Part shown: piece by piece, positions 1 through 64,000 of the stretch
Layout: each line of letters starts with the position of its first letter
How positions within the stretch are numbered: the first letter of the stretch is position 1
From: a virus
Taxonomy: Duplodnaviria > Caudoviricetes
DNA: 64,000 nucleotides
Virus record (IMG/VR): IMGVR_UViG_3300023048_000001
Coordinates: 110,627-174,626 of that record
Reading direction: 5' to 3' (one strand)
Notes under the pieces: generated by a model
Databases searched by the model: none
What the model saw: only the letters and a program-made list of their open reading frames with translations
What the model was told of the DNA's origin: nothing
Translations under genes and position numbers: made by a program

Positions 1-60
1 AGTTAAAAAACGATGATACGCCATGGTCGATTACTCGTTATCACATTGTATCATCAAACA

Positions 61-212
61 GGCGGAGATAGAGGGAGTCGAACCCCCAAAACAATGCTTC
101 ATCTATTAGGCATGTACTTAGCCATTTTATCACTGGTTGTCTGCGCAAACTTCCAGAGGATTACACATTGCACTGACACGCATGTCAGCAGCTACCAATT
201 GCTTTTATCTCC
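61..212 (-). ncRNA. expanded tRNA-like RNA (152 nt)
   Basis: Acceptor GGAGATA/TATCTCC, D-arm AGC-AATTGGTA-GCT, T-arm GGGGG-TTCGACT-CCCTC; anticodon/variable region replaced by ~100 nt with hairpins; ends GCCU. Confidence 0.7.
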
Positions 213-283
213 ATAAAACTAAGTTCAGGGAATCGAACACCTGAAGTACGTGACACTGTACTCAGCAGCCATGCTAACAAAGA

Positions 284-359
284 TGGTGGGTTGTGCGGGA
301 TTCGAACCCGCGACCACGGGATTAAAAGTCCCATGCTCTACCAACTGAGCTAACAACCC
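284..359 (-). tRNA. tRNA-Lys(TTT)
   Basis: Canonical 76-nt cloverleaf, loop CT-TTT-AA, GGTTCGAATCC, encoded CCA. Confidence 0.95.
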
Positions 360-474
360 GAAACTATTACTACACTAATCGCGGTAGCAGCGGGACATTC
401 TTTCCTGTCCTAAGTCAAATGGATTCTCACCATTATAGTCAGTTTTAACTCAACTGGCAAACTTTTTTATATTA

Positions 475-597
475 TTCGGTTTCGTAATCAACGGTCGGGT
501 ACCGTAGGTGTAGTCGCCATCACCCCAATCTATCAATTACCACTAGCTCTAAGACTACTTTTCCGGCCCAGCGATCCACCGAAAGTTTGCTGGGTGA
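475..597 (-). ncRNA. putative structured small RNA
   Basis: ORF-free, directly downstream of promoter 603..630; stems CCCAGC/GCTGGG, GTAGTC/GACTAC, ACGGT/ACCGT. Confidence 0.45.
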
Positions 598-602
598 ATT
601 AC

Positions 603-630
603 ATTATACAGATTTGGAGTAGGTTGTCAA
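603..630 (-). promoter_or_regulatory. sigma70-type promoter
   Basis: TTGACA-N16-TATAAT. Confidence 0.8.
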
Positions 631-633
631 CAC

Positions 634-828
634 TTACCAGAAGAACAAACCCATCACGACGCCCAGCGGTGCAACAACGATGCCGATGGCACGCAGAGCC
701 AGTTCACCACCGATATCCGACAGTTGAGCCAGTGCAATGATACCCGTGATTGCCTTGACGGCGTTGATCCCCCAACCAAGCGCGGCGACGATCCAGAGGA
801 TGAAGTAGAGAATTCCGATTTTGAACAT
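634..828 (-). CDS. small membrane protein
   Basis: 64 aa, two hydrophobic helices; own promoter TTTACA-N17-TATAAT at 857..885. Confidence 0.7.
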   Translation of the reverse strand: MFKIGILYFILWIVAALGWGINAVKAITGIIALAQLSDIGGELALRAIGIVVAPLGVVMGLFFW

Positions 829-888
829 GTTGGTGAATCCTTGTTGGTATAATGCAATTATACAGACTTTAAAACAGGTTGTAAAGCT

Positions 889-1773
889 TTACATCTTGCC
901 ATAGTTACTCGTTTTGAACTTGTCGCGAAGCTCAATAATCTCCACATAACGACTGTATCGACGCCACGGCAGTTTCAACATACGAATGAGATTTTCGAAA
1001 TTCCTGTTATGGTCTTTCACCTTGCGGGAATTGACTTCGTTACTGGAAATCAGGTCACGGCGAGCTACCGGATTCTTAATAGCATGTTCCACAAAACTCT
1101 GTGCGAATGCCATATGTTCTTCCTGCATTTCCCATGTCTGAGCAATGTCAAACATGCGGAATTCCACTGTCTCATAGCAACGGCGATAAGCAATGGGACC
1201 AGCCTTCATGCTTTCAGCCTGCGACGATGTATATACGTCACTGGATTTTTGTCGGGTGTTTAGTAGCCCATGATACGAGTCAGATGGGCTACAGAATGCA
1301 AACATGGCTTCAGGATGATTGAGCATCAGTTGGCGAACCTTCTGCGCTTCGGATGAATCCTTGATGCCGATGTGTACGTGACCACCACTGCCGCACTGTT
1401 CTTCCACCCAGCGGATAAGGCCTAGGTCTTCACAGAGGCCATCGACCTTGTGATAGAACTCGTTGAGCTGATCCCAGCCAGTCAGGATAGCACTGGACAC
1501 TTCCACACATCCGGGATCATACCCGAAGGCATTGAGAATATGCATGTTGTCCCGTTCGAACTTAGGCAGTAAAGCTTCCCGCACGGCTTCGTAGTGAGCT
1601 TCAGCAGGCTCACGAAACTGCGAAATAATGTAACGCCTGTTATCGTACTTGTCATGCGGAAAATACTTGTCCGCAGTTGCCTTGATATGCGGTGGCACCG
1701 TTTCGTCAAATTCCCACGGACGCAGACGGGTAAGCTCAACGCCAGCGGTGCGGTGCCATTCGATATTCTTCAC
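889..1773 (-). CDS. putative amidoligase (COOH-NH2 ligase-like)
   Basis: Motifs VEVSS, GSGGHVHIG, TVEFRMF typical of phage amidoligase_2; own promoter at 1803..1830. Confidence 0.65.
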   Translation of the reverse strand: MKNIEWHRTAGVELTRLRPWEFDETVPPHIKATADKYFPHDKYDNRRYIISQFREPAEAHYEAVREALLPKFERDNMHILNAFGYDPGCVEVSSAILTGWDQLNEFYHKVDGLCEDLGLIRWVEEQCGSGGHVHIGIKDSSEAQKVRQLMLNHPEAMFAFCSPSDSYHGLLNTRQKSSDVYTSSQAESMKAGPIAYRRCYETVEFRMFDIAQTWEMQEEHMAFAQSFVEHAIKNPVARRDLISSNEVNSRKVKDHNRNFENLIRMLKLPWRRYSRYVEIIELRDKFKTSNYGKM

Positions 1774-1802
1774 GGGAAGTTACCTGTTTGTTGATGATTT
1801 AC

Positions 1803-1830
1803 ATTATACAGAAACGAGAATTGGTGTCAA
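1803..1830 (-). promoter_or_regulatory. sigma70-type promoter
   Basis: AAAAGTG-TTGACA-N16-TATAAT. Confidence 0.8.
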
Positions 1831-1846
1831 CACTTTTCTATAAAAG

Positions 1847-1871
1847 AAAAGCCCTCACTAGGAGGGCTTTC
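1847..1871 (-). terminator. intrinsic terminator
   Basis: AAAGCCCTC-CTAGT-GAGGGCTTT hairpin plus U tract. Confidence 0.75.
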
Positions 1872-1894
1872 GTTTGTTCAGCCGATGATTCGAC

Positions 1895-2113
1895 TTAGAG
1901 CGTGATGTGACGCATCTGGCCGTTCGGACCTTCGACAACCACGAAATTCTTGCCGTCCTTTTCCTTGACCACTGCCGGGACGCCGTACTTGATGGCATTT
2001 GCCATGCTGGTGTAATTCTTCGCGGCGGACACGTCGAGCGGACTACGGCCGGTCATGCGATTGGTGTCATTGAAACGGGCAGCGGACAGGATGCGGAAGT
2101 TGGCGGTGGACAT
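1895..2113 (-). CDS. hypothetical protein
   Basis: 72 aa, AAGGAA RBS, own promoter and terminator. Confidence 0.75.
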   Translation of the reverse strand: MSTANFRILSAARFNDTNRMTGRSPLDVSAAKNYTSMANAIKYGVPAVVKEKDGKNFVVVEGPNGQMRHITL

Positions 2114-2146
2114 GTGGTGTGTTCCTTGTTGGTTGGTGTGTAAGTA

Positions 2147-2175
2147 ATTCTAAAAGAATTGAACTAGGCTGTCAA
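2147..2175 (-). promoter_or_regulatory. sigma70-type promoter
   Basis: AAAAGTG-TTGACA-N17-TAGAAT. Confidence 0.8.
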
Positions 2176-2189
2176 CACTTTTCTTGAAA

Positions 2190-2540
2190 TTAATTTAGAG
2201 CTTTCACCAGCAGGTGCAGACTCTTGAGATACGTGACGGCATCGCCTTCACTGTATGCATGGACCAGATCGTTACGTTTAGTAACGTTATCCTCGGTGAC
2301 GATGCCACGGACCTTGCAGGCCGTCCAATCGATTTCGATAACACGCTTGCGCCAGCCGATGGTGATGATACCGAAGTCAGTCACCGCAGCGAACCACGGG
2401 CTTTCAACTAGATCGGTGTAATAGCGCGGATCACGAGGCCAATACTGGTTGATCATTTCGAACATGTGACTGACCTTGATGTCAGCCAGCATGAACAGTG
2501 CAGCAGCTTTGTGATGGTCAAACGGACGCAGTGCTGGCAT
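2190..2540 (-). CDS. hypothetical protein
   Basis: 116 aa, AGGAG RBS, upstream TTGACA promoter. Confidence 0.75.
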   Translation of the reverse strand: MPALRPFDHHKAAALFMLADIKVSHMFEMINQYWPRDPRYYTDLVESPWFAAVTDFGIITIGWRKRVIEIDWTACKVRGIVTEDNVTKRNDLVHAYSEGDAVTYLKSLHLLVKALN

Positions 2541-2587
2541 GTGTTGCTCCTGAATATGTTTATAGCTTACTGAATTCTTTTAAGATG

Positions 2588-3442
2588 TCAAGCAACTTGT
2601 GCAAGCATTTCCACTTTCAAAGGGACGAAGTTAACCGTTTCGTCAAGCATATCGAATTCGCTGGGGTAGATGGGATTGCGACCGATGCGCATGGTGCGGA
2701 CACGACCATCCGCGTCACCGTAATAGTTGTCAACCTTGGCAACGGTAGAGGTAATGATAGCTTCCAGCTTGTCCGTATCAAACGTGATGGACAGTGTGTC
2801 ACCAAAGTCAACATGACGACTATGGCTCTTAATGGCGATCATATTCATTTCCATGAACTGGATAAGGTCACTATTGGAATGCTTGCCATAACGAGCCTGC
2901 GCACGATTCCAGCCACGGAATGACCAGATAAGTGCAGACTGAATAGCACCCATCTTCTTTTCGAATTCTTCCTGCTTACTCACGTCGAACGTCCACGTAT
3001 CGGTACGCCAGTCATGCTTGGACAGGGCACGACGAATGGTCGTATAGCAATACCTATGGAAGTCACGCACCAGTGCACGCAGGATAGGATCATCCGGGAG
3101 TGGTTCATCGCACGGCTCGACCTTCCATTCACGTTGTTCAAGAAAGTTGTAGAAATCCGTATAGATGGTTTCCAGCATGTAATCACGGGAATGGTACTGA
3201 TTCCACATACGCTTACCACAGCGAAACAGGAATGCGGCTCCAAAGGCCATCATTTCATCTTCAATGCTGTCCTTGTCATCTTCATGATGTTCGTACACAT
3301 CATGGCACACCACATGCGGAGAATGGCACGGATCGAAGTGCGGACGATTCTCTATGCGCCAGCCACCGCTAGGACCAAAGAAATGACCATTGGTGATTTC
3401 AGCATAAACAAACTTGCGGGTCTGGATCGTCATAGGATTCAT
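2588..3442 (-). CDS. hypothetical protein (possible metal-binding HDxxEH motif)
   Basis: 284 aa ORF with RBS and promoter; CHDVYEHH. Confidence 0.75.
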   Translation of the reverse strand: MNPMTIQTRKFVYAEITNGHFFGPSGGWRIENRPHFDPCHSPHVVCHDVYEHHEDDKDSIEDEMMAFGAAFLFRCGKRMWNQYHSRDYMLETIYTDFYNFLEQREWKVEPCDEPLPDDPILRALVRDFHRYCYTTIRRALSKHDWRTDTWTFDVSKQEEFEKKMGAIQSALIWSFRGWNRAQARYGKHSNSDLIQFMEMNMIAIKSHSRHVDFGDTLSITFDTDKLEAIITSTVAKVDNYYGDADGRVRTMRIGRNPIYPSEFDMLDETVNFVPLKVEMLAQVA

Positions 3443-3538
3443 TCCTGTGGTGTGTTGATGGATTTAATTATACACACCACCATCACTGATGCAAGTCCTT
3501 TTAAGAATGAAATTGAGGTTTTATTTTACACAAACGTA

Positions 3539-3640
3539 TTGACTGATTTCGATTTCTATTATAAAATAGGATGGAGGCTGGAAGACTAGCCTCCCGAAAC
3601 TGAACAAATAAAAAGCCCCGACCAACGTGGCCGAGGCTTT
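3539..3640 (+). promoter_or_regulatory. promoter plus short hairpin transcript sharing the module left-site motif
   Basis: TTGACT-N17-TAAAAT, then AGGATGGAGGCTGG-AAGA-CTAGCCTCC hairpin and a terminator-like stem. Confidence 0.55.
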
Positions 3641-3868
3641 GTGTATCATTCAAGTTTGTATCATCTAAGTGTTAATCAATTCTCAATATGGTTGTGAGCG
3701 GATTACATATAGATACCCTCGTTCATGATTTGATGTTACTGACAATGTTGCGTCTGAGGTTACATCTTACGGCACCACCAACACTTTGTAAAGCTTTTAT
3801 TACGTCTTGTTCTTGTGACGCATGTACAGGATGAACGCCACCGTTAGCACGAGCAGAATGACCACGAC

Positions 3869-4234
3869 TTACTCCTTCAGGTTGGAAACGCCAGTCCACG
3901 GAATTACACTGGCATCGGTCAGGTTGAACACGTTACCACGAGCGAAGTTCTTGGCCGGAGCCGACCAGCTTGACGCCTTGAGGATGTCACCACGCTTGAA
4001 GTAGACACCCTTATCCGACTTGACGGTATTGTCTTCCTTCACGATGAAACCGAAAGCCGAACCCGTCTTCTCGACAAGCACACCATTGCGGGTATCCATG
4101 GAGACGAGACGCACCAGCTTATCACCTTCAAGATACATGATGCACTTTCCGAAGCCATGCTCATTGCCACCGAACTTATTGAAGTCACGGGTGACGAGGG
4201 TGTTGATCAGAGGAAGGGTATCTTCGATATTCAA
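3869..4234 (-). CDS. conserved phage hypothetical protein
   Basis: GDILKASSWSAPAKNFARGNVF motif resembles a T4-like phage family; promoter TTGACA-N17-TATAAT at 4264..4292. Confidence 0.75.
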   Translation of the reverse strand: MNIEDTLPLINTLVTRDFNKFGGNEHGFGKCIMYLEGDKLVRLVSMDTRNGVLVEKTGSAFGFIVKEDNTVKSDKGVYFKRGDILKASSWSAPAKNFARGNVFNLTDASVIPWTGVSNLKE

Positions 4235-4670
4235 TGTGGTGTATCCCTTGAGTTGATGGAAGAATTATATAACGTAATTCAGATGGTGTCAACATGTTTC
4301 GGCATATTTCTACATGCTTCTAGTGCTTCTACCATCTGACGCAAAATATGGGCTACCTGTGTACCAGTGTACTCGTTTTTACCACTCTCAATCGACTGTG
4401 CAATGGTTTCAACATTGACAGCCCTTCCACCTTCACGAATGATCATAATGATTCCTCTATGTGAAGGTAGTGTATGCAATCTCACATCTTTAAAACAAGA
4501 TGCGGTGCAACAATCATTAGTGGGAACGGATGTAAGGAATAGCCACAATGCCCACTACAACGATGATGTACAGGACAGCGCTAAAGAAGTTCGAAAGTGA
4601 CATGAGTCTATCTCCGTGGTGTGGAATCATTATATTTAAGATGATCCAGCATGTCAACACTTTGAGCATA

Positions 4671-4698
4671 AAAAAAGCCCCCAATGTGGGGGCTTTTG
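4671..4698 (-). terminator. bidirectional intrinsic terminator
   Basis: AAAAGCCCCCA-ATG-TGGGGGCTTTT. Confidence 0.8.
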
Positions 4699-4716
4699 AG
4701 TATTACATGACTTGGA

Positions 4717-5103
4717 TCAGGCCAGCGAGGCGGACACCGAACGCGTGAACTTGAGGGCATCATTCGAATGAAGCTCGATGATATTCGCGGCCTTGCCACG
4801 GCTACCCGGATTCGCCTTGAGTTCACCGACCTTCTTGACGATGCCGTATTTGAGCATCATGGAAAGGTGCGGACCTTCCAGCGGGACGCCATTGAGCAGG
4901 ACACCGGCGATCAGTTCACCCGTGGTACCGCTGATGACTTCATTCTGCGCCGTGGCGGCAGCAGCCTTGGGAGCCTTCGGTGCGGACTTCTTGGCAGCAG
5001 GTGCAGCAGCTTTCTTCTCGACGGGCTTCTTTGCCGGAGCAGCCTTGACATTCTTGACGGTGGACTTGGGAGCGGCAGCGGCGGTCTTCGTGGACTTCGA
5101 CAT
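4717..5103 (-). CDS. Lys/Ala-rich histone-H1-like DNA-binding protein
   Basis: N-terminal AAPAKK/KAPKAAAA repeats plus a globular C-terminus; GAGGA RBS before MSKSTK; own promoter. Confidence 0.6.
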   Translation of the reverse strand: MSKSTKTAAAAPKSTVKNVKAAPAKKPVEKKAAAPAAKKSAPKAPKAAAATAQNEVISGTTGELIAGVLLNGVPLEGPHLSMMLKYGIVKKVGELKANPGSRGKAANIIELHSNDALKFTRSVSASLA

Positions 5104-5213
5104 GGTGTGATCCTCAGGTTTGTTGTTGGTGGACTGGTTTGCTTCCCAGTGATTAAAAGTATACTCCACTCTAAAAGATTGTCAACACTTTTTTAGAATG
5201 GAATGAACTTTTT

Positions 5214-5927
5214 TTACAACCCCTTGAATTCTTTGGGCATAAGCTTGACATTGCCAATGCTCAGGGATTCAAAGTTATTCTCATTGAACGCTAAGTTCTT
5301 GATTTGCGTGGTCTTTGGTAGCTTTTCCTTGATGGCATTGCTGATGATGACAGGAATACCACTGTTTACAGGCTTGACTTGAGCCGCTTCGATCACGTTA
5401 CGGGATACTTCAATGATGTTGAGCATGATAGAGCCAACCATGGGCAGACCCGTTTCCTTATCTAGTACAGGATAGCTCTGCTTGTCATCCTTGTTGACTT
5501 CGGTAACAAAATTGATCTTGACACCGTTGGTCAGTGTGAGGTAGTTACGATCATTGCTGGCACGACGATTGTCGTCACGATCACCATCCAAGGTTTTCTT
5601 GAGTGAGGCAATCTCAACCGACTTTCGATCTTCGAAGGCCTTGTTCAGATCAGCCACGCTCAAACCCTTGATCTTTTCAGATTCTTTGAGGATATCCATG
5701 ATATCGCCCAACGTGAGGGCTTCGATTGCCTCAATCCTGCGCTCATAGAGCTTCGCAGTAGAGAATCGTGAAATGAAGTTGATATCGGCCTTATAGCCGG
5801 AACTAGCCACATATCCCTTGACAGTAGCGAATCCGCCACCGTTGGAATCCATGAGGCTTTCCAGTGCAGCGGCCTGACGTGCTGCCGCAATGAACTTTTG
5901 ACCGTTATTTTCGATGATGACGCGCAT
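5214..5927 (-). CDS. hypothetical protein
   Basis: 237 aa, RBS, promoter TTGACA-N17-TAGAAT at 5952..5980. Confidence 0.8.
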   Translation of the reverse strand: MRVIIENNGQKFIAAARQAAALESLMDSNGGGFATVKGYVASSGYKADINFISRFSTAKLYERRIEAIEALTLGDIMDILKESEKIKGLSVADLNKAFEDRKSVEIASLKKTLDGDRDDNRRASNDRNYLTLTNGVKINFVTEVNKDDKQSYPVLDKETGLPMVGSIMLNIIEVSRNVIEAAQVKPVNSGIPVIISNAIKEKLPKTTQIKNLAFNENNFESLSIGNVKLMPKEFKGL

Positions 5928-6090
5928 ACGGGTGTTCCTTATTATAGTTTCATTCTAAAGGGAAATGGATCAAGTGTCAAGAGGTTTGTGTATGAAGGTC
6001 ATACACGAAAATTTGATTATCTGTTTGGTACCTTATCAACATAGCAAAAAGGGCAGCGGTTTCCCGCCACCCTTCATACTTGATCGGAGC

Positions 6091-6696
6091 TTAGTTCTTT
6101 TCGTGCTTATACTTGCTGTAATACACGTTTGCAGTCTGCAACGGCATACCCAATTCCTTTTCCATGCGCGCCAGCGTATGGGCACGTACACGACCAGCGT
6201 TCACGTCTTCCGTATAGATGGCCTTGCCAAGCTGGTAATTGCTGCCGGACGAAGGGGAACGGGTGGCCTTCGGCTTGCGCTCGACAGAAGCGATGATTTC
6301 ACCATCTTCACCGATGACCGGAGTTTCGTCTTCCTCTTCGTCACCTTCAGCCACAATTTCAATGGGACGATACTTGAGAGCTTCCGGGTAGACATCGCTA
6401 TCGCTGTTCTGCCATTCCTGCCAGATGATGGCCTCGGCTTTCATCTTTTCGAAATGCTCAGCGCCGAACGTTGCGTTGAGGTCGAACTTCTGGTCAGCGT
6501 GGGTCAGGTGGGTAATGGCACGCTGTAGGGTCAGTACGGACAGGTGATCGTTCCCCAGCACGTCATGGGACACGTCCGGGAACATACGGCGAAGCTGATT
6601 GATGGCAGCAGTGTGTGCAGCGTCCTGCGGGGTGTTGGCGTAGGTGTAGCCTTCGAAGTCGGAATCATTGAGGGCAAATGCGAGAGCAGAATTCAT
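6091..6696 (-). CDS. hypothetical protein, C-terminal helical DNA-binding-like domain
   Basis: 201 aa; EKELGMPLQTANVYYSK resembles MKELELTEEVAQVYFYN in 60389..61132. Confidence 0.7.
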   Translation of the reverse strand: MNSALAFALNDSDFEGYTYANTPQDAAHTAAINQLRRMFPDVSHDVLGNDHLSVLTLQRAITHLTHADQKFDLNATFGAEHFEKMKAEAIIWQEWQNSDSDVYPEALKYRPIEIVAEGDEEEDETPVIGEDGEIIASVERKPKATRSPSSGSNYQLGKAIYTEDVNAGRVRAHTLARMEKELGMPLQTANVYYSKYKHEKN

Positions 6697-6777
6697 TATT
6701 ATGTAATCCGTTTAGTTATGTGGTGTTGGTGTGAAGAGAACTGTAATGGGCGTGTTACACCCTGTCAACAACTTTTT

Positions 6778-7272
6778 CTACTTTTCTTCACTTTCGTTAG
6801 TAATGGTGTTGGAACACAGATCACGAATCCCGTCAAGCGCCAGCGAATCCCGGAAGTTCGCCAGATTGATGTCACGAGCGCATTCATTACAATAGTGGGC
6901 ACGGGTGCTTCGGTTGAACCAATAGGCTCCCGGAGCCAGACAGGCAGAACGGTTGCACAAGCCACCACGTTCACCTTTAACCTTTGAAAGCTGGGTAAGG
7001 GTGTTGATGTGTTCGCGTTCGAACTGGCGGTGTTGCTTGTTGATCAGAAATGCATGATCGATCACGCTGGGGAAGTTGTTAGGGGAGTAGTTATGTTGCG
7101 TGAGCCAGTTTTCGATAAGTGCAGAGCACTTTTGATTATTCGTTTCGTAGAACAGTTCAGGCCAAGGTTTGGCAATGTACATATTCACGAAACGCTGCCC
7201 CATGCGTTGCTTATCGTGTGCTTCTTTGCGGTAGTGATAATCGTAGAACTCGATAAGTAAGCTGATGGTCAT
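6778..7272 (-). CDS. hypothetical Zn-finger protein
   Basis: CNRSAC...YCNECA motif. Confidence 0.7.
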   Translation of the reverse strand: MTISLLIEFYDYHYRKEAHDKQRMGQRFVNMYIAKPWPELFYETNNQKCSALIENWLTQHNYSPNNFPSVIDHAFLINKQHRQFEREHINTLTQLSKVKGERGGLCNRSACLAPGAYWFNRSTRAHYCNECARDINLANFRDSLALDGIRDLCSNTITNESEEK

Positions 7273-7387
7273 TTGCCCTATCCCTCGTTTGAGTATGTGA
7301 AGAGTGTAAAGGGTGATTCACACATGTCAATAGGCTGTGTAACATTTGTGATGCTCTTTTTCGGTGGGGGTTTTGTTTCATTGATAC

Positions 7388-7466
7388 CTTCAAAGATTGT
7401 GAGGGTAGTTCTCCAGCCACAACCTATTTTACCATATGGAACCTGAATGTAGCCTGAACAATCAAT
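7388..7466. repeat. module left site, copy 1
   Basis: CTTCAAAG-N17-CCAGCCACAACCTATTTTA...CTGAATGTAGCCTGAACA; same spacing at 11327..11406, core at 15951..15996. Confidence 0.85.
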
Positions 7467-7546
7467 TGAATATAATGGTTGACAGGTGGGTTACGTTTTA
7501 GTAGTCTGGATGGATGTGATATCGACCAAGGGAGGTCCGAACCTGA

Positions 7547-7945
7547 ATGGTTTGTAAAGTTATCGTTAAGCCATTGTTAGCTGTTGAGCAACCGGTCATT
7601 GACCAGTTTCGTCTACACAATCATGGCTATGAAGAAGGTAGGATGCTGGAAGCCATTGACTTTGCTTACAATGAAAGGAACCTTGGCGAGGATGACAATA
7701 GAGTATACCGGGCAGTGACCGCTGGTTACATTCTGGATGATGGTGAGTTACATTCATGGGGTCTGATATACGAGTTGTATGAGTCCCGTGGGGTGTATTC
7801 CTATCACATGGATGTATACACGGTACCCAAGGCCAGAGGGATGGGTTACGGTACACTGATAGTGAAGACCCTCAAGCAATTACATGATGGCTACATCTAT
7901 ACGTACAAGGCACATTCTTCGATCTACACCAGACTAGGGATGTAA
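7547..7945 (+). CDS. GNAT-family acetyltransferase
   Basis: Acetyl-CoA motif A VYTVPKARGMGYGT; GGAGG RBS. Confidence 0.8.
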   Translation: MVCKVIVKPLLAVEQPVIDQFRLHNHGYEEGRMLEAIDFAYNERNLGEDDNRVYRAVTAGYILDDGELHSWGLIYELYESRGVYSYHMDVYTVPKARGMGYGTLIVKTLKQLHDGYIYTYKAHSSIYTRLGM

Positions 7946-7972
7946 TTAAGTCCTTACGCTTGCGTAACCATA
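7944..7972. repeat. module right site, copy 1 (palindrome)
   Basis: TAAGTCCTTACGCTTGCGTAA identical at 11881 and 16518; TTACGC-TT-GCGTAA inverted repeat. Confidence 0.9.
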
Positions 7973-7996
7973 AAGGCCCCTACAGGGGCCTTTGTT

Positions 7997-8356
7997 TTAT
8001 GCGAGGATTGAGAGTGGATGAGTCTCGACTTCTACCGCATTGTTGAATTTAAATGCCACTTGTCCAATGGACACTGGTTCAACTATCTTAATCTTAAAGA
8101 TTTTAACAACATAGCCATACTTCTGCAACAGTTCAATCATCCCCTGATTGAACCATGTACGTAATGCTTCCATGCTATCACATCCAAAGTGATATTCAGG
8201 AGCAATCAACCTATGTGGTGGTGCTGGATGAGAGTCAGCCTTAAGGTGTTCATGGATGATATCGCAATACGCTGCATCATCACTATAACTCATATCTAGG
8301 CCCTTCATGGAGAACGGACCCACACCGGACGGAGTTTCAACACGGTAGACAAGCAT
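7997..8356 (-). CDS. hypothetical protein, YRxE..GxGPF paralog family
   Basis: Similar to 25505..25825 and 26116..26481. Confidence 0.75.
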   Translation of the reverse strand: MLVYRVETPSGVGPFSMKGLDMSYSDDAAYCDIIHEHLKADSHPAPPHRLIAPEYHFGCDSMEALRTWFNQGMIELLQKYGYVVKIFKIKIVEPVSIGQVAFKFNNAVEVETHPLSILA

Positions 8357-8370
8357 GGGTCCAATAATCC

Positions 8371-8667
8371 TTAAGCAGCCGTGGCAACAGTCTTGGCAGC
8401 AATCTTACGGGCAGTAGCCTCGTTGGTGCGACGGATGGCACGGTTCAGTGCATCACGCAGAGCGGTGGCACGCTTGACGTTGGTGACCAGCGTCAGCGGA
8501 CCCGTACCCTGACTATAAGCATTGATTCCGGCTTCTGCAAGAATCTGTGCAACTTCGTTACGCGACTGGATGGTGCCCTCGTAGGTACGAGCCTCAGCCT
8601 GCGAATCGAACAGCTTGCCGTCAGAGGTTTCGAACTTGGTAACAGCCTTGATGGAGGTAATAGCCAT
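8371..8667 (-). CDS. hypothetical protein
   Basis: 98 aa, FETSDGKLFDSQAEA motif, RBS. Confidence 0.75.
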   Translation of the reverse strand: MAITSIKAVTKFETSDGKLFDSQAEARTYEGTIQSRNEVAQILAEAGINAYSQGTGPLTLVTNVKRATALRDALNRAIRRTNEATARKIAAKTVATAA

Positions 8668-8699
8668 GGTGTTATGTCCTGTTAAATAGTGTGTTTGAT

Positions 8700-8845
8700 G
8701 ATGTAGAAAATGGCAAAACCTTGGAAAATCAGGTAAATAACCATTAAAAATTGATAAAAACGCTTAAAAATCAACGATTTAGGGTCATTTTCAGCGTATT
8801 TTGGCATCGAAAAGGCCAAAAACAACCCCAAAAACCCGAAAATTA
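8700..8845. other. phased A/T-tract (intrinsically curved DNA)
   Basis: About 14 A or T tracts at ~10-bp period in an ORF-free gap. Confidence 0.65.
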
Positions 8846-8857
8846 TGATCAATGTGG

Positions 8858-9859
8858 TCATGTGTGTAGGAGTTCGTGTGCCTGACGATGGAGATAATTT
8901 ACGTCATCTTCACTGAGGTTGTCAACTAATTTAATTGTTCCATTGAGGATATTTTCAGAAACTTTGTGTATGAAGGTCAAATCTGCCTTGGATACGACCT
9001 CACGGTAATTATTTAAAGCAAAATCTCTGAACCATCCTGAGGTGAGAGTGGTACAAACACGTTCCAGTGCCTTGTGGAAGGCCTTTGAGACGTCTCTCTC
9101 ACCATTTAAAAGATATCTCTCAGTGGCTATCACGTAACTCTCTTCTAGTACGCAACAGATTTGCTGATGGTGAGTCAGGTCATCCCACTTTCTCTTTAAA
9201 CATAATGCCATTTCAAGATCATCCTTCATCTTTTCATAGATGGGACGGTCCTCATGCTTCACGGCTTCATGGATATCATCGTGAATGACGAAATATCTCA
9301 CGCTGTAGTGCTTGTCACTGAAGAATTCAGAATTGGTCATGTTCAGCTTGGGAGTAGACTTACGTCTCACACGGTTGGTCGTCTCCTTCTTACGTAGCTG
9401 GGCATACCTCAGGTCCATCTTTAACTTATTCTCAGACACGTATGCCTGTAGGTCTAGGTAGTCCTGTACATTCTTAGCAAAATGGATAGGGTGATTGATG
9501 TGGGCTCGCTTAGTAGCGAACAGGTCAGCGATGGGGAGGGCTTCAAAGGTGTTGTTGAAATCATCATCCACCAAAGGACCAAGCATCGTTCCACGGTTGT
9601 AGATGTATTCTACCGAGGGAAGGAGGTTGTTTTCAATTTCATAGTGAACCTTGCGCTCACCATAGAGGTCTAGTATTACACTGACCTTGTACTCAGACTT
9701 ACTTTTAAACTTAATGACATGGGAGCTAACACGCTCATACCATGCATCATATTCATCGGTAGACATAAAAACGTCAAAGTCCGCTCGTGCTAGACGGGCA
9801 GACTCGACTTTAATCTTATTGTGTGCAGCTAATGCACGAGAGCCAATAATGTACATCAC
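8858..9859 (-). CDS. nucleotidyltransferase-fold protein
   Basis: N-terminal IIGSRAL...ADFDV (GS..DxD) motif; C-terminal HDDIHEAV and LTSGWFRDFAL block typical of a phage NTase family. Confidence 0.65.
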   Translation of the reverse strand: MMYIIGSRALAAHNKIKVESARLARADFDVFMSTDEYDAWYERVSSHVIKFKSKSEYKVSVILDLYGERKVHYEIENNLLPSVEYIYNRGTMLGPLVDDDFNNTFEALPIADLFATKRAHINHPIHFAKNVQDYLDLQAYVSENKLKMDLRYAQLRKKETTNRVRRKSTPKLNMTNSEFFSDKHYSVRYFVIHDDIHEAVKHEDRPIYEKMKDDLEMALCLKRKWDDLTHHQQICCVLEESYVIATERYLLNGERDVSKAFHKALERVCTTLTSGWFRDFALNNYREVVSKADLTFIHKVSENILNGTIKLVDNLSEDDVNYLHRQAHELLHT

Positions 9860-9904
9860 AAATCCTAAATGATGTACACATTCTATTGACTAGCTGTGTT
9901 TAAA

Positions 9905-10231
9905 TCAAACTGGCGGGTTGAAATGGATATCCGGCCAGATGACGTAGGTCTTGTCTTCATTGATGATGATACCACCCATGAGGCCATGACGTGCGGCAAT
10001 CTCAAGGATTTGTGCCGGGGAACCTTCCATTGCCCAGCAACGCGGCTGCGCCATGTGGAAGCTGAAACCCTTCTTGACAACCGTAGCACAAACTGTCTGC
10101 TCTTCGATATGATCGAACAGAGCCTTCAGGTCTTCATGCGAATCACCACGGCTATAAGACGCCAGATTCACTGACAACTCACGATTCGATCCGTTGTAGG
10201 ATTGAATCATCTTTTCGATAAGGGGATGCAT
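9905..10231 (-). CDS. hypothetical protein
   Basis: 108 aa, GAGGA RBS. Confidence 0.7.
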   Translation of the reverse strand: MHPLIEKMIQSYNGSNRELSVNLASYSRGDSHEDLKALFDHIEEQTVCATVVKKGFSFHMAQPRCWAMEGSPAQILEIAARHGLMGGIIINEDKTYVIWPDIHFNPPV

Positions 10232-10240
10232 GATGGTTCC

Positions 10241-10876
10241 TCAGAGTGATGCAACGTTGAGTTTGGGAAGCATTGCCTTTGACCAACGATAGAACATGTG
10301 CCGTCCTACCCGAGCGATGAGCTTGTAATTCTTGTCCTTAGCCCAATAAGGTTTAACATATTCAGCATGGTAGTGCGTCATGCCATCGATGTCAATCTTC
10401 TTGGAAGGCTTTAACGCACCAAGCATGACCAGCTTTGCGATAGTATATGACTGTTCCCATTCCGCTGCAACAGCATCGTTCGTGAAATCAATATCATGGT
10501 TCTCACCATCGCATACCCATGAGAATGAACACTTGGCCTTGATGAGGTTACCATGACTGTCTGTGTTGGCCTGATTGACCACACCACAGATGGTGGAAGG
10601 GAAGTGGGGAGACATGGTGCGTTCCAGTACAACGGTGGCAACCATCACCTTTCCATTTGCATCCTCACCACGCGATTCAAAGAATACGTTTTGAGCCATG
10701 CAATCCAATTGCACCATATCCAACATCTGAATAGGTTTAACAGTGTTGGGTGGAATCGCAACGGCTATATGTGACCGTGGCCGAACGATTGCGTATTCCC
10801 ACAATGCTGCAATCATTAGTGAAGCAAATAACCCGAAGCTTACCCAAGCCATGAAAGAACACAGGCGAGTTCGCAT
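10241..10876 (-). CDS. SleB/Hydrolase_2 cell-wall hydrolase with N-terminal TM anchor
   Basis: CMAQNVFFESRGE, FPSTICGVV, FSWVCDG, THYHAEYVKPYW, GRHMFY; start chosen at the AAGGAG RBS. Confidence 0.88.
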   Translation of the reverse strand: MRTRLCSFMAWVSFGLFASLMIAALWEYAIVRPRSHIAVAIPPNTVKPIQMLDMVQLDCMAQNVFFESRGEDANGKVMVATVVLERTMSPHFPSTICGVVNQANTDSHGNLIKAKCSFSWVCDGENHDIDFTNDAVAAEWEQSYTIAKLVMLGALKPSKKIDIDGMTHYHAEYVKPYWAKDKNYKLIARVGRHMFYRWSKAMLPKLNVASL

Positions 10877-10922
10877 CTCTACTCCTTGTTGAGTCAGTGG
10901 GGTAATGATACGGTTATATAAT

Positions 10923-11276
10923 TTAAATGTCAATAGCTGGGAAGCGAGCCATAGCAGTAGGGACACCACCCAATGCACGAGTGGCTTCCTTCCATTCTTT
11001 ACCATGGATGTATCGTGCATAAGGGAACATGATCCCCTGAACGATATGTGCTATTTCGTGAGGAATGATTTCCTGTATCACGTAATCCCGGTTCATACGT
11101 GCATAGGCTGGATTGATGTAGACGACATTGATGTTCTGGTCAGCCAGACCTACATAGTCATCACCAATATCTTCAATTCTGAGCTTGATGTTATACATGT
11201 CAAGATCAGGCCACAGAAGCTTCGCCTTGGCTAGGCAACGATTGAATGCAATATGCAGTGCGGGATAGAGTTCCAT
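10923..11276 (-). CDS. SprT-like zinc metalloprotease
   Basis: IPHEIAH...HGKEWK. Confidence 0.85.
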   Translation of the reverse strand: MELYPALHIAFNRCLAKAKLLWPDLDMYNIKLRIEDIGDDYVGLADQNINVVYINPAYARMNRDYVIQEIIPHEIAHIVQGIMFPYARYIHGKEWKEATRALGGVPTAMARFPAIDI

Positions 11277-11326
11277 GGTAAAAGAATATCCGATTTAAAT
11301 TATACGGTCAAGCCTTTCACCAAAAT

Positions 11327-11406
11327 CTTCAAAGTCGAGAAGGCATATCCCCCAGCCACAACCTATTTTATCATATCTATTCTGAACGTAGGCTGAACAG
11401 ATCAAT
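11327..11406. repeat. module left site, copy 2
   Basis: CTTCAAAG-N17-CCAGCCACAACCTATTTTA...CTGAACGTAGGCTGAACA. Confidence 0.85.
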
Positions 11407-11496
11407 ATCGTTTAGATTCGGTTCATATGTTAACGGCATAATGACTTCTGTGAATTTGGCATCAACGTTTGAGCATCATATAACAGGTTGTTAAGA

Positions 11497-11883
11497 ATGA
11501 GTTACGTAATCGTCTATAGTGAACCACTTGAGTCAATTAGTTCGGAAATGCGCAAAGAGCTTTACACACTGAACTCTGGTACCAATGGAAGGATGCAATG
11601 CAACCTTGCATATTACGGTACACAGAATGCTCGCATGCAAAATGCTACAGTGTTCTATATCCTCAAAAGGAATAAAGTCGTTTCATGGGCAGTTGTGTAT
11701 AATCCAACTCTTTACCCAAATCGATTCTCCAAGAAATTTGAAATGGATATCTTCACCCGTAAGTCAGCCCGTGGTAATGGCTATGGAACTGCTGTTGCGG
11801 AAACAGTGAGAGATGCATTTAAAGGTAAACTCATTCATGCGTGTAAGGGCATGACATCAGTCTATAGACGTGCTGGTATTTAA
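11497..11883 (+). CDS. GNAT-family acetyltransferase
   Basis: IFTRKSARGNGYGT; distant paralog of 7547..7945. Confidence 0.8.
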   Translation: MSYVIVYSEPLESISSEMRKELYTLNSGTNGRMQCNLAYYGTQNARMQNATVFYILKRNKVVSWAVVYNPTLYPNRFSKKFEMDIFTRKSARGNGYGTAVAETVRDAFKGKLIHACKGMTSVYRRAGI

Positions 11884-11922
11884 GTCCTTACGCTTGCGTA
11901 ATGTAGAGGTGTATGGTACAGT
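11881..11922 (+). promoter_or_regulatory. module right site, copy 2, overlapping a promoter
   Basis: TAAGTCCTTACGCTTGCGTAA; TTGCGT-N17-TACAGT upstream of 11929. Confidence 0.75.
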
Positions 11923-11928
11923 CCTAGC

Positions 11929-12432
11929 ATGGACACTATTATCTTCTTTGATCTTGAAAATACTCTCATATGGGATTGGACGGATAACCGCGATCCCATG
12001 TGGCTAAAGCACCCTGAAATCACCGAGTGGATTTTCGCTCAAGGTGATTTCCGTGCTGGTCTCTTTTCATGGGCTATCTGGAATCCTAAAGATATAGCCG
12101 AGTTCAGTGAAGAGGGTGGAGTCCGTGAAGCCATCGAAACAACCCACCAGTTTCAATTTGAGGATGATCTAATCATCACTCGTGGAATGCTGGGTGACCG
12201 CTTCAGGAAATGGTTTAAAACTATGCCTTGGGTCTCTGACGATGATTGGTTTGAGTTCTTCAAGAAGCGCCAGACCATCCAAGAGCTATGGCTCCATGAA
12301 TTCAATCAGCCGAACACTCGTGTTGTTCTATTGGATGACACTGTAGAGAACGTGACTATGATTAATAATAGTGTCGAGAACAACCGTCTAGAGTTGATCG
12401 ACCCATGGACCTTTAAGGGAATGTTTAAATGA
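11929..12432 (+). CDS. HAD-superfamily phosphatase-like protein
   Basis: IIFFDLENTL (motif I variant) and VLLDD (motif IV). Confidence 0.65.
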   Translation: MDTIIFFDLENTLIWDWTDNRDPMWLKHPEITEWIFAQGDFRAGLFSWAIWNPKDIAEFSEEGGVREAIETTHQFQFEDDLIITRGMLGDRFRKWFKTMPWVSDDDWFEFFKKRQTIQELWLHEFNQPNTRVVLLDDTVENVTMINNSVENNRLELIDPWTFKGMFK

Positions 12433-12752
12433 CAATGCGTTTCTTCGCTATCCAATGCACTGCTTGCAATGATGTGCTAATCAGCCGTGCAGGCCATGAC
12501 TTCAACCGCTGCTCATGTGAGGACATGCTATTCATCGATGGAAACAGTTCCCTGTCAGGTGATGGCTACTATCGTGTGGGTTACAACATCACTGAAGCTC
12601 GTCCTAGTGTCAATGTCATGTATGTCGATCTTCCCATTACACCAAGGGAAGCTTACGATGACTGGAACAAAAGAATTGATAAGTGGAAGAAAATCGATAT
12701 TACTAAGTATCCACCTATCGAAATTCCCAAAGAATCTGACAAGAATAAATAG
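12429..12752 (+). CDS. Zn-binding phage hypothetical protein
   Basis: AIQCTACNDVLISRAGHDFNRCSC...IDG. Confidence 0.75.
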   Translation: MTMRFFAIQCTACNDVLISRAGHDFNRCSCEDMLFIDGNSSLSGDGYYRVGYNITEARPSVNVMYVDLPITPREAYDDWNKRIDKWKKIDITKYPPIEIPKESDKNK

Positions 12753-12772
12753 ATCAAACATTAGGTAATAAC

Positions 12773-13105
12773 ATGACAGCACACGTTTCAAGTACTCAAA
12801 TCCTCGATCATATTAAAACTGCTACCTCTATCTCTGTAGAAGGTAAGGTCTTTGATAAGATCACTGTAACAGATACAAAGGTATCAATCGGTCCTTATAC
12901 CTTCCTCATTGATCATTTTGATATTGGTGGTCTGTCTCCACAGACTATCGTACTCATGGATACTGATGGTGAGTATAGACATCTTATGCTCCTAGGTGAG
13001 GATGATACCCGTCTCGATCATCCTGATTGGTCCATTGAACAATATAACCCTGAAAAGATTCGCAATCATCACCTCCTACCAAAGGGTGACAAGAAGACCA
13101 AATAA
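12773..13105 (+). CDS. hypothetical protein
   Basis: 110 aa, in operon. Confidence 0.7.
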   Translation: MTAHVSSTQILDHIKTATSISVEGKVFDKITVTDTKVSIGPYTFLIDHFDIGGLSPQTIVLMDTDGEYRHLMLLGEDDTRLDHPDWSIEQYNPEKIRNHHLLPKGDKKTK

Positions 13106-13145
13106 GGTTTGACAGGAAGTTATAAAACATCTAATATTTGTCTCG

Positions 13146-13273
13146 TGGTCAACAACATGTAACTCACCGCTAGGGCGGATATATTCACCAGTAATATATG
13201 AAGGTGCGATCCCTTGAGACAGCGTTAGACGTTCTATATGAGGGTGCGATTCCTTCCTGTTGTTGTGAAGCCA
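13146..13273 (+). ncRNA. tRNA-like RNA with two T-arms
   Basis: Promoter TTGACA-N17-TAATAT at 13109; closing stem CAACAACA/TGTTGTTG; AAGG-TGCGATC-CCTT and GAGGG-TGCGATT-CCTTC. Confidence 0.55.
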
Positions 13274-13382
13274 AAGTTACGGTGAAAAGTGATGCATAAG
13301 CCAAGCGTGCGTGTGCAAACATCTGATCCATTTTTCTAGAGAATGAAATCTAGCCGTAGCGGTACTAAATTTAGAATAATAT

Positions 13383-13467
13383 GCCACTATGGCGGAATAG
13401 GTAGACGCAGCAGACTTAAAATCTGCCGCCCTTGGGCGTCCGGGTTCGATTCCCGGTGGTGGTACCA
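13383..13467 (+). tRNA. tRNA-Leu(TAA)
   Basis: Class II cloverleaf, loop CT-TAA-AA, CCA. Confidence 0.95.
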
Positions 13468-13484
13468 TATTATTCAAACAGTTT

Positions 13485-13612
13485 GATCCCTTAGCTCAGT
13501 GGTCTGATGGAAGAACAATCATTCTTAGTGTAATCAGAATGACCTTCGGAAGTCTTAGAGCGGAGAACTCTAAATCCTCGCGTCGTGGGTTCGAATCCCA
13601 CAGGGATCGCCA
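13485..13612 (+). tRNA. amber-suppressor-type tRNA (CTA) with 52-nt D-loop insertion
   Basis: Acceptor GATCCCT/AGGGATC-G-CCA, D-stem GCTC/GAGC separated by the insertion, loop CT-CTA-AA (13570-72), perfect T-arm. Confidence 0.8.
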
Positions 13613-13746
13613 AATTGATGTAGTTGCAGTGAGACACACTCCTGTAATTTAAGTAGGCAAGAATGCAGTGACTTAATACTTCTTTTTAGTGTGTATAACA
13701 CAAAAGCCCTTGACGATTGTTAAGGGCTTTCTTTTTGGAAAATATA

Positions 13747-13986
13747 ATGGAACTTCTAATCAACATCTTATTCGTCCTCCACTTCGGCTATCATGCCGCT
13801 GCTACCATTGGTGGAGTCTGGTCCCTTCTACATAGCCACAATGCTCACAAACGTAGCTGGTGGAAGATTGCCCTAGCTTTTGTATGGCTCGCTTTGAGTA
13901 TCTTGCTACTCGTTGTCAGCCATGATAAACTCCATCATCACGAGGACGAATGCAATCATGTTCAAACTATTCAAGAAAAAGCCTGA
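13747..13986 (+). CDS. small membrane protein
   Basis: Two TM segments, His-rich tail. Confidence 0.65.
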   Translation: MELLINILFVLHFGYHAAATIGGVWSLLHSHNAHKRSWWKIALAFVWLALSILLLVVSHDKLHHHEDECNHVQTIQEKA

Positions 13987-14365
13987 ACCTTTCATCCATC
14001 ACGATCTGTACAAAAACGCAATCAAAGCTATTGATGAGCTTTTCAAGGATATGCTCAATGATGATGCCAAGATGCGTAAGCTTTACCTATTCCATTATGG
14101 TGAAGCGCCAGCCACAGAACTTCATGCCACCTTCGCAGCTACCCTAGTCCATAACCTCTACAATAGGGTTAGCCTAGAGCTTCCAACTAAGTTTAAAGAG
14201 AAACACGATACCTTTACATCCACTCTGGAATTCTGTTATACTCCTTATCTTGAAACAGGTGCAGTACTGGTCGAACTCAAGATCGCCACACTGTTACTCT
14301 GGAAAGCAACAGAACATCATCATAAAGATTGGACTACCTATGAAGAAGCAAACCCACAAACCTAA
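13958..14365 (+). CDS. hypothetical protein
   Basis: 135 aa, overlapping operon arrangement. Confidence 0.65.
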   Translation: MFKLFKKKPEPFIHHDLYKNAIKAIDELFKDMLNDDAKMRKLYLFHYGEAPATELHATFAATLVHNLYNRVSLELPTKFKEKHDTFTSTLEFCYTPYLETGAVLVELKIATLLLWKATEHHHKDWTTYEEANPQT

Positions 14366-14483
14366 AATTAATAACCTTGTGGCGAAACATGCCATGAAGG
14401 TGAACAAGGCTGCGGTCATGCGTGATCGTAAGAATGACTATAACCGTACCGACAAACATAAGAAGGGAGAAGGTGATGAGTAA
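14340..14483 (+). CDS. small basic conserved phage protein
   Basis: NLVAKHAMKVNKAAVMRDRK, common in T4-like phages. Confidence 0.65.
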   Translation: MKKQTHKPKINNLVAKHAMKVNKAAVMRDRKNDYNRTDKHKKGEGDE

Positions 14484-14731
14484 TTTCTTTAATTGGTACT
14501 TCGTTATCGGTGGTACTCTCTCACTTGCTCTCGTAATTGCATATATGTTCAATCCGGGAATGATCGATCCTCGACTACTCATCGTGACCAACTCATTTGC
14601 TGTTGCTGGTCTCGGATTCCGTATAGCTTATGATCATTATCACCCTGAAGCGTCAAAGCATTGACATTTGTGATTTTAAAGCATATTATACTTGCACCTA
14701 ATATAAACATCGAAGGATGCAATAAAAACCA

Positions 14732-14956
14732 ATGAGTAATGCGAAAAATCTTCAGGCTCAAATTCAGAAGCTCAGTAAGGATTTGGTTGAAGCAGAACAT
14801 AACCTGAATCAGGCTGAATCCAATCCTGATACCGATGAAGCTACTATGCTGGAACTTGAAGATATCGTACAAGATGTTCAGGATGCCCTCTATGATGCTC
14901 AGGAAGAACTCGATAGACTCTATGCTCCCGATGCCTACTACGATGATAACTATTAA
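14732..14956 (+). CDS. acidic coiled-coil hypothetical protein
   Basis: 74 aa, own promoter, followed by terminator. Confidence 0.7.
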   Translation: MSNAKNLQAQIQKLSKDLVEAEHNLNQAESNPDTDEATMLELEDIVQDVQDALYDAQEELDRLYAPDAYYDDNY

Positions 14957-14982
14957 TCAATAACTCATCTAGTAATGAATAG

Positions 14983-15006
14983 ACCCGCTTCGGCGGGTTT
15001 TCTTTT
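14983..15006 (+). terminator. intrinsic terminator
   Basis: ACCCGC-TTCG-GCGGGT-TTTCTTTT. Confidence 0.85.
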
Positions 15007-15402
15007 GCCCATCATTTGAACATACAAAGAAAAAGGCCACCCGAAGATGACCTTTCATTATAACTTAACCTAATACCTTAGACTTCAGATTCTTGCTCTG
15101 CCTTCTCACTCAAAGCTTTCTGATCCTCACGGCCTTCCCACATAGAAAAGACACCATAAACCATGACTGCAAACATCAAAATCCAGAAATCCAATAAATC
15201 AACAGTGACACCATGACGATGCATTACGTTAAACATCAATGACAGACCCACATACTGCAAGACCTGATAGAACTTAATGTTCTCCTTCACCCAATCCTTA
15301 ATCTTTGTCCACATGTATATACACTCCAAAAGTAATGTATATATTGTATCCTCTTAACAAACAAAAAGAAAGGGTCGTTTTCACGACCCTTTCATGGGTA
15401 AT

Positions 15403-15855
15403 TCAATATTCTGTTCCTTCGCACACTAACCCCCACTTATAACGTAACCCTCTCAGGTTCTTACCCAAATCCTCAAGGAAGTATCTCTTCTCCTGCCGTA
15501 TACTGTCATGCACCATCTGCAAATCTTGAAGAAATTCACACCTCATCTTCAAAAACTTCGCATCAATGTCATCCCGTACATCCAAATGATCCATGTAATG
15601 CTGCACCAGATAACACACCGATGTATGGTTACCCCTGTCCATTTCCGGTAAATATAAAGGGTCAGGCATGATCATCCCTATCGTATCCCTACACCCTCCC
15701 TCTCCCCTGTAACTACATCTGATTATCTGTAATTGATGATCGAAGGTCGTACTCTTCCTACCCTGCTCAACCATCCGTATCTCAACATATTCTAAAACTA
15801 TCTCTTCATTGATATAACCATTAAGATATTCTGATATACCTATCGTTGACATCAT
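15403..15855 (-). CDS. hypothetical protein, LxYVE...VEQG..CxY paralog family
   Basis: Similar to 29301..29756 and 29766..30215. Confidence 0.75.
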   Translation of the reverse strand: MMSTIGISEYLNGYINEEIVLEYVEIRMVEQGRKSTTFDHQLQIIRCSYRGEGGCRDTIGMIMPDPLYLPEMDRGNHTSVCYLVQHYMDHLDVRDDIDAKFLKMRCEFLQDLQMVHDSIRQEKRYFLEDLGKNLRGLRYKWGLVCEGTEY

Positions 15856-15859
15856 TCCT

Positions 15860-16950
15860 CTCCCTAAAGATTAGACTCCTGCCATCCTCAATATAACCCA
15901 TCCATACCACAAGTGTCAATCAACACAAAAATGTGACTGCCATTCTCCCCGCCTCCATCCTATTTTATCATATCCAACCTGAACCTAACCTGAACAAAAT
16001 TTATTTTCTCGATCACCCGTTTAACACCCCGAATCTGCGTATCATAGGCCTCCACCAACAAGGTATCCCATCTAACACACCTTACCTGAACGGTTACTGA
16101 ACCAATTGTTAAGAATGTTAAAACTTCGTTATCTTTAAAATGAATGGAACCTGAACCGTGGCTGAACGATGCCAGAACCGGTTTCATCTTAAAGATATAC
16201 ACAATCATCTTTAAAGTATTCGATGAATGCAACGTTCATCTTAAAACATAAGTGTAGTTTTTCCCCTTGCGAGCAAAGAATCATCCTAATAGTGATGTAT
16301 CGCATAGGGCAGAATGACACCAATCACTTACTCAATCATACCAATCCCTATAAAACAGTGGGATATCGTGGACTGCAACGGTCTATACGATAGGGTTAAG
16401 TGTGTTTTATCCCCTTACAAGCAAAGAATCTATACAATCATTCATCATAAAAATGATGTATCGCATAGGGGAAAAGTACACTAAGTCTCTTTAAACATAA
16501 ACAAACCCTGACCAAATTAAGTCCTTACGCTTGCGTAACCATAGGACATGTGTTAGTATATACATACTGAAACCGTTGGGAGACAACGACTGTAGATATT
16601 TTTAAATGAAAAATTAGCCAAAAGGTTATAAATTTTCAGAAAAAATGTAATCGCGATGCACGGGAAGTACCCTTGAAAGTAATCATCATATAACACAATT
16701 ACTTACCCGTTTCCGCACCCTTCTGCACCACCCATTCCCACTATTTTCCACCTATTCCCATTAATATTCTATTGAATTATTTCTTCAATAGAATCAATGA
16801 CTTATAACTGTACAAATGTATGGTCTGTAAGTGCTTGTAAACACTACAAAATATTAGTGTTTCTAATTACCTTTTGAGTGCACGTAACCTCGTTCCTATG
16901 GGAACGAGGAATCATGGCGTTGAGCCTTGTAACCTCGTACCTAACCTATG
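15860..16950. other. repeat-rich non-coding locus, candidate replication origin
   Basis: Module left site (15951-15996) and right site (16515-16543), extra CTGAAC pairs, four (T)CATCTT(T)AAA-like repeats, duplicated CCCCTTRCRAGCAAAGAATC and TGATGTATCGCATAGGG, hairpins; GC skew flips here. Confidence 0.55.
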
Positions 16951-16956
16951 TCTAGA

Positions 16957-17313
16957 TTAACTCCAAGCTAATACCTGATCTACAGTAGTAGCATGTTTAG
17001 TAATGAACTTAAAAGGGAATCTAGCATCAGGGCTATTGTCTTCTACCTTCTGTTTAGTCCATAGGAGTTTAACACGTCCTAGGTTAGGCATGGCATAACT
17101 AAGTTCACTGGTGGAATATACACGTACTTCATCACTAGGGAATGCATTAGCGAAATCTAATCTGAACTTAGGATCATTGAGTTCTTCTTTGGTAATATCT
17201 TCCATCCCATTGAAGTCTTGTGGCTTCATGAGTGACCAAGGGAATTCCATCTTCTCGTGTTTATGATTAGCTTTGACGGTAGCTTTACGTACTGCGATAT
17301 AGTGAGTGTTCAT
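16957..17313 (-). CDS. hypothetical protein
   Basis: 118 aa ORF. Confidence 0.7.
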   Translation of the reverse strand: MNTHYIAVRKATVKANHKHEKMEFPWSLMKPQDFNGMEDITKEELNDPKFRLDFANAFPSDEVRVYSTSELSYAMPNLGRVKLLWTKQKVEDNSPDARFPFKFITKHATTVDQVLAWS

Positions 17314-18729
17314 AGGTTATCCGTTCTTAGATTTAGCTATGGATTTAAATTGTTCAGGATTGAACAGGGTGATGTATCGTGGGTAGTGAATAGGATACTC
17401 GCTATTACGGATTATCTTATTCCATGCTTTGGTGTATTCATCTTTAGTCATGTTAGGCTCCCCATTGGGTATCTTTCCATTCATCTAGTTTCCTTGCATC
17501 ATAGGCATTATTGAGTAGTTTCTTATAACGTCTAGCCATACTCTCATGGGTGATGACAAGCATGAGAGGTTCGATATCTCTTACTTCATCGGGTTCCATA
17601 CCGAGTTCTAGTTCATCTTTAGTGAGTGCTAGTTTATATCCGAATGTTCCATCAGGATACTGGATAGTCCAGAGGTAAGCAATAGGTTGGATGTTACTCA
17701 TAGGGAAAGGATGCCTCTGTATATTAGAAAACCCATAACGAGTATGAGTATTAATGGGAAGATGGTTCTTAGTACATCCCATAGGAAGTTGATTACTACC
17801 AACAGGGATAGGTATGTTATGAGCAGGATTTGATCAAAGAGGGATAGTTTCTTACTCATAGGATTATCTTAGTGGAATAGGTGTATGTACTTTATGTTCA
17901 TCGGGAATAAGTAGGATATGTCTGCCTTTAGCATCATCCATCTTATGTAACAGATGTGTTCCTTGGTATCCCATCTTGATCAGTTCAGCCTTCATGTATT
18001 CATACTCATAGGAGAATATGCCATAGGGATGATCATACAGGCGATTATTGATAAATGCATCATCTTGCTCTTTGGAGTAGCTAACCTCTACGGTATTCAC
18101 TTGAACATGCCTATGTCTTCAAGCTTCTCTACATATAGATTAAAGATGTTCCCATAGATGCGTTCTAGCCATTTGAAGAGGCTGCTTAACATAGGGATAG
18201 GAAGACAGAAGGCAAGGATGATGATCAATGCAATGATCTGTAGGAGTTTTAATGTCTTATTCATTAGTATATCTCGGGAGATGTTCCTGTTTCATCTTCA
18301 TAGTGAAGTTTGGCTCTGGCTGAGTAGTATTGAATTTCACCGCATTTTGTACATTTCATTCTATGCAGGTCTATGTCCTCAAGGGTTGACCTGACACCAT
18401 ACTCAGTTGAGGTATATGTCTCACCCGTGTAGAAATTCTCATGGGTCACTTCCTTAGTGAATGAGGTCTGATGTGTGCAGTTATTCATAGACCGCTCTTA
18501 GTGAATAGATCAAGAATGTCATCTAGTGCTTCATCACTCAGGCGTTCGGCTTGATACTTCTCCTTCCAGTATTTCTTAAGGAATTCCTTTTCAGCTACAA
18601 GGAATTTCAGCGTGCTGACGACATCTGCATGATCTTCATAGGATACATAAGGTCCATTCTTGGTTTCATGTCTCTCTATTGCCTCACAACCACACTGACA
18701 TGTCTCAAAGGTGTAACGTTTAATATCAG

Positions 18730-19128
18730 TCATGACTTCTTCCTGTTTCTGGTGGATAGACGCTTGAGCATAGCAATTTCATCGTCATCATCTTCACAGG
18801 TGATAGGTGGTATGCGTTGGGTTGTATCTTCCTCTTCATCCCACATGATGTTCTTGAAGTCATCCTCATAAACCTTGGGTGCGAGTTCTCTTGTGCTAAA
18901 CAACTTCTCAAGGTAGTTATCTACCATTGAGTTTAGACTATAGGTTACTACAGTTTCAATTCGCACTACCTTGACTTCATAGCCCTTGACTATGAATTCT
19001 TTAATTTTTTTCTTGAAGTTTTCTGGTGATATACCATTAGGTGGCACTGACTCGACTGTCCAATTGGCAGAACTATTATGTCTGTACCAGATAGATAGCT
19101 TGTTCATGTCTATTTTTGTTTTATTCAT
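18730..19128 (-). CDS. hypothetical protein
   Basis: 132 aa, translationally coupled to 18485..18733 and 18264..18488. Confidence 0.65.
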   Translation of the reverse strand: MNKTKIDMNKLSIWYRHNSSANWTVESVPPNGISPENFKKKIKEFIVKGYEVKVVRIETVVTYSLNSMVDNYLEKLFSTRELAPKVYEDDFKNIMWDEEEDTTQRIPPITCEDDDDEIAMLKRLSTRNRKKS

Positions 19129-19704
19129 AGGAATCTCTTAATGTATTAGGTTACACATGGCTACTACAATCATGATGAAGATGAACGTAGCTACCAGTAC
19201 CATAAAGCCATAGGCTGCAATGACGAACATAAACTCAAGGGCCATCATAAGCAGCAGTAACGGTGATAGTAATAAACGTAGAAAGGTCTGGAAGATCATT
19301 TGTAATCCAAGATGATGAAGCATGCAACGATAATGACTAGCATGAGGACAGGTAGCCATTCCTCTAGTTTAAGGATGAATCTTAATAGGTAATTCATAGG
19401 AAGAAAGATAGAATCTGAATGGTTAGGTCAACTAATAAGACAACCACATCAAAGTAATTATCAATGAAACGTCTTAGTCTTTGCATGGCTTTTTATTTCT
19501 TTTTAATCCAACGGGTAGACTCATCAGCAATGGTCAACAGGACTGCCATGAGTGCCATGAATACCTCATCTACTACTGCAAAGACGATTGCGATAGCTTT
19601 GAAGATCAACCACAAAGGAGTCACCATCAAAAGAAATGGTGTGATGAAGATAAGGACAATGATGTCCACGAAATAACTGAGCAATTTAAGTGTGATTTCC
19701 ATAA

Positions 19705-20052
19705 TTATTCTCCGATCTTATATTCATGGGTCAGCTTCGACTCATGTTTAACAGGAATAATTTCGTATTTAATTAATATTTCACCATCACCGAACTTATA
19801 ATCGACGCTATTGATTGCCTGAATATAGGCAATTACATCTTCAATTTTTGAATCCCAAAAACCATTAACATCCTCCCAAGCTTTGGTAGTTAAGATGTTT
19901 AAACCATTAGACTTTGTACTGTATTTTCCCGACTTAACAATAGCGTAACGGACAACTCCATTTGAATTAAGATCGATGTTTTCAGTATGTTCTACTAATT
20001 CATTATGTTCTACTGATTCAATGGCTTTTGTTCTAGATTTAATTCCAAGCAT
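19705..20052 (-). CDS. hypothetical protein
   Basis: 115 aa in tight operon. Confidence 0.65.
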   Translation of the reverse strand: MLGIKSRTKAIESVEHNELVEHTENIDLNSNGVVRYAIVKSGKYSTKSNGLNILTTKAWEDVNGFWDSKIEDVIAYIQAINSVDYKFGDGEILIKYEIIPVKHESKLTHEYKIGE

Positions 20053-20054
20053 AA

Positions 20055-20513
20055 TTAATTTTCCGTTGTAATGGTGATGTATGGGTATGGCTTTTCAGCA
20101 TAAACTTTGTCTGTAGACACGAAAATACTAAGAACATATCCACTAGCATACATGTGAATATTGTAACCTTCATCCTCTAATTTTTGATAAAGATATTGAA
20201 AGAAATACCATGAATATCTGGTGTACACGAAATTGAAACCTACATATCCATAAGGCTGTATGTTCTCCATGGCCTGCTTGTATGGTGGTGTCATTCCATC
20301 ATCAATGAAGCGAAAATCTTCCCAATCCAAGTTATTATCGATATCAACCCCACCAAAAGGCGTTATAAGCGCTCCACGGAGCCCTGTAGGGCCATGGGTG
20401 ACCACTGATGTCAGATAGGTTCGGATCGCTTTAGAAAAGCCCTCAAGAGCTTTCTGTGAGCGAGAGCTTCGCTTATACCAAGCGAAGAAAATATCTCTAA
20501 TGTAGTTCCTCAT
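20055..20513 (-). CDS. hypothetical protein
   Basis: 152 aa in tight operon. Confidence 0.7.
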   Translation of the reverse strand: MRNYIRDIFFAWYKRSSRSQKALEGFSKAIRTYLTSVVTHGPTGLRGALITPFGGVDIDNNLDWEDFRFIDDGMTPPYKQAMENIQPYGYVGFNFVYTRYSWYFFQYLYQKLEDEGYNIHMYASGYVLSIFVSTDKVYAEKPYPYITITTEN

Positions 20514-20697
20514 CTGCGTCTCCTATTTTTACGACTGTTGAGTTTATTGATAAGTTCGATTTGCTTCTTACGAAGCGCCTCTACTTCAATAATTAAATCT
20601 AGAATTTGCTTCTTGTGGCGTAGACGTGTTAATGGTTTTAGAAATATACAAGTAATTCCTAAAATTATTGTAATAATTGAAATAATTGTCATCATAA

Positions 20698-21588
20698 TTA
20701 TCGATATACCGGAGTATCACCGTTAAATAACTTAGGAGCTTTAACCAAAATCATCTTAGTTGGTGCAAATATAACTGGTTTGGCACGATATCCTTTATGT
20801 TTAATCGACCCAATAAGTCCACGCAGATGATCACTCTTGATATCTTTGTAATTAAATATAAATTGATACACCCCTTTAACATAAGAAACTTCAAATGCTA
20901 TATTATTAATCGTTTGAACTGACCATACCGGACCAGTATTAGTGCCAGCCTTGATGGCACCATCAATAATATCAACAATTTGAATACTGTTAAAAGAATT
21001 AAATATAATTTCTTCTGATCGTTCAATAACTTTATTAATAAATTTTTCGACTTTATCAAAAAACTCATTAAAATTAAAATTATTCCAGTTATTGTAACAA
21101 AATAAGTCCTTTAATCCCTTGTATTCTACATTAAATAGATATGGTAAAGCCTCATATTCAGAATAACTACCATGTGACGATTCAGGTAGGTTAAATACAG
21201 TATTGTTATACCAACTAATAATAGAATGTTTAGCGTAATTAACAACTTCGATAGGAGGATGGTATCCATGGTGATGTGAAGAATCAATAGAAAATCTATT
21301 GGAGCCATTTTTACCATGACCACTAGAAATAGCGATCTGAAAATCACCAATATTACCCGCATTAATTACATCTTCAAGAAAAGATTCTCTGATAGTGGAA
21401 AATAACCCTGAGTATGTACTACCTGTTGGGCTGGGTATCGCGTGTCTGCCGGGAATACAATTCAAGGCCTGCATTTCTTTAATCTTACTATCTGCAATGG
21501 CAGAGCCATGGACACGTAAAACATCGAGGACCATCCTCAGGTTATTTTGCTGATATGGGCTTAAAACATTTCTAATGTATGGATGCAT
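20698..21588 (-). CDS. hypothetical protein (AT-rich)
   Basis: 296 aa, AGGAGG RBS. Confidence 0.75.
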   Translation of the reverse strand: MHPYIRNVLSPYQQNNLRMVLDVLRVHGSAIADSKIKEMQALNCIPGRHAIPSPTGSTYSGLFSTIRESFLEDVINAGNIGDFQIAISSGHGKNGSNRFSIDSSHHHGYHPPIEVVNYAKHSIISWYNNTVFNLPESSHGSYSEYEALPYLFNVEYKGLKDLFCYNNWNNFNFNEFFDKVEKFINKVIERSEEIIFNSFNSIQIVDIIDGAIKAGTNTGPVWSVQTINNIAFEVSYVKGVYQFIFNYKDIKSDHLRGLIGSIKHKGYRAKPVIFAPTKMILVKAPKLFNGDTPVYR

Positions 21589-21640
21589 ATTGATCCTCCT
21601 ATAAAAGACACATGGTCTATTTTTTAATTCTTTTAGTCAA

Positions 21641-21982
21641 CTAGGGGATAATGTCCAACTCATCTGAGTCTGACAAAGAATCGTAAAGGTCTGGATCAAT
21701 GTTGATGCACCCATTAGTGACATGCCTACGCTGTTCTGGATCATCTGAAAACAGACGCTCTAGCCTCTTCTCACTTGGCTTCAAGAGCCACACTCGGTGG
21801 ATAGCTAGAATTGTTTTAGCATTTTCCGAGAACATTAAAACATCACCACCGTAACCCGGTAGGTCTGTATCTGCTCTAGTAACTTTAAAAGTACCTACGG
21901 GTGTCGCATCACCGACCAGTGCCGGAAAGCATTGGCTAGCAACACATAGAAGAGCTTTAGATAGAAACACAGTAATTGTCAT
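21641..21982 (-). CDS. L,D-transpeptidase (YkuD-like) domain protein
   Basis: PALVGDATPVGTF, AIHRVW...TNGCIN catalytic His/Cys motif. Confidence 0.8.
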   Translation of the reverse strand: MTITVFLSKALLCVASQCFPALVGDATPVGTFKVTRADTDLPGYGGDVLMFSENAKTILAIHRVWLLKPSEKRLERLFSDDPEQRRHVTNGCINIDPDLYDSLSDSDELDIIP

Positions 21983-22043
21983 GACCTAGACCCTGAAATA
22001 AGAAGCCCGCCAATTGGCGGGCTTCTGTTTAGATTAAAATGTA

Positions 22044-23423
22044 TTACTGGCCGATACGCTTGCGGATAACTGTCTTGGGACCATTGTCCACTATGACATG
22101 TACCGTTTCACGCTGAAGGGGACCAAGATCGCAGTCATGAAGCTGGATGCTGGTGACAAGCTGGTTCATCGATGCGGAAGCACCACCGCCAAGCTGTCCA
22201 GATGCGCCACCATTGCCATTTCCACCCATGGCGAAGTTGCGAGCGCCAGACACGCTAACCACTGTGGAGGTAAGTACAGGCTGAGTACCGATCAGATGAT
22301 AGCTGCCATCAGGAAGAAGGAACTTCTTATAGAAGACCTGTTCACCATGGCTATCAATTTCAGGTGCCAGAGTATCCGTGGTTCCCTGCTCGATACGCTT
22401 AGTCTTAAAGAAGCCGAAGTAGGTACCCTGAATCGGGGTCTTCACTACAACCTGACGTGGACCGCATGCCAAGGTTTCCTTGATGATCTGACCTGCGAAA
22501 GTCTGCGACGCTGGGGTCTGCGGAACGATGGCAGGAATGAAGATGGTCTTGTCGCTGTAGCTATTGCTAGAACGATCCGAAGCATCGACACTTACATCCG
22601 ATCCCGAGCGAGTGTTTGCACTCTGACCATTCGTGCTGCTGGTCGTGCTTGACTGGCCCTGACCAACGGTGTTTGCAGAACTCTGTCCATTGGACTGGTT
22701 TCCACCTTTAACCGTATTAGCTGAGGACTGACCATTCGCATTGGTGGAAGACTGGCCGTTGGTGTTCGCATTACCGTTGGTATTAGCGGACGACTGACCC
22801 TGACCTTGGCCCTGACCCTGTGCAGCAGTGGAAGTGCCACCAGTTGCGTTACCACCGGCACCGCCAGCACCACCGTTTGCCGATGTGTTACCAACTGAGC
22901 CACCAGTACCACCATTAGCGGTATTGGTTGCAGTATTCGAACCGTTGGTCAGTGTATTACCACCGCTGGTTGAACCGCCGAGAATGTTACCACCACTATT
23001 CGAACCGCTGGTAGTGGTATTGCCGCCATTGCTGGCAGATGTATTACCTACCGATGACTTGTTGTCGTTGTTGGAGAGGTTACCCGTTGCAGATGTATTG
23101 CCAACAGAACCACCTGTAGCACCGCTGGTGGTGTTTCCACCACTGATGGTACCCGTTGTTGTATTGGTGGCGTTCTGCGTCGTCTGCGTCTTGTTATCGA
23201 AAGACGGATCGATGGTTGTACCCGAGGCAATCGAGTTGGATGAGTTACCAGCCTGACTTGCATTGCTCTGTGAGCCATCTGCTGTCGATCCGTTACTCAC
23301 ATCACCCATGCTCTGAGTGCTGGTAGTGCAACTGGTGGTTCCCGCAGGACATGGAGGAACGGTCTGTGCCTGTACGGACATCATGCCCGTGGAAAGCAAT
23401 AGTGCTGCCAAAAACTTATTCAT
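22044..23423 (-). CDS. secreted Ser/Thr/Asn/Gly-rich repeat protein
   Basis: Signal peptide MNKFLAALLLSTGMMSVQA; SVGNTSA and NGQSSAN repeats; globular C-terminus. Confidence 0.8.
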   Translation of the reverse strand: MNKFLAALLLSTGMMSVQAQTVPPCPAGTTSCTTSTQSMGDVSNGSTADGSQSNASQAGNSSNSIASGTTIDPSFDNKTQTTQNATNTTTGTISGGNTTSGATGGSVGNTSATGNLSNNDNKSSVGNTSASNGGNTTTSGSNSGGNILGGSTSGGNTLTNGSNTATNTANGGTGGSVGNTSANGGAGGAGGNATGGTSTAAQGQGQGQGQSSANTNGNANTNGQSSTNANGQSSANTVKGGNQSNGQSSANTVGQGQSSTTSSTNGQSANTRSGSDVSVDASDRSSNSYSDKTIFIPAIVPQTPASQTFAGQIIKETLACGPRQVVVKTPIQGTYFGFFKTKRIEQGTTDTLAPEIDSHGEQVFYKKFLLPDGSYHLIGTQPVLTSTVVSVSGARNFAMGGNGNGGASGQLGGGASASMNQLVTSIQLHDCDLGPLQRETVHVIVDNGPKTVIRKRIGQ

Positions 23424-23899
23424 TTAAAATTCCCTGTTTTGTTGTGAGTGGTAACAGGTGCGGATGTTAGGGTTGTTAATACCTTCTGTCAAGCCTTTTC
23501 GGCCAGCATATTCATTATCGGAAATAATAAAAGAAAACCCGCCGAAGCGGGTTATTCTTAATATATACGGTAGTTGCCAAATATGGGTCGCAGACTTATT
23601 CCTCTCATCCTTGCGGTGTGAGACTACCGCAATTTTTAATGCTTAACTGAATTGTAGTAATCTTTAGAAAAACTGGATTCAATTGATGCTGGAACATAAA
23701 CTTGTGTGCATGATTCCTTCCAGAAACCTTCACATGCCTTTGATGCGCGATAGTGTTGGACACCATTAAGGACATCACTGGCAATAGTGATAAGAAGAAT
23801 GATAATAATAAAATTATACAGGCTCTTGCGCATCGGGAAAGTCTTTGACTTCTCTGGTACAACTTCTGGTTCTGGTGTTGACATTTAAAATATTCCTTG

Positions 23900-23940
23900 T
23901 TGAAATTCTTATTGAAATTCTTATTGAAATTCTTATTGAA
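23900..23940. repeat. 12-bp tandem repeat x3.4
   Basis: TTGAAATTCTTA repeated upstream of 23636..23884. Confidence 0.85.
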
Positions 23941-24654
23941 TGAAGGCCGTCACTAGGACGGCCTTTCATCAATCTATTACGTGTCGCGAACCTCTGATTT
24001 CATCCACATATCCTACAGTGAGCTTATATATTCCTTGCTCTACAACTACCTGTCCAAAGGGACTCCGGTCGTTCTTCTTGTATAACGTAACGTGACTATC
24101 ATATAGAAACTCTTCGGTATCAAGATCAAGTGCATTAAGAATGCGGTGGCTCAACTGCATATTAACTCCGATTGTGAAATGGTGTTCTATTTATTACTTC
24201 TTCTTTTTTGAACCCTTTCGCCAATCAACTCGGACATGACTGACCGGCTTGCTGGACTTAACAATAATGTTGCCCTTCTCATCGCAGATATAGCAATCCG
24301 TGCGATCTGCGTCCTTCACCAGTTCGGTGTGGAACTCAAGTGCCGTAAGCTTACGGCCACCTTCGCGAACGTCATATACTGGACGCTTTGGGTTGAATGA
24401 ATAAACATTGCCAGCATTATAAAAATCGTACTTCATATTTCAATATTTCCTTAACGGATAACGGTTTGGGTAATGTGACTTTCTTTGTTGAAAGTCGCTG
24501 CTAAATCGAACTGATGGCATTGAAAGCCAGCATTTGTTTTCAGTTCGATAAACTTTTGCATTCCTTCGGAATCATTCTCTCCGAAGGTTTGCGTTGTATT
24601 TAAAAGGCCGGACTTAGTGTTGCTACGTGTTACTAAGATTAGATACTTATCCAT

Positions 24655-25230
24655 TTAAGTTTCCCTGTAGAATACATGTCTTCCAATATGAGCTACTTCT
24701 TGTAAGCCCCTTTTGGTCCACCCGGCATTGACACCGGACAAGTGGAATGATACGGCTTGTGGAATCCAGTTGTCAATCTTTTTATTCAAAATTGATTCTG
24801 CAATCCTCAATGACTCAGCGTAATTTTCATTACTTATTTGAGCATTTAATTTCTTATCACCACCAGAACAATACCATGAGAATTGGCAAAACTTCTTGCC
24901 ATCCTTCATCGTCTGCTGCTTTATAACTTTGCAGATAGATGATGGGTATTTCTTATTAGTAGTTCGGTTTAAAATAACGAAGCCAACTGCTTCTTTACCT
25001 CTTACCGATTCACTTCCAGCTTCATAATAGATGCCTTTAGCCAAACAATTTACGTCTTGAGGTAGAAGTATATGCTCTTGACGAAATAATACAACAGGGT
25101 CATTGTGTATAATGAATTTGGCATCCAACACTATGATTGGCTTAGTTGATACTTCGGTTTTAATTGGTTGAACGCTACAACTACTTATCAATAAGCAGAC
25201 TGCAACGATTACTGCGATACACTGTCTCAT
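24655..25230 (-). CDS. SleB/Hydrolase_2 cell-wall hydrolase, probable lipoprotein
   Basis: CLAKGIYYEAGSE, YPSSICKVI, CQFSWYC, IGRHVFY; lipobox-like LISSC. Confidence 0.88.
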   Translation of the reverse strand: MRQCIAVIVAVCLLISSCSVQPIKTEVSTKPIIVLDAKFIIHNDPVVLFRQEHILLPQDVNCLAKGIYYEAGSESVRGKEAVGFVILNRTTNKKYPSSICKVIKQQTMKDGKKFCQFSWYCSGGDKKLNAQISNENYAESLRIAESILNKKIDNWIPQAVSFHLSGVNAGWTKRGLQEVAHIGRHVFYRET

Positions 25231-25490
25231 CGTTATGATCCTATATTTAATTTTGGTTGTGTGACTTTCGTTTTGATGTTGTGAATTTTAAACAAAAAAA
25301 GGCCGATCTAAGCGTTAACCTAGATCGGCCTAACTTGTGCTATTTCATTACCCGATAGTAGCTTCTACGTGATAGTGGAATTAGATATCCTTCCATTTCT
25401 CAAGCCATTAAACACAATGGCTGGCACTTAATTGTTACAGATTTATATCATGATCCTTATATTTAGGTCAAGAAATTAACCGTGCAATAG

Positions 25491-25498
25491 TATTTATA
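25491..25498 (-). promoter_or_regulatory. T4-type late promoter candidate
   Basis: Intergenic TATAAATA. Confidence 0.45.
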
Positions 25499-25504
25499 AT
25501 TAAA

Positions 25505-25825
25505 TTATATTTTATTAAAGGCTACCTGACCATCAGCAAAGACTCTGCATTGAGATTCTTCTAAATTATAAATTTTTAGTATAAAACCTATTTTATTAAA
25601 TTCTTTCAATAATTCAGGATTACAAAACCTGTTGAAGTCCATCATAGAGTACCAACCCCACATCTTATTCTTAATGAATAAGGAGTTAGCCATTCCTGCG
25701 AACCCTCTCCCGTGATCAATATGAAAGCCTAACTGCTGGCGTAACTCAACATCCGTATCGTCAGAATTTATGTGCATGAACGGACCCAGCCCCGAGTCTA
25801 TATGCTCTAATCTATAAATGTTCAT
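25505..25825 (-). CDS. hypothetical protein, YRxE..GxGPF paralog family
   Basis: IYRLEHIDSGLGPF...GQVAF. Confidence 0.75.
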   Translation of the reverse strand: MNIYRLEHIDSGLGPFMHINSDDTDVELRQQLGFHIDHGRGFAGMANSLFIKNKMWGWYSMMDFNRFCNPELLKEFNKIGFILKIYNLEESQCRVFADGQVAFNKI

Positions 25826-26106
25826 TAGAATTCTTTAGGATAATGGAATGTCTTACAGTTCTTATAAGAATCCTGTGGTGTATCGCCACCATACCATTTA
25901 TCGTTAAACCTTGTGTACCACTTGTCAGTTGGCTTGCCATCCCATTTGGTCTTGCTGATACGTGGCTTCTCATCAGTCGTGAATGGCACTAGACGTGATT
26001 CATCAGGCATCATGGGGATGATATGATCATCATTGACGGTCATTGGAATGACCTTAGTATCAGTAATGGCATCAGCCCATTTGTTTAAGAAGTCTTTGAT
26101 ACTCAT
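25825..26106 (-). CDS. hypothetical protein
   Basis: 93 aa, coupled stop/start. Confidence 0.65.
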   Translation of the reverse strand: MSIKDFLNKWADAITDTKVIPMTVNDDHIIPMMPDESRLVPFTTDEKPRISKTKWDGKPTDKWYTRFNDKWYGGDTPQDSYKNCKTFHYPKEF

Positions 26107-26115
26107 ACTCGCACC

Positions 26116-26481
26116 TTATAGTAAACGTACACTTTTCAGAGTTCTAAAACTATTCGTTCGTTCGAAAGCTATCTGGTTATCAATAAAAATATAACAGTTG
26201 GTTTTTACGTTATATCGCTTAATGACAAATCCTAAATCAATTAGTTTTCTTTTTAATTTATTTGAACAAAATTTATCAAATAGTTTTCGTGATGTCCAAC
26301 CATATATCCATTGCTGCTTACACATTTTTCTAAAGGTCTTGGCATCAATCATATCTGAGGGGTCTTTGTGGTATGCCAACTGCATACATTCAGATAATTG
26401 ATCACCATTGTGACGATGTTCAAATGGACCCATACCAGATTTTTTATGTTCAATTCTATAAGCGAACATGATTATAGCCAA
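26116..26481 (-). CDS. hypothetical protein, YRxE..GxGPF paralog family
   Basis: AYRIEHKKSGMGPF...NQIAF. Confidence 0.75.
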   Translation of the reverse strand: MAIIMFAYRIEHKKSGMGPFEHRHNGDQLSECMQLAYHKDPSDMIDAKTFRKMCKQQWIYGWTSRKLFDKFCSNKLKRKLIDLGFVIKRYNVKTNCYIFIDNQIAFERTNSFRTLKSVRLL

Positions 26482-26907
26482 ATTATTATGGATGAGAAAT
26501 ATTATCAGTTATTACTAGAAATATCAACCCGACCTTAACATTATTTTGAATTCCAGAAATGAAAAAAGGTGGAGCAATGCTCACACCTTTTCAAGTTCAA
26601 TTAACTTTTCTACTGCTTGAACAAGTCGCTGCTTGTCCTCTTCTGTCCAACGCCATAACTCTTCGTTACCGGGTCTACAGTAACACTTATCACCCATACA
26701 AGCATGAAGTTTTGATGTAATTTCTTCCATGATATTCCTGTTTTCTCTATTCACATATTTATTATGGTTTAACCTGTAGCCAACAACGACATAAGCTAAA
26801 AACCTGTCTCTGAAATTGCATTCTAACATCATGAGTGATGTCTATAGTTCCTCGGCTCTCTATTCCGCTGCGTAATCGCACTGCTTGAATAGCGCTGTAA
26901 ACCTATT

Positions 26908-26984
26908 TGGTATCGCTGACGGGATTCGAACCCGCATTATCTAGAATGAGAATCTAGTGTCCTGACCAGTTAGACGACATCGAT
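26908..26984 (-). tRNA. tRNA-Glu(CTC)
   Basis: Cloverleaf, loop TT-CTC-AT, CCA; one acceptor mismatch. Confidence 0.88.
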
Positions 26985-26988
26985 ATAA

Positions 26989-27297
26989 TTATTTATTTAA
27001 CAAACGATCAATGAATTTATTTGCTAGTAGCTCATGAATCTCTTCATAAGGATGAAAGACAACGGCTACAACCCAACGCTCATTTAGATTTGTTTTCTTG
27101 TTGTAAACTACAGCCTGTATGTAACAGGAATCATGTTTACGATATATGTTATCTACTTCACATGCTTCAAGGAGGTAATTGTCACTCCAACGCTTAATAA
27201 ATTCGATTTCAAGAATATCTTCAATCTTTTCCACTGAAATATCAATGGGATCACCATCGACAAAACCGGGTATATGCTGTAGTACGCGAATGCTCAT
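26989..27297 (-). CDS. hypothetical protein
   Basis: 102 aa, RBS. Confidence 0.7.
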   Translation of the reverse strand: MSIRVLQHIPGFVDGDPIDISVEKIEDILEIEFIKRWSDNYLLEACEVDNIYRKHDSCYIQAVVYNKKTNLNERWVVAVVFHPYEEIHELLANKFIDRLLNK

Positions 27298-27322
27298 ACA
27301 CTTCCTATTGATTTAAATTTAT

Positions 27323-28170
27323 CGGGCTGAGAATAGACCCTGACACGTTGATACTTTAGTTTGGATTATGGCATCTTGCGGATGCTTTCCCACTTTTCCA
27401 CTACAACCATCCTTCCGAATGCATCATAGTATATCAACATAGCAGCCTTATTTAAGTGGTGGCATTTCCACTGTCACCGTAACCTATTCGGCATGTCCTA
27501 TTCAGTCTGCCTTGCGAGCAGCAAAGGGTTCGACCCCATCCTTGCAATTCTTTACCAACATTCATCGGCCTTGCGAGCTTCCGAATGACTCTATTGTCTT
27601 ACGACTAGAGCATTATGCTATTTTCAGTTACGACCGAATCCGTCTTTGCGTTTTTTCAAGGTTGGATTTGAACCAACGTATGATCGTTTAAGAGACGATT
27701 GCTTATCCACTAAGCTACTAGTTATCCCACTAAGGTCGAGCGGATTCATAGGTCCATACCCTTTTGGGGTACAAAATTCTATCCGACCTCATCTGCTTCT
27801 CACCCGCTAAGGTTACACTCGCAGTTCGTTTCACGACTCTTTCAAGCCATTAACAATGTATAAACGCATTCGTCCGCTAAGACTCACACCCTCATACTAC
27901 CAATTCATCATCCACTGGTTCAACGTTAGACCGGCTAGAGGTTTCTATTCCTCTCATCACTCACCGATTGGCCTGTGATGGTTTTAACCGCATTGAATTC
28001 CAATATATCTCCGAAAGCTTCCGAAGCCAGAGCGTTCCACTCTGTGATATGTTGGCTTTTATAAACGAGTCCATTTTCATGGTGGGACGCTGGTAGGCGC
28101 ATTCCCGTTTGACACCTCACGGTATCTTATCTCTCCCTCATAACCCTTTCGAATTATGAGGTACTACACA
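27323..28170 (-). ncRNA. giant structured ncRNA, GOLLD-like
   Basis: ~850 nt without a credible ORF, own promoter, many GNRA-capped stems, embedded tRNA, located in a tRNA cluster; family call from memory of GOLLD architecture. Confidence 0.65.
27654..27724 (-). tRNA. embedded tRNA-Lys(CTT)-like domain with disrupted acceptor stem
   Basis: D-arm GCTT/AAGC, ATCGT-CTCTTAA-ACGAT, GTTGG-TTCAAAT-CCAAC; no good acceptor stem or CCA. Confidence 0.7.
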
Positions 28171-28222
28171 TACGTTATTCCTTTAACGTTTCGTTCCTCT
28201 AAGTGGGAACTCATCAGTGTGT
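28166..28222 (-). ncRNA. type I hammerhead ribozyme
   Basis: ACACA-CUGAUGA-GUUCC/GGAAC-GAAA-CGUUA/UAACG-UA-UGUGU; full core, GUA cleavage triplet. Confidence 0.92.
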
Positions 28223-28237
28223 GACTTGATGTAGAAC

Positions 28238-28266
28238 ATATTAAAGTGTTTAACTATTCCTGTCAA
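28238..28266 (-). promoter_or_regulatory. sigma70-type promoter for hammerhead/GOLLD-like transcript
   Basis: TTGACA-N17-TAATAT. Confidence 0.8.
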
Positions 28267-28275
28267 CACTTAAAT

Positions 28276-28416
28276 TGGATGTTTCATTCGGGAAGGTGAT
28301 CAAACCTTCCTAGCTTATCTTCCTAACACTCCTTTGGAGGTTCTAGTCTTTGCTCATATAGAAGATTTTTGAGTCTACGGTAGCCTGTATCCGCGATATT
28401 GATCCGAATGAAACGT
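28276..28416 (-). ncRNA. tRNA-like RNA with long acceptor helix
   Basis: GTTTCATTCG/CGAATGAAAC, T-like arm GGAAGG-TTTGATCA-CCTTCC, 3' TCCA; own promoter upstream. Confidence 0.55.
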
Positions 28417-28491
28417 TTGCCTTTCGGCCAACAAATATAGTGTATATGTTAATCTCTTTATGTCAAGAGCATAAACACTAGGATTACAATT

Positions 28492-28566
28492 TGGTACTCT
28501 GTACGGGTATCGATCCCGTTTCTGCTGGGTGAAAACCAACTATCCTAGCCACTAGACGAACAGAGC
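28492..28566 (-). tRNA. tRNA-Glu(TTC)
   Basis: Cloverleaf, loop TT-TTC-AC, T-loop ATCGATA, CCA. Confidence 0.88.
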
Positions 28567-28776
28567 ATATTTAATAATTACATCTTATCCAAACATACCC
28601 ACGATAATTACCGGGAGTTGTTGGCATCGTATCCTCAAATATAGGCAGAGGATCATTGATATAGACTTTACTGCTACCACGTTCAAACGTGTATGCCGTA
28701 TCATAATGTACTGTTGAACATGAAGTCAAGAAGATAATTATGAAAGGTGACAAATATTTGATCATAGTTTTAAAAT

Positions 28777-28863
28777 TGGTATACCAGACGGGATTCGAAC
28801 CCGCAATGCATCACTGCAACTGAGTGAAAGTCAGTCCACTTTGTCCAATTTGTATACTGGTAT
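28777..28863 (-). tRNA. tRNA with TTC (Glu) anticodon on a class II body
   Basis: ATACCAG/CTGGTAT-A-CCA, ACTGA-CTTTCAC-TCAGT, long variable arm TGCA-GTGA-TGCA. Confidence 0.8.
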
Positions 28864-29300
28864 ATAAACTGTTGCTTTATTTATTATTACGGTAAGCAAA
28901 TGCAATAATTATGCATTTGCGATTACACAATAAGCCATACCATGATCAATACGACACTCACGATATGAATCCATCTGTGAATAAATGCTGATACCAGCAA
29001 TCAATAAGATGAATAAGGCTATGAGTGTAGCCATGATTTTGTCTGTGACTGTCTTCATAGAGCGTATCTTACCTTATATTATAACTTTGTCAAATGATTT
29101 ATTTGATCACTCATCATATCAGAACTCAACTTACTATATGAGCTTGGAATTCTGTAGTCATATTTTTCAAAATCCCAAGTGGGATCGAGAACTTCAAACC
29201 AATGATTTTGATCTTTAATACTGCATTCAATAAATTTTAGTTTACTGAATGCTAATTTAATTTCTAATTCTGTTGCCATAAAATAATCCTTTCGGATTAT

Positions 29301-29756
29301 TTATAAAGTGTTGATTGCAGTAGGATGAACGTTACGAATTGTGCGCATTCTTTCCTTAAAGGATTCCACGAAATTATCACGAATATTTAATGAATCGTGT
29401 GCATTCTGCACCTCTGTCAAAACATCCAATAATTTTGTCAGACGAATGTCCTCTGGTACACCAAGGGTACGCTTCATACCAAAGGTTCTGTCATTGACAT
29501 CAAAATATTCTGCATTACTACTTAGAACAGAATATACATTACCACCCATTCCGCGACTAAGGTAAGCATGATCTTCAGCCGAAAGTAAATGGCCAACAGC
29601 ACATTTACTACCATCATTTGTAAGATACACGCAATGACCCGCCGCGTTGAGTGCAGGATGTCCCTGCTCTACAACTTTGGCTTCTACGTAGTCAAGTGTG
29701 TCCTTAAGGCTGACTTTACCAGCGATCAATTTCTTAAGAGTAGGTACATTAGACAT
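29301..29756 (-). CDS. hypothetical protein, tandem paralog
   Basis: MSNVPTLKKL...LDYVEAKVVEQGHPAL shared with 29766..30215. Confidence 0.8.
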   Translation of the reverse strand: MSNVPTLKKLIAGKVSLKDTLDYVEAKVVEQGHPALNAAGHCVYLTNDGSKCAVGHLLSAEDHAYLSRGMGGNVYSVLSSNAEYFDVNDRTFGMKRTLGVPEDIRLTKLLDVLTEVQNAHDSLNIRDNFVESFKERMRTIRNVHPTAINTL

Positions 29757-29765
29757 AGTTATTCC

Positions 29766-30215
29766 TTAATATTTTGCAATAATATCAGCATTATCTTCAC
29801 GAATGAATGCCATTTCTGCCTTGAATTTATTTACGAAGTCATCATGATTACTCTGCTCATCATGTGCACACTGAACAGCATGTAGAGTTTTATAAATACC
29901 GACAAGTGAAGTGTCTTCATTATTAGTACGATGATAGAAAGGCTGTGTCATATCAATTTCAAAATATTCTTTATTGAGTGAAATAATACCAAGCAAGCTT
30001 TTATCCAATCCCTTAAGACCATGTAAGTGATCTTCTTCAGTAAGAAGATGACCAATAGCGCATTTTTCACCTGTTTCAGTGAGATATACACAACTTCCAC
30101 GGTAATCAAGCGCAGGATGACCTTGTTCGACCACCTTGGCTTCGACATAATCAAGAGTCGCGGCAAGAGTTACTTCACCAGCCAAAAGCTTCTTTAATGT
30201 AGGTACATTAGACAT
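29766..30215 (-). CDS. hypothetical protein, tandem paralog
   Basis: Shares N-terminal half with 29301..29756; conserved C, C, H and HD residues. Confidence 0.8.
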   Translation of the reverse strand: MSNVPTLKKLLAGEVTLAATLDYVEAKVVEQGHPALDYRGSCVYLTETGEKCAIGHLLTEEDHLHGLKGLDKSLLGIISLNKEYFEIDMTQPFYHRTNNEDTSLVGIYKTLHAVQCAHDEQSNHDDFVNKFKAEMAFIREDNADIIAKY

Positions 30216-30549
30216 GGTTATTCCTTGATATCAAACGAGTTGAGGACGCGAGCAATTTCTGCTGCTATCTGGTTATAGGATGCCGGTTCTTCACCGTAGA
30301 AAATACCCTTGATTTCGATATCAAGCATACCATACTTCTCGCGAAGAATCCCATTGATAATTTCTTTGCTCTGAGCATCACCGATTACAAAAATCGGTGA
30401 GTTCTTCAGGCCGGTTACATAATTGAGTTCGGTCATATTCGTTATTAGGTTGATTCTGAAGGTACAGTGTACCTTTTATCATTCGATAAAGGAAGTTATT
30501 TGTTGGAATACTGTTAAGCACATCCTCAAAGAACTTTTCACCCATTAGT

Positions 30550-30870
30550 TCAACGACCATAATCTTCCTTCGGAATCATACCTTCCTTACCGGGAATCAA
30601 CTGAAACTTATCATCAATGGAATTGAAGTACTCGGAACGGTTGCAATTGAGGCAATTACGTTCCTTACGATAAACCGATCCCGGCTGATTGCCGCCCATG
30701 GTTCTCTCACCCGGAAGCGTTTCAGCGGTATTACCTTTGTATAGGAATCGACCAGTCATCCCACCATACCAATCATGGAATCCGATTGAACAAAGGAATC
30801 CCTGATCATGTGAGAAATGGACCAGAAGAAAGAAGCCAATGATGAGGACTAAAGCAATGATAATGGACAT
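30550..30870 (-). CDS. membrane-anchored Zn-binding hypothetical protein
   Basis: N-terminal TM, LCSIGFHDW...CLNC. Confidence 0.65.
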   Translation of the reverse strand: MSIIIALVLIIGFFLLVHFSHDQGFLCSIGFHDWYGGMTGRFLYKGNTAETLPGERTMGGNQPGSVYRKERNCLNCNRSEYFNSIDDKFQLIPGKEGMIPKEDYGR

Positions 30871-30877
30871 ATGGGTC

Positions 30878-31186
30878 TCAGTATTTGAGTGTGATTTCAG
30901 TGTAGGGATTAATATCTGTCAAAGCTTCGAAGATAAAGAATCTACCAAAGCTACATACTGTAATGATTTTGAAGTTGGGTTCATCGGAGTGATTACAGTA
31001 GGTAAACTCACTCAGGACGACACATAAAGGCTTCGGACCATTCTTAAGAGGAAAGACATGGTGATCTAACTCGTTGGTGTCTACAGGCAGAATGGGAACC
31101 GTAAAGGTCTGTCCTGCCTTTATATTTGCACGGGTGAAACATCCAAAACCATGAATGGATGAATCATCTATGAAGAAATCTTTCAT
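30878..31186 (-). CDS. SET-domain methyltransferase
   Basis: SSIHGFGCFT, YCNHSDEPN, EITLKY motifs. Confidence 0.85.
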   Translation of the reverse strand: MKDFFIDDSSIHGFGCFTRANIKAGQTFTVPILPVDTNELDHHVFPLKNGPKPLCVVLSEFTYCNHSDEPNFKIITVCSFGRFFIFEALTDINPYTEITLKY

Positions 31187-31476
31187 TTCGGCTTACGACC
31201 CATGAAGACAACATTTCGCGATCCACGATCACCAATTTCGATCAGACCAGCAATACCAAAACCCCAGCGGAACGGAAGAAGCCTTCCCGGAACCTTGGGA
31301 TTACAATGATGGTTGGTAAAAGTATAAAATATACCATGCAATTTCAAACATACACGCCAATTCTTCCACCTGTGCTTAGGAGCAATATGGATAGGATTAT
31401 GATAGGTACCATCCGGCTTCAGCGTGGTAATGCCGATACGAACCAGAGGACTAAGCAGTTTTTCTTTGGTGATCAT
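31183..31476 (-). CDS. hypothetical protein
   Basis: 97 aa, AGGAG RBS, own promoter. Confidence 0.65.
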   Translation of the reverse strand: MITKEKLLSPLVRIGITTLKPDGTYHNPIHIAPKHRWKNWRVCLKLHGIFYTFTNHHCNPKVPGRLLPFRWGFGIAGLIEIGDRGSRNVVFMGRKPK

Positions 31477-31530
31477 GGTTATCTCCTGTTGACTATAGTT
31501 TAGTGAATTTAATTCTTATCGTCAATAAGA

Positions 31531-31780
31531 AAAAAGCTCGCCAAAGCGAGCTTTTTATCTAATAAAAGAAGGATTAATTTTTAATAGCAACCATATCCTA
31601 GTAAAGTATCTTTGCTATCCGATAGAACAGTTTCTATTCCATCCTGCCCACTGTGATGTAGGGTGTGCTTTTTGGGAGGTCGTACAGTTTCGGAACGCAC
31701 TCCATTCCTCACCATTTTGCTATCTCTCGACAGTCTTTGAGTTGATTGGGTAGAAAAAAGGATTAACCTACCGGCTCAAC
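31531..31780 (-). ncRNA. putative ~250-nt small RNA (or 44-aa micro-ORF)
   Basis: Bounded by TTGACA-N17-TATTCT (31787..31815) and terminator AAAAAGCTCGC/GCGAGCTTTTT. Confidence 0.5.
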
Positions 31781-31818
31781 AATTATAGAATATAACTTTT
31801 AAAACTTTATGTCAATAC

Positions 31819-32124
31819 TTAGTAAGTAGGACCAGTGTGATGATTGAAAGTCAGCATTGCATCATGGCTCACCGGCCACAGCGGACAAGCACCTTCATGG
31901 CCGAAACCTGCACTACAAAACCAACCCTTGGGATGGTCATGCTTGCATGGACCATTCTTCTCTTCAGCACGATAGCTCTGAAGATCAGTAAACATCTGTT
32001 CCATAATCTTCCATGGCTCGTAGATGTCCTTCAGAAGTGGAAAGCCTTCAGCAGTCTTCTTTGCCCATTCAATGAACTGGGCAAGCTGTTCGTCAGTGTA
32101 ATTGAATTTAACTTCAGTCGTCAT
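31819..32124 (-). CDS. hypothetical protein
   Basis: 101 aa, C-terminal C/H cluster. Confidence 0.65.
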   Translation of the reverse strand: MTTEVKFNYTDEQLAQFIEWAKKTAEGFPLLKDIYEPWKIMEQMFTDLQSYRAEEKNGPCKHDHPKGWFCSAGFGHEGACPLWPVSHDAMLTFNHHTGPTY

Positions 32125-32370
32125 AACTTTGCTCGGTGTTGGTGAGATTGAATTCTACCGGATTTAAAAGTTAAATCCAAGTACTCATGACATAGAGTGG
32201 AAATGTTCCAATAAGAAGCAAGACAATACTGATCACAAAGTCAATTACCTCAAAGCCATATCCTTTCTTCCAACGTAAGATGGTTATAAACCCACCATAG
32301 AAGCCAAATCCAAACAATAGACCAAGCAAGATAGGTATAAAAATGTAACTCATAATATTTCCTAATAAGG

Positions 32371-32444
32371 GAACTGTGATGGGATTCGAACCCACGATAC
32401 CTTCCCTTCCGGGTGAGTCGCTTAACCATCAGCGTTCACAGTTC
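32371..32444 (-). ncRNA. anticodon-less tRNA-like RNA
   Basis: GAACTGTG/CACAGTTC, D-arm CGCT/AGCG, perfect T-arm; anticodon arm reduced to CCC-GGAA-GGG. Confidence 0.65.
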
Positions 32445-32452
32445 AGATTTTT

Positions 32453-32935
32453 TTAATCTTTACGTGTCAATAAAGCACGTTTGTACCAAGCTGATTTTGC
32501 AAATTCCCAAAAGCCATCATAGGGTTTACCCTGTTCACCCATAAACCATTTGGTGAATTCCTTCTCTTCGTCAATAGAAGATGAAACGTGATTATGGTCG
32601 GGTAAGCCGAATAGATTATCTGAAATCCAAGTATCAGCCTTACCCTTGGTATCAACACGCCATACACCCATTGTGGATACATCAGCAGGACGCCAGATGG
32701 TTCCACATTTTAAACAAGTATGACTACGATGCGGTGGATTGGTCCACTCAGCCTCATATGCCTCCATAGCCTTTCTAAGAGACTCTAGGTCTTCAACTGA
32801 CTCAGTGCCCATAGGAGCATCGAACTTATCAGACCAATGGTTTGGTCTATCTAGATGCTGAAACCCGCATACGGGACAGTGTAGAACCATTTTGATGGGC
32901 GTTTGATCCGTCATATCAATCTCTTTTATTTTCAT
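32453..32935 (-). CDS. Zn-ribbon hypothetical protein
   Basis: LHCPVCGFQHLD...NPPHRSHTCLKCG; 21-bp duplication of RBS/start at 32911..32952. Confidence 0.75.
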   Translation of the reverse strand: MKIKEIDMTDQTPIKMVLHCPVCGFQHLDRPNHWSDKFDAPMGTESVEDLESLRKAMEAYEAEWTNPPHRSHTCLKCGTIWRPADVSTMGVWRVDTKGKADTWISDNLFGLPDHNHVSSSIDEEKEFTKWFMGEQGKPYDGFWEFAKSAWYKRALLTRKD

Positions 32936-32970
32936 ATCAATCTCTTTTATTTGTATATTAATAATTAACT

Positions 32971-33525
32971 CTATGATACTAGTTTATGAGCATAATCAAT
33001 AATGTTATTTAAGTATTGGTCTTCTATAGGACGTACTATATCACCAAACGCAGCGATTAAATTGTCTTTGAATTTGGGATTATAGTCCATACCACCACGC
33101 ATGTAATTATACAAGTATTCAAAGTCACCAGCTACTACACCCTTACTAAGACAAATATCACAGATATTCGATACGTGTGGAAACTTAGCTGGATCATTTA
33201 CAACAAACACTGCGCCATCAAAGTCTGATCCATATCCAGTTGAGACTACGTGCATATCAATCTTATCGTAATAGCTTAGATCGGCTGCACAGCCATTACC
33301 TTGGAAGTATGAACCTTCTCTTTCAGCGTCATGCCACCACACAGGAAAGCGTGCAACACAAATATCGCAGGTTCCTACCTTAAGAAGTCGCAGATTCCTT
33401 AACGTATTTCTACGAGCCCTCCATGAGTTCTTTAATAGCCAATTCCGGGTCAGCTTTAATGATCTTGGCCCTTCAGGCTCATACGGTATTTCAAACCAAT
33501 CAGATAATGAACTAATAGTGGTCAT
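32971..33525 (-). CDS. hypothetical protein
   Basis: 184 aa, CDIC twice, GYGSDFDG. Confidence 0.7.
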   Translation of the reverse strand: MTTISSLSDWFEIPYEPEGPRSLKLTRNWLLKNSWRARRNTLRNLRLLKVGTCDICVARFPVWWHDAEREGSYFQGNGCAADLSYYDKIDMHVVSTGYGSDFDGAVFVVNDPAKFPHVSNICDICLSKGVVAGDFEYLYNYMRGGMDYNPKFKDNLIAAFGDIVRPIEDQYLNNIIDYAHKLVS

Positions 33526-33769
33526 GGGTTAATCCTTTATAAAACTTCATTGCATCAGAAAATTCTGTATCAGACAATGGATTATCCATGGTGTAAACTT
33601 TGTTCTGATAAGCTTCCAGATTGACTAGCTGAATCTCAAATGTATTAGTATCTAAATACCAGTCAATTAGTTCTTTGATCTGTTCATCCGTAACATGATC
33701 ACCGATGTCATCCACCCTCCACTCACCATGAGCATATGATTTATGTTGTCGATACAGAATAGCTCTCAT
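33512..33769 (-). CDS. hypothetical protein
   Basis: N-terminus paralogous to 33790..34314. Confidence 0.65.
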   Translation of the reverse strand: MRAILYRQHKSYAHGEWRVDDIGDHVTDEQIKELIDWYLDTNTFEIQLVNLEAYQNKVYTMDNPLSDTEFSDAMKFYKGLTHDHY

Positions 33770-33789
33770 CCCTAATCCTTATGTAAGTA

Positions 33790-34314
33790 TTACCATTTAA
33801 AATCTTCGCCATAAATGCTCTTCATATGGGTCGTAATAATTGAGCTAACTGTTGATTGTGTCCTTGGTCTAACTTTACCACTTTTAACCGCGTCAGGTTT
33901 TACACCCTCAGAATCTTCATGGTTTAAAACACAGTTGGGATTACCACAAGGGCATGCGACGTATTCATATTCTTCACGGGAAAACAGTCTATTTCCAGAA
34001 GGTGCATAGCCTTCGCTGTCAGCATAACCAGCTTCATCACCATAATCATTCTTTTCAGATGGCTTTGAATAGAAACTCTCAACCACTCCTAAGCTGACTT
34101 CTGATAGCATGCTATCAATAGTATACGTATTATCATTATGAATATCATAATCAATCAACTGAGTTTCATTCCCAGCCTTTACAGATTCTTCAAGAAGATA
34201 ACGAACCTGTGTCTGGTCAGCATCTTCACTGATAACTCTGATTAACCATCCACTATTTGGATTGCTACGGTTAATATTTTTATTTAAATTCTTTCGGTAT
34301 AAAATTGCTTTCAT
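33790..34314 (-). CDS. hypothetical protein
   Basis: 174 aa, CPCGNPNC motif. Confidence 0.7.
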   Translation of the reverse strand: MKAILYRKNLNKNINRSNPNSGWLIRVISEDADQTQVRYLLEESVKAGNETQLIDYDIHNDNTYTIDSMLSEVSLGVVESFYSKPSEKNDYGDEAGYADSEGYAPSGNRLFSREEYEYVACPCGNPNCVLNHEDSEGVKPDAVKSGKVRPRTQSTVSSIITTHMKSIYGEDFKW

Positions 34315-34341
34315 TTATTATTCTCTTATATGATGTTAAAT

Positions 34342-34623
34342 CTATTGGCTTGATGGATAGCGTGGAGTCATATCAATAACCCTACGGCGCAGTCCAATGG
34401 GAATGTCAGCACCGTTAATATCATTCCAAGTCTCGCAACATGGGCACTGAAACGTAATATAATCTTCACTGCTTTGATCTATAAACGTGTTGTGCGTGTG
34501 GAATAGATCAGCACTAGAAACCTCTAGGAGAGCGCCACAGCCATGATTGCCATTACCCCTACCATCGCAGGCGTATTGCTTCGACCATGAACCACCCTCA
34601 GTACCTTTTTTAATGATCTTCAT
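34342..34623 (-). CDS. Zn-ribbon protein, tandem paralog
   Basis: GCGALLEVS...FxC shared with 34627..34935. Confidence 0.75.
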   Translation of the reverse strand: MKIIKKGTEGGSWSKQYACDGRGNGNHGCGALLEVSSADLFHTHNTFIDQSSEDYITFQCPCCETWNDINGADIPIGLRRRVIDMTPRYPSSQ

Positions 34624-34626
34624 GAT

Positions 34627-34935
34627 TTAGTTTCTTTTAGTAATTTCTGTGATCGGTAGAGACATGATCTTATCCCATAGCATGGATGGTATTACAAGTT
34701 TACTTATTTCATTAAGCTCTTGACATGATAGACATCTAAACACAGCCATATTAGCATTATAAAATGTTATACCACCAAATTCACCAACGTAGTAATGCCT
34801 ACTATCCATTTTTACATGAAACATGTCTGGCACCGATACTTCAAGCAGCGCTCCACATCCATCTTTATTTAAACCACGACATTTGGCTCGCATATTCCAA
34901 ATATCATTGTTTCTTCCTTCTTTAATGATTTTCAT
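34627..34935 (-). CDS. Zn-ribbon protein, tandem paralog
   Basis: GCGALLEVS...FRCLSC. Confidence 0.75.
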   Translation of the reverse strand: MKIIKEGRNNDIWNMRAKCRGLNKDGCGALLEVSVPDMFHVKMDSRHYYVGEFGGITFYNANMAVFRCLSCQELNEISKLVIPSMLWDKIMSLPITEITKRN

Positions 34936-35133
34936 AGATTCTCACTTGACGTAAACACAATATGCGTCACGAGTGCTGCTACGTGTCTTAAGCCAATCGA
35001 TCTGCGCAGTACAAGCTTCCTTGGTTGTGAAACCGGGAATCATCTGACTCGCCACCGCTGAATCATAACCGTTGTAATTGTTCAAAAGAATGATCAATAC
35101 CCAATGCATAAGAAATCCTCTGAGAAGATTGGA

Positions 35134-35835
35134 TTATAACTCTTGAGTGGTTATAAAGCTACCATCGACTGCACGCTTCTTACCTTGGACATTGCGTCCT
35201 GCATAGGTTGAGGTCTGTGAATGACAGTTAGGACAAAGGAAGCAAAGGTTATCCAATCGGTTATCATTACCAACACCATTGATATGCTCAAGATGTAACA
35301 CAATTGGCTGACCATTCCATGTATCTGTGATAGTACATTGTGGACCGGAACATTTGTAAGGAATGAGGTTGAGTGACAGGATTCTGCTTTTTACTGTAGG
35401 ACGAAGTGCTGTAGAGTTTTCACAAAATATATCGTCGTATGACCTCGTACCACTGTTATTTTGTGCAGCAGCTTTTCTTGCATCAAAATGTGATACATCA
35501 GTCTTGTAATGTTTAATCAACTTTCTAACTGTTTGAATATTATTACCAGAGAACCTAATATCCATATGCTTCATAAGATCAGTCCAACATATAGACTCAT
35601 TTGCAAGCTGTTGGATAGTTTCTTTTGAATATCTCTTATGTAACGGGTTTCCCATACAATGATGGGAAATATTAATTTCATGACTTGCAATGAAATTTAT
35701 TAAGTATTTAAGTGCTTGAGCATTCTTTATGTTGATACCAAGCCTGCGTAGTATCTCTTGTTTTGATGTGCATTCTGATATAAGCAAAGTGAGTTCACTT
35801 ACTGGCTTCATTCTAATTTTATCTATTTCTGTCAT
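35134..35835 (-). CDS. free-standing HNH homing endonuclease
   Basis: LHLEHINGVGNDNRLDNLCFLCPNCHSQT; adjacent to tRNA genes. Confidence 0.9.
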   Translation of the reverse strand: MTEIDKIRMKPVSELTLLISECTSKQEILRRLGINIKNAQALKYLINFIASHEINISHHCMGNPLHKRYSKETIQQLANESICWTDLMKHMDIRFSGNNIQTVRKLIKHYKTDVSHFDARKAAAQNNSGTRSYDDIFCENSTALRPTVKSRILSLNLIPYKCSGPQCTITDTWNGQPIVLHLEHINGVGNDNRLDNLCFLCPNCHSQTSTYAGRNVQGKKRAVDGSFITTQEL

Positions 35836-35917
35836 ACAATATCTCAGTTAATGAGATATTTATCAAACGTAGAGCAGTGTGTCACGACGCAGTGTATGGT
35901 CATAAACATTAGATATT

Positions 35918-35942
35918 AAAAAACCCGCCGAAGCGGGTTTTT
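35918..35942 (-). terminator. intrinsic terminator after tRNA-Pro pair
   Basis: AAAAACCCGC-TTCG-GCGGGTTTTT. Confidence 0.85.
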
Positions 35943-35947
35943 ATAAC

Positions 35948-36024
35948 TGGTCCGAGTTGCAGGATTCGAACCTGCGACCTTCGCGTCCCAAACGCGACGC
36001 ACTGCCAGACTGTGCAAAACTCGG
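35948..36024 (-). tRNA. tRNA-Pro(TGG)
   Basis: Canonical, loop TT-TGG-GA, CCA. Confidence 0.95.
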
Positions 36025-36033
36025 ATTTTAAAT

Positions 36034-36110
36034 TGGTCTCCACGGTTCGACTCGAACGAACAACCTCAAGCTTCCAAAGCTCGCCATCTACCTATTGATA
36101 TTACGCGGAG
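36034..36110 (-). tRNA. tRNA-Pro(TGG), A37 variant
   Basis: Cloverleaf, loop TT-TGG-AA, CCA. Confidence 0.88.
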
Positions 36111-36124
36111 AGATTATGTTACGT

Positions 36125-36153
36125 ATTATACATCTATTTATAACTGTTGTCAA
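36125..36153 (-). promoter_or_regulatory. sigma70 promoter with nested TATAAATA
   Basis: TTGACA-N17-TATAAT; TATAAATA at 36135..36142 within the spacer. Confidence 0.75.
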
Positions 36154-36404
36154 GCATTTAATATTCTCTACCATTTTCCACTCTATTGGGTGGTGAGCAA
36201 TATTGTAATTATTTAGGACGCCATACAAGAGTGATGCACTTATTACCTTGTTCTTTAAGAACTTGCATTTGGTTCATCGCATCTTGCAATGATTCACCAC
36301 TCCAAACTTGAGCATTTCCCCAGCCATCGTATCCATCATTACGTTCGATGCCAGTATATTTCCAAACAAGAATTGTGTATTCTGTGCCCATGTTATCTCT
36401 TAAA

Positions 36405-36482
36405 TGGTGGCCAGAGGTGGATTCGACCCACCATCTACCGGTTAAAATACCGGTGATTTTGAACCGCTTAAACTATCCGGCC
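36405..36482 (-). tRNA. Lys-like tRNA with 8-nt anticodon loop
   Basis: GGCCGGA/TCTGGCC-A-CCA; ACCGG-TATTTTAA-CCGGT; T-loop GTCGAAT. Confidence 0.7.
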
Positions 36483-37779
36483 ATTAACTTGTGAAACTAT
36501 TTATGTATATTAAACTAGTTGTGAAATTAAAGCAAGGGATTCTTTCGATCAATTACTTGAAGTTCAATTTCATCAAACTTTGAGCCCCATCCACTAAAGA
36601 TGGCATCTGGTTCTTCACCAGTTAGCTCAATATAAGCCTTACGAATGGCTTGACGCATTGATAAATCTGCACCGGGAGGAACTTCAACACCATCTACGGA
36701 GCCGATCTTGCATTCCCATACGAAACGTGTACTATCTAATACTGTATCAGTCATACATTATCCAGTTTAATATTCTTTGAAGCTTCAAATAATTCATCTT
36801 CGGTATTATAAAAATTACCTGTTTTAATTAGAAGTGCTTGTAGCTCACGTTCATTGTACGTTTCGGCAACGAATCCACCATAATAGAAGATGGTTCCGAT
36901 GAGGTGTGCAATTTTCTTATGATCAGGCTGGGTGATCATGGAAGCTAGTGAGCGAATGTATGTTGAGGTATGAGGGCCAAGTGTTGTCCCAAGATCGATA
37001 CCATCTTTCTTGAGTGCATCGGCCAATTCTGTTGCGATAATTGTAGCTGATAATCCTTCGGCGCTCATGCTTAATCTTCCTTTAAAAATTCTGGTGCAGT
37101 TTTCATAGATCATTTAACCTTTTGACTTCAGTAATTGCGTTGTTCCAGCCTTCACGATAACCTCTACGTTCTGCCATCCATTCAAGACTGATTGGTGCAC
37201 AAACTTCAAGACCGATAGGCTTTGGTAGTTCGATGATTTCGTAATTAGCAGCCATGTAATCGAGTGTATCTCTTACCAAGGTGATAAGAGCATCACGATC
37301 AGCTTTCGATCCTTGAATTTTTGCTAGAGTGAGGCTTTCACTCATACTCATTAGTTGAAGTTTACTCATAATTATCCATTAATAGCAAGATTGTTTCCTA
37401 CCTATGAAGCATACCAAGTGTATACCCTTCATACGTTCATTATAACATTGAAGTTATGAGTAGCGGAAACACTCTCTACAGTAGACCTTCTCAGGTCGTC
37501 GCTGAGGCTCGTTACCGTTCCGACTCCCTCAACCTATCTAACGCATTCTACTTTATGCGCTTCGGTTTACTTTAATATGTGATACCAAGCTTTTCTATTT
37601 GATCTTTACCATGAACTGTAAATTCTTTTCCATTATGCATGGTAATAATATACTCATGATAAACAGCAGTTGATCTTAATTCAATACTAGAAATGCTATT
37701 AGGATTAATCCAAATCTGCATATCTTTACCGCCATAATTTGCTAGAAATCTTGATGTCAATCTAATAAGCTCAGTCATG

Positions 37780-38157
37780 TTACGAAATCGTCTTAATGAA
37801 ATTGGTGCAGTCTTCGACCGTATCAAAGCCGAGAGTTACATATGCTTGATTCTTGTGTGTACGATCGATGGAGAATGGAATATGCTTGGCCTGATGTTCT
37901 CGCCAGAATCGCTTGAGGACTGCGGTTTCAGTTGGGCAACCATCATCTTCAACGCATACCTTATCAGATGCTTCGAATTCTTCAATTTGATTATGTAGAG
38001 CCTGACAAGCTTCGAATCCTGTTGCGAATGTATTGCCATGGTTATTGTCAATGGCATTGGCAATCAGAATCATTTTATGTGCATGATCCTCATAGCCATT
38101 ACCTGAAAAGTATTGGGCATGGTCACGCAGATATTTTTCAGCTTCATCAAGTTTCAT
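37780..38157 (-). CDS. hypothetical protein with shared 27-aa module
   Basis: DKVCVEDDGCPTETAVLKRFWREHQAK also in 38932..39207. Confidence 0.75.
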   Translation of the reverse strand: MKLDEAEKYLRDHAQYFSGNGYEDHAHKMILIANAIDNNHGNTFATGFEACQALHNQIEEFEASDKVCVEDDGCPTETAVLKRFWREHQAKHIPFSIDRTHKNQAYVTLGFDTVEDCTNFIKTIS

Positions 38158-38565
38158 ATTAGCTCCACAATGGTTTCAAGGATTTTAACTATTATTTGAA
38201 ACGCTCAGGCATCACTAGCACAGTCATAACGAATACCTAGTGATGCAAGCGTGCACTCATCAGGAACAGTGAGTTCATCGTAATGAAAACCATCACCATC
38301 ACAACCGAGCGAATCATAATCAAACTCACCGTTATGATATGCCGCTTCCTTCTTCTTAATCCACTCTGCATTGAAAGTGTATTGTGCGCTGGATGAGCCA
38401 TCACCATTGTTGCTGATTAGAACGAAAAGCTTCTTTGCCATTGTATTATCCAGTTGTTGATTAAATGTAAATCATGTTGGTAATGACTTCCAACTCTACG
38501 GGGATTGATCCCGTTACCCGTCCATTTTCATGAAGCGCGGAGATAGAGGCACGACAGTCCGTGCA

Positions 38566-38922
38566 TTAATGATTTACTTTATAAACTTCACGATCATTTA
38601 AAGCTTCTTCACGATCAGCTTTGGTATGTTGCTTTCCCCAAGCATTTAAGCCACCGAAGTGAGCATTATAATCTTGAGAACTCTTCTTTAATTTACGTAA
38701 GGAAGTCATTCTAACTAAACGCTTGGTATCTCTATCGACATAGCCTTTATAATCATTAGCTATATCAAGATCATTTTCATGATAAATTCTTACATTCTTT
38801 CCAGAATCTACAACCTGAACATGATGGTCATCAATGATTCGCCAAACTCGTCCAAACATACCTCCATCACGAACACCATCTTTGTTCAATGGGAAGGTGA
38901 TATCATTACGTTTAAATTTCAT
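38566..38922 (-). CDS. hypothetical protein
   Basis: 118 aa. Confidence 0.65.
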   Translation of the reverse strand: MKFKRNDITFPLNKDGVRDGGMFGRVWRIIDDHHVQVVDSGKNVRIYHENDLDIANDYKGYVDRDTKRLVRMTSLRKLKKSSQDYNAHFGGLNAWGKQHTKADREEALNDREVYKVNH

Positions 38923-38931
38923 TTGAATGCC

Positions 38932-39207
38932 TTAGGATATTTTAGCTTGGTGTTCTCGCCAGAATCGTTTAAGGACTGCGGTTTCAGTTGGACAACCATC
39001 GTCTTCAACACATACCTTGTCAGCAACTTCAGGTGTTAACTCATTTAATGCCTGATATGTACGGGCTACTAGCCAACCTTGAAATCCAGCTTCGATTGCA
39101 AGATTAATATATGCACCATCAGCATTAACATTAAAATAATGTGCTTTATGTGCTGTATCAGCTTGATCTTGCATTGCTGCTTCAAACAGCTTACGTTCGT
39201 TGGACAT
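38932..39207 (-). CDS. hypothetical protein with shared 27-aa module
   Basis: Shares DKVCVEDDGCPTETAVLKRFWREHQAK with 37780..38157. Confidence 0.75.
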   Translation of the reverse strand: MSNERKLFEAAMQDQADTAHKAHYFNVNADGAYINLAIEAGFQGWLVARTYQALNELTPEVADKVCVEDDGCPTETAVLKRFWREHQAKIS

Positions 39208-39221
39208 ATAAATCCTGATAT

Positions 39222-39318
39222 TGATGCTAGGAAGAAGGGATTCGAACCCTTGGTTTGATGTTATCGCACATCCGCTCTTTAAGGCGGAACACTTTAATCC
39301 TCTCGGTCACTTCCCGCA
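39222..39318 (-). ncRNA. Ser-body tRNA-like RNA, 8-nt loop, bulged acceptor
   Basis: TCCGC-CTTAAAGA-GCGGA, long variable arm, AAGGG-TTCGAAT-CCCTT. Confidence 0.6.
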
Positions 39319-39325
39319 TATTAAC

Positions 39326-39400
39326 TGGTGCCCTGACGTGGTTATCCTCCACGGTTGCTTCCCTAAGCGGGAAGTGTTCTTATATCTAAACTATCAGGAC
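39326..39400 (-). ncRNA. tRNA-like RNA with non-canonical elbow
   Basis: GTCCTGA/TCAGGGC-A-CCA; T-loop AGGATAA; D-loop lacks GG; CTTCCC-GCTTA-GGGAAG. Confidence 0.7.
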
Positions 39401-39406
39401 TGAATT

Positions 39407-39481
39407 TGGTGGCTTGCCATGGTTATTCTCCACGGTCGTTCCTCTGAGTGAGGGTGCTTTAATTCATTAAGCTAGCAAGCC
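39407..39481 (-). ncRNA. tRNA-like RNA with non-canonical elbow
   Basis: GGCTTGC/GCAAGCC-A-CCA; T-loop AGAATAA; 5-nt anticodon loop. Confidence 0.7.
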
Positions 39482-39511
39482 ATAATATAGTACAATTTTT
39501 AAATCGTTAAA

Positions 39512-39832
39512 TCAAGCGTCTGATTCGTTGTCGGTTGTTTCGGTTGTGTTATCGGTCTCATAGAAACCAAGATCATCTAAGTAAACCAATGTTTCAGTCA
39601 CTCCACGCTCTGTGGCTGGTGTAACGTCTGTTGTGTTTTCTTCTTCGGATTCAGGAATTGAGAAGATAATTTTAATACATTCTTGTAGTAGATCGACATC
39701 AGTTGCACCGCATACTACTGCACCAGCTAATTGGGTAGCAATCTCATCGCGAACTTTCTTCTTAAACTTCAAACCGTTTACTTTTTCAATATTGTTAATA
39801 GATGCTTCAATTACAGTAGGAATAGCGTTCAT
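39512..39832 (-). CDS. hypothetical protein, acidic tail
   Basis: 106 aa. Confidence 0.65.
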   Translation of the reverse strand: MNAIPTVIEASINNIEKVNGLKFKKKVRDEIATQLAGAVVCGATDVDLLQECIKIIFSIPESEEENTTDVTPATERGVTETLVYLDDLGFYETDNTTETTDNESDA

Positions 39833-41511
39833 TTGTAACCTTGATTATGAATTAATGATACCAATCAACACCATTATTGTCAACAATATCTTCAGCTTTC
39901 TGCTTACTAATACGTTTGACACTTACATCTACAATGCTTTTAATCTCTTCGGCACGATGCTTTGCATACTGCAATGCTTCTTTAGCATTCTTGGATGACA
40001 GCACGATATCGGTCTGCAAGAAGCCATCATCAAACTTAAAAGTGACCTGAAAAGCCAGCATTAGTTTATCTCCGAAATGGTTTATGTGTCATCGCCATCA
40101 CGCTTAAGGCGAACACCCTGACCAAGAAGAATATACTCCATGATAGCGAGCCTTACAACACTTTTCATGGAATGATAGAAAAGACTTCCACATCCCTTGG
40201 TCATATAATTCAGTGCTTCATCACTTGCATACTGTTCCTGTTCAGGCGTAGCAATAGGAAGACTTTTGTAAGCGGTGTAATTAGGGTTCATTACTATTCC
40301 TTAGGTAGGTTTTTGCTGCTATCTAATAGGTCTTGGACACTAAGTAACACTGTTGCATCATTTACAAGGCTACTGTCCATGTTGGCACATAGTATCATTT
40401 CAGCTAGTTCTAATGCAATAGAATGACGAAGATTTTCATCCAGCTTCATCTTAACTCTGGACTCAATTTGATCAAGCGAGAAGATGAAGACTTCTGGATA
40501 TGCTCTATCCATTACCAGTATCTCGTAATTGTATCAATAGCATCAAATATACTGATTTCATGGATTAAACCAACCTGTTGGAATGATGAATAGCTTCATA
40601 AGCTCATCATGTTTTCTGGCCTTTTCAGCCTTCTCTTCATCAAGACGAGCTTTCAGATCAGTATATGTGATACTGAAAGGTAAATCAAGTTCACTTTTGA
40701 AATCCATTAAGAAATTATAGGGGCCATGATATCGATAATTACCAAAATACCTACCACCATACAGGATTGATTCATTATCTATAAGATGCATGATTAGACC
40801 TTGATAGAGAATTTCTTTATTTTACCGCACTTGGAACATTCCTTGATCCACCAATGTGAATCATAGAAATCCCATCCCATCTTACGGTCTTTCCCCTGCT
40901 TGAGTGTTTCACTATAACTGTGATCGCAGAGGCCTAGAATGTACTTCAAAAATAGCAACATAAATTACCTAAATTGATTTATATGTCAAAATTTTATGTT
41001 ATTAACGTGTTTCTTGACTTATAAGTCATCTGCCATAGCCATGGCTTGTTCAATACTCAATAACACATCACTATTGATTAATTCTTTTATATATGCGATT
41101 GCATCCTCATGCCCAAACACTTCACCGTATGGTGTATGAGTAGAAACAATCTTGCATGGGTCTTGATCCATCTTATCGTTGTTAACTAAATTTGTCCAGT
41201 CCATTATCTTTCCTGAATTAAAGAAAGGAGCCTAAAGGCTCCTTTCCATTACTTCTTTTTGCCCTTGGATTCGGACTTGTCCTTCTTCGGCTTTTCAGCC
41301 TTGGACTTGTTGAACTCAGGACCATTCAGCATGTCGCGCCAAACCTTCTTTTCGGCTGGCGAAGTTGCAGTGCGCAGATAGTGACGAACCTGCTTGATGG
41401 AAAGCTGTGCATCAAGTGGACCACGATAGTTCATATCAGAAAAAGCCATTTTGTATCCTTAGTTGTTTAGTGTTGTTGAAGATGATTAGTATATCGAATT
41501 TAAAGTAGATG

Positions 41512-41853
41512 TCAAACGTACTTATAAAACCCATCACTGGTACAGAAGTTAACGCCAGCACGGATCAATTCAAGAACATCATTAGTTGAAAGGGTTGCAA
41601 ACTTGAATTTGTCAACTTCGAAATAGATTTGATCATGTTCGGCAGCAGCAATGACATCTGCATTAGGACTCACTTTAACCTTGTCCAGAATAATTAATGC
41701 ATTAATAAATGCATGCGGATAATAGGTAAAGATATAATCTTCATCTTTACCATGAAGACTTTCGTTATTTTCAAAGAATTCTCCAATATAGACATCAATG
41801 GATTCTTCCTTGTCCCACTTATCACCTTCAAGCGTTTCAATATCAAGTAACAT
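41512..41853 (-). CDS. hypothetical protein
   Basis: 113 aa, DVIAAAEHDQIYF motif common in phages. Confidence 0.7.
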   Translation of the reverse strand: MLLDIETLEGDKWDKEESIDVYIGEFFENNESLHGKDEDYIFTYYPHAFINALIILDKVKVSPNADVIAAAEHDQIYFEVDKFKFATLSTNDVLELIRAGVNFCTSDGFYKYV

Positions 41854-41863
41854 GTTAGTTCCG

Positions 41864-43000
41864 TTATTCGGTTTCTGTTAGTTCGGGATCGTCGCCAATT
41901 CCGAACTCCTTATAATGCTTGATCATCCATGTCTTGTAGTCGTTCTCCTTCCCAAGGTAAAGGTTCATCGCAAGGCTGAAATACAGACGGTCTAGCTCTT
42001 TCTGTCCAGCAATCGCATAATCCTTTCTCTCTAGATCACTATTTGAATTATAGAACCCAACAACATACTTGTCAATATTGCGATAAATTGCCTTGACCTT
42101 GAGTTCCATTTCGTCAATGAGTTTGAGCATATATTCATCATACGAGAAGTTAGCACGGGCATCATCGTGGCCTTCGTTCACTACCACAATGAAGCGCTTC
42201 TTAGGTGAGTTAATATCATCCTTAAGATTGTGTAGTGAACAATACCAGTCAGTCTTGTGCTTCGTTAGAACACCCTCAACACCAATGATGTAGCCCTCTA
42301 CTCCCGTCTTTGCTGGAATTGAATCAACAAATGCTGGAACATCATCAACCTTATAGCTCTTTACCAAATAATCAAGAACAAGTGGATCAAATGAGACCAT
42401 TGTCATTACGACTTCATTATATGCCAGTACTTTACCATCATCACGATCACGAACATGGAGAACAGTCAGCTTATCTTCCTGATAAGGAAGAACAATACGG
42501 TGTACCGGCGAAGTCCATTCCAAAGAAACAGAGAATTTAGCCTGTTCCATGTATTCTAAATATTTTAGCAATCTATCATTTTCGCCATTGAACAAAAATT
42601 CCATGGCAGCATTTGCCTGCTCTGAAGCTAGCGATGTTTTGCTCTTCAGATATGTGTTTCCATGGATCATGTAAGTGGTCATAATGCTACCATCCATCTT
42701 ATCCATGACAATATCTGCCTTGGAGAAGTCGATGTCCATAACCAAAGGATTTTCCTTAAAATTAAAGAATTTTCGGGGTGGCAGGGAAGCCAGACGCTTC
42801 ATACGTCCATCTTCCATTTCAAACATGATACCACGAGCCTCAAGAGCCGAAGGCTTCAGGAAGTCGCTATAGGAAGCTAGACGATAGTTGAACACACGGA
42901 AGGTAACACCTTCCATCTGATGTTCTACGATATAAAATGGTGAGTCAGGAGCATGAATAAGCTCCATCAACTCATCATATAGAGTTGATTCATAATGCAT
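41864..43000 (-). CDS. rnlA: RNA ligase 1 (T4 Rnl1 family)
   Basis: FNYRLASYSDF, EARGIMFE, KFFN, motif I KMDGS, LKSK, EGY, KTDWY. Confidence 0.92.
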   Translation of the reverse strand: MHYESTLYDELMELIHAPDSPFYIVEHQMEGVTFRVFNYRLASYSDFLKPSALEARGIMFEMEDGRMKRLASLPPRKFFNFKENPLVMDIDFSKADIVMDKMDGSIMTTYMIHGNTYLKSKTSLASEQANAAMEFLFNGENDRLLKYLEYMEQAKFSVSLEWTSPVHRIVLPYQEDKLTVLHVRDRDDGKVLAYNEVVMTMVSFDPLVLDYLVKSYKVDDVPAFVDSIPAKTGVEGYIIGVEGVLTKHKTDWYCSLHNLKDDINSPKKRFIVVVNEGHDDARANFSYDEYMLKLIDEMELKVKAIYRNIDKYVVGFYNSNSDLERKDYAIAGQKELDRLYFSLAMNLYLGKENDYKTWMIKHYKEFGIGDDPELTETE

Positions 43001-43649
43001 GATTTGATTCCTTTCAGGAATTTTAATTAAAGGGTTGGGGTAGTGATCGGCGGTGGCGGTACGAGATTAATCCATGACTTACCGAAATCTTCAAGTGGAT
43101 TAACGCCAAAGCTCAGATGGCGATTGGAAGTTCCAACATTTGAGAATGTTGCCTTATGGCTTTCAGCGCTTACACAGAAAGCATTCAAGCGCATAAGATG
43201 CGCGAGCTTCTTGGTAAGTTTCTCAAATTTGGGCTTGGGAACAAACTTGGTGTTGCTCAGGTAAGTAGTAATTTCCTGATGCTTCTTGACCACATAGCGG
43301 TTCAGATCGATAACGTTAGACATATGAGATATAGCCTTGATAGAAAGTAATAAAAGGGACCACCAAACCCAAATACAGTTAATGACATCATCACTGCAAA
43401 TAGGAACCAAAGAACAGAATCAATTTTCTTCATGGGGGTATCCCGGCTATGCTAATATTTAGCAAGAATACTCAGTAAAGATCGTCATCCTTAGGATATT
43501 TTTCCTCATGTTCGACGCCAACATTTACAATAAATGTCGGAATAGCTACAAATAGGATGAAAGCTCCTAGGTACCACAGAAAGAATGTAAGCATAATGTA
43601 TTATCATCCGTAATGCAATCGTTGTCTTTGTAGATGCAGCACAAACCTA

Positions 43650-44057
43650 TTACAATAAATTCCATAGAATTACATTATAATAATCAGACCAATCCTTAGC
43701 TTGATCTGGAATTTGAGGGAATTTATTTGAACGTTTTATTTCATCGCCCTTTTCCAAAGCTTTATAAGCCTTCTTAATTAACTTATACATCTTCTTGCAT
43801 TTTTCTTGATCATAATAATCATTGAGGTTCATCAGGCCGCTACTGGCGATGGATTTAGCACTAGTTAATCCGGTACTGTATGATGCGGTAACAACAATAA
43901 ATTCATCGAATTCTTTCATAACTTTAACTGAAAGATTTTCATTAATATCTACTATATAATAATTTAAATGACTAGAATAGGAAATCCAACGCCATGAACC
44001 ACTCATGACTTTGTAGTAGAGCATATCTATTCCAGAATTTTCAGTGATCATATCCAA
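43650..44057 (-). CDS. hypothetical protein
   Basis: 135 aa. Confidence 0.65.
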   Translation of the reverse strand: MDMITENSGIDMLYYKVMSGSWRWISYSSHLNYYIVDINENLSVKVMKEFDEFIVVTASYSTGLTSAKSIASSGLMNLNDYYDQEKCKKMYKLIKKAYKALEKGDEIKRSNKFPQIPDQAKDWSDYYNVILWNLL

Positions 44058-44410
44058 ATTTTTCCATCTTTGAGTTTTACATTTTTAGATTCATGAACAG
44101 GACTTCCCGTGTTCACATCGATGAATGTGTCACCGTGATAAGGATTATAGCGAACTTGAGTGTTAAATACATCCTTGTAGATGTTTCTAAATGCATCAGT
44201 ATCGATGGGTTTGATATATCTGTCACATACCACATAGGCATGAACATTTTTATGTTTGGTTCTCAACACCTTCTGGCGGCCAACTTCATACACTTTAAAT
44301 GAAACATTATGAGCATATAGTTCGTCCAGATGTGCAATCACCTTCCCGCGATATTTCACAGAGAAGGTGTTTTTATGCAGGTTTCTATAAATGTAGAATT
44401 TAGCGGACAT
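44048..44410 (-). CDS. conserved phage hypothetical protein
   Basis: YRNLHK..FSVK..GKVIAH, GRQKVL...KNVHAYV, YNPY. Confidence 0.75.
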   Translation of the reverse strand: MSAKFYIYRNLHKNTFSVKYRGKVIAHLDELYAHNVSFKVYEVGRQKVLRTKHKNVHAYVVCDRYIKPIDTDAFRNIYKDVFNTQVRYNPYHGDTFIDVNTGSPVHESKNVKLKDGKIWI

Positions 44411-44591
44411 CAATTCAATTTCTTTACCTGACCGCAATGGGTGCAGTAAATACGTGCCAGACGGATGTTATATGGATAAATGTATTCAAGTGTTGATTTT
44501 CACTCGTTTAGTGAAATCCTGATCAACATGCTTTACAAATTCATGTTTGCAGAACCAGCTTCTAATAAGATTGATCATAAAATTCTCAAAT

Positions 44592-44738
44592 TGGTGGAGC
44601 ATTAACGATTCGAACGTCATCAGCCCTACCACCTCTGATACGTCATGGACAGTAGTACTCCTGACACCATCATCTTTATCAGTCAGTTTCAAGGGCGGCG
44701 GTTTAATGTCGCTGGGTTTTCCAATTCCCTATTACTCC
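44592..44738 (-). ncRNA. expanded tRNA-like RNA (147 nt)
   Basis: GGAGTA/TGCTCC-A-CCA, D-arm GGG-AATTGGAAAA-CCC, branched variable domain closed by GCCCT/AGGGC, T-arm TTCGAAT. Confidence 0.7.
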
Positions 44739-44746
44739 AAAACTTT

Positions 44747-44871
44747 GCTTTCGGAAGGATTCGAACCTTCTTGTCCATTCCTCAGGATAAGCTCAGCCTT
44801 AACAATTATGTTCCACGGAATCGAACCGTGAGCCTTATCTTTTCGGGTCGGTCCCCTAGAGTTTCGAAAGC
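44747..44871 (-). ncRNA. tRNA-like RNA with two T-arms
   Basis: GCTTTCG/CGAAAGC; inner CACGG-TTCGATT-CCGTG inside GATAAG/CTTATC; outer GAAGG-TTCGAAT-CCTTC. Confidence 0.7.
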
Positions 44872-44877
44872 ATAAAT

Positions 44878-44996
44878 TGGCAGATGTGGATGGATTCGAA
44901 CCACCGACAGCTATGTCATATTGTCCATTCCTATACGGGAGGACTCAACATTATGCACCTCTCCACGAGGCCACTCTTCCACTGAGTTACACATCT
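44878..44996 (-). ncRNA. expanded tRNA-like RNA (119 nt)
   Basis: AGATGTG/CACATCT-G-CCA, canonical D and T arms, 5-nt anticodon loop, ~48-nt variable hairpin. Confidence 0.75.
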
Positions 44997-45412
44997 AAAA
45001 CTTATTGTGGCATATCCTTTACCACGTTATCCCAAGAATCTCCGTCCGGGTAAACGATATTATCATCTATATCGTCATCATTAATCAAGCCCAACTTTTG
45101 TTTTAATTCAGTAGGATCGATTTCAGGATTATGGTCAATGATAAATTCTTTAATCATTTCTTCATGGTTGTCTCCACCTAACTGTAACAGAAAGGCGAGG
45201 AAACTTACATCTACATAAACTATTTGCATCATTATTTCTCTGGATAAATTAATTCACCAATCCAATCATCACCGGGACTTGAAAATGATCCACCCATACC
45301 TTTAGGTCCATTCCACTTCCAGAAGCCGCTTTCCATCTTATACCAGTAACCATCCTTAGTTGGTGCTTTAGTCCCTACTGGTGCAGCTTGAAGAAGGCTC
45401 CATGTCACCATG

Positions 45413-45805
45413 TTATTCATCCAGCTTTGCACCCACATATACATTACGGTCTGCAATTTTAAATCCACGGACATCGCTGTTTTCAAGGCCAATGTCAATG
45501 TTTATCATAAATCTAAGACCAGCGGGGAGAAATCTTTCGCCCATAGCGTAAGCTAGGTCGTTGTGATTAACAACAAAATGCTTTCTTGGGTCCAACGCCG
45601 AAATAACGATATATGCCTTTCCACTATCAACATAATCTAGTCGTGCAACAGTCCTGTAGATATGCGATTGTGTAGCGTGATTCATAGCTGCAACGTAACC
45701 GGTTGCATAGGCTAGCTGGGACTCAAGATCATCTGGATAGAGGGCCTTACCATAGGTAATAGAACGCTTGATGATATCTTCCGCTTCAAAAGTCTTATCC
45801 GACAT
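45413..45805 (-). CDS. hypothetical protein
   Basis: 130 aa in operon. Confidence 0.65.
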   Translation of the reverse strand: MSDKTFEAEDIIKRSITYGKALYPDDLESQLAYATGYVAAMNHATQSHIYRTVARLDYVDSGKAYIVISALDPRKHFVVNHNDLAYAMGERFLPAGLRFMINIDIGLENSDVRGFKIADRNVYVGAKLDE

Positions 45806-46157
45806 TTATTTTATCCTTATTCAGAACCATGTACGTATGTGCAGAATTCCAATATCTTGAAATACTATTTGTTCGTTTAAGAATCAAATAGCCTTCCTTA
45901 ACCATCTTACACAGATGCTTATACCTAGGCTCATTTGTATTTGTTTTAGGAAATCCTTCACTATTAACACGCATGTTTCCATACGTGCCTTCAAGGATTT
46001 GTTTAATCAAATTATCACGATAGTCTGCGTATGAGACTCTAGGCTCTATAGGGTCATCAAATCTATACTGATACACAGCAATCTTGCCGCTTTCCCTTCG
46101 CTTAGGCATACGAAGATTGATCTTTTGAATTTGGGTCAGGTATCTACTTCTTGACAT
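45795..46157 (-). CDS. hypothetical protein
   Basis: 120 aa in operon. Confidence 0.65.
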   Translation of the reverse strand: MSRSRYLTQIQKINLRMPKRRESGKIAVYQYRFDDPIEPRVSYADYRDNLIKQILEGTYGNMRVNSEGFPKTNTNEPRYKHLCKMVKEGYLILKRTNSISRYWNSAHTYMVLNKDKINVG

Positions 46158-46165
46158 GTTATTCC

Positions 46166-47359
46166 TTAATAATTACTCATTCTAGTAACAATATTATACT
46201 GGAATGCCCACTTGTCAACCATATTACTCTCATGGTTAGTAGCTGCACGATTAGCACGACCGCGAACCTGTGTGATTCGACGCGATACGTTATTCATTTG
46301 AATTGTCAGGTGACGCTTCTCAACACCAGTTGCATTATATGACTTAACGGACCAGATGGAAGTGGTTCCGCTCTTGCACATATCACGATAAGAATAAACA
46401 CAATGACGCATAGATGTACCTTCAGCCGCAAGTACTTTGGCAGTCTTGATCTGTGTGAATGTCCACCTACGAACGTTCTTCTGATCATCCTTGAATTCGA
46501 ATTCATAGTCAGGCAAATCAATACCTTCCCAAGAATGATCACCCATCACCTTGACACGAGCAAGCTCATAGTGCCAATCCTTCATTTTGTTATGAAGAGT
46601 CTTGATGGTGTAGTTCTTACCCAATGGTGTGAAGTTCAAGATACGGTTAAATTCAGCCCAAAGATAATCGAGAAGATCATTAGTCTTTTCGATGCTATCA
46701 GGTGCATGCATGGAGAAGAATTGAATAACTTCACGCCAGAACTTACCAGAAAGCTCTACGTTGAGCTTCTTCTGATTGAGCTTAGACTTAGCCAGTCTTA
46801 GTGCAACACCGATGCTAGCGCCATAGGAGAGTGCCACAGAGTAGATAACAGCTTCTTCGGGTGTTATGTCATGTGGACAAGTACTGAAAACATGGATTTC
46901 CTTCTTTGTCAGGAAATCCTTGCAGTATTCCCTGTACAGCGAACCACCGCTGGCGAGACAAATCCACCAAGCCCTGAAGTTGTAGAGCGTCTGCTCTTTA
47001 CGCAAAGCAACTTCATTGACAGCGTTACGGCGGCGACGATGGTTTTCATTGTAAGTATGTACTTTTGTAGCAGGAGGATGCTGGTACCATGCAAAATCAA
47101 GGAAGCTAGGAACACGGAACTTCCCGAAGGTGTACTTCAGGAATTCCATCTTCAGCTTTTGGACATCCGAAGACTTCGACTTGGTAGTGAAGAGGTTCGG
47201 ATTATTGACAATCTTGTCTTCGAAACCGGCAGGCACGATTTTCCCATAATCAGGAACATACTTGGTCTTGACTGATCTGATAGCAGTATCAGTCAAGCGC
47301 TGGCGGAACTTGGCTTCGTCTTCTGCGGAATATTCAATTTTCTTTAGTTGCTTAGCCAT
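46166..47359 (-). CDS. PcfJ-like domain protein
   Basis: LAAEGTSMRHCVYSY...TIQM...QVRGRANR. Confidence 0.85.
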   Translation of the reverse strand: MAKQLKKIEYSAEDEAKFRQRLTDTAIRSVKTKYVPDYGKIVPAGFEDKIVNNPNLFTTKSKSSDVQKLKMEFLKYTFGKFRVPSFLDFAWYQHPPATKVHTYNENHRRRRNAVNEVALRKEQTLYNFRAWWICLASGGSLYREYCKDFLTKKEIHVFSTCPHDITPEEAVIYSVALSYGASIGVALRLAKSKLNQKKLNVELSGKFWREVIQFFSMHAPDSIEKTNDLLDYLWAEFNRILNFTPLGKNYTIKTLHNKMKDWHYELARVKVMGDHSWEGIDLPDYEFEFKDDQKNVRRWTFTQIKTAKVLAAEGTSMRHCVYSYRDMCKSGTTSIWSVKSYNATGVEKRHLTIQMNNVSRRITQVRGRANRAATNHESNMVDKWAFQYNIVTRMSNY

Positions 47360-48497
47360 ATCATTCCTATAAAATTTACTGTGCAGCCGCCATTGCCGCT
47401 GCTAGAACACGACGCCATGATGTGAAGTTGATACCATAAAAACTAGCATCAATTGCTCCACGTTCTGCGGCCTCTTCCTCGCCTCGCTGCCAACGCTGTA
47501 GAGCGTAGGTTATGACCATGATGGTGCATTCATCCTCATAACCACAAACCTTCAATTCCTCAAGGCCTGCTGCGATATCGACATTATCCAGATTCACACC
47601 CGGAGTACCATGATGACTATCAGTAAACTGTGCGCGCATGATGATTAACCCGGAAAGACGTAGTGACCAGCGGAATAGCAAATATTTGAGTCGAAATCAG
47701 GACGATCTTCATCATGTTCCATGGTCTGTTCATACTCGTCTCCCTGAATGAAATAAAGGTCAGGAAGATCACCACCAAAATCTGTAGTTGCACTGTAGTT
47801 ACCTTCATAAAGTTGATCATTGAACAAAGCAGTAATCTCTTCGCGTTTGCTGCTATAGTCAACGCCAATAGCATCCTTGATATCAGTGATAACTTGGTCA
47901 GCTTCGTAGTGGCAGTCAGATACAGACATGATAATTTCCAGTTAATTTGGTTTAGATGATTTAGACGATTTAATACGATAGAAAATGTCGATGGGGACAA
48001 TGATAAACCAAACAAATGAATTAAACATCATAGTAGCTGTCATTATCTTTAAACACAGCTTATCAATATCTTCGATTGACATGTTTTGGGTCAACATATT
48101 ACTTTTAAAAGTAATATAACTATTGTTATTAATTCGAAGAGCCATGATTTCTTCTTTACAGATGAGGAAGAGCATAAAATAAACAAATGCTCCGCCAAAA
48201 TAAATCATTAATAGAGTACTCATATTATTACCTTTGATGGGAAGCTATTATAGTAATTTAATTACTTAACATCAAGCCCAATTTATGAAAAGATCAAGCT
48301 GTTTGACACCTTCAACATTACACAGAACAATAGTAGGTGGCTGATTCGGATCACGAAAATGATATTGAATCCACATATCAGTTACGAGGGTATATTTGTT
48401 CCTTTTTTCTTCAGAAAAAGTAACTTCAATATCACCAGATAGTTCCTGACATTGTTTGAGTTCTTCAATCAGTTTTGAGATTTTCATAATCTACCTG

Positions 48498-48842
48498 TTA
48501 GATTTTAGGCTTCTTAACTGGAACTAGTGGAATGTCAAGTGCCTTTTCAGCAGCACGCTTGATGTCTCTTGCGAGATATCCTAACTTATAAAGAGCCGAA
48601 CCGATATTGATAAACGGAAGGACTGCAATGATTGCACGACCTACCAGAGTACCAATCTTGATCTTAGGTGTGTAACCCTTAGACAGACCATTGAGGTAAT
48701 CAGTACGAGCTTCAATATCCAGCTTATATTCTGTGATAGACGTTGCAAGGAACGCTAGTGCAGAGATAAAAAGTGGAACAAAGTAAAAATATAGAACGTT
48801 GTTCTGTGCAAAAGAAAATAGGGTTTCTAGATATATATTCAT
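48498..48842 (-). CDS. membrane protein
   Basis: Two TM segments. Confidence 0.65.
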   Translation of the reverse strand: MNIYLETLFSFAQNNVLYFYFVPLFISALAFLATSITEYKLDIEARTDYLNGLSKGYTPKIKIGTLVGRAIIAVLPFINIGSALYKLGYLARDIKRAAEKALDIPLVPVKKPKI

Positions 48843-49098
48843 TTTATTCCTTAATTATTTGGTTAAGTCTTGCTGGCATCCAGAATGGTACTTCAGGAAT
48901 TACAGTTGTAAAACCACCACCAACACGAACTACACAATCTCCATCGGCATGGTACTTACCAATGTGAAGCTGTCTGAATGGTTCAAACAAATATACAATC
49001 ATTTGCTGATCTTCAGGACGAGTTTCGATAGGAATCCAACGTGGCATGTCTTGAACTGTAAGCTCGTTCATAATTATCCTAAATGCATGATGGGTGGA

Positions 49099-49391
49099 TG
49101 AAGTGATGTTATGGTGTGCTGTTACGCCAAATGCTCTAAGGGTCTTACTGTATATCTTGCCTTATCATATCCCTTACTTTCCGGCAATTTCTTTAAGGTC
49201 TAGGGCTTCGCCCCCAAACCAAATTCAGTAAACAGTGCTTGTTCTTCCCCTGAAGTTATACGTCCCCATGCTGGGATTGCTAGGGTATCGGTTCCTTCTT
49301 GCAACTCATTATAGGAATCAATCAACTTAGTTGATTGACCGAACTTACGTTCTGGCTGCCTCTAAGCCAACCTCCCATAACAACTACTTCA
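49099..49391 (-). ncRNA. orphan ~295-nt structured RNA
   Basis: Promoter TTGACT-N17-TATCAT immediately upstream; 5' TGAAGTAGTTGTTATGG pairs with 3' CCATAACATCACTTCA; many internal hairpins. Confidence 0.65.
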
Positions 49392-49433
49392 AGCCGTCAT
49401 GATACTGGCTTTATAAATCTCAGTCAATACAAT

Positions 49434-49700
49434 AAAAAAACCCGACCTTATATCCGTAGATACAGTGGATCGGGCCGTGTTATTGGTTGTAACCTTTGGT
49501 TCCCTGATGAGAGGTTCCGAGCGGGTAGGTTACGATAGCGCTTACACGCATTTGGTTGTGACTTTACTAACTTTCCCTGCGCATGATATCGAGGAAAGAC
49601 CCGCCGTCACGAAAATGTATTATACTCAGCTTCGGGATGGTCTGTGTAGGCTGGACCGAGCTTCAACGGTATAAATTGTTTATGATGGTTGAACATCGTG
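49434..49700 (-). ncRNA. putative structured RNA ending in terminator
   Basis: GCGGGT/ACCCGC, CTTTCC/GGAAAG, GTAACCT/AGGTTAC; CCCGA...TCGGG-T7. Confidence 0.45.
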
Positions 49701-49705
49701 GGGTT

Positions 49706-49778
49706 TGGAAGCGGGGTTTGGAATCGAACCATTTTAGTTCCGTAGCTTATGAGGCTAGGTCACACCTTGCTCCCCGCA
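49706..49778 (-). ncRNA. initiator-like (CAT) tRNA with degenerate D-arm
   Basis: GCGGGG/CCCCGC, TAGC-CTCATAA-GCTA, TGG-TTCGATT-CCA, CCA end. Confidence 0.6.
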
Positions 49779-49784
49779 ATAATT

Positions 49785-49836
49785 TGGTGTCCGGCTACAT
49801 TTCTGTATAACGTGGCATTCCGTGCCACTACCAGAC
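49785..49836 (-). ncRNA. 52-nt mini tRNA-like RNA
   Basis: GTCTGGT/GCCGGAC-A-CCA enclosing GTGGCA/TGCCAC and TACA-GAAA-TGTA. Confidence 0.55.
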
Positions 49837-50037
49837 ATAATCAGCCCAAGAGATTCCTTTCAGACATCCTTGGGATGTAAGGGCTACATATACTCCTTAC
49901 AACTGAAACGGATTATGACGTTTCTATTAATTATTTGTCTATCACTTTATGGTCCCCAAAATCCCGCAACTCTAAGGATGCAGCTATCCGGTTTCTCAGT
50001 TTTAGTAATTAATGTTACGTACCGATCATTTCAAAAC

Positions 50038-50131
50038 TGGCGGAAGATTGAGGTCACGCTCCCCAAGCGAGATTTGACCTCGCTCCCATCGATTTCAAGT
50101 CGAGTCCAGCACCTCGGCCGGTTAATCTTCC
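50038..50131 (-). tRNA. tRNA-Ser(TGA), 8/4 acceptor/T architecture
   Basis: GGAAGATT/AATCTTCC-G-CCA, loop CT-TGA-AA, long variable arm, 4-bp T-stem with loop AGCGTGA. Confidence 0.8.
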
Positions 50132-50257
50132 ATTTTGTAGATTTATTTATTGCTGTTGCAATAATTTGTCTACAAATAATAACATATTATTTACGATTGT
50201 CAAGCTCTTTATTCAACATTTTCAAGGTTTAATCAATAAACTTGATATTCCTAGACT

Positions 50258-51325
50258 TCATATCTTCCCAACGATCCCTGTCTGATCAGCTTCACCGATC
50301 CACTCAGCCGTGGTATAAACATCATTATCTTCATCACTACGCGAATAGCATGTAAAGCGGTATTTACCGGGTTTGATTTTTGCAGTTTCAAGCTTCTTTT
50401 CGTAGTAATTTTTGTTTCTTTCAGTACATAGTTTTGAAATCATGATGTCATAATATTTCTTGTCTAGCATGGTTACCCACCAAAGATCAGTGCAGAACCA
50501 ACCAGCTTTTTCAAAGCCTTCTTCAGGCTCTACTTCATTGCCGTCATCATAAATTTCACCAATACGAATCTGTGCAGTTTCTTTATTATAGAACCATGTC
50601 GGAGAGCTATTACCTACGCTCTGGTGGAAGATATGCTGACGTGCAAACACATCTGAACGCTGGCGTTGTCCCTTCAGAAAATTAATGGACTCACCATCAG
50701 CACCATCAAGGATACCAGCACTAGTCAGTTCTGAGAAACGATCTGGCCAATCAGAGAACACGACTTCACCAGTGGGGAAATCTACTTCAAGACTGAACTT
50801 AAGGTTGTTCTCACAAGGTTTAGCACCTATTAGGTGAACTTCATTCCCCTTGAAACGAAAGCCAAGCTTAACCGCGCAATCTTCACACCTCTGCTCGTAG
50901 GTGCCTCCAACTGTGAACCATTCTTCACCAGCCAAGGCCTTAGCGAAAAGCTCATTGTCATTAATGATGAGGAAATCATGGATCATGGTATCTATGCTGT
51001 AAATGAAATCTTTTTCATGAACATCAACGTCCTGAAAATCATACTTGCGTGGCTTATCAATATTAGCAAATTGCTTAAGGATATAAACAATTGATAGATG
51101 ATCAGTATCACCAGTCACAATAATGGAACGATCTTTAATGATAGTTTTAATGTGCGTCTTAAGTAACCTCACACCTTTCATAATTTCTTGATGTGGAGTC
51201 AATTTTTCCTTTATCAACTCAAGAATCTCTTCTTTCTCAGGACTATCCAATTCACTAGCTTTTTCTTTAAGAGTTTCAGTTAGCTTATTGAAAGCCTCTT
51301 CAAGCTGGTTTTTAATATCGGGCAT
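50258..51325 (-). CDS. hypothetical protein
   Basis: 355 aa; CEDC, SVGNSSP, FCTDLWW motifs; RBS and promoter. Confidence 0.8.
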   Translation of the reverse strand: MPDIKNQLEEAFNKLTETLKEKASELDSPEKEEILELIKEKLTPHQEIMKGVRLLKTHIKTIIKDRSIIVTGDTDHLSIVYILKQFANIDKPRKYDFQDVDVHEKDFIYSIDTMIHDFLIINDNELFAKALAGEEWFTVGGTYEQRCEDCAVKLGFRFKGNEVHLIGAKPCENNLKFSLEVDFPTGEVVFSDWPDRFSELTSAGILDGADGESINFLKGQRQRSDVFARQHIFHQSVGNSSPTWFYNKETAQIRIGEIYDDGNEVEPEEGFEKAGWFCTDLWWVTMLDKKYYDIMISKLCTERNKNYYEKKLETAKIKPGKYRFTCYSRSDEDNDVYTTAEWIGEADQTGIVGKI

Positions 51326-51629
51326 GATAATCCTTGCGTTAACGGTATAATGTTGTTAAAAGAACTTCTTTTTGTCAAATCGGGTTTCATGGATCATAAG
51401 AAAAATTGGACCAATAATAGCTACAATTATACTCTGAATCAGAAGTTTCTTTTTGAAGAGTTCTGGTTTAAACAAGTAGAAACTTATTTCTACTAAAGCC
51501 TCTCCTACTCCTATGATAAAGAATAAAAGAGATGGTAGAAAAATGAGTAAGAGTGGATTGGTATGCATATCAATTCTCTATAATGAAGGTTACGATTGTA
51601 CACCTTGGGAATTGATAATTCAATGATGT

Positions 51630-51750
51630 ATGTAATTTGGGATTTGAACCCGATAACTCTATATGGACTTATGTAGCGCCGGTCTTACAACGGAGTCGAA
51701 CCGTCTTCTGCCTCGGTAGAGTAAGCTTACACCACAGCTTTCGATTACAT
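51630..51750 (-). ncRNA. tRNA-like RNA with two T-arms
   Basis: ATGTAAT/ATTACAT, D-arm AAGCT/AGCTT, ACTCTA/TAGAGT enclosing GACGG-TTCGACT-CCGTT, outer GGG-TTCAAAT-CCC. Confidence 0.7.
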
Positions 51751-51768
51751 ATAATATGTTATATTAAT

Positions 51769-51856
51769 TGGAGGAAGGCAACAGATTCGAACTGTAACCC
51801 CTTTCGGGGTCGTACCGCTTTCGAAACGGTCCCAATCCCTGACTGGTTTACCTTCC
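51769..51856 (-). tRNA. tRNA-Ser(CGA), 8/4 architecture
   Basis: GGAAGGTA/TGCCTTCC-T-CCA, loop TT-CGA-AA, variable arm ACCCC-GAAA-GGGGT. Confidence 0.85.
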
Positions 51857-51863
51857 TTAAATA

Positions 51864-51968
51864 TGGTCGGCAGAGTAGGACTTTCACCTACAATTGCTAA
51901 GCGTCAACATGTATTCGACTTAGACACCACATTATTAGTGGCGCGTATGATAATTCCGCCATCTGCCG
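51864..51968 (-). ncRNA. Leu-body tRNA-like RNA with enlarged variable arm
   Basis: CGGCAGA/TCTGCCG-A-CCA; loop TAATAAT; T-loop TGAAAGT; D-loop AT for GG. Confidence 0.7.
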
Positions 51969-51974
51969 TAACTT

Positions 51975-52048
51975 TCAGGATAAAGGGATTCGAACCCTTG
52001 GCCGCTTGCCTCGGATGCAATTACTCTACCAGACTGAGCTATATCCTG
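51975..52048 (-). tRNA. Pro-body tRNA with atypical loop AT-CCG-AG
   Basis: CAGGATA/TATCCTG-A, canonical D and T arms, no encoded CCA. Confidence 0.65.
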
Positions 52049-52054
52049 TAAAAC

Positions 52055-52130
52055 TGGCGCAGGGTGGTGGGAATTCTCCACCGTCTCTCCCCTCGATGGG
52101 AGAGTCCTAGGTATGCTAGACGAACCCTGC
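52055..52130 (-). ncRNA. tRNA-like RNA with non-canonical elbow (Glu-like body)
   Basis: GCAGGGT/ACCCTGC-G-CCA; T-loop AGAATTC; 6-nt anticodon loop. Confidence 0.7.
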
Positions 52131-52240
52131 ATTGAACTTATATTCCTAGCTTTTTAATTGCCGATTACCATAACCTGTGATCAGGAAAGGTAATCTGATA
52201 GTGCTTTATTGATCAATCGAGCTAACCTACCGGAATATTC

Positions 52241-52516
52241 TTAAGACTGTTTAGTTTGTTGATTTTTACCGATGTGGTAACCATCACAAAACATACATTT
52301 GTAATTGCTAAAATAAACTGAGTGTTTCTGAGCCATTTTTACTGCAACACTTGTTGCCGTGGCCTTGGTATTGTACATCACTTTCGCATTTCCACCATCA
52401 CGATAATGGGAGCGTTTGTGAAACACACCAAATATGTTACCATTTCTGAAGTTTTTGAGCATTCTAGACAATGGTAACTGGTCTTTCAATGCTAATAAGA
52501 TATTTCTGATTTTCAT
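52241..52516 (-). CDS. basic Zn-binding hypothetical protein
   Basis: YKCMFCDGYHIG. Confidence 0.7.
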   Translation of the reverse strand: MKIRNILLALKDQLPLSRMLKNFRNGNIFGVFHKRSHYRDGGNAKVMYNTKATATSVAVKMAQKHSVYFSNYKCMFCDGYHIGKNQQTKQS

Positions 52517-52530
52517 TGAAATCCTAAATT

Positions 52531-52604
52531 TGGAGCGGGCTGCGGGAATCGAACCCGCGACTTGAGTTTGGAAAACTCTAATTTTGCCATTAAACTAAGC
52601 CCGC
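52531..52604 (-). tRNA. tRNA-Gly(TCC)
   Basis: GCGGGC acceptor, U73, loop TT-TCC-AA, CCA. Confidence 0.93.
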
Positions 52605-53495
52605 ATATTGAGGATACCGATATTACCTCTAAACATCCTATGGTTGATCGCCAATATACATTGTGCTGGGCCTAGGTTTATAGTTTAGATTCTTGATGCA
52701 CCTTTCAGTAACATCTATCCTCAAATCTATTTATTATTGTATAAGAACTTTTGATTTCGTGGCATTTCGCCAGAACATGTTGAATATTATAGATGTTTAA
52801 TGCAGAATGTCAAGTGTAAAAAAGTCACGGAAAGGAATGATTAGCCAAGATGATATTCCACTTGTAACTCCAAACCAACACACCAGTACGGTGAGAAATG
52901 ATCCACCATCAGAAAACAGTGAGTAAAGACACATAAATGTTATTACAAACATAAATGCACCAAATACAAACAAAAATATATTAAGCCACAGTGTGCGTGT
53001 CATCAGGAATAGTTTCTTCATCGGTAGGCTCAGGGTCTTTCCATGGACCTGCTAAGCCTGACCAATCCTGTACTGTAACCGACGCAAACATAAACCAGTT
53101 GTACACCGGATATGTAATGCTACCAAGCCAGCCATTCGTCACGAGAGTACGACTGATGATGTGGCCGATCCAGAAGAGACCCCAAGCTAGAGGCCATGCA
53201 ATAATTTTCTTAAACATTGTTATCCTATTTATTATTAATTAAAACCAACAGATTAAGCATGTCCATCGCATACTGGTACTTGTCCCTCAAAATATCAAAG
53301 ATGATACCGAGGCTAGGGTACCAAGAGCGACACGAATCAACATAGTCTGCTTCGGCTTGAAACTTGTCTCGCATTGCCAGAATCTTTTGATCTACCTTAT
53401 TAGGTTCACTTGGACCTGCTGCAACCTGTTCGAACAGACCCTTCATTTCCCCGTACAATACTTTTAACGTATCGTGGAGGTCTTTACCGCCACGC

Positions 53496-53843
53496 TCAAG
53501 GGATGGCTTCACCATGACTGTCTCCGGTATGGTTTAAATTGATTGTAGGAGGGGTCTCTACAGGAGGTAATGCTTTAGGATAAATGTTCGACAACAGTAT
53601 GCCATCGATCAATATCTTTGAGAAGAACCTACCATAGGTCATCATTTTAAAGAGGTAACTCTCTAGAGTGATGATTGTCCCGTCCAAACCATGAAAACAC
53701 ATATCAGAACCGAAGTCAAGGCTGGTCTTACTTTTAAAGTTTTTATACTCAGGGTCTAGGTATGTATCTACTTCGACCTTGAAGGTTCGCTTATTTTTAA
53801 GCTGATCCATACAGAACTGTTTAACAAAATCAGGGATTATCAT
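53496..53843 (-). CDS. hypothetical protein
   Basis: 115 aa in operon. Confidence 0.65.
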   Translation of the reverse strand: MIIPDFVKQFCMDQLKNKRTFKVEVDTYLDPEYKNFKSKTSLDFGSDMCFHGLDGTIITLESYLFKMMTYGRFFSKILIDGILLSNIYPKALPPVETPPTINLNHTGDSHGEAIP

Positions 53844-54274
53844 TGCTTGATATTCACGCCAAGTTCTTTAGCCAATGCCTTTAGGCGAGCCATCTTCTTC
53901 TCTGTGGGTGTCAACTTTACATTATTAATCTCAATCTGGTACTGCTTCCATGCATTAAAGATTTTCACCTGCGCTTCCCTCTTACGAAGGTTGAAATCAT
54001 GGGTAGATTCCTCAGTATTCCTAATCAATGAAAGAATAGATTCTGATCGGTATGAGTCATCATCGGTATCAATTTCAAACTGATACACTTCTGGATCATC
54101 CTTATATTCATTAAGGAATTCCAGCAAGTCATCTAGCGATGATCCACCAGAATAAGGAATAGGAGTATGACGATGAATTTTCCTCATCCCTGATACATCA
54201 ATATCCTTAGGCTCAACTGGTTTTATTTTAGCTAGGTTAACTTCAATGCCATCAGCATAATAACGATTACGCAT
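53840..54274 (-). CDS. hypothetical protein
   Basis: 144 aa in operon. Confidence 0.7.
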   Translation of the reverse strand: MRNRYYADGIEVNLAKIKPVEPKDIDVSGMRKIHRHTPIPYSGGSSLDDLLEFLNEYKDDPEVYQFEIDTDDDSYRSESILSLIRNTEESTHDFNLRKREAQVKIFNAWKQYQIEINNVKLTPTEKKMARLKALAKELGVNIKQ

Positions 54275-54283
54275 AATAAATCC

Positions 54284-54754
54284 TTAATGATAGTAAGAGT
54301 AGATTCCATACTTAAGAGTAATGGAATCCTCTCCGTAAATTTTCTTGAACTCAGCCATGAACTTATCAATCTTTACCTTGATATTTTCCAGCATCGGTAG
54401 CTTGTCAAGAGTCTCAATAACCCAAGGGATATCATCAATATCGTCTTTGGATGTAGTGTTAAAGTTGATTTTATGGAATGAGTCACTTGCTCGATATGCT
54501 GGCGTAAAACCATAATCTTCAAATGGTGCAAGGGAAGGATGTCCTTCAATGAATACCTGAAAATGATTGATATCTCTTTTGGCATACTTCTCTACAACCT
54601 CGATCTTACCGCCACATGAGCCACAGTAGCTGTCACTATTGATGTCGTGTGTCTTGTTACATGAAGAACACGCACGACGAGTACTTTTCTTTGTCGAGGT
54701 GATAGGTGGAATATCAAAGTAATATCCCATGGTGATGGTGCGATAGCTTCCCAT
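54284..54754 (-). CDS. Zn-ribbon hypothetical protein
   Basis: CSSC...YCGSCG. Confidence 0.7.
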   Translation of the reverse strand: MGSYRTITMGYYFDIPPITSTKKSTRRACSSCNKTHDINSDSYCGSCGGKIEVVEKYAKRDINHFQVFIEGHPSLAPFEDYGFTPAYRASDSFHKINFNTTSKDDIDDIPWVIETLDKLPMLENIKVKIDKFMAEFKKIYGEDSITLKYGIYSYYH

Positions 54755-54765
54755 TTAAGATAACC

Positions 54766-55428
54766 TTAGTGTAGTGGCGACCAGCCGGGAACGTTCAGAC
54801 GAACGACCGTGCGGAAGCAATCAGTTTTAAGAGGAAGCGACTCATGGAGCATGCCAACGTTTCCGGCGTAGACATGATTAGCCTGCATGTCAATACGATC
54901 AAAATGACCGCTGATGCGAGAGGCTTCACCACCTTCACCTAGCAGACTTTCATCGTAAAGACCATTGTAGGCCGCACAGGCTTGGATATCCGAGGCAAGG
55001 ATGATGCCTTCAGGATAAGAGAAATCAACATCATCCCAACCCTTGCTTTGGTTAAGGCTCCACTTTCTGCTGCGGCTCCACTCACCATCGTCTTTCTCTT
55101 TTACAGGAGAATGCTTGTTGCCACCATGAGCATGGATACGATGTCCACCATGACCATTACCACGATGGGCACTCTCAATCCAATAGCCATCCACATGCTT
55201 ACCGGGACGACGATGGGCATTACCACCGGGAACAAACGCCTGATCAACCATAAGATAAATCGGCTGGTCAGTCTCGATGCCAGCAAGCATGCTACTCACC
55301 GTTGGTTGCCAGCGTTTGAGCGCTTCAGGTAGACCTTCATTCTTAAAGAACTTTTGCATGTAAACACGTTCAGCCATGAATTCCGGAAACTGAACTTGAC
55401 CACGCTTCTGGACGATACTCTGATACAT
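54766..55428 (-). CDS. 2OG-Fe(II) oxygenase-like protein
   Basis: HRRPGKHVDG (HxD), LHES, RTVVRL pattern; His/Gly-rich insert. Confidence 0.55.
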   Translation of the reverse strand: MYQSIVQKRGQVQFPEFMAERVYMQKFFKNEGLPEALKRWQPTVSSMLAGIETDQPIYLMVDQAFVPGGNAHRRPGKHVDGYWIESAHRGNGHGGHRIHAHGGNKHSPVKEKDDGEWSRSRKWSLNQSKGWDDVDFSYPEGIILASDIQACAAYNGLYDESLLGEGGEASRISGHFDRIDMQANHVYAGNVGMLHESLPLKTDCFRTVVRLNVPGWSPLH

Positions 55429-55503
55429 GATGTTTCCTTGTTGGTTGCCGCTGGTTCTTAAGAACCAGCGGCTTCGGTTAGCATTATGACAGTGTTAATG
55501 TGT

Positions 55504-56469
55504 TCAGTCAATCTTGTTACATTCGGTCAACCAGTACTGGCGTGCAGTCTGCATAACCTGACCCTGAACACCTCTCCAATCAAATCCACTAGCTGCGATA
55601 GTCTCAAGTTCTTCCTTAAGAATATCATGGGCAATCCATTTCAAATAATCACCAGTCCCATTTGGTAGGATAGGTGTTTCCTGCTCTTTCATTGCCATAA
55701 CACCCTGTTCAAGACGCCATAGAGGAAGAATTTCTTCAACGAGTTCCTTGATTGATGCAAGCTTCTGATCATCGATCTTGATCTTCTGGCCCTTTGTTTT
55801 ATCATTACCCTTGTGAAGCAAACCCTTTGTCTTAAACCAAAGGTCTGAGATTTCAGGATGCTCAACACATTCCCACACGATCCCCTCACCAACACCTTCA
55901 GGAGCGCCACGGAAAGTCGCCCATGGGCAGTTCTCTTCAACTGCTAGAGTAAGGTTAGAAAGAATCTCTGAGGCTGGCTCAGGCGATAGGAAGTCCACAG
56001 TTACCGTGTAGGTGGGAATCTGGTAAATGTTGAATACCTTGTTCTCGTTATCAAATAGATCACGAGGAAGTGGCTGGTACTCGCCATTAACTTTTACCTT
56101 AAAGAGAACCAAATGCTTGTCAAGGTTGACGAGAGCAACAGACTTCTGGATACCGGAGCCACACCACTCACCGTATAGAGTCACATCAGCATCAGCCGGA
56201 AACCCAGCAAATAGTTTCTCAACAGCTTCCTTATGGCTTTCAACGAAAAATGCAAAGCCATAGTTATCGGATTCAATACTGAGGATACGTTCACGCGACT
56301 GTGCTTGTAGCTTACCCGAGGATGTGCGACGAATGCCTGCATTACTACCATGGAGTTTCACGGTACCTTCAAAGGTAAGTGTTGGGAACGGCTGTCCACG
56401 GTTGTTTGAAAATTTACGAACCTTAGAAACGGTGTGTTTGAAAGATTCAATAGAAGAAAACTTTTCCAT
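55504..56469 (-). CDS. RNA ligase 2 family (Rnl2-like)
   Basis: Motif I VKLHGSN, QSRER, YGEWCG, GEGIVW, FKTK. Confidence 0.85.
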   Translation of the reverse strand: MEKFSSIESFKHTVSKVRKFSNNRGQPFPTLTFEGTVKLHGSNAGIRRTSSGKLQAQSRERILSIESDNYGFAFFVESHKEAVEKLFAGFPADADVTLYGEWCGSGIQKSVALVNLDKHLVLFKVKVNGEYQPLPRDLFDNENKVFNIYQIPTYTVTVDFLSPEPASEILSNLTLAVEENCPWATFRGAPEGVGEGIVWECVEHPEISDLWFKTKGLLHKGNDKTKGQKIKIDDQKLASIKELVEEILPLWRLEQGVMAMKEQETPILPNGTGDYLKWIAHDILKEELETIAASGFDWRGVQGQVMQTARQYWLTECNKID

Positions 56470-57065
56470 ATCTTGTCTCTGTATTTAAGTCAATGTATTA
56501 TAGATTTTCAAAGCCATTAAATCAAGTTATTAAACTGTAATCACAGTTCTGCTTAGTACGGAATATGGGATCAAAATAGTCCCTTTTGTTTGTGTTAATT
56601 TACCAAATTTATCAAACCTCACATAGGTGAACATCAAGTCGCTCTTATTAGTCAAACAGCGCATCACCTGAGTTAGAAGTTCTTGCGAGGTATCAAAACT
56701 CATAATATGATCATGAGTTTTGCCAGTATCAATATATGTAATGTTTACATAAACTTTATTCATAATATTTCTCACATAAAAAAGGGATGATATTGCTATC
56801 ATCCCTTTAAATCAAGCGTTATTGTTATTAACGTTTCATCTTATTGATTTGAAATGTAACACCGTTAGTTTCAAACGGTAATCCACCTAAATTAAGCGTG
56901 AATTGAAGAGAGTTTTCCTTTACTCCGCACTGATTGAGGAAACCCACAAGCTCATCATAATTAACTGCATTAGGACAAACTTCACCATTCATAATAACGT
57001 TATACATTCTACTACCTCTACTCAGTTCATTGTGTAAGAAATTCTATCGGGTTAAATGTTTTATG

Positions 57066-57401
57066 TCAAAGGAGAATTTGGTGCCAAGCCCAACCACCAG
57101 CCCATAGGAAAGTGATCGCTAGCGAAGTAGTAATCATACTAGAAACTACGCTTGCCATGCGGTCAACAAAGTGTTCGCCTGAACTATCCTTGAAATTTTC
57201 CAAGATAATGTAAATCGTTGAAAAGATGTAACCAAGGAAGATATTGATACCGATCATCTGTTGGATGGAGATTGCCACATGAGTGATAGGTTCCATGAAC
57301 CATGTCCACAACATATGGCCGATGTAGCCACTGTAGAGTGCAACTGGAATACTCATGATGAACGCAAAAATCAAACTGATAGCGATAAGAAAGAGTTTCA
57401 T
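57066..57401 (-). CDS. membrane protein
   Basis: Three hydrophobic segments. Confidence 0.65.
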   Translation of the reverse strand: MKLFLIAISLIFAFIMSIPVALYSGYIGHMLWTWFMEPITHVAISIQQMIGINIFLGYIFSTIYIILENFKDSSGEHFVDRMASVVSSMITTSLAITFLWAGGWAWHQILL

Positions 57402-57662
57402 GTTAGTCCTTGAAGTTGAATGAGCCACGATCTTCATTGTGAAGATCATTGTAGGCCGACATCAGGATATTGGTGTGATTGACTGAGGTTTCATCTTCAA
57501 CAAGGACGCCAGTACGAATCTTGAACAGGACTTCCAGTAGAGCATCATCAATGATACTGGCAAGATTGAAATTGATGCCAAGATCATGAGCCTTCTTGAT
57601 TGACGGAAGTGCGAAGCCTACAGCCGACCAAACGTTTTCTTCAGTGTAAGGAATATAGTTAT

Positions 57663-58232
57663 TCATAGAATGTTCCAATTGATTGTAATTATACCGTCAT
57701 CATCATCCACATTGTATCCATTATCTTTTAGCTCTTCAACTATTACTTCGCAAATAGTAGCATCAGAGAGAAGATAGCTAATTTCAAACTTACCATTTAG
57801 GGATGCGTCTTTAATCTGTGAAGCAATTTGGGACTGGTGGCGTTGAAATGATACTTCACGATAACGCTCAGTCTGTTTGCTAGCTTCTTCGGCTGGCATG
57901 AAAGGATTAGTACTGGAACCATTCATAAGTGGTTTGAATTCCTCTAGATACTTGTTCATTTCATATGGAATTGTTTCATCGTGTTGACGTTTAAACACGA
58001 TGATTTTCTTCTCAAAATCACGGATTGTCATCACACGAGATAGGCCTTCAGCCATCTTCTTCAGTGTTGAACTGTTAACACATGAGACAGTATCAAGCCA
58101 CACGGTAATCCTTGAGGGACGATCAAGTAGGCGACTATGGATTGCCGCTACAAACCCTTCGATATGCTCAGGAGTCATAGTCCAAAAAGTTTTAAGATCA
58201 TCACTGATGCTGTATTCGAATTGGTTAGCCAT
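57663..58232 (-). CDS. hypothetical protein
   Basis: 189 aa in operon. Confidence 0.7.
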   Translation of the reverse strand: MANQFEYSISDDLKTFWTMTPEHIEGFVAAIHSRLLDRPSRITVWLDTVSCVNSSTLKKMAEGLSRVMTIRDFEKKIIVFKRQHDETIPYEMNKYLEEFKPLMNGSSTNPFMPAEEASKQTERYREVSFQRHQSQIASQIKDASLNGKFEISYLLSDATICEVIVEELKDNGYNVDDDDGIITINWNIL

Positions 58233-58549
58233 TACTTAGCTGCCTCATAGTGAGCTTCAACGTACTTGCCCTTGATAAGGTGTTCAACTTTATCACAGGG
58301 AACGTTGGTGAAGAGGGTATCCTGATTCATCTGACGATACACGAAGCACAGACCGCTACGCTCATCCTTAATGTAATCAAGCTCAGCAATGTAGCCTGTA
58401 TATGTTTTATGCATAGACCTCTCATGCTCAGCTTCCGATGGACCAACACAAAGGATAATGACAATAGATATGATGAGAAAAGCAATAATTACAGATATGA
58501 ATTTCATTTGAAGTTCCTTGTTAGATAGGATGAAGGAATTATAATGAAT

Positions 58550-59092
58550 TTAATGAGTGTAATCAACTGGGCGGTTGTTATTAACCATCGCAGAAGTATG
58601 CATTTCGTTCATAATCGCGATGAGCTTGCGCTGACGCTCTTCCTCTTCCTTATTTTCAAGAATATCCTGAGCAAGGGTAGGAATACTCCAAGTGAGTTCC
58701 TTAGCCAGAAGATCATTCATCTTAATCTTAAACGTAGCCTTGATCTTACGATAGGTGCGTTCACCAGTCACAAAATCACCTTCCCACAGGATAACTTCGA
58801 CTTGAAACCATGGCTTACCATCATGACGAATGACCTTGATAGCCGTGTCAGAGCAACCTTCATACGTGGAGAATTCAATGGAGTTAACTGGATACTCGAC
58901 CAAATTGCTACCAGTAAAACGCTTGAATTCAAATCCTTTGATCTTGTTGTCAAGGATAGCCAGTCTCACATAATCAACCCACTGGTAATTATTACTATGG
59001 ATGATGTGATTGTGATTATCGCAGATGTCCCACATCAAATCGAAATCGTTGTAGTTGAAAGGAATTTTGGAAGAGTCGATATGCATGGTCAT
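58550..59092 (-). CDS. hypothetical protein
   Basis: 180 aa, own promoter. Confidence 0.7.
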   Translation of the reverse strand: MTMHIDSSKIPFNYNDFDLMWDICDNHNHIIHSNNYQWVDYVRLAILDNKIKGFEFKRFTGSNLVEYPVNSIEFSTYEGCSDTAIKVIRHDGKPWFQVEVILWEGDFVTGERTYRKIKATFKIKMNDLLAKELTWSIPTLAQDILENKEEEERQRKLIAIMNEMHTSAMVNNNRPVDYTH

Positions 59093-59177
59093 TCCATGTG
59101 GTTGATGTGAGAAGTATAATGGAATTAAATATGACAGTCAACAAAAAACCCTGACCATTGCTGATCAGGGTTTGGAT

Positions 59178-59254
59178 TGGTCCGGCTAGCAAGATTCAAA
59201 CTTGCAACATTCGACTTAGAAGGTCGATGCTCTGTTCAGTTGAGCTATAGCCGG
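59178..59254 (-). tRNA. tRNA-Arg(TCT)
   Basis: Loop CT-TCT-AA, CCA; D-loop GA and T-loop TTTGAAT co-vary. Confidence 0.9.
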
Positions 59255-59309
59255 ATGTTATTTGATAGCTTGTTGCGACCCAACAGAACATTTCCCAATA
59301 TTCGATGTT

Positions 59310-59436
59310 TGGCGTTGTGTTCCTGAATCGAACAGGATTCACCCTCACAAATTGAGGGGATTCTAGCTACTAATCTTTTCGACCAATGTTTGGTAGGGGT
59401 ACTAGGATGTTTGCTTTGCCATTAAACTAACACAAC
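59310..59436 (-). ncRNA. expanded tRNA-like RNA (127 nt)
   Basis: GTTGTGT/ACACAAC-G-CCA, D-arm GTTT-AATGGC-AAAGC, T-arm TCCTG-TTCGATT-CAGGA, ~70-nt replaced centre. Confidence 0.75.
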
Positions 59437-59439
59437 ATA

Positions 59440-59748
59440 TTAACGATAATTCAAAATCTTTTCAACACATGTTTTGACGAAGATCGTATTATCACTGATA
59501 GCACAGATAAAGTAAACTCCGCTCTTCTTGACAATCTCAAAATCTTTACCATGCATAGATTTCATTTTATTTACATAAAATGGAACCTCTTTCCAAGATT
59601 GCAATACAACTCCATTCGATACTTGAGCTACGATCAACGATTCAGTCATCTTATAATTACCGAAGTAATTTCGAAAACGGAAATAGAATCGTTCTTTCAA
59701 TCGATCTACCGCATGTCGGGAGACCACGACTTTTGCTGTAATGCTCAT
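59440..59748 (-). CDS. hypothetical protein
   Basis: SRHAVDRLKER motif seen in RelE-fold-like phage proteins. Confidence 0.65.
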   Translation of the reverse strand: MSITAKVVVSRHAVDRLKERFYFRFRNYFGNYKMTESLIVAQVSNGVVLQSWKEVPFYVNKMKSMHGKDFEIVKKSGVYFICAISDNTIFVKTCVEKILNYR

Positions 59749-59765
59749 ATCAAAGTCTCTAAATT

Positions 59766-59841
59766 TGGTCCGCTCGGAGGGATTCGAACCCCCATAATGC
59801 CTAGTTAGAAGCTAGGTGCCCATCCCTTAGACCACGAGCGG
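59766..59841 (-). tRNA. tRNA-Arg(TCT)
   Basis: Cloverleaf, loop CT-TCT-AA, CCA. Confidence 0.92.
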
Positions 59842-60388
59842 AAAGTATTATCTATTATAGACAATTAATTGTTTGCTGTCCAGAGTATTTATTCTGCTTC
59901 AGCTTTCTTTTTATTTCCCTTCTCAGCCTTGACTACACCACTATCCATCATAGCGTCAATGACCACACGAACCGCAGTCATTCGGTTTTCGTACATGACA
60001 GACGGAATGACATCCTTGGACGGTGCTTTGAAGTATGCACTAAACCATTCATCATTGACTATGGCCTGAACCAGCCATTCATTAACAACGAGTGACTTAC
60101 AATTGAGAGCTACGTATTCGAAGCGTTCTTCATCAGTACGGATATTCATTAATGATCACCAAAAAACATATTAGCAATAATGGACCAAAGGATAAGCCAA
60201 CCAAAAGTACTTCCGGCCTGCGTAGTAAATTCGTGACTAGGGAATGGAACACCTGAGCATGCAGTCCAAACTACACTGATTAGACCAAGGATGATACCAA
60301 TTAAAATGACATTCATAGGATTCCTAGGGTTAAAGAAAATGGGACTAGGAATTGAACACTAGTCCCTTCCGCCCTCTCAAGGTTCGGT

Positions 60389-61132
60389 TTACTCGGCGCT
60401 GGTGGTATCTTCGCTGGTGACTTCAGTGGTATCGACGGTGGTTGTATCCGTGGCAGTGGTCGTGTCGGCCTTGGGAGCCTTCGGGGTACGAACCTTGCGA
60501 GCCGATGCCGGACGCTTATTGTAAAAATAGACCTGTGCAACTTCTTCGGTAAGTTCAAGTTCCTTCATTAGGAGAGGAACAGCAATCGACTTGGTAAGCT
60601 GGTCAGCCGGGAGTGCAGCAAGGAAAGCAGCAGCACGGTTGATCTTGCTATTCGGATCAGGCTTGCGACCACGCTTCTGTGGGGTCTTGACTACCGGAGT
60701 TGCAGTTGCGGTGGTTGTGGCGACAGTGGTATCTGTTAGAGCTACGGCAGTATCGTTCATTGTGTTTTCCTCAAATGTGTTGTGAATTAGGTCCGATTGG
60801 ACAATTAAAATGTTATCTTCGATTAATGTATTTGTCAAGTTAAATCGTTTTGCAGCTTGACGTGTCTTACGTTTCTTAACTTCAGGTTCTACGGGTGTTT
60901 CAATAACAGGTTCATCTTTTTCTGCAATATAATCATTGGAGATTAGATTCCAGCTTTTGAATACACTTTCTTCCTTATTTTCAAACTTAACAGTTACATC
61001 ATAATAGGGATATGACTGCTTATAGCCATGTTTTTCTTCAAAGAAGGAAACTTTCCCTACCTTTCCTGCATGCTTGCCAGTGTCAGTAACACGAACTTCT
61101 TTGCCCTTCTTTAACTCATTATCTGAAAGCAT
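60389..61132 (-). CDS. KOW-motif protein with nested in-frame Thr-rich DNA-binding-like product (60389..60760)
   Basis: GKEVRVTDTGKHAGKVGKV; internal promoter and RBS; KRGRKP motif. Confidence 0.6.
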   Translation of the reverse strand: MLSDNELKKGKEVRVTDTGKHAGKVGKVSFFEEKHGYKQSYPYYDVTVKFENKEESVFKSWNLISNDYIAEKDEPVIETPVEPEVKKRKTRQAAKRFNLTNTLIEDNILIVQSDLIHNTFEENTMNDTAVALTDTTVATTTATATPVVKTPQKRGRKPDPNSKINRAAAFLAALPADQLTKSIAVPLLMKELELTEEVAQVYFYNKRPASARKVRTPKAPKADTTTATDTTTVDTTEVTSEDTTSAE

Positions 61133-61133
61133 A

Positions 61134-61541
61134 TTATTTTCCTTTGTAGATAGGCTCTGCCTTTTCACCCTTGGGAATTACATACCTTTCTGATAAATGC
61201 TCAAAATAAGCTTCGTCCAAATATTTGACTTCCTTCTGGCATCGCTTCTCATGATTCTTCCAAGCTGCGATGGGGTCATTCTCAAAGAAAATCCATTTAA
61301 TGTCAATATCTGTTCCAAACACTTTATTTAAGTGCATTATAATCAAATCATGTCTGACCAAGATCATAGTAGCATCAGATATAATGATATCACTCTTTCC
61401 AGATTTTAATGCATCTTTATAATGATCATACTCACGACATGGGTTATCTATGAAGTAAGTATTTGGTTTTGTTAGGGATTTACCTAGAATGGTTTTACCA
61501 CTTCCCGGAAGTCCCATGATAACAGTTATTGTATATTTCAT
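61134..61541 (-). CDS. P-loop kinase (AAA_33 / polynucleotide-kinase-like domain)
   Basis: VIMGLPGSGKT, IIISDAT, AWKNHEKR. Confidence 0.7.
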   Translation of the reverse strand: MKYTITVIMGLPGSGKTILGKSLTKPNTYFIDNPCREYDHYKDALKSGKSDIIISDATMILVRHDLIIMHLNKVFGTDIDIKWIFFENDPIAAWKNHEKRCQKEVKYLDEAYFEHLSERYVIPKGEKAEPIYKGK

Positions 61542-61590
61542 ATAAAAGGGCAGATATTTCTATCTGCCCTGAAGGTTACGTATTGGTGAA

Positions 61591-61884
61591 TCAGCTTAGG
61601 CGGAAATCGATGTGGTCAACGATGTCCTTCCACTTGGTGGAACCATTGATTTCGGAGAGTTCGAAGCGACCCGACTTCAGGAATCGAGTATTTGCTTCAT
61701 TCACACCCTTATGGATGCGGCCAAGCACGATTTCACGGCCAATGGCCTTGACAAACTGATCCTTGGGATTGCAGTACGAAATACCGAAATCGACGGTGTT
61801 GGTGTCATCATTGATACGATAGCCAACGGTACGATTGCCGTAGGGATCGCGGAGGTGTGCAAACTTAAATTCCTGACGTGCCAT
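61591..61884 (-). CDS. conserved phage hypothetical protein
   Basis: GISYCNPKDQFVKAIGREIVLGR. Confidence 0.75.
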   Translation of the reverse strand: MARQEFKFAHLRDPYGNRTVGYRINDDTNTVDFGISYCNPKDQFVKAIGREIVLGRIHKGVNEANTRFLKSGRFELSEINGSTKWKDIVDHIDFRLS

Positions 61885-62299
61885 GATGGTGAAACCTATG
61901 TGTTGTGGGAGTGAAGTAAGTATAACAATTAATTTGTAAGAGTCAATCCAAGCCTTCCATCAATTCTTCATAGGTAGGCATATCTTCACGAGAGCCAAAT
62001 ACAAACTTGACATCAATGGTATCGTCAAATGCGTCATCGTCACCCGGACGATAGTTACCCTGCGCTGTTCTTACGATCATTTGCAATCAACTCCTTATAA
62101 CCATTGAGTAATTTTTGGTAGTTAAGATCAAACGCACTCACCAGTGATGCTTGCGCGATCAGGATGCCAGTCACGATATATTCAAGCTTAGCTTTCTCCA
62201 TATGGCTCATAGTGTTGGACTCTTTAATGTCCTTCTCGTAGCCATCGATTCGTAGCTGTAGACTGTTGAATGTTGAGATAGCCTTCTGTTTGGCCTTGG

Positions 62300-62926
62300 T
62301 CATTGCCATGACTGTTCTCTCTGTATAATGTATTTGATGGTGGTGATCTGAAGCTTAATTGCACGTTTAATAAGTTCAAAGGTAGCCTCATACTCAGGGT
62401 AGAGCTTGCGGGCTGTCTTGAGCATGGGAAGATGATACTCTTCCGTTTCATCGATATACCTTTGCATCTTCTCCATAGAGAAGACTCCAAGCATGGTCGA
62501 TAGGTTATGCCACCTGTCAACACCTTTCACGATAGCCGATTGTGGAGTGCTAATCAGACCAAGGAAATATGTCTCCTTGGGAAGCACATAGCCACGATGC
62601 TTCTTGGTCAATAGCTTGGCATCTGAGGCAATCTCAGGACCAAATTTATGATCAAGTTCTTCAAAGCCGATGTCATTGTCTTCAGGAGTATCGTGAAGGA
62701 ATGCCAGAGCGATACAGCGACGAAGCATGTCATCAGGAAGGCCAAAGGTACGGATCGTACTGGCAATCCAAATCTGGTGGTAGAACTCAGGAGTAACACC
62801 ATCCTTGCGCACACCAGAATGATGCTCTTCGGCATAATTCATGATTTTCAGTTCTTTCCAGAACTCTTTACCCTTGAGCCAAGAGTTCAAAGAAATACGT
62901 TCTTTTTCGATGTGGTTGAGTGACAT
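62300..62926 (-). CDS. HD-domain hydrolase (RelA/SpoT/Mesh1-like)
   Basis: HSGVRKDGVTPEFYH, AFLHDTPED, LLTK, VKGVDRWHNL. Confidence 0.85.
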   Translation of the reverse strand: MSLNHIEKERISLNSWLKGKEFWKELKIMNYAEEHHSGVRKDGVTPEFYHQIWIASTIRTFGLPDDMLRRCIALAFLHDTPEDNDIGFEELDHKFGPEIASDAKLLTKKHRGYVLPKETYFLGLISTPQSAIVKGVDRWHNLSTMLGVFSMEKMQRYIDETEEYHLPMLKTARKLYPEYEATFELIKRAIKLQITTIKYIIQREQSWQ

Positions 62927-63611
62927 AATTTTCTCCTTAGCGGGATAAGTAGTCTGCACAATTTAATTATAAAAGTCAATACGAAAAGACCCACTCAAGG
63001 GAGTGGGTCTATAAATTCAAAGCGGCCTTCTTCGTAAGGTATCTTCACGATTTGACCTAATTGGTTTATGAACAAATATTGATCAGCAATTTTAGAACTT
63101 ACAGGTAATCGACCAATGCAAACATACGTCTTACCAGCGTAAAAGCCATGTTGAATTAACCATTTAGAAAACCATAGATCATTGCATTTGATTATAGCTT
63201 CTCTCAGTTCTTGAGGTTTAAACATTTGAACCTCCGGCGAAAGATCATCCATGTTACACCACAAAGATTGCGGAATCATAAGGAATTGTCACAGTAACAC
63301 CGTCTTCACGAGTTAAGGTGATGTTTGTTCCGTTACGACTTCCTTCGTACTGCTTATAAAAATTCAGTCCAGCATTTGCAATGCTCTGACGCATTTCATC
63401 AGAGATATCAAAATGAAGACCTTCGTTAATCCAATACTTTTTCATTATCTTACCTTTTCATTAAGGAAATCGTTACGAAGCTGTTCCTGTTTATAATTCT
63501 CAATGGTGACCACAGCGTTGATAAGAACATCTGATACAGTCTTATTCTCAGCTAAAATTTTAGCTAAAGAACGCAAAGTACTAATCTGTTCATTCAAACT
63601 AGCTATGCTAC

Positions 63612-64000
63612 TCATGCTAGTTTGCTCTTGATTAGCTGTGATACCTTACTCATGTCGGCCTTTCCAGCTAGTTCAGCCTTTACAAGAGCCATGATCTTGC
63701 CCATATCCTTCAGGGTGGCGCTTCCAACAGTTTCGAAGGCCTTGGTAACGGATGCAAGGATGGCTTCCTCTGAGGCCTGCTCAGGGAGGAATTCCTTGAT
63801 GATCTTGAGTTCTGCTTCTTCCTTATCGGAAAGATCAGTACGCTTGGCAGCGATGAACTGCTCAATCGAGTCAAGACGCTGCTTGATCATCTTTTGAATG
63901 ATTGTAACGATGGATGGGTCATCCAGTTCGGTACGTGTGTCTACTTCCTGCTGCTTAATGGCTGCAAGAACAAGAGAAAGGGTTTGTGAACGTGCGGAAT
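63612..64000 (-). CDS. yqeY: GatB/YqeY domain protein (5' end outside window)
   Basis: Frame open to window edge: LAAIKQQEVDTRTELDD...KMIKQRLDSIEQF...KDMGKIMALVK...GKADMSKVS. Confidence 0.92.
   Translation of the reverse strand, partial: SARSQTLSLVLAAIKQQEVDTRTELDDPSIVTIIQKMIKQRLDSIEQFIAAKRTDLSDKEEAELKIIKEFLPEQASEEAILASVTKAFETVGSATLKDMGKIMALVKAELAGKADMSKVSQLIKSKLA

Follow-up and report, generated by a model that had tools for sequence, protein, structure and literature searches.

GOLLD has been known since 2009 as a giant non-coding RNA, and we know of no function for it. The env-38 GOLLD, as published, is 833 nt long (420 + 413 nt). Cryo-EM showed that GOLLD forms a 14-mer RNA cage in which the 5′ domains are tightly packed caps, self-assembly into this cage being known for env-38 GOLLD alone (bioRxiv 10.1101/2024.12.08.627333). 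The bacterial and phage type I hammerhead ribozymes of RF00163 (PMC3088659) have the same core as the ribozyme described here, a junction that is open at stem I and an NUH triplet. They also use a loop II pseudoknot as a tertiary contact, and those of phages are presumed to process long transcripts. A pseudoknot is used by about 40% of known hammerheads and is required for fast cleavage (Perreault et al. 2011, PMC3088659).

The window analyzed here is a stretch of 64 kb, the last part of a 174.6-kb IMG/VR virus contig with an estimated completeness of about 50%, whose source is probably a jumbo phage. It encodes a GOLLD RNA on the minus strand. The 3′ domain (RF02032; 27324..27791, minus strand) matches the full Rfam model (positions 1–416) with 201.8 bits against a gathering threshold of 150, and contains a nested tRNA-like element (27724–27653, minus strand; tRNA match of 47.5 bits). 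This element is one of 15 tRNA matches in the window, and the GOLLD region lies within a dense tRNA array on the same strand. A 5′ domain of 379 nt (27792..28170, minus strand), which falls outside the Rfam model, was delineated from an alignment of 5′ domains (A7), in which 28 of 39 predicted pairs show compensatory changes. From the predicted cut site described below to the end of the GOLLD model, the RNA measures 847 nt (28170–27324). The assignment to GOLLD is based on the score of the 3′ domain, on the phage setting beside tRNA genes, and on length, GOLLD RNAs having about 800 nt in all and some 400 nt in their variable 5′ domain. The locus thus resembles RF02032 GOLLD in its full-length 3′ domain, its length of about 850 nt, its position in a tRNA island, the tRNA-like insert nested within it and the divergence of its 5′ domain, but it differs in having its own type of 5′ domain and an obligatory hammerhead in front. 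Contigs from RNA libraries (four libraries from four studies, 85–99% alike) cover only positions 27445–27980; such contigs cannot show RNA ends, and DNA carry-over is possible.

The hammerhead comprises 57 nt (28166..28222, minus strand), and the GOLLD match of Rfam lies 379 nt downstream of it. It was recognized from the sequence and by a motif scanner, scores 49.5 bits with model R2, and is further supported by covariation and by its minimum-energy fold. Stem I (5 bp) is formed by ACACA (28222–28218) and UGUGU (28170–28166), with the core CUGAUGA at 28217–28211. Stem II (5 bp) consists of GUUCC (28210–28206) and GGAAC (28197–28193), capped by the 8-nt loop II, CACUUAGA (28205–28198). G12, A13 and A14 correspond to 28192–28190, where GAAA is present, and are followed by the 6-bp stem III (ACGUUA, 28189–28184, with UAACGU, 28177–28172), which includes the A15.1–U16.1 pair. 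The window copy has every element of the canonical core: C3 U4 G5 A6 N7 G8 A9, G12 A13 A14, A15.1–U16.1, and a residue other than G at H17. Because both open ends are in stem I, the hammerhead is of type I. The register of the core places A17 at 28171, and self-cleavage is predicted at the GUA triplet, between 28171 and 28170 (28170..28171, minus strand). The first-pass annotation had proposed a complete type I hammerhead here, and both a direct reading of the minus strand and the motif scanner found it to be correct in its coordinates, type and cleavage site.

The minimum-energy structure of the isolated 57 nt is the hammerhead. When the predicted 10-nt leader is included, the minimum-energy fold has CAUCA of the leader paired with the core's UGAUG and lacks stem I, at −13.8 kcal/mol with the leader versus −11.7 kcal/mol for the 57-nt hammerhead without it, in models that ignore tertiary contacts. 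The folding z-scores were unremarkable (−0.6 to −1.6). The Rfam hammerhead models made no call in the window, either at the gathering threshold or with E-values up to 10, the sole match being one of 16.9 bits to RF00008 (threshold 48.5). This was given little weight, because the Rfam models also miss near-perfect relatives, among them the copy at L086:3336–3389. The homologue at L195:1027–1073 does rise above the RF00163 threshold (40.4 bits vs 34).

BLAST with the GOLLD region identified the Xanthomonas phages X1, BUDD and XacN1 and the Sinorhizobium phage Phosso. Alignment of X1 and BUDD to the window revealed a homologous hammerhead in the same place, and that of XacN1 was recovered by model R2. 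The copies in these three phages have bulges and long inserts in stem III, and in the XacN1 copy A9 and stem II are also separated by two additional nucleotides. A first, strict scanner and the single-sequence model R1 missed all three; a tolerant scanner and model R2 were used instead. Pattern scans covered IMG/VR, GTDB genomes and JGI metagenomes, with the matches filtered for real stems. Further hammerhead–GOLLD loci are L086, L130, L134/L047, L136, L137, L146, L184, L195, L214, L225 and L247, of which L146 is a MAG contig labelled Rhodoferax, while about ten others are metagenomic phage contigs. (L219 and L086 are one contig, and the hammerhead sequence of L253 is identical to that of L137.) The order promoter, hammerhead, GOLLD is found in at least 14 further lineages, and the distance from the cut to position 1 of the Rfam GOLLD model is 366–396 nt wherever the 3′ domain could be located, with 379 nt in the window. 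One additional contig, L192, carries a hammerhead and the start of a 5′ domain, followed about 95 nt later by tRNA matches and the contig end, and was left out of the verified set.

Several candidates were discarded along the way. L135 and L138, which had the pattern of a hammerhead plus GOLLD start, failed the stem test and were taken as chance matches. A scan with the 5′-domain motif CGTGAGGTGTCRAAMGG gave real matches only in the window and L086, its other matches being in coding sequence; a scan with GCTCGACCTTAGTGGG was useful only for L130, while L131–L133 were chance matches in coding sequence. A MAFFT alignment of the hammerheads was misaligned and was not used.

In alignment A8, which comprises 18 hammerheads and, like the other covariation alignments, was fitted to the model, a procedure that favours the structure, pairing holds in 95.3% of the stem cells, and in 13 of the 15 pairs both sides have changed. 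None of 500 shuffles scored as high, and partners slid out of register were 25–38% paired. Alignment A6, fitted in the same way, has compensatory changes in 12 of 15 pairs. We considered the possibility that the motif resembles the hammerhead consensus only by chance. The loose pattern (stems of 4, 3 and 3 bp) occurred in 84 of 400 shuffled windows, or about one in five, and most matches to a strict sequence pattern failed the stem test and were taken as chance (genome_contigs, 43 of 44; metagenome_contigs, 64 of 72). However, the scanner found exactly one match in the 64-kb window, the motif with all three stems of at least 5 bp occurred in only 1 of 400 dinucleotide shuffles, and the tolerant scanner found no matches on the antisense strands of 121 loci. 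At least 15 lineages share the position, and their copies show compensatory changes. In our judgement, these comparative data refute a chance match, to which we give next to no credence.

A genuine hammerhead fold could still be catalytically dead, either retained as a three-way junction that contributes structure to the mature giant RNA or decaying as a relic. The predicted hairpin between leader and core, which competes with stem I, would fit such a reading, as would the XacN1 copy, with its two extra nucleotides and a score of only 17.6 bits. Nevertheless, the catalytic core is invariant across the 18 copies except at N7 (U, A or C) and H17 (A or C), as the family permits, while the stems and loops change freely. 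This is the pattern expected from selection for catalysis rather than for a mere junction. The homology between GOLLD RNAs also starts only after the cut site. We therefore regard a dead junction as very improbable, and consider it likely, on comparative grounds, that the GOLLD gene begins with a functional type I hammerhead that acts in cis.

The first-pass annotation had suggested a pseudoknot, here a possible tertiary contact, between ACUU in loop II (28204–28201) and AAGU in the 5′ tail (28224..28227, minus strand), based on their complementarity. In the window this pairing is only 4 bp long and is not significant alone; single-sequence shuffles were not significant for any individual sequence. 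Complementarity between the tail and loop II, with differing sequences, is also present in L086, X1, XacN1, L137, L184, L192, L214 and L225, the pairings in other lineages including CUGUC/GACAG, CGUCC/GGACG, CGGU/ACCG, CGGGA/UCCCG, CAGC/GCUG, CAAGGC/GCCUUG and CAAGCC/GGCUUG. The partner of loop II in three other cases is UAGCA(A) on the 3′ side of stem I, so that there are two modes of pairing, with the 5′ tail or with a 3′ extension. Loop II complementarity of at least 4 bp was found in 9 of 10 cognate combinations, compared to 25% of non-cognate ones (binomial P = 3e-5). The support for the suggested pseudoknot thus comes from the comparison across lineages, the window itself contributing 4 bp. 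Such a contact would correspond to the pseudoknot described by Perreault et al. 2011.

A sigma-70-type promoter, TTGACA-17-TAATAT (28238..28266, minus strand), precedes the hammerhead and matches the consensus at 10 of 12 positions. Stem I begins 15 nt after the −10 hexamer and about 8–10 nt after the likely start site, which, from the consensus only, is expected near 28232–28230. In 9 of the 10 lineages examined, a promoter-like site precedes the hammerhead by 5–28 nt, with 10 of 12 consensus matches in three of them (the window, XacN1 and L137). With a promoter directly upstream of the ribozyme, many transcripts should start there. This bears on the alternative that an active hammerhead acts mainly as an insulator, which frees GOLLD from read-through of upstream tRNA and small-RNA genes rather than trimming the leader of its own promoter. 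The surroundings are favorable to insulation: the hammerhead is located within a same-strand tRNA gene array, there is no terminator-like site on the minus strand from 28500 to 28240, tRNA-Val ends about 68 nt upstream in X1 and BUDD, and further hammerheads lie directly behind tRNA-Gln genes in L134, L195 and L225. Moreover, hammerheads have been proposed to process long phage transcripts (Perreault et al. 2011, PMC3088659). Given the recurrent promoter, we consider it doubtful, but a possibility to be taken seriously, that insulation is the main role. Insulation and leader removal are compatible and give the same product. In a different tRNA context, phage hammerheads are also placed to cut exactly 5′ of G−1 of tRNA-His.

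Whichever role predominates, the cut site coincides with the start of GOLLD itself. Eight GOLLD 5′ domains align from the first column of A7, which is the first nucleotide after the cut. RNAalifold predicts a helix, P1, in which nucleotides 3–8 of the cleavage product (GUNUAG) pair with CUANAC about 105 nt downstream. P1 shows compensatory changes (GUAUAG/CUAUAC and GUUUAG/CUAAAC, and GUUUGA/UCAAAC in XacN1). In the window, the predicted P1 of the 5′ domain (28060..28168, minus strand; 28168–28164 with 28064–28060) has 5 bp, two of them G–U pairs. Its 5′ strand shares 3 nt (28168–28166) with stem I of the hammerhead, so the two helices cannot coexist, which suggests a strand exchange from stem I to P1 following cleavage. 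The idea in the first-pass annotation that the position of the hammerhead allows it to define where the giant RNA begins was thus strengthened by the conserved order in at least 14 lineages, the covariation, and the start of homology at the cut. With this layout conserved in at least 14 lineages besides that of the window, the hammerhead very probably makes the exact front end of GOLLD.

From these comparisons we infer catalytic activity, an order of folding, the strand exchange and a reason for a trimmed or 5′-OH end, which can be combined as follows. Transcription would start about 8–10 nt upstream of stem I, or else read through from the upstream tRNA and small-RNA genes. The 57-nt ribozyme would fold first, aided by the pseudoknot between loop II and the 5′ tail. 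Hammerhead cleavage leaves a 5′-OH on the downstream product and a 2′,3′-cyclic phosphate on the upstream fragment. A cut after A28171 would therefore release a leader-plus-ribozyme fragment of about 60 nt with a 2′,3′-cyclic phosphate, and the remaining RNA of about 847 nt (28170–27324) would begin with a 5′-OH at U28170. The freed 5′ nucleotides would pass out of the 5-bp stem I and into GOLLD helix P1 with the strand about 105 nt downstream. P1 formation would make the release irreversible and place the mature end just 2 nt ahead of the first helix. The net effect would be an exact, leaderless 5′ end, whichever promoter is used. Several reasons for selection are compatible with the data: a leaderless end may be needed for packing of the 5′-domain caps, the cut may make GOLLD independent of the transcription start and of upstream tRNA read-through, or it may alter RNA decay.

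The ends themselves could also be what matters. A 5′-OH and a cyclic phosphate are the substrate pair of RtcB, and this is the logic of viroid-like RNAs and retrozymes. An RtcB-type ligase might thus join the 5′-OH of GOLLD to a 2′,3′-cyclic phosphate to give a circular or sealed GOLLD. In two cases a second type I hammerhead does lie directly after the GOLLD 3′ end, at L086:3336–3389 (72.5 bits) and on the L134/L047 contig at L047:761–813 (55 bits), and double cleavage would yield GOLLD plus ribozyme with a 5′-OH and a cyclic phosphate. However, there is no second hammerhead in the window or in most lineages, and a covariance model made from related copies found none in the 174.6-kb contig. 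In L086 and L047, the second ribozyme precedes another conserved RNA and may simply make the 5′ end of that RNA. Neither RtcB (PF01139) nor T4 Rnl1 (PF09511) was found in the contig, which is about 50% complete; the host could supply RtcB, and the Rnl1 result is uninformative, since the control search with PF09511 matched 0 of 14 named control genomes. Circular or spliced products around phage hammerheads have been sought, and none were found (Perreault et al. 2011, PMC3088659). Ligation is therefore quite improbable as the purpose of the cut, and formation of the GOLLD front end by the hammerhead remains the preferred reading.

The first-pass annotation had also called for a survey of GOLLD upstream regions, and the answer was mixed: hammerheads occur in at least 14 other lineages, but are absent at about 115 loci. 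An unbiased sample of 118 IMG/VR GOLLD loci was collected via a 3′-domain motif; for 95 of them, the upstream sequence extended over 900 nt or more. Of the 118, only two (L086 and the L047/L134 contig), or roughly 2%, have a hammerhead, and none was found upstream of the approximately 115 others. Phage Phosso has a promoter and no ribozyme. GOLLD as a class therefore does not need a hammerhead. The hammerhead-led GOLLD RNAs are instead a distinct subclass in phages of Proteobacteria, unlike env-38 GOLLD, for which the structure is known and which is found downstream of tRNA-Met. A single narrow motif for the 5′-domain type was tried and matched three loci, all of them with a hammerhead, and every clade member that came from hammerhead-independent searches has one as well. 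By blastn, the 5′ domains were too divergent for defining the subclass.

For this subclass, a first nucleotide set by a ribozyme would give the natural mature 5′ end of GOLLD and predicts that it carries a 5′-OH. Conservation of the ribozyme suggests that the absence of a leader is important for folding or assembly. The cultured Xanthomonas phages X1, BUDD and XacN1 carry the module unannotated, which makes the genetics of GOLLD processing and function tractable. Together with the hammerheads at G−1 of tRNA-His, the module suggests that phage RNA islands repeatedly use ribozymes to form RNA ends. A broader and rather unlikely extension is that hammerheads are general, host-RNase-independent makers of 5′ ends in the RNA islands of jumbo phages (GOLLD, tRNA-His with G−1, and at least one conserved RNA behind GOLLD), and that the 5′-OH itself is required for closing of the cage, for escape from 5′-end-dependent decay or, in lineages whose second hammerhead would provide a cyclic phosphate, for RtcB-type sealing or circularization.

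The hammerhead and GOLLD were each already known; the novelty lies in the fixed, conserved coupling of the two and in the overlap between stem I and P1. The first-pass annotation had considered the coupling undescribed, and a full-text search of an open-access library likewise found no paper on it. Known phage hammerheads flank protein-coding genes of varying identity, whereas the ribozyme in the window is fixed to the first nucleotide of a giant non-coding RNA. It also differs from them in being directly behind a promoter and in having a stem I that shares nucleotides with the first helix of GOLLD. The hammerheads on both sides of GOLLD in L086 and L134/L047 resemble the double hammerheads of viroid-like satellites and retrozymes, but there are no tandem repeats or evidence of circles, and the window has the upstream ribozyme only. 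The long, functional RNAs of the retrotransposons R2 and L1Tc begin with self-cleaving, HDV-like ribozymes, which free the 5′ end from the upstream co-transcript. These ribozymes belong to another class, cut at their own 5′ edge and stay on the product, whereas the type I hammerhead in the window would cut at its 3′ side and be discarded. In RiboJ insulators and in the 5′ hammerhead cassettes of in vitro transcripts, a promoter-proximal hammerhead removes a variable leader to leave one defined 5′-OH end with any promoter. Those devices are synthetic, while the GOLLD hammerhead would be natural, conserved and dedicated to a structural RNA, and thus a natural counterpart of the promoter-insulating hammerheads of synthetic biology.

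The leader of the window GOLLD transcript, the short 5' segment between the promoter start site and stem I of the hammerhead, contains a CAUCA sequence (28227–28231) complementary to UGAUG in the hammerhead core (28212–28216, both on the minus strand). When the predicted leader was attached for fold prediction, the pairing between these two elements was part of the minimum-energy fold, at −13.8 kcal/mol. The pairing could represent either a misfold or a switch governed by the position of transcription start.

Downstream of the window GOLLD lies an ORF of 102 aa (26989–27297, minus strand), preceded by a GGAAG ribosome-binding site; its start is 27 nt from the GOLLD 3' end. The sole Pfam match of this ORF was a weak one to HMUDK_hel (18.9 bits, under its cut-off). 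No terminator was found between the GOLLD 3' end and the ORF, and given this absence and the short spacing, GOLLD may be co-transcribed with the ORF and the tRNA at 26984–26911. Parts of the GOLLD body (27445–27980) were covered by contigs, 85–99% alike, that come from four metatranscriptome libraries belonging to four studies, with soil and mine drainage as sources. Because such contigs may reflect DNA carry-over, this is only a weak hint that close relatives are transcribed.

On a 340-kb phage contig (L130:2805–3503), where GOLLD scored 149.7 bits, about 760 nt split the first hairpin of the GOLLD 3' domain. The insertion carries a 232-aa ORF with a match to phage endonuclease families (phrog_15427, E = 4e-9), and looks like a homing-endonuclease-type element within the GOLLD gene. 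Another contig (L192:2520–2841) has a hammerhead followed by the initial ≈95 nt of a 5' domain of the GOLLD type; two tRNA matches come directly behind, and the contig then stops. The arrangement may represent a GOLLD whose 5' domain has tRNAs nested in it, or a truncated copy.

At two GOLLD loci, a second, near-perfect type I hammerhead (L086:3336–3389 and L047:761–813) starts 0–9 nt after the GOLLD 3' end. Past the cut, both loci have a common motif, GACCUUUCUGYGUA ... CAGCGGCGA, which suggests that the second hammerhead would form the 5' end of a further conserved RNA or leader. Additional type II and type III candidates, with stems of 5–9 bp and none adjoining GOLLD, are present on GOLLD-bearing phage contigs (L086:862, L014:9123, L029:9318, L031:4929, L033:14150, L095:139, L119:12939 and L113:5005). 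On several phage contigs, tmRNA genes of the two-piece (permuted) betaproteobacterial type are also present, no more than a few kb from the hammerhead–GOLLD module (L002:284–703, L086:10134–10572, L195:2652–3047, L225:6183–6679 and L192:2102–2325).

Hammerheads also occur beside tRNA genes. One lies behind a tRNA-Gln (L225:3574–3626), with no tRNA called downstream of it. In two lineages, a similar hammerhead, of type I, is located between tRNA-Gln and tRNA-His (L134:1433–1507 and L195:1198–1272, minus strand), and the start of tRNA-His doubles as the 3' strand of stem I. The predicted GUC cut lies exactly on the 5' side of G-1; thus, tRNA-His would receive its unusual additional 5' G from the ribozyme, with no need for RNase P.

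What the first reader, a model, noticed from the sequence alone, without database searches (positions are those of the whole stretch)
39326..52130. tRNA-like RNAs with a coordinately rewired elbow
39326, 39407 and 52055 are 75-76 nt with 7-bp acceptors and CCA, but their T-loops read AG(G/A)AT instead of TTCRA. U54-A58 is swapped to A54-U58, and the D-loop GG is replaced by AT matching G55/R56; 51864 shows the D/T part of the same change. Their anticodon loops are 5-6 nt or lack U33. The repeated compensatory pattern implies a selected, orthogonal elbow that may escape TrmA/TruB or elbow-reading host factors.
Basis: partly seen in the sequence, partly recalled or inferred. Interest (0 to 1): 0.7.

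Follow-up and report, generated by a model that had tools for sequence, protein, structure and literature searches.

The report
Non-decoding phage tRNA mimics, re-paired elbow
A giant phage from leaf litter carries a small conserved family of tRNA-shaped RNAs that cannot read codons, and the corner of their L-shape is held by swapped but still matching bases, a pattern I also found in working tRNAs of other phages.

Summary
Elements c1 (39326-39400), c2 (39407-39481) and c3 (52055-52130) fold as cloverleaves with a 7-bp acceptor stem and an encoded N-CCA end. ARAGORN does not call them, and Rfam's tRNA model does not match them even at E<=10. Their T-loops read A54 G55 R56 A57 U58. Their D-loops have A-U where G18 G19 normally sit. 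Their anticodon loops are 5-6 nt.

They are under selection. 12 of 16 stem pairs show compensatory changes. Unannotated relatives exist in Xanthomonas phage XacN1, Stenotrophomonas phages RAS14 and CM1, and two metagenomic contigs, although the flanking DNA shares no detectable similarity.

The "rewired elbow" reading is largely supported:
- U58 occurs only together with A54 (9 of 9 cases, in five phage records).
- G55 goes with a D-loop lacking GG, an A18-G55 replacement.
- Position 19 can pair with 56 in most members.
- The same swaps occur in ordinary decoding tRNAs of other phages.

They most likely act as non-decoding tRNA mimics. The actual function (decoy, carrier or processing signal) is inferred, and "escape from TrmA/TruB" is untested. 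Closest known: the non-proteogenic tRNA-Gly of staphylococci.

The parts
39407..39481 (-). c2: 75-nt tRNA mimic. A73-CCA end, T-loop A54 G55 A56 A57 U58, D-loop without GG, 5-nt anticodon loop on a 4-bp stem.
39326..39400 (-). c1: 75-nt tRNA mimic lying 6 nt after c2. A73-CCA end, T-loop A54 G55 G56 A57 U58, D-loop with A18 U19. The anticodon arm has the standard 17 nt, but C32-G38 closes a 5-nt loop and position 33 is G.
52055..52130 (-). c3: 76-nt tRNA mimic derived from tRNA-Glu (tRNA-Glu-type D arm). G73-CCA end, T-loop A54 G55 A56 A57 U58, 6-nt anticodon loop. It is the first gene of a tight tRNA operon.
51864..51968 (-). 105-nt tRNA-like gene with a very long extra arm. T-loop U54 G55 A56 A57 A58, D-loop without GG, 7-nt anticodon loop with A33, A73-CCA end.
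51975..52048 (-). Ordinary tRNA-Arg(CCG), 6 nt after c3 and 6 nt before the 105-nt element. It shows that the mimics sit inside a tRNA transcription unit.
51769..51856 (-). tRNA-Ser(CGA), the last gene of the same cluster.
39482..39510 (-). Weak sigma-70-like promoter match (9 of 12) ending right at c2. Promoter-like sites in this region are no more frequent than in shuffles.
39226..39316 (-). Third gene of the c2-c1 cluster: a long-arm tRNA-like gene with an 8-nt anticodon loop, a canonical T-loop and no CCA. Rfam scores it 27.8 bits, below the cut-off.
50038..50131 (-). Unannotated tRNA-Ser(UGA)-like gene carrying the same A54 G55 ... U58 T-loop (with C56 and G57). It has a normal 7-nt anticodon loop and a strong promoter-like site at 50176-50203.

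Best explanation
c1, c2, c3 and, more loosely, the 105-nt element at 51864-51968 belong to a small conserved family of tRNA-derived RNAs of XacN1-like jumbo phages. These RNAs no longer decode.

Shown:
- They keep a tRNA cloverleaf with an encoded CCA end.
- They sit in tRNA operons at tRNA-like spacing.
- Their helices are maintained by compensatory substitutions.
- Relatives persist in phages so diverged that the flanking DNA is no longer alignable.
- The bases that normally lock the elbow are replaced in matching sets: U54-A58 by A54-U58, G18-U55 by A18-G55, and G19-C56 by U19-A56 or U19-G56.
- The anticodon loop is contracted to 5-6 nt or lacks U33.

Follows from established tRNA biochemistry:
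- Without U54 and U55 they cannot carry m5U54 or pseudouridine 55.
- Without a 7-nt loop and the U33 turn they cannot read codons.

Inferred:
- They are cut out by RNase P like their neighbours and fold into an L-shape with a re-paired elbow.
- They act through the acceptor/T-arm half plus a specialised anticodon-arm hairpin.
- They most likely serve as tRNA look-alikes, either decoys or competing ligands, in the conflict over tRNA between phage and host. This phage also invests in that conflict with Rnl1 and Rnl2 RNA ligases and many other odd tRNA-like genes.
For: - MFE cloverleaves with z near -4.
- 97.5% of cells paired and 12 of 16 pairs with double changes, against 5.0 in shuffles and 2-5 when the 3' partners are slid.
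- A covariance model built from c1-c3 alone finds unannotated relatives in XacN1 (53.7 bits) and RAS14 (51.8 bits). The RAS14 sequence is identical in CM1.
- A 2-kb stretch around c1/c2 has no blastn match in 50,697 phage records.
- A further relative in IMG/VR contig G009 has an anticodon arm identical to c3's over 16 of 16 nt, while the acceptor, D and T arms differ.
- The elbow changes are coordinated: A54 with U58 in 9 of 9 cases, and G55 with a D-loop lacking GG.
- The tRNA-Arg(UCU) gene of the same phage carries A19 with U56 where the XacN1 and RAS14 tRNA-Arg(UCU) genes have G19 with C56.
- c3, tRNA-Arg, the 105-nt element and tRNA-Ser lie 6-7 nt apart.
- Rnl1 lies at 41864-43000 and an Rnl2-like ligase at 55504-56469.
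Against: - There is no expression, processing, charging or structure data.
- No public RNA run holds this DNA.
- Only about five phage lineages carry the family.
- The metagenomic relative on contig L182 has an acceptor stem paired at only 4 of 7 positions, and the XacN1 copy folds no better than shuffles (z = -1.15). Some copies may therefore be decaying.
- RAS14 breaks the 19-56 rule. It also has a 7-nt loop with U33 and the anticodon for an ochre stop codon, so that copy might still decode.
- A decoy needs a target, and none was identified.
- A changed elbow would make a poor decoy for any factor that reads the normal elbow.
Confidence: 0.55

Rival explanations
1. They are decaying tRNA pseudogenes. 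These would be duplicated tRNA genes that lost the T-loop and anticodon loop and have not yet been deleted.
For: - The anticodon loops differ in size and sequence between members.
- The L182 relative has a broken acceptor stem.
- The XacN1 copy folds weakly.
- The family is rare: a pattern for c3-type elements found nothing in IMG/VR, and the last model found no further member in 44 large-phage records.
Against: - Every stem pair in c1-c3 is intact, and 12 of 16 pairs changed on both sides.
- The new T-loop is itself conserved among c1, c2, c3 and RAS14.
- The elements survive in lineages with no residual DNA similarity around them.
- The c3 and G009 anticodon arms are identical over 16 nt.
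- Neutral decay does not produce matched changes at 54/58, 18/55 and 19/56.
Confidence: 0.12
2. They are RNA-processing punctuation. The tRNA shape would serve only as an RNase P / 3'-end cleavage signal that separates neighbouring RNAs, as with mascRNA-type elements and mitochondrial tRNA punctuation.
For: - They sit between genes and between tRNAs at tRNA-like spacing.
Against: - The c2-c1 cluster consists only of odd tRNA-like genes and has a promoter-like site of its own.
- An encoded CCA, a conserved new T-loop and a 16-nt conserved anticodon arm are not needed for a mere cleavage signal.
Confidence: 0.12
3. They are aminoacyl carriers for a non-ribosomal reaction. In this reading a synthetase charges them through acceptor-stem identity, and their elbow and anticodon arm keep them off the ribosome. 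The model is the non-proteogenic tRNA-Gly that feeds Fem transferases in staphylococci.
For: - Those tRNAs carry UGC or UGU instead of UUC in the T-loop, lack pseudouridine, and have a (dihydro)uridine at position 19 (PMC7826273). That is the same kind of elbow change.
- The CCA end and a perfect acceptor stem are kept here.
- The XacN1 copy has G3-U70 with A73. From general knowledge, that is the alanine identity set.
Against: - Acceptor stems and discriminators differ between members (A73 or G73, different first pairs), so no common synthetase identity is apparent.
- I did not search for a Fem-like or other aminoacyl-tRNA-dependent transferase.
- Only half of the genome is available.
Confidence: 0.12
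4. They are still adaptors. They would be unusual suppressor or recoding tRNAs that read stop codons or non-triplet codons.
For: - A local ARAGORN run calls the RAS14 copy a stop-codon tRNA, with a 7-nt loop and U33.
- The XacN1 loop contains the amber anticodon triplet.
- These phages also carry ordinary amber suppressor tRNAs.
Against: - c1-c3 have 5-6-nt loops or R33.
- Position 37 in RAS14 is a pyrimidine.
- The loops are not conserved across relatives.
- ARAGORN and Rfam reject c1-c3.
Confidence: 0.05

Closest known systems
Non-proteogenic tRNA-Gly isoacceptors of Staphylococcus (cell-wall pentaglycine synthesis; PMC7826273)
   Same: - G at position 55 in place of the universal U.
- No pseudouridine possible at 55.
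- U rather than G at position 19.
- Kept out of ribosomal decoding while retaining a chargeable acceptor end.
   Different: - The staphylococcal tRNAs keep U54-A58, a glycine anticodon and GlyRS identity, and have a known partner (Fem transferases).
- The phage RNAs have A54-U58, R56, no usable anticodon loop, no common acceptor identity and no known partner.
Canonical bacterial or phage tRNA (Rfam RF00005)
   Same: - Cloverleaf with a 7-bp acceptor stem, a 4-bp D stem and a 5-bp T stem with a 7-nt loop.
- G53-C61, purine 57, U8 and A14 are kept.
- CCA end.
- Located in tRNA operons.
- c3 clearly descends from tRNA-Glu.
   Different: - No G18 G19.
- No U54 U55 C56.
- Anticodon loops of 5-6 nt, or without U33.
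- Not matched by Rfam or ARAGORN.
tRNAs with the A18-G55 elbow variant
   Same: G18-U55 is replaced by A18-G55 as a matched pair.
   Different: - Those are ordinary decoders with U54-A58, G19-C56 and normal anticodon loops.
- The phage mimics also change the 54-58 and 19-56 pairs and have lost decoding.
Phage tRNAs and tRNA arrays that counter tRNA-targeting defences (the tRNA array unit is described as a putative anti-defence system in the abstract of PMC12803027, seen; T5-type escape tRNAs, from general knowledge)
   Same: Phage-borne tRNA genes with sequence changes, in a genome that also encodes tRNA-repair ligases.
   Different: Escape tRNAs still decode and differ mainly in the anticodon loop. 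These RNAs cannot decode, and their changes centre on the elbow.
Non-decoding tRNA-like elements such as mascRNA and bacterial YrlA (Rfam RF01684, RF02553)
   Same: tRNA-like acceptor and T-arm half without a decoding function.
   Different: - No Rfam match to either family at the elements.
- YrlA has a Ro-binding module, which is absent here.
- From general knowledge, mascRNA receives its CCA after transcription. Here the CCA is encoded.

Membership tests
tRNA (Rfam RF00005) | Scores at or above the Rfam gathering cut-off of 29 bits | tested here: not met
   c1-c3 give no match even at E<=10. Only 51867-51968 reaches 29.4 bits.
tRNA (Rfam RF00005) | Cloverleaf with a 7-bp acceptor stem and a 5-bp T stem with a 7-nt loop, kept by covariation | tested here: met
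   (97.5% of cells paired, 12 of 16 pairs changed on both sides)
tRNA (Rfam RF00005) | 7-nt anticodon loop with U33 and purine 37 | tested here: not met
   Loops of 5, 5 and 6 nt in c1, c2 and c3. A33 in the 105-nt element.
tRNA (Rfam RF00005) | G18 G19 in the D-loop and U54 U55 C56 in the T-loop | tested here: not met
   A-U in the D-loop, and A54 (U54 in the 105-nt element) with G55 and R56 in the T-loop
Non-proteogenic tRNA-Gly (Staphylococcus) | G55 in the T-loop and a non-G at position 19 | tested here: met
   Sequence compared with PMC7826273
Non-proteogenic tRNA-Gly (Staphylococcus) | Glycine anticodon and GlyRS identity elements | tested here: not met
   No glycine anticodon. Discriminators are A or G. 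The GlyRS identity set is taken from general knowledge.
Non-proteogenic tRNA-Gly (Staphylococcus) | A partner aminoacyl-tRNA-dependent transferase | not tested
   Only ten large ORFs of the window were scanned against Pfam and PHROGs. No Fem-like search was run, and half the genome is missing.
YrlA / Y RNA-like (RF02553) | Match to the Rfam model | tested here: not met
   No YrlA hit in the window or at the loci at E<=10
Anti-defence escape tRNAs | Retains decoding while evading a tRNA nuclease | tested here: not met
   The anticodon loops are incompatible with decoding. Nuclease evasion cannot be tested with these tools.
A18-G55 elbow-variant tRNAs | A at position 18 together with G at position 55 | tested here: met
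   c1, c2, c3, the 105-nt element, XacN1 and RAS14 fit when the D-loop is aligned by hand on its 3' side (sequences). L182 does not fit clearly.

The most novel reading that the evidence does not exclude
The elements are a dedicated class of phage tRNA mimics in which all three D-loop/T-loop contacts have been re-coded together: A54-U58, A18-G55 and U19-A56. In this reading the RNA keeps the L-shape and is still matured, but host enzymes and defence nucleases that read the standard elbow do not see it. The anticodon arm would have been converted into a specific binding hairpin, which would explain why it is identical over 16 nt between this phage and contig G009.
Probability: 0.25. Interest if true: 0.8.

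Novelty: new variant of a known kind. Interest (0 to 1): 0.62.

Why it matters
The G18-U55, G19-C56 and U54-A58 contacts are among the most invariant features of tRNA. Many proteins and RNAs read them. From general knowledge these include RNase P, the ribosome, TruB, TrmA and some toxins.

This work shows that natural, selected alternatives to all three contacts exist in phages, both in working tRNAs and in non-decoding mimics. That has four consequences:
- It gives a natural test set for what the elbow must be chemically and what it must be only geometrically.
- It explains why tRNA finders miss some phage tRNA genes.
- It offers candidate scaffolds for orthogonal tRNAs.
- XacN1 and RAS14 are cultured phages, so the function of the mimics is directly testable.

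Tried and rejected
- blastn of the loci against 50,697 phage records found no relative of the elements. A 1-kb stretch around c3 matched only through ordinary tRNA-Gly genes, and the element queries gave chance or self matches.
- A T-arm pattern scan of IMG/VR returned about as many hits as my rough chance estimate. None was a relative by the covariance model.
- A c3-type pattern found nothing in IMG/VR. In metagenomes it found 5 stretches, of which one was a relative (L182) and one the unrelated array L181.
- Protein-guided searches with the neighbouring 355-aa protein and with Rnl1 alone found no close phage relatives in IMG/VR.
- The conserved c3 anticodon-arm 16-mer was found in tRNA-like context only in G009. 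The other 7 hits are unrelated hairpins.
- The third model, with the D stem added, mostly picked ordinary tRNAs. No new family member scored above 50 bits in 44 large-phage records.
- No RNA holder was listed for this DNA. The only holder is a leaf-litter metagenome DNA run, probably the source.
- No PolyA_pol (CCA-adding), RelA_SpoT or TruB_N domain was found in the 174.6-kb contig, which is about half a genome.
- Literature searches found no description of these elements in XacN1 or in jumbo-phage surveys.
- A reading on the plus strand was rejected. The CCA end, all the neighbouring genes and the tRNA-Glu ancestry are on the minus strand.


Full report
**What the window is**

The window is the last 64 kb of a 174.6-kb IMG/VR contig that CheckV rates about 50% complete. 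The only public run holding it is a leaf-litter metagenome.

- Protein matches place it as a distant relative of Xanthomonas phage XacN1 (50% identity for a 355-aa protein). Stenotrophomonas phages RAS14 and CM1 are also related, with 41% identity for Rnl1.
- The window is full of tRNA genes on the minus strand.
- It holds a GOLLD RNA.
- It holds a T4-type RNA ligase 1 at 41864-43000 and an Rnl2-like ligase at 55504-56469.

**Checking the observation**

Read on the minus strand, c1 (39326-39400), c2 (39407-39481) and c3 (52055-52130) each fold into a cloverleaf as their minimum-energy structure.

- Z-scores are -3.7 to -4.0, and none of 200 shuffles folds as well.
- Each has a 7-bp acceptor stem, a discriminator and an encoded CCA.
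- Each has a 5-bp T stem ending in G53-C61 and a 7-nt T-loop.
- The T-loops read A54 G55 (G or A)56 A57 U58.
- The D-loops contain no GG.
- The anticodon loops are 5 nt in c1. That arm has the standard 17 nt, but C32 pairs with G38 and position 33 is G.
- They are 5 nt in c2 and 6 nt in c3.

It spans 51864-51968 (105 nt) and has a roughly 33-nt extra arm. Its T-loop is U54 G55 A56 A57 A58, its D-loop has no GG, and its 7-nt anticodon loop has A33.

ARAGORN calls none of the four. Rfam's tRNA model misses c1-c3 even at E<=10 and scores the fourth at 29.4 bits, against a cut-off of 29.

**Are they selected, or wrecks?**

A covariance model built from c1-c3 alone found only those three in the 174.6-kb contig.

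- It also found one unannotated element each in XacN1 (AP018399.1 289169-289244, 53.7 bits) and RAS14 (OP752703.1 302428-302502, 51.8 bits).
- The RAS14 sequence is identical in CM1.
- A 2-kb stretch around c1/c2 has no blastn match in any phage record. These short RNAs have therefore outlived all detectable flanking similarity.

Over the five sequences, 97.5% of stem cells are paired and 12 of 16 pairs changed on both sides. Shuffles average 5.0 such pairs, slid partners give 2-5, and 0 of 500 shuffles reach the observed values. All seven acceptor pairs covary.

Two more relatives turned up:
- One lies on a 1.9-kb metagenomic contig (L182). Its acceptor stem is paired at only 4 of 7 positions, so it may be decaying.
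- One lies on the 183-kb IMG/VR contig G009, at 37333-37407. Its anticodon arm is identical to c3's over all 16 nt, including the 6-nt loop, while its acceptor, D and T arms differ. That 16-mer occurs in tRNA-like context nowhere else in IMG/VR.

The anticodon arm of the c3 type is therefore itself conserved, not just a leftover. c3, XacN1, RAS14 and L182 share the tRNA-Glu-type D arm, so this branch descends from tRNA-Glu. c1 shares nine bases of the 5' side of its anticodon arm with the XacN1 copy, and c2 shares its D arm with the G009 copy. I read all of them as one family.

**The elbow**

I parsed the T- and D-loops of 166 tRNAs and tRNA-like genes. They come from this contig, XacN1, RAS14, G009, G027, one tRNA-Ile from G024, and the metagenomic contigs L181 and L182.

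1. Positions 54 and 58.
   - U58 occurs nine times, always with A54. About 0.6 co-occurrences are expected by chance (Fisher p = 3e-13).
   - The nine cases come from five phage records.
   - They include apparently ordinary decoders: tRNA-Glu(UUC) in G009, tRNA-Ile(GAU) in G024, and tRNA-Val(UAC) and a tRNA-Met-like gene in G027.
   - They also include a tRNA-Ser(UGA)-like gene in this window, at 50038-50131.
   - A54 with A58 occurs twice, in the tRNA-Glu(UUC) genes of this phage and of RAS14.

2. Positions 18 and 55.
   - G55 goes with a D-loop without GG in 24 of 29 cases. The figure for U55 is 5 of 78 (p = 2e-14).
   - In the 22-tRNA array on L181, all 21 tRNAs with G55 have A at the position of G18 when the loops are aligned by hand on their 3' side. 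Four of them still contain a GG elsewhere in the loop.
   - The single tRNA with U55 keeps GG.

3. Positions 19 and 56.
   - U19 can pair with G56 in c1.
   - U19 can pair with A56 in c2, c3, the 105-nt element, XacN1 and G009.
   - The tRNA-Arg(UCU) gene of this phage at 59178-59254 has A19 with U56, where the XacN1 and RAS14 tRNA-Arg(UCU) genes have G19 with C56.
   - A tRNA-like gene in G009 with an 8-nt anticodon loop and a tRNA-Met in G010 have the same A19-U56 pair.

Exceptions and caveats:
- RAS14 has C56 opposite a U.
- XacN1 has C54 with C58, and L182 has C54 with A58.
- Paralogues inflate the p values.
- Numbering in AU-rich D-loops is partly a judgement.

With those caveats, the coordinated pattern is real and recurs in independent lineages. 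That is what one expects if the three tertiary contacts are kept by compensation.

**How it most likely works**

Shown:
- A conserved cloverleaf and an encoded CCA.
- Placement in tRNA operons. c3, tRNA-Arg(CCG), the 105-nt element and tRNA-Ser(CGA) are 6-7 nt apart. c2, c1 and a third odd tRNA-like gene are 6 and 9 nt apart, behind a weak promoter-like site.

From established tRNA biochemistry:
- A54 and G55 cannot become m5U or pseudouridine.
- A 5-6-nt loop, or a loop without the U33 turn, cannot present an anticodon.

Inferred:
- The RNAs are matured like their neighbours and fold into an L-shape with a re-paired elbow.
- They act as tRNA look-alikes.

I favour a role as decoy or competing ligand in the phage-host conflict over tRNA, for three reasons. 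The genome carries Rnl1 and Rnl2. Earlier notes of this scan list ten or more other aberrant tRNA-like genes in the same genome. The c3 hairpin is conserved.

The rivals are non-ribosomal aminoacyl carriers, pure processing signals, pseudogenes, and residual suppressor tRNAs. I cannot exclude them, and they are scored separately.

**Comparison with what is known**

The nearest documented case is the non-proteogenic tRNA-Gly of staphylococci. Those tRNAs have UGC or UGU instead of UUC in the T-loop, no pseudouridine, and a (dihydro)uridine at position 19. They are dedicated to cell-wall synthesis rather than translation (PMC7826273).

The phage RNAs share G55 and U19. They differ in A54-U58, in R56, in the ruined anticodon loop, and in having no common synthetase identity and no known partner.

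They fail the tests for membership of the tRNA family as defined by Rfam, and the window gives no YrlA match. The one weak mascRNA match lies on the ordinary tRNA-Arg, not on the elements. The XacN1 and RAS14 records do not annotate the elements, and I found no paper describing them.

**Verdict**

This is a real, conserved and so far undescribed variant of phage tRNA-like RNA. The proposed benefit, escape from host elbow readers, remains a hypothesis.

Noticed in passing
window 50038-50131 (-), promoter-like site 50176-50203 (-): An unannotated tRNA-Ser(UGA)-like gene of 94 nt. It has a 7-bp acceptor stem, G73-CCA, a normal 7-nt anticodon loop and a long extra arm. Its T-loop reads A54 G55 C56 G57 U58. 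ARAGORN and Rfam (E<=10) both miss it. An 11-of-12 sigma-70-like promoter match lies 45 nt upstream.
   Followed up: partly
window 59178-59254 (-): The tRNA-Arg(UCU) gene carries A19 in the D-loop together with U56 in the T-loop. The XacN1 and RAS14 tRNA-Arg(UCU) genes have G19 with C56. This is a clean compensated change of the outer elbow pair in an otherwise normal tRNA.
   Followed up: partly
L181 (metagenome contig Ga0307377_10018714, 6417 bp): An array of 22 tRNA genes. In 21 of them the T-loop has G55 (20 read U54 G55 C56, one reads C54 G55 C56), and the D-loop has A at the position of G18. The only tRNA with U55 keeps GG. Three sub-threshold YrlA (Y RNA-like) matches lie between the tRNAs.
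   Followed up: partly
G027 (53-kb IMG/VR contig) 20760-20835 (+) and 26034-26104 (+): Two tRNA-shaped genes, with the anticodons of Val(UAC) and Met(CAU), have the T-loop A54 G55 C56 G57 U58. ARAGORN calls neither.
   Followed up: partly
G009 42235-42309 (-); L268:1501-1574 (G024): A tRNA-Glu(UUC) and a tRNA-Ile(GAU) of other jumbo phages have A54 U55 C56 G57 U58. Only the 54-58 pair is swapped, and GG is kept in the D-loop.
   Followed up: partly
window 28492-28566 (-); RAS14 299616-299690: The tRNA-Glu(UUC) genes of this phage and of RAS14 both have A54 with A58. From memory, this is the T-loop type of eukaryotic initiator tRNA. It may be the ancestor state of the c3 branch.
   Followed up: no
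window 36405-36482 (-): A tRNA-like gene with a perfect acceptor stem and CCA, G54 in the T-loop and a 6-nt anticodon loop. ARAGORN reports a two-base anticodon.
   Followed up: no
window 39226-39316 (-): A long-arm tRNA-like gene directly after c1. It has an 8-nt anticodon loop, one acceptor mismatch and no CCA. Rfam scores it 27.8 bits.
   Followed up: no
XacN1 AP018399.1 30865-30936 (+), repeated in the other terminal repeat: An unannotated 72-nt tRNA-like element right after tRNA-Tyr. It has a 5-nt anticodon loop and a T-loop with no canonical base at positions 54-56. Folding gives z = -2.8.
   Followed up: no
window 27324-27791 (-): A GOLLD RNA (201.8 bits) with an embedded tRNA at 27653-27724.
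   Followed up: no
window 41864-43000 (-) and 55504-56469 (-): A T4 Rnl1-type RNA ligase and an Rnl2-type RNA ligase. Together they form a tRNA-repair toolkit in the same region as the tRNA-like genes.
   Followed up: partly
window 44881-44996 (-) and 32371-32443 (-): Two further weak Rfam tRNA matches (38.9 and 32.5 bits) that ARAGORN does not call. The first has a large insertion.
   Followed up: no
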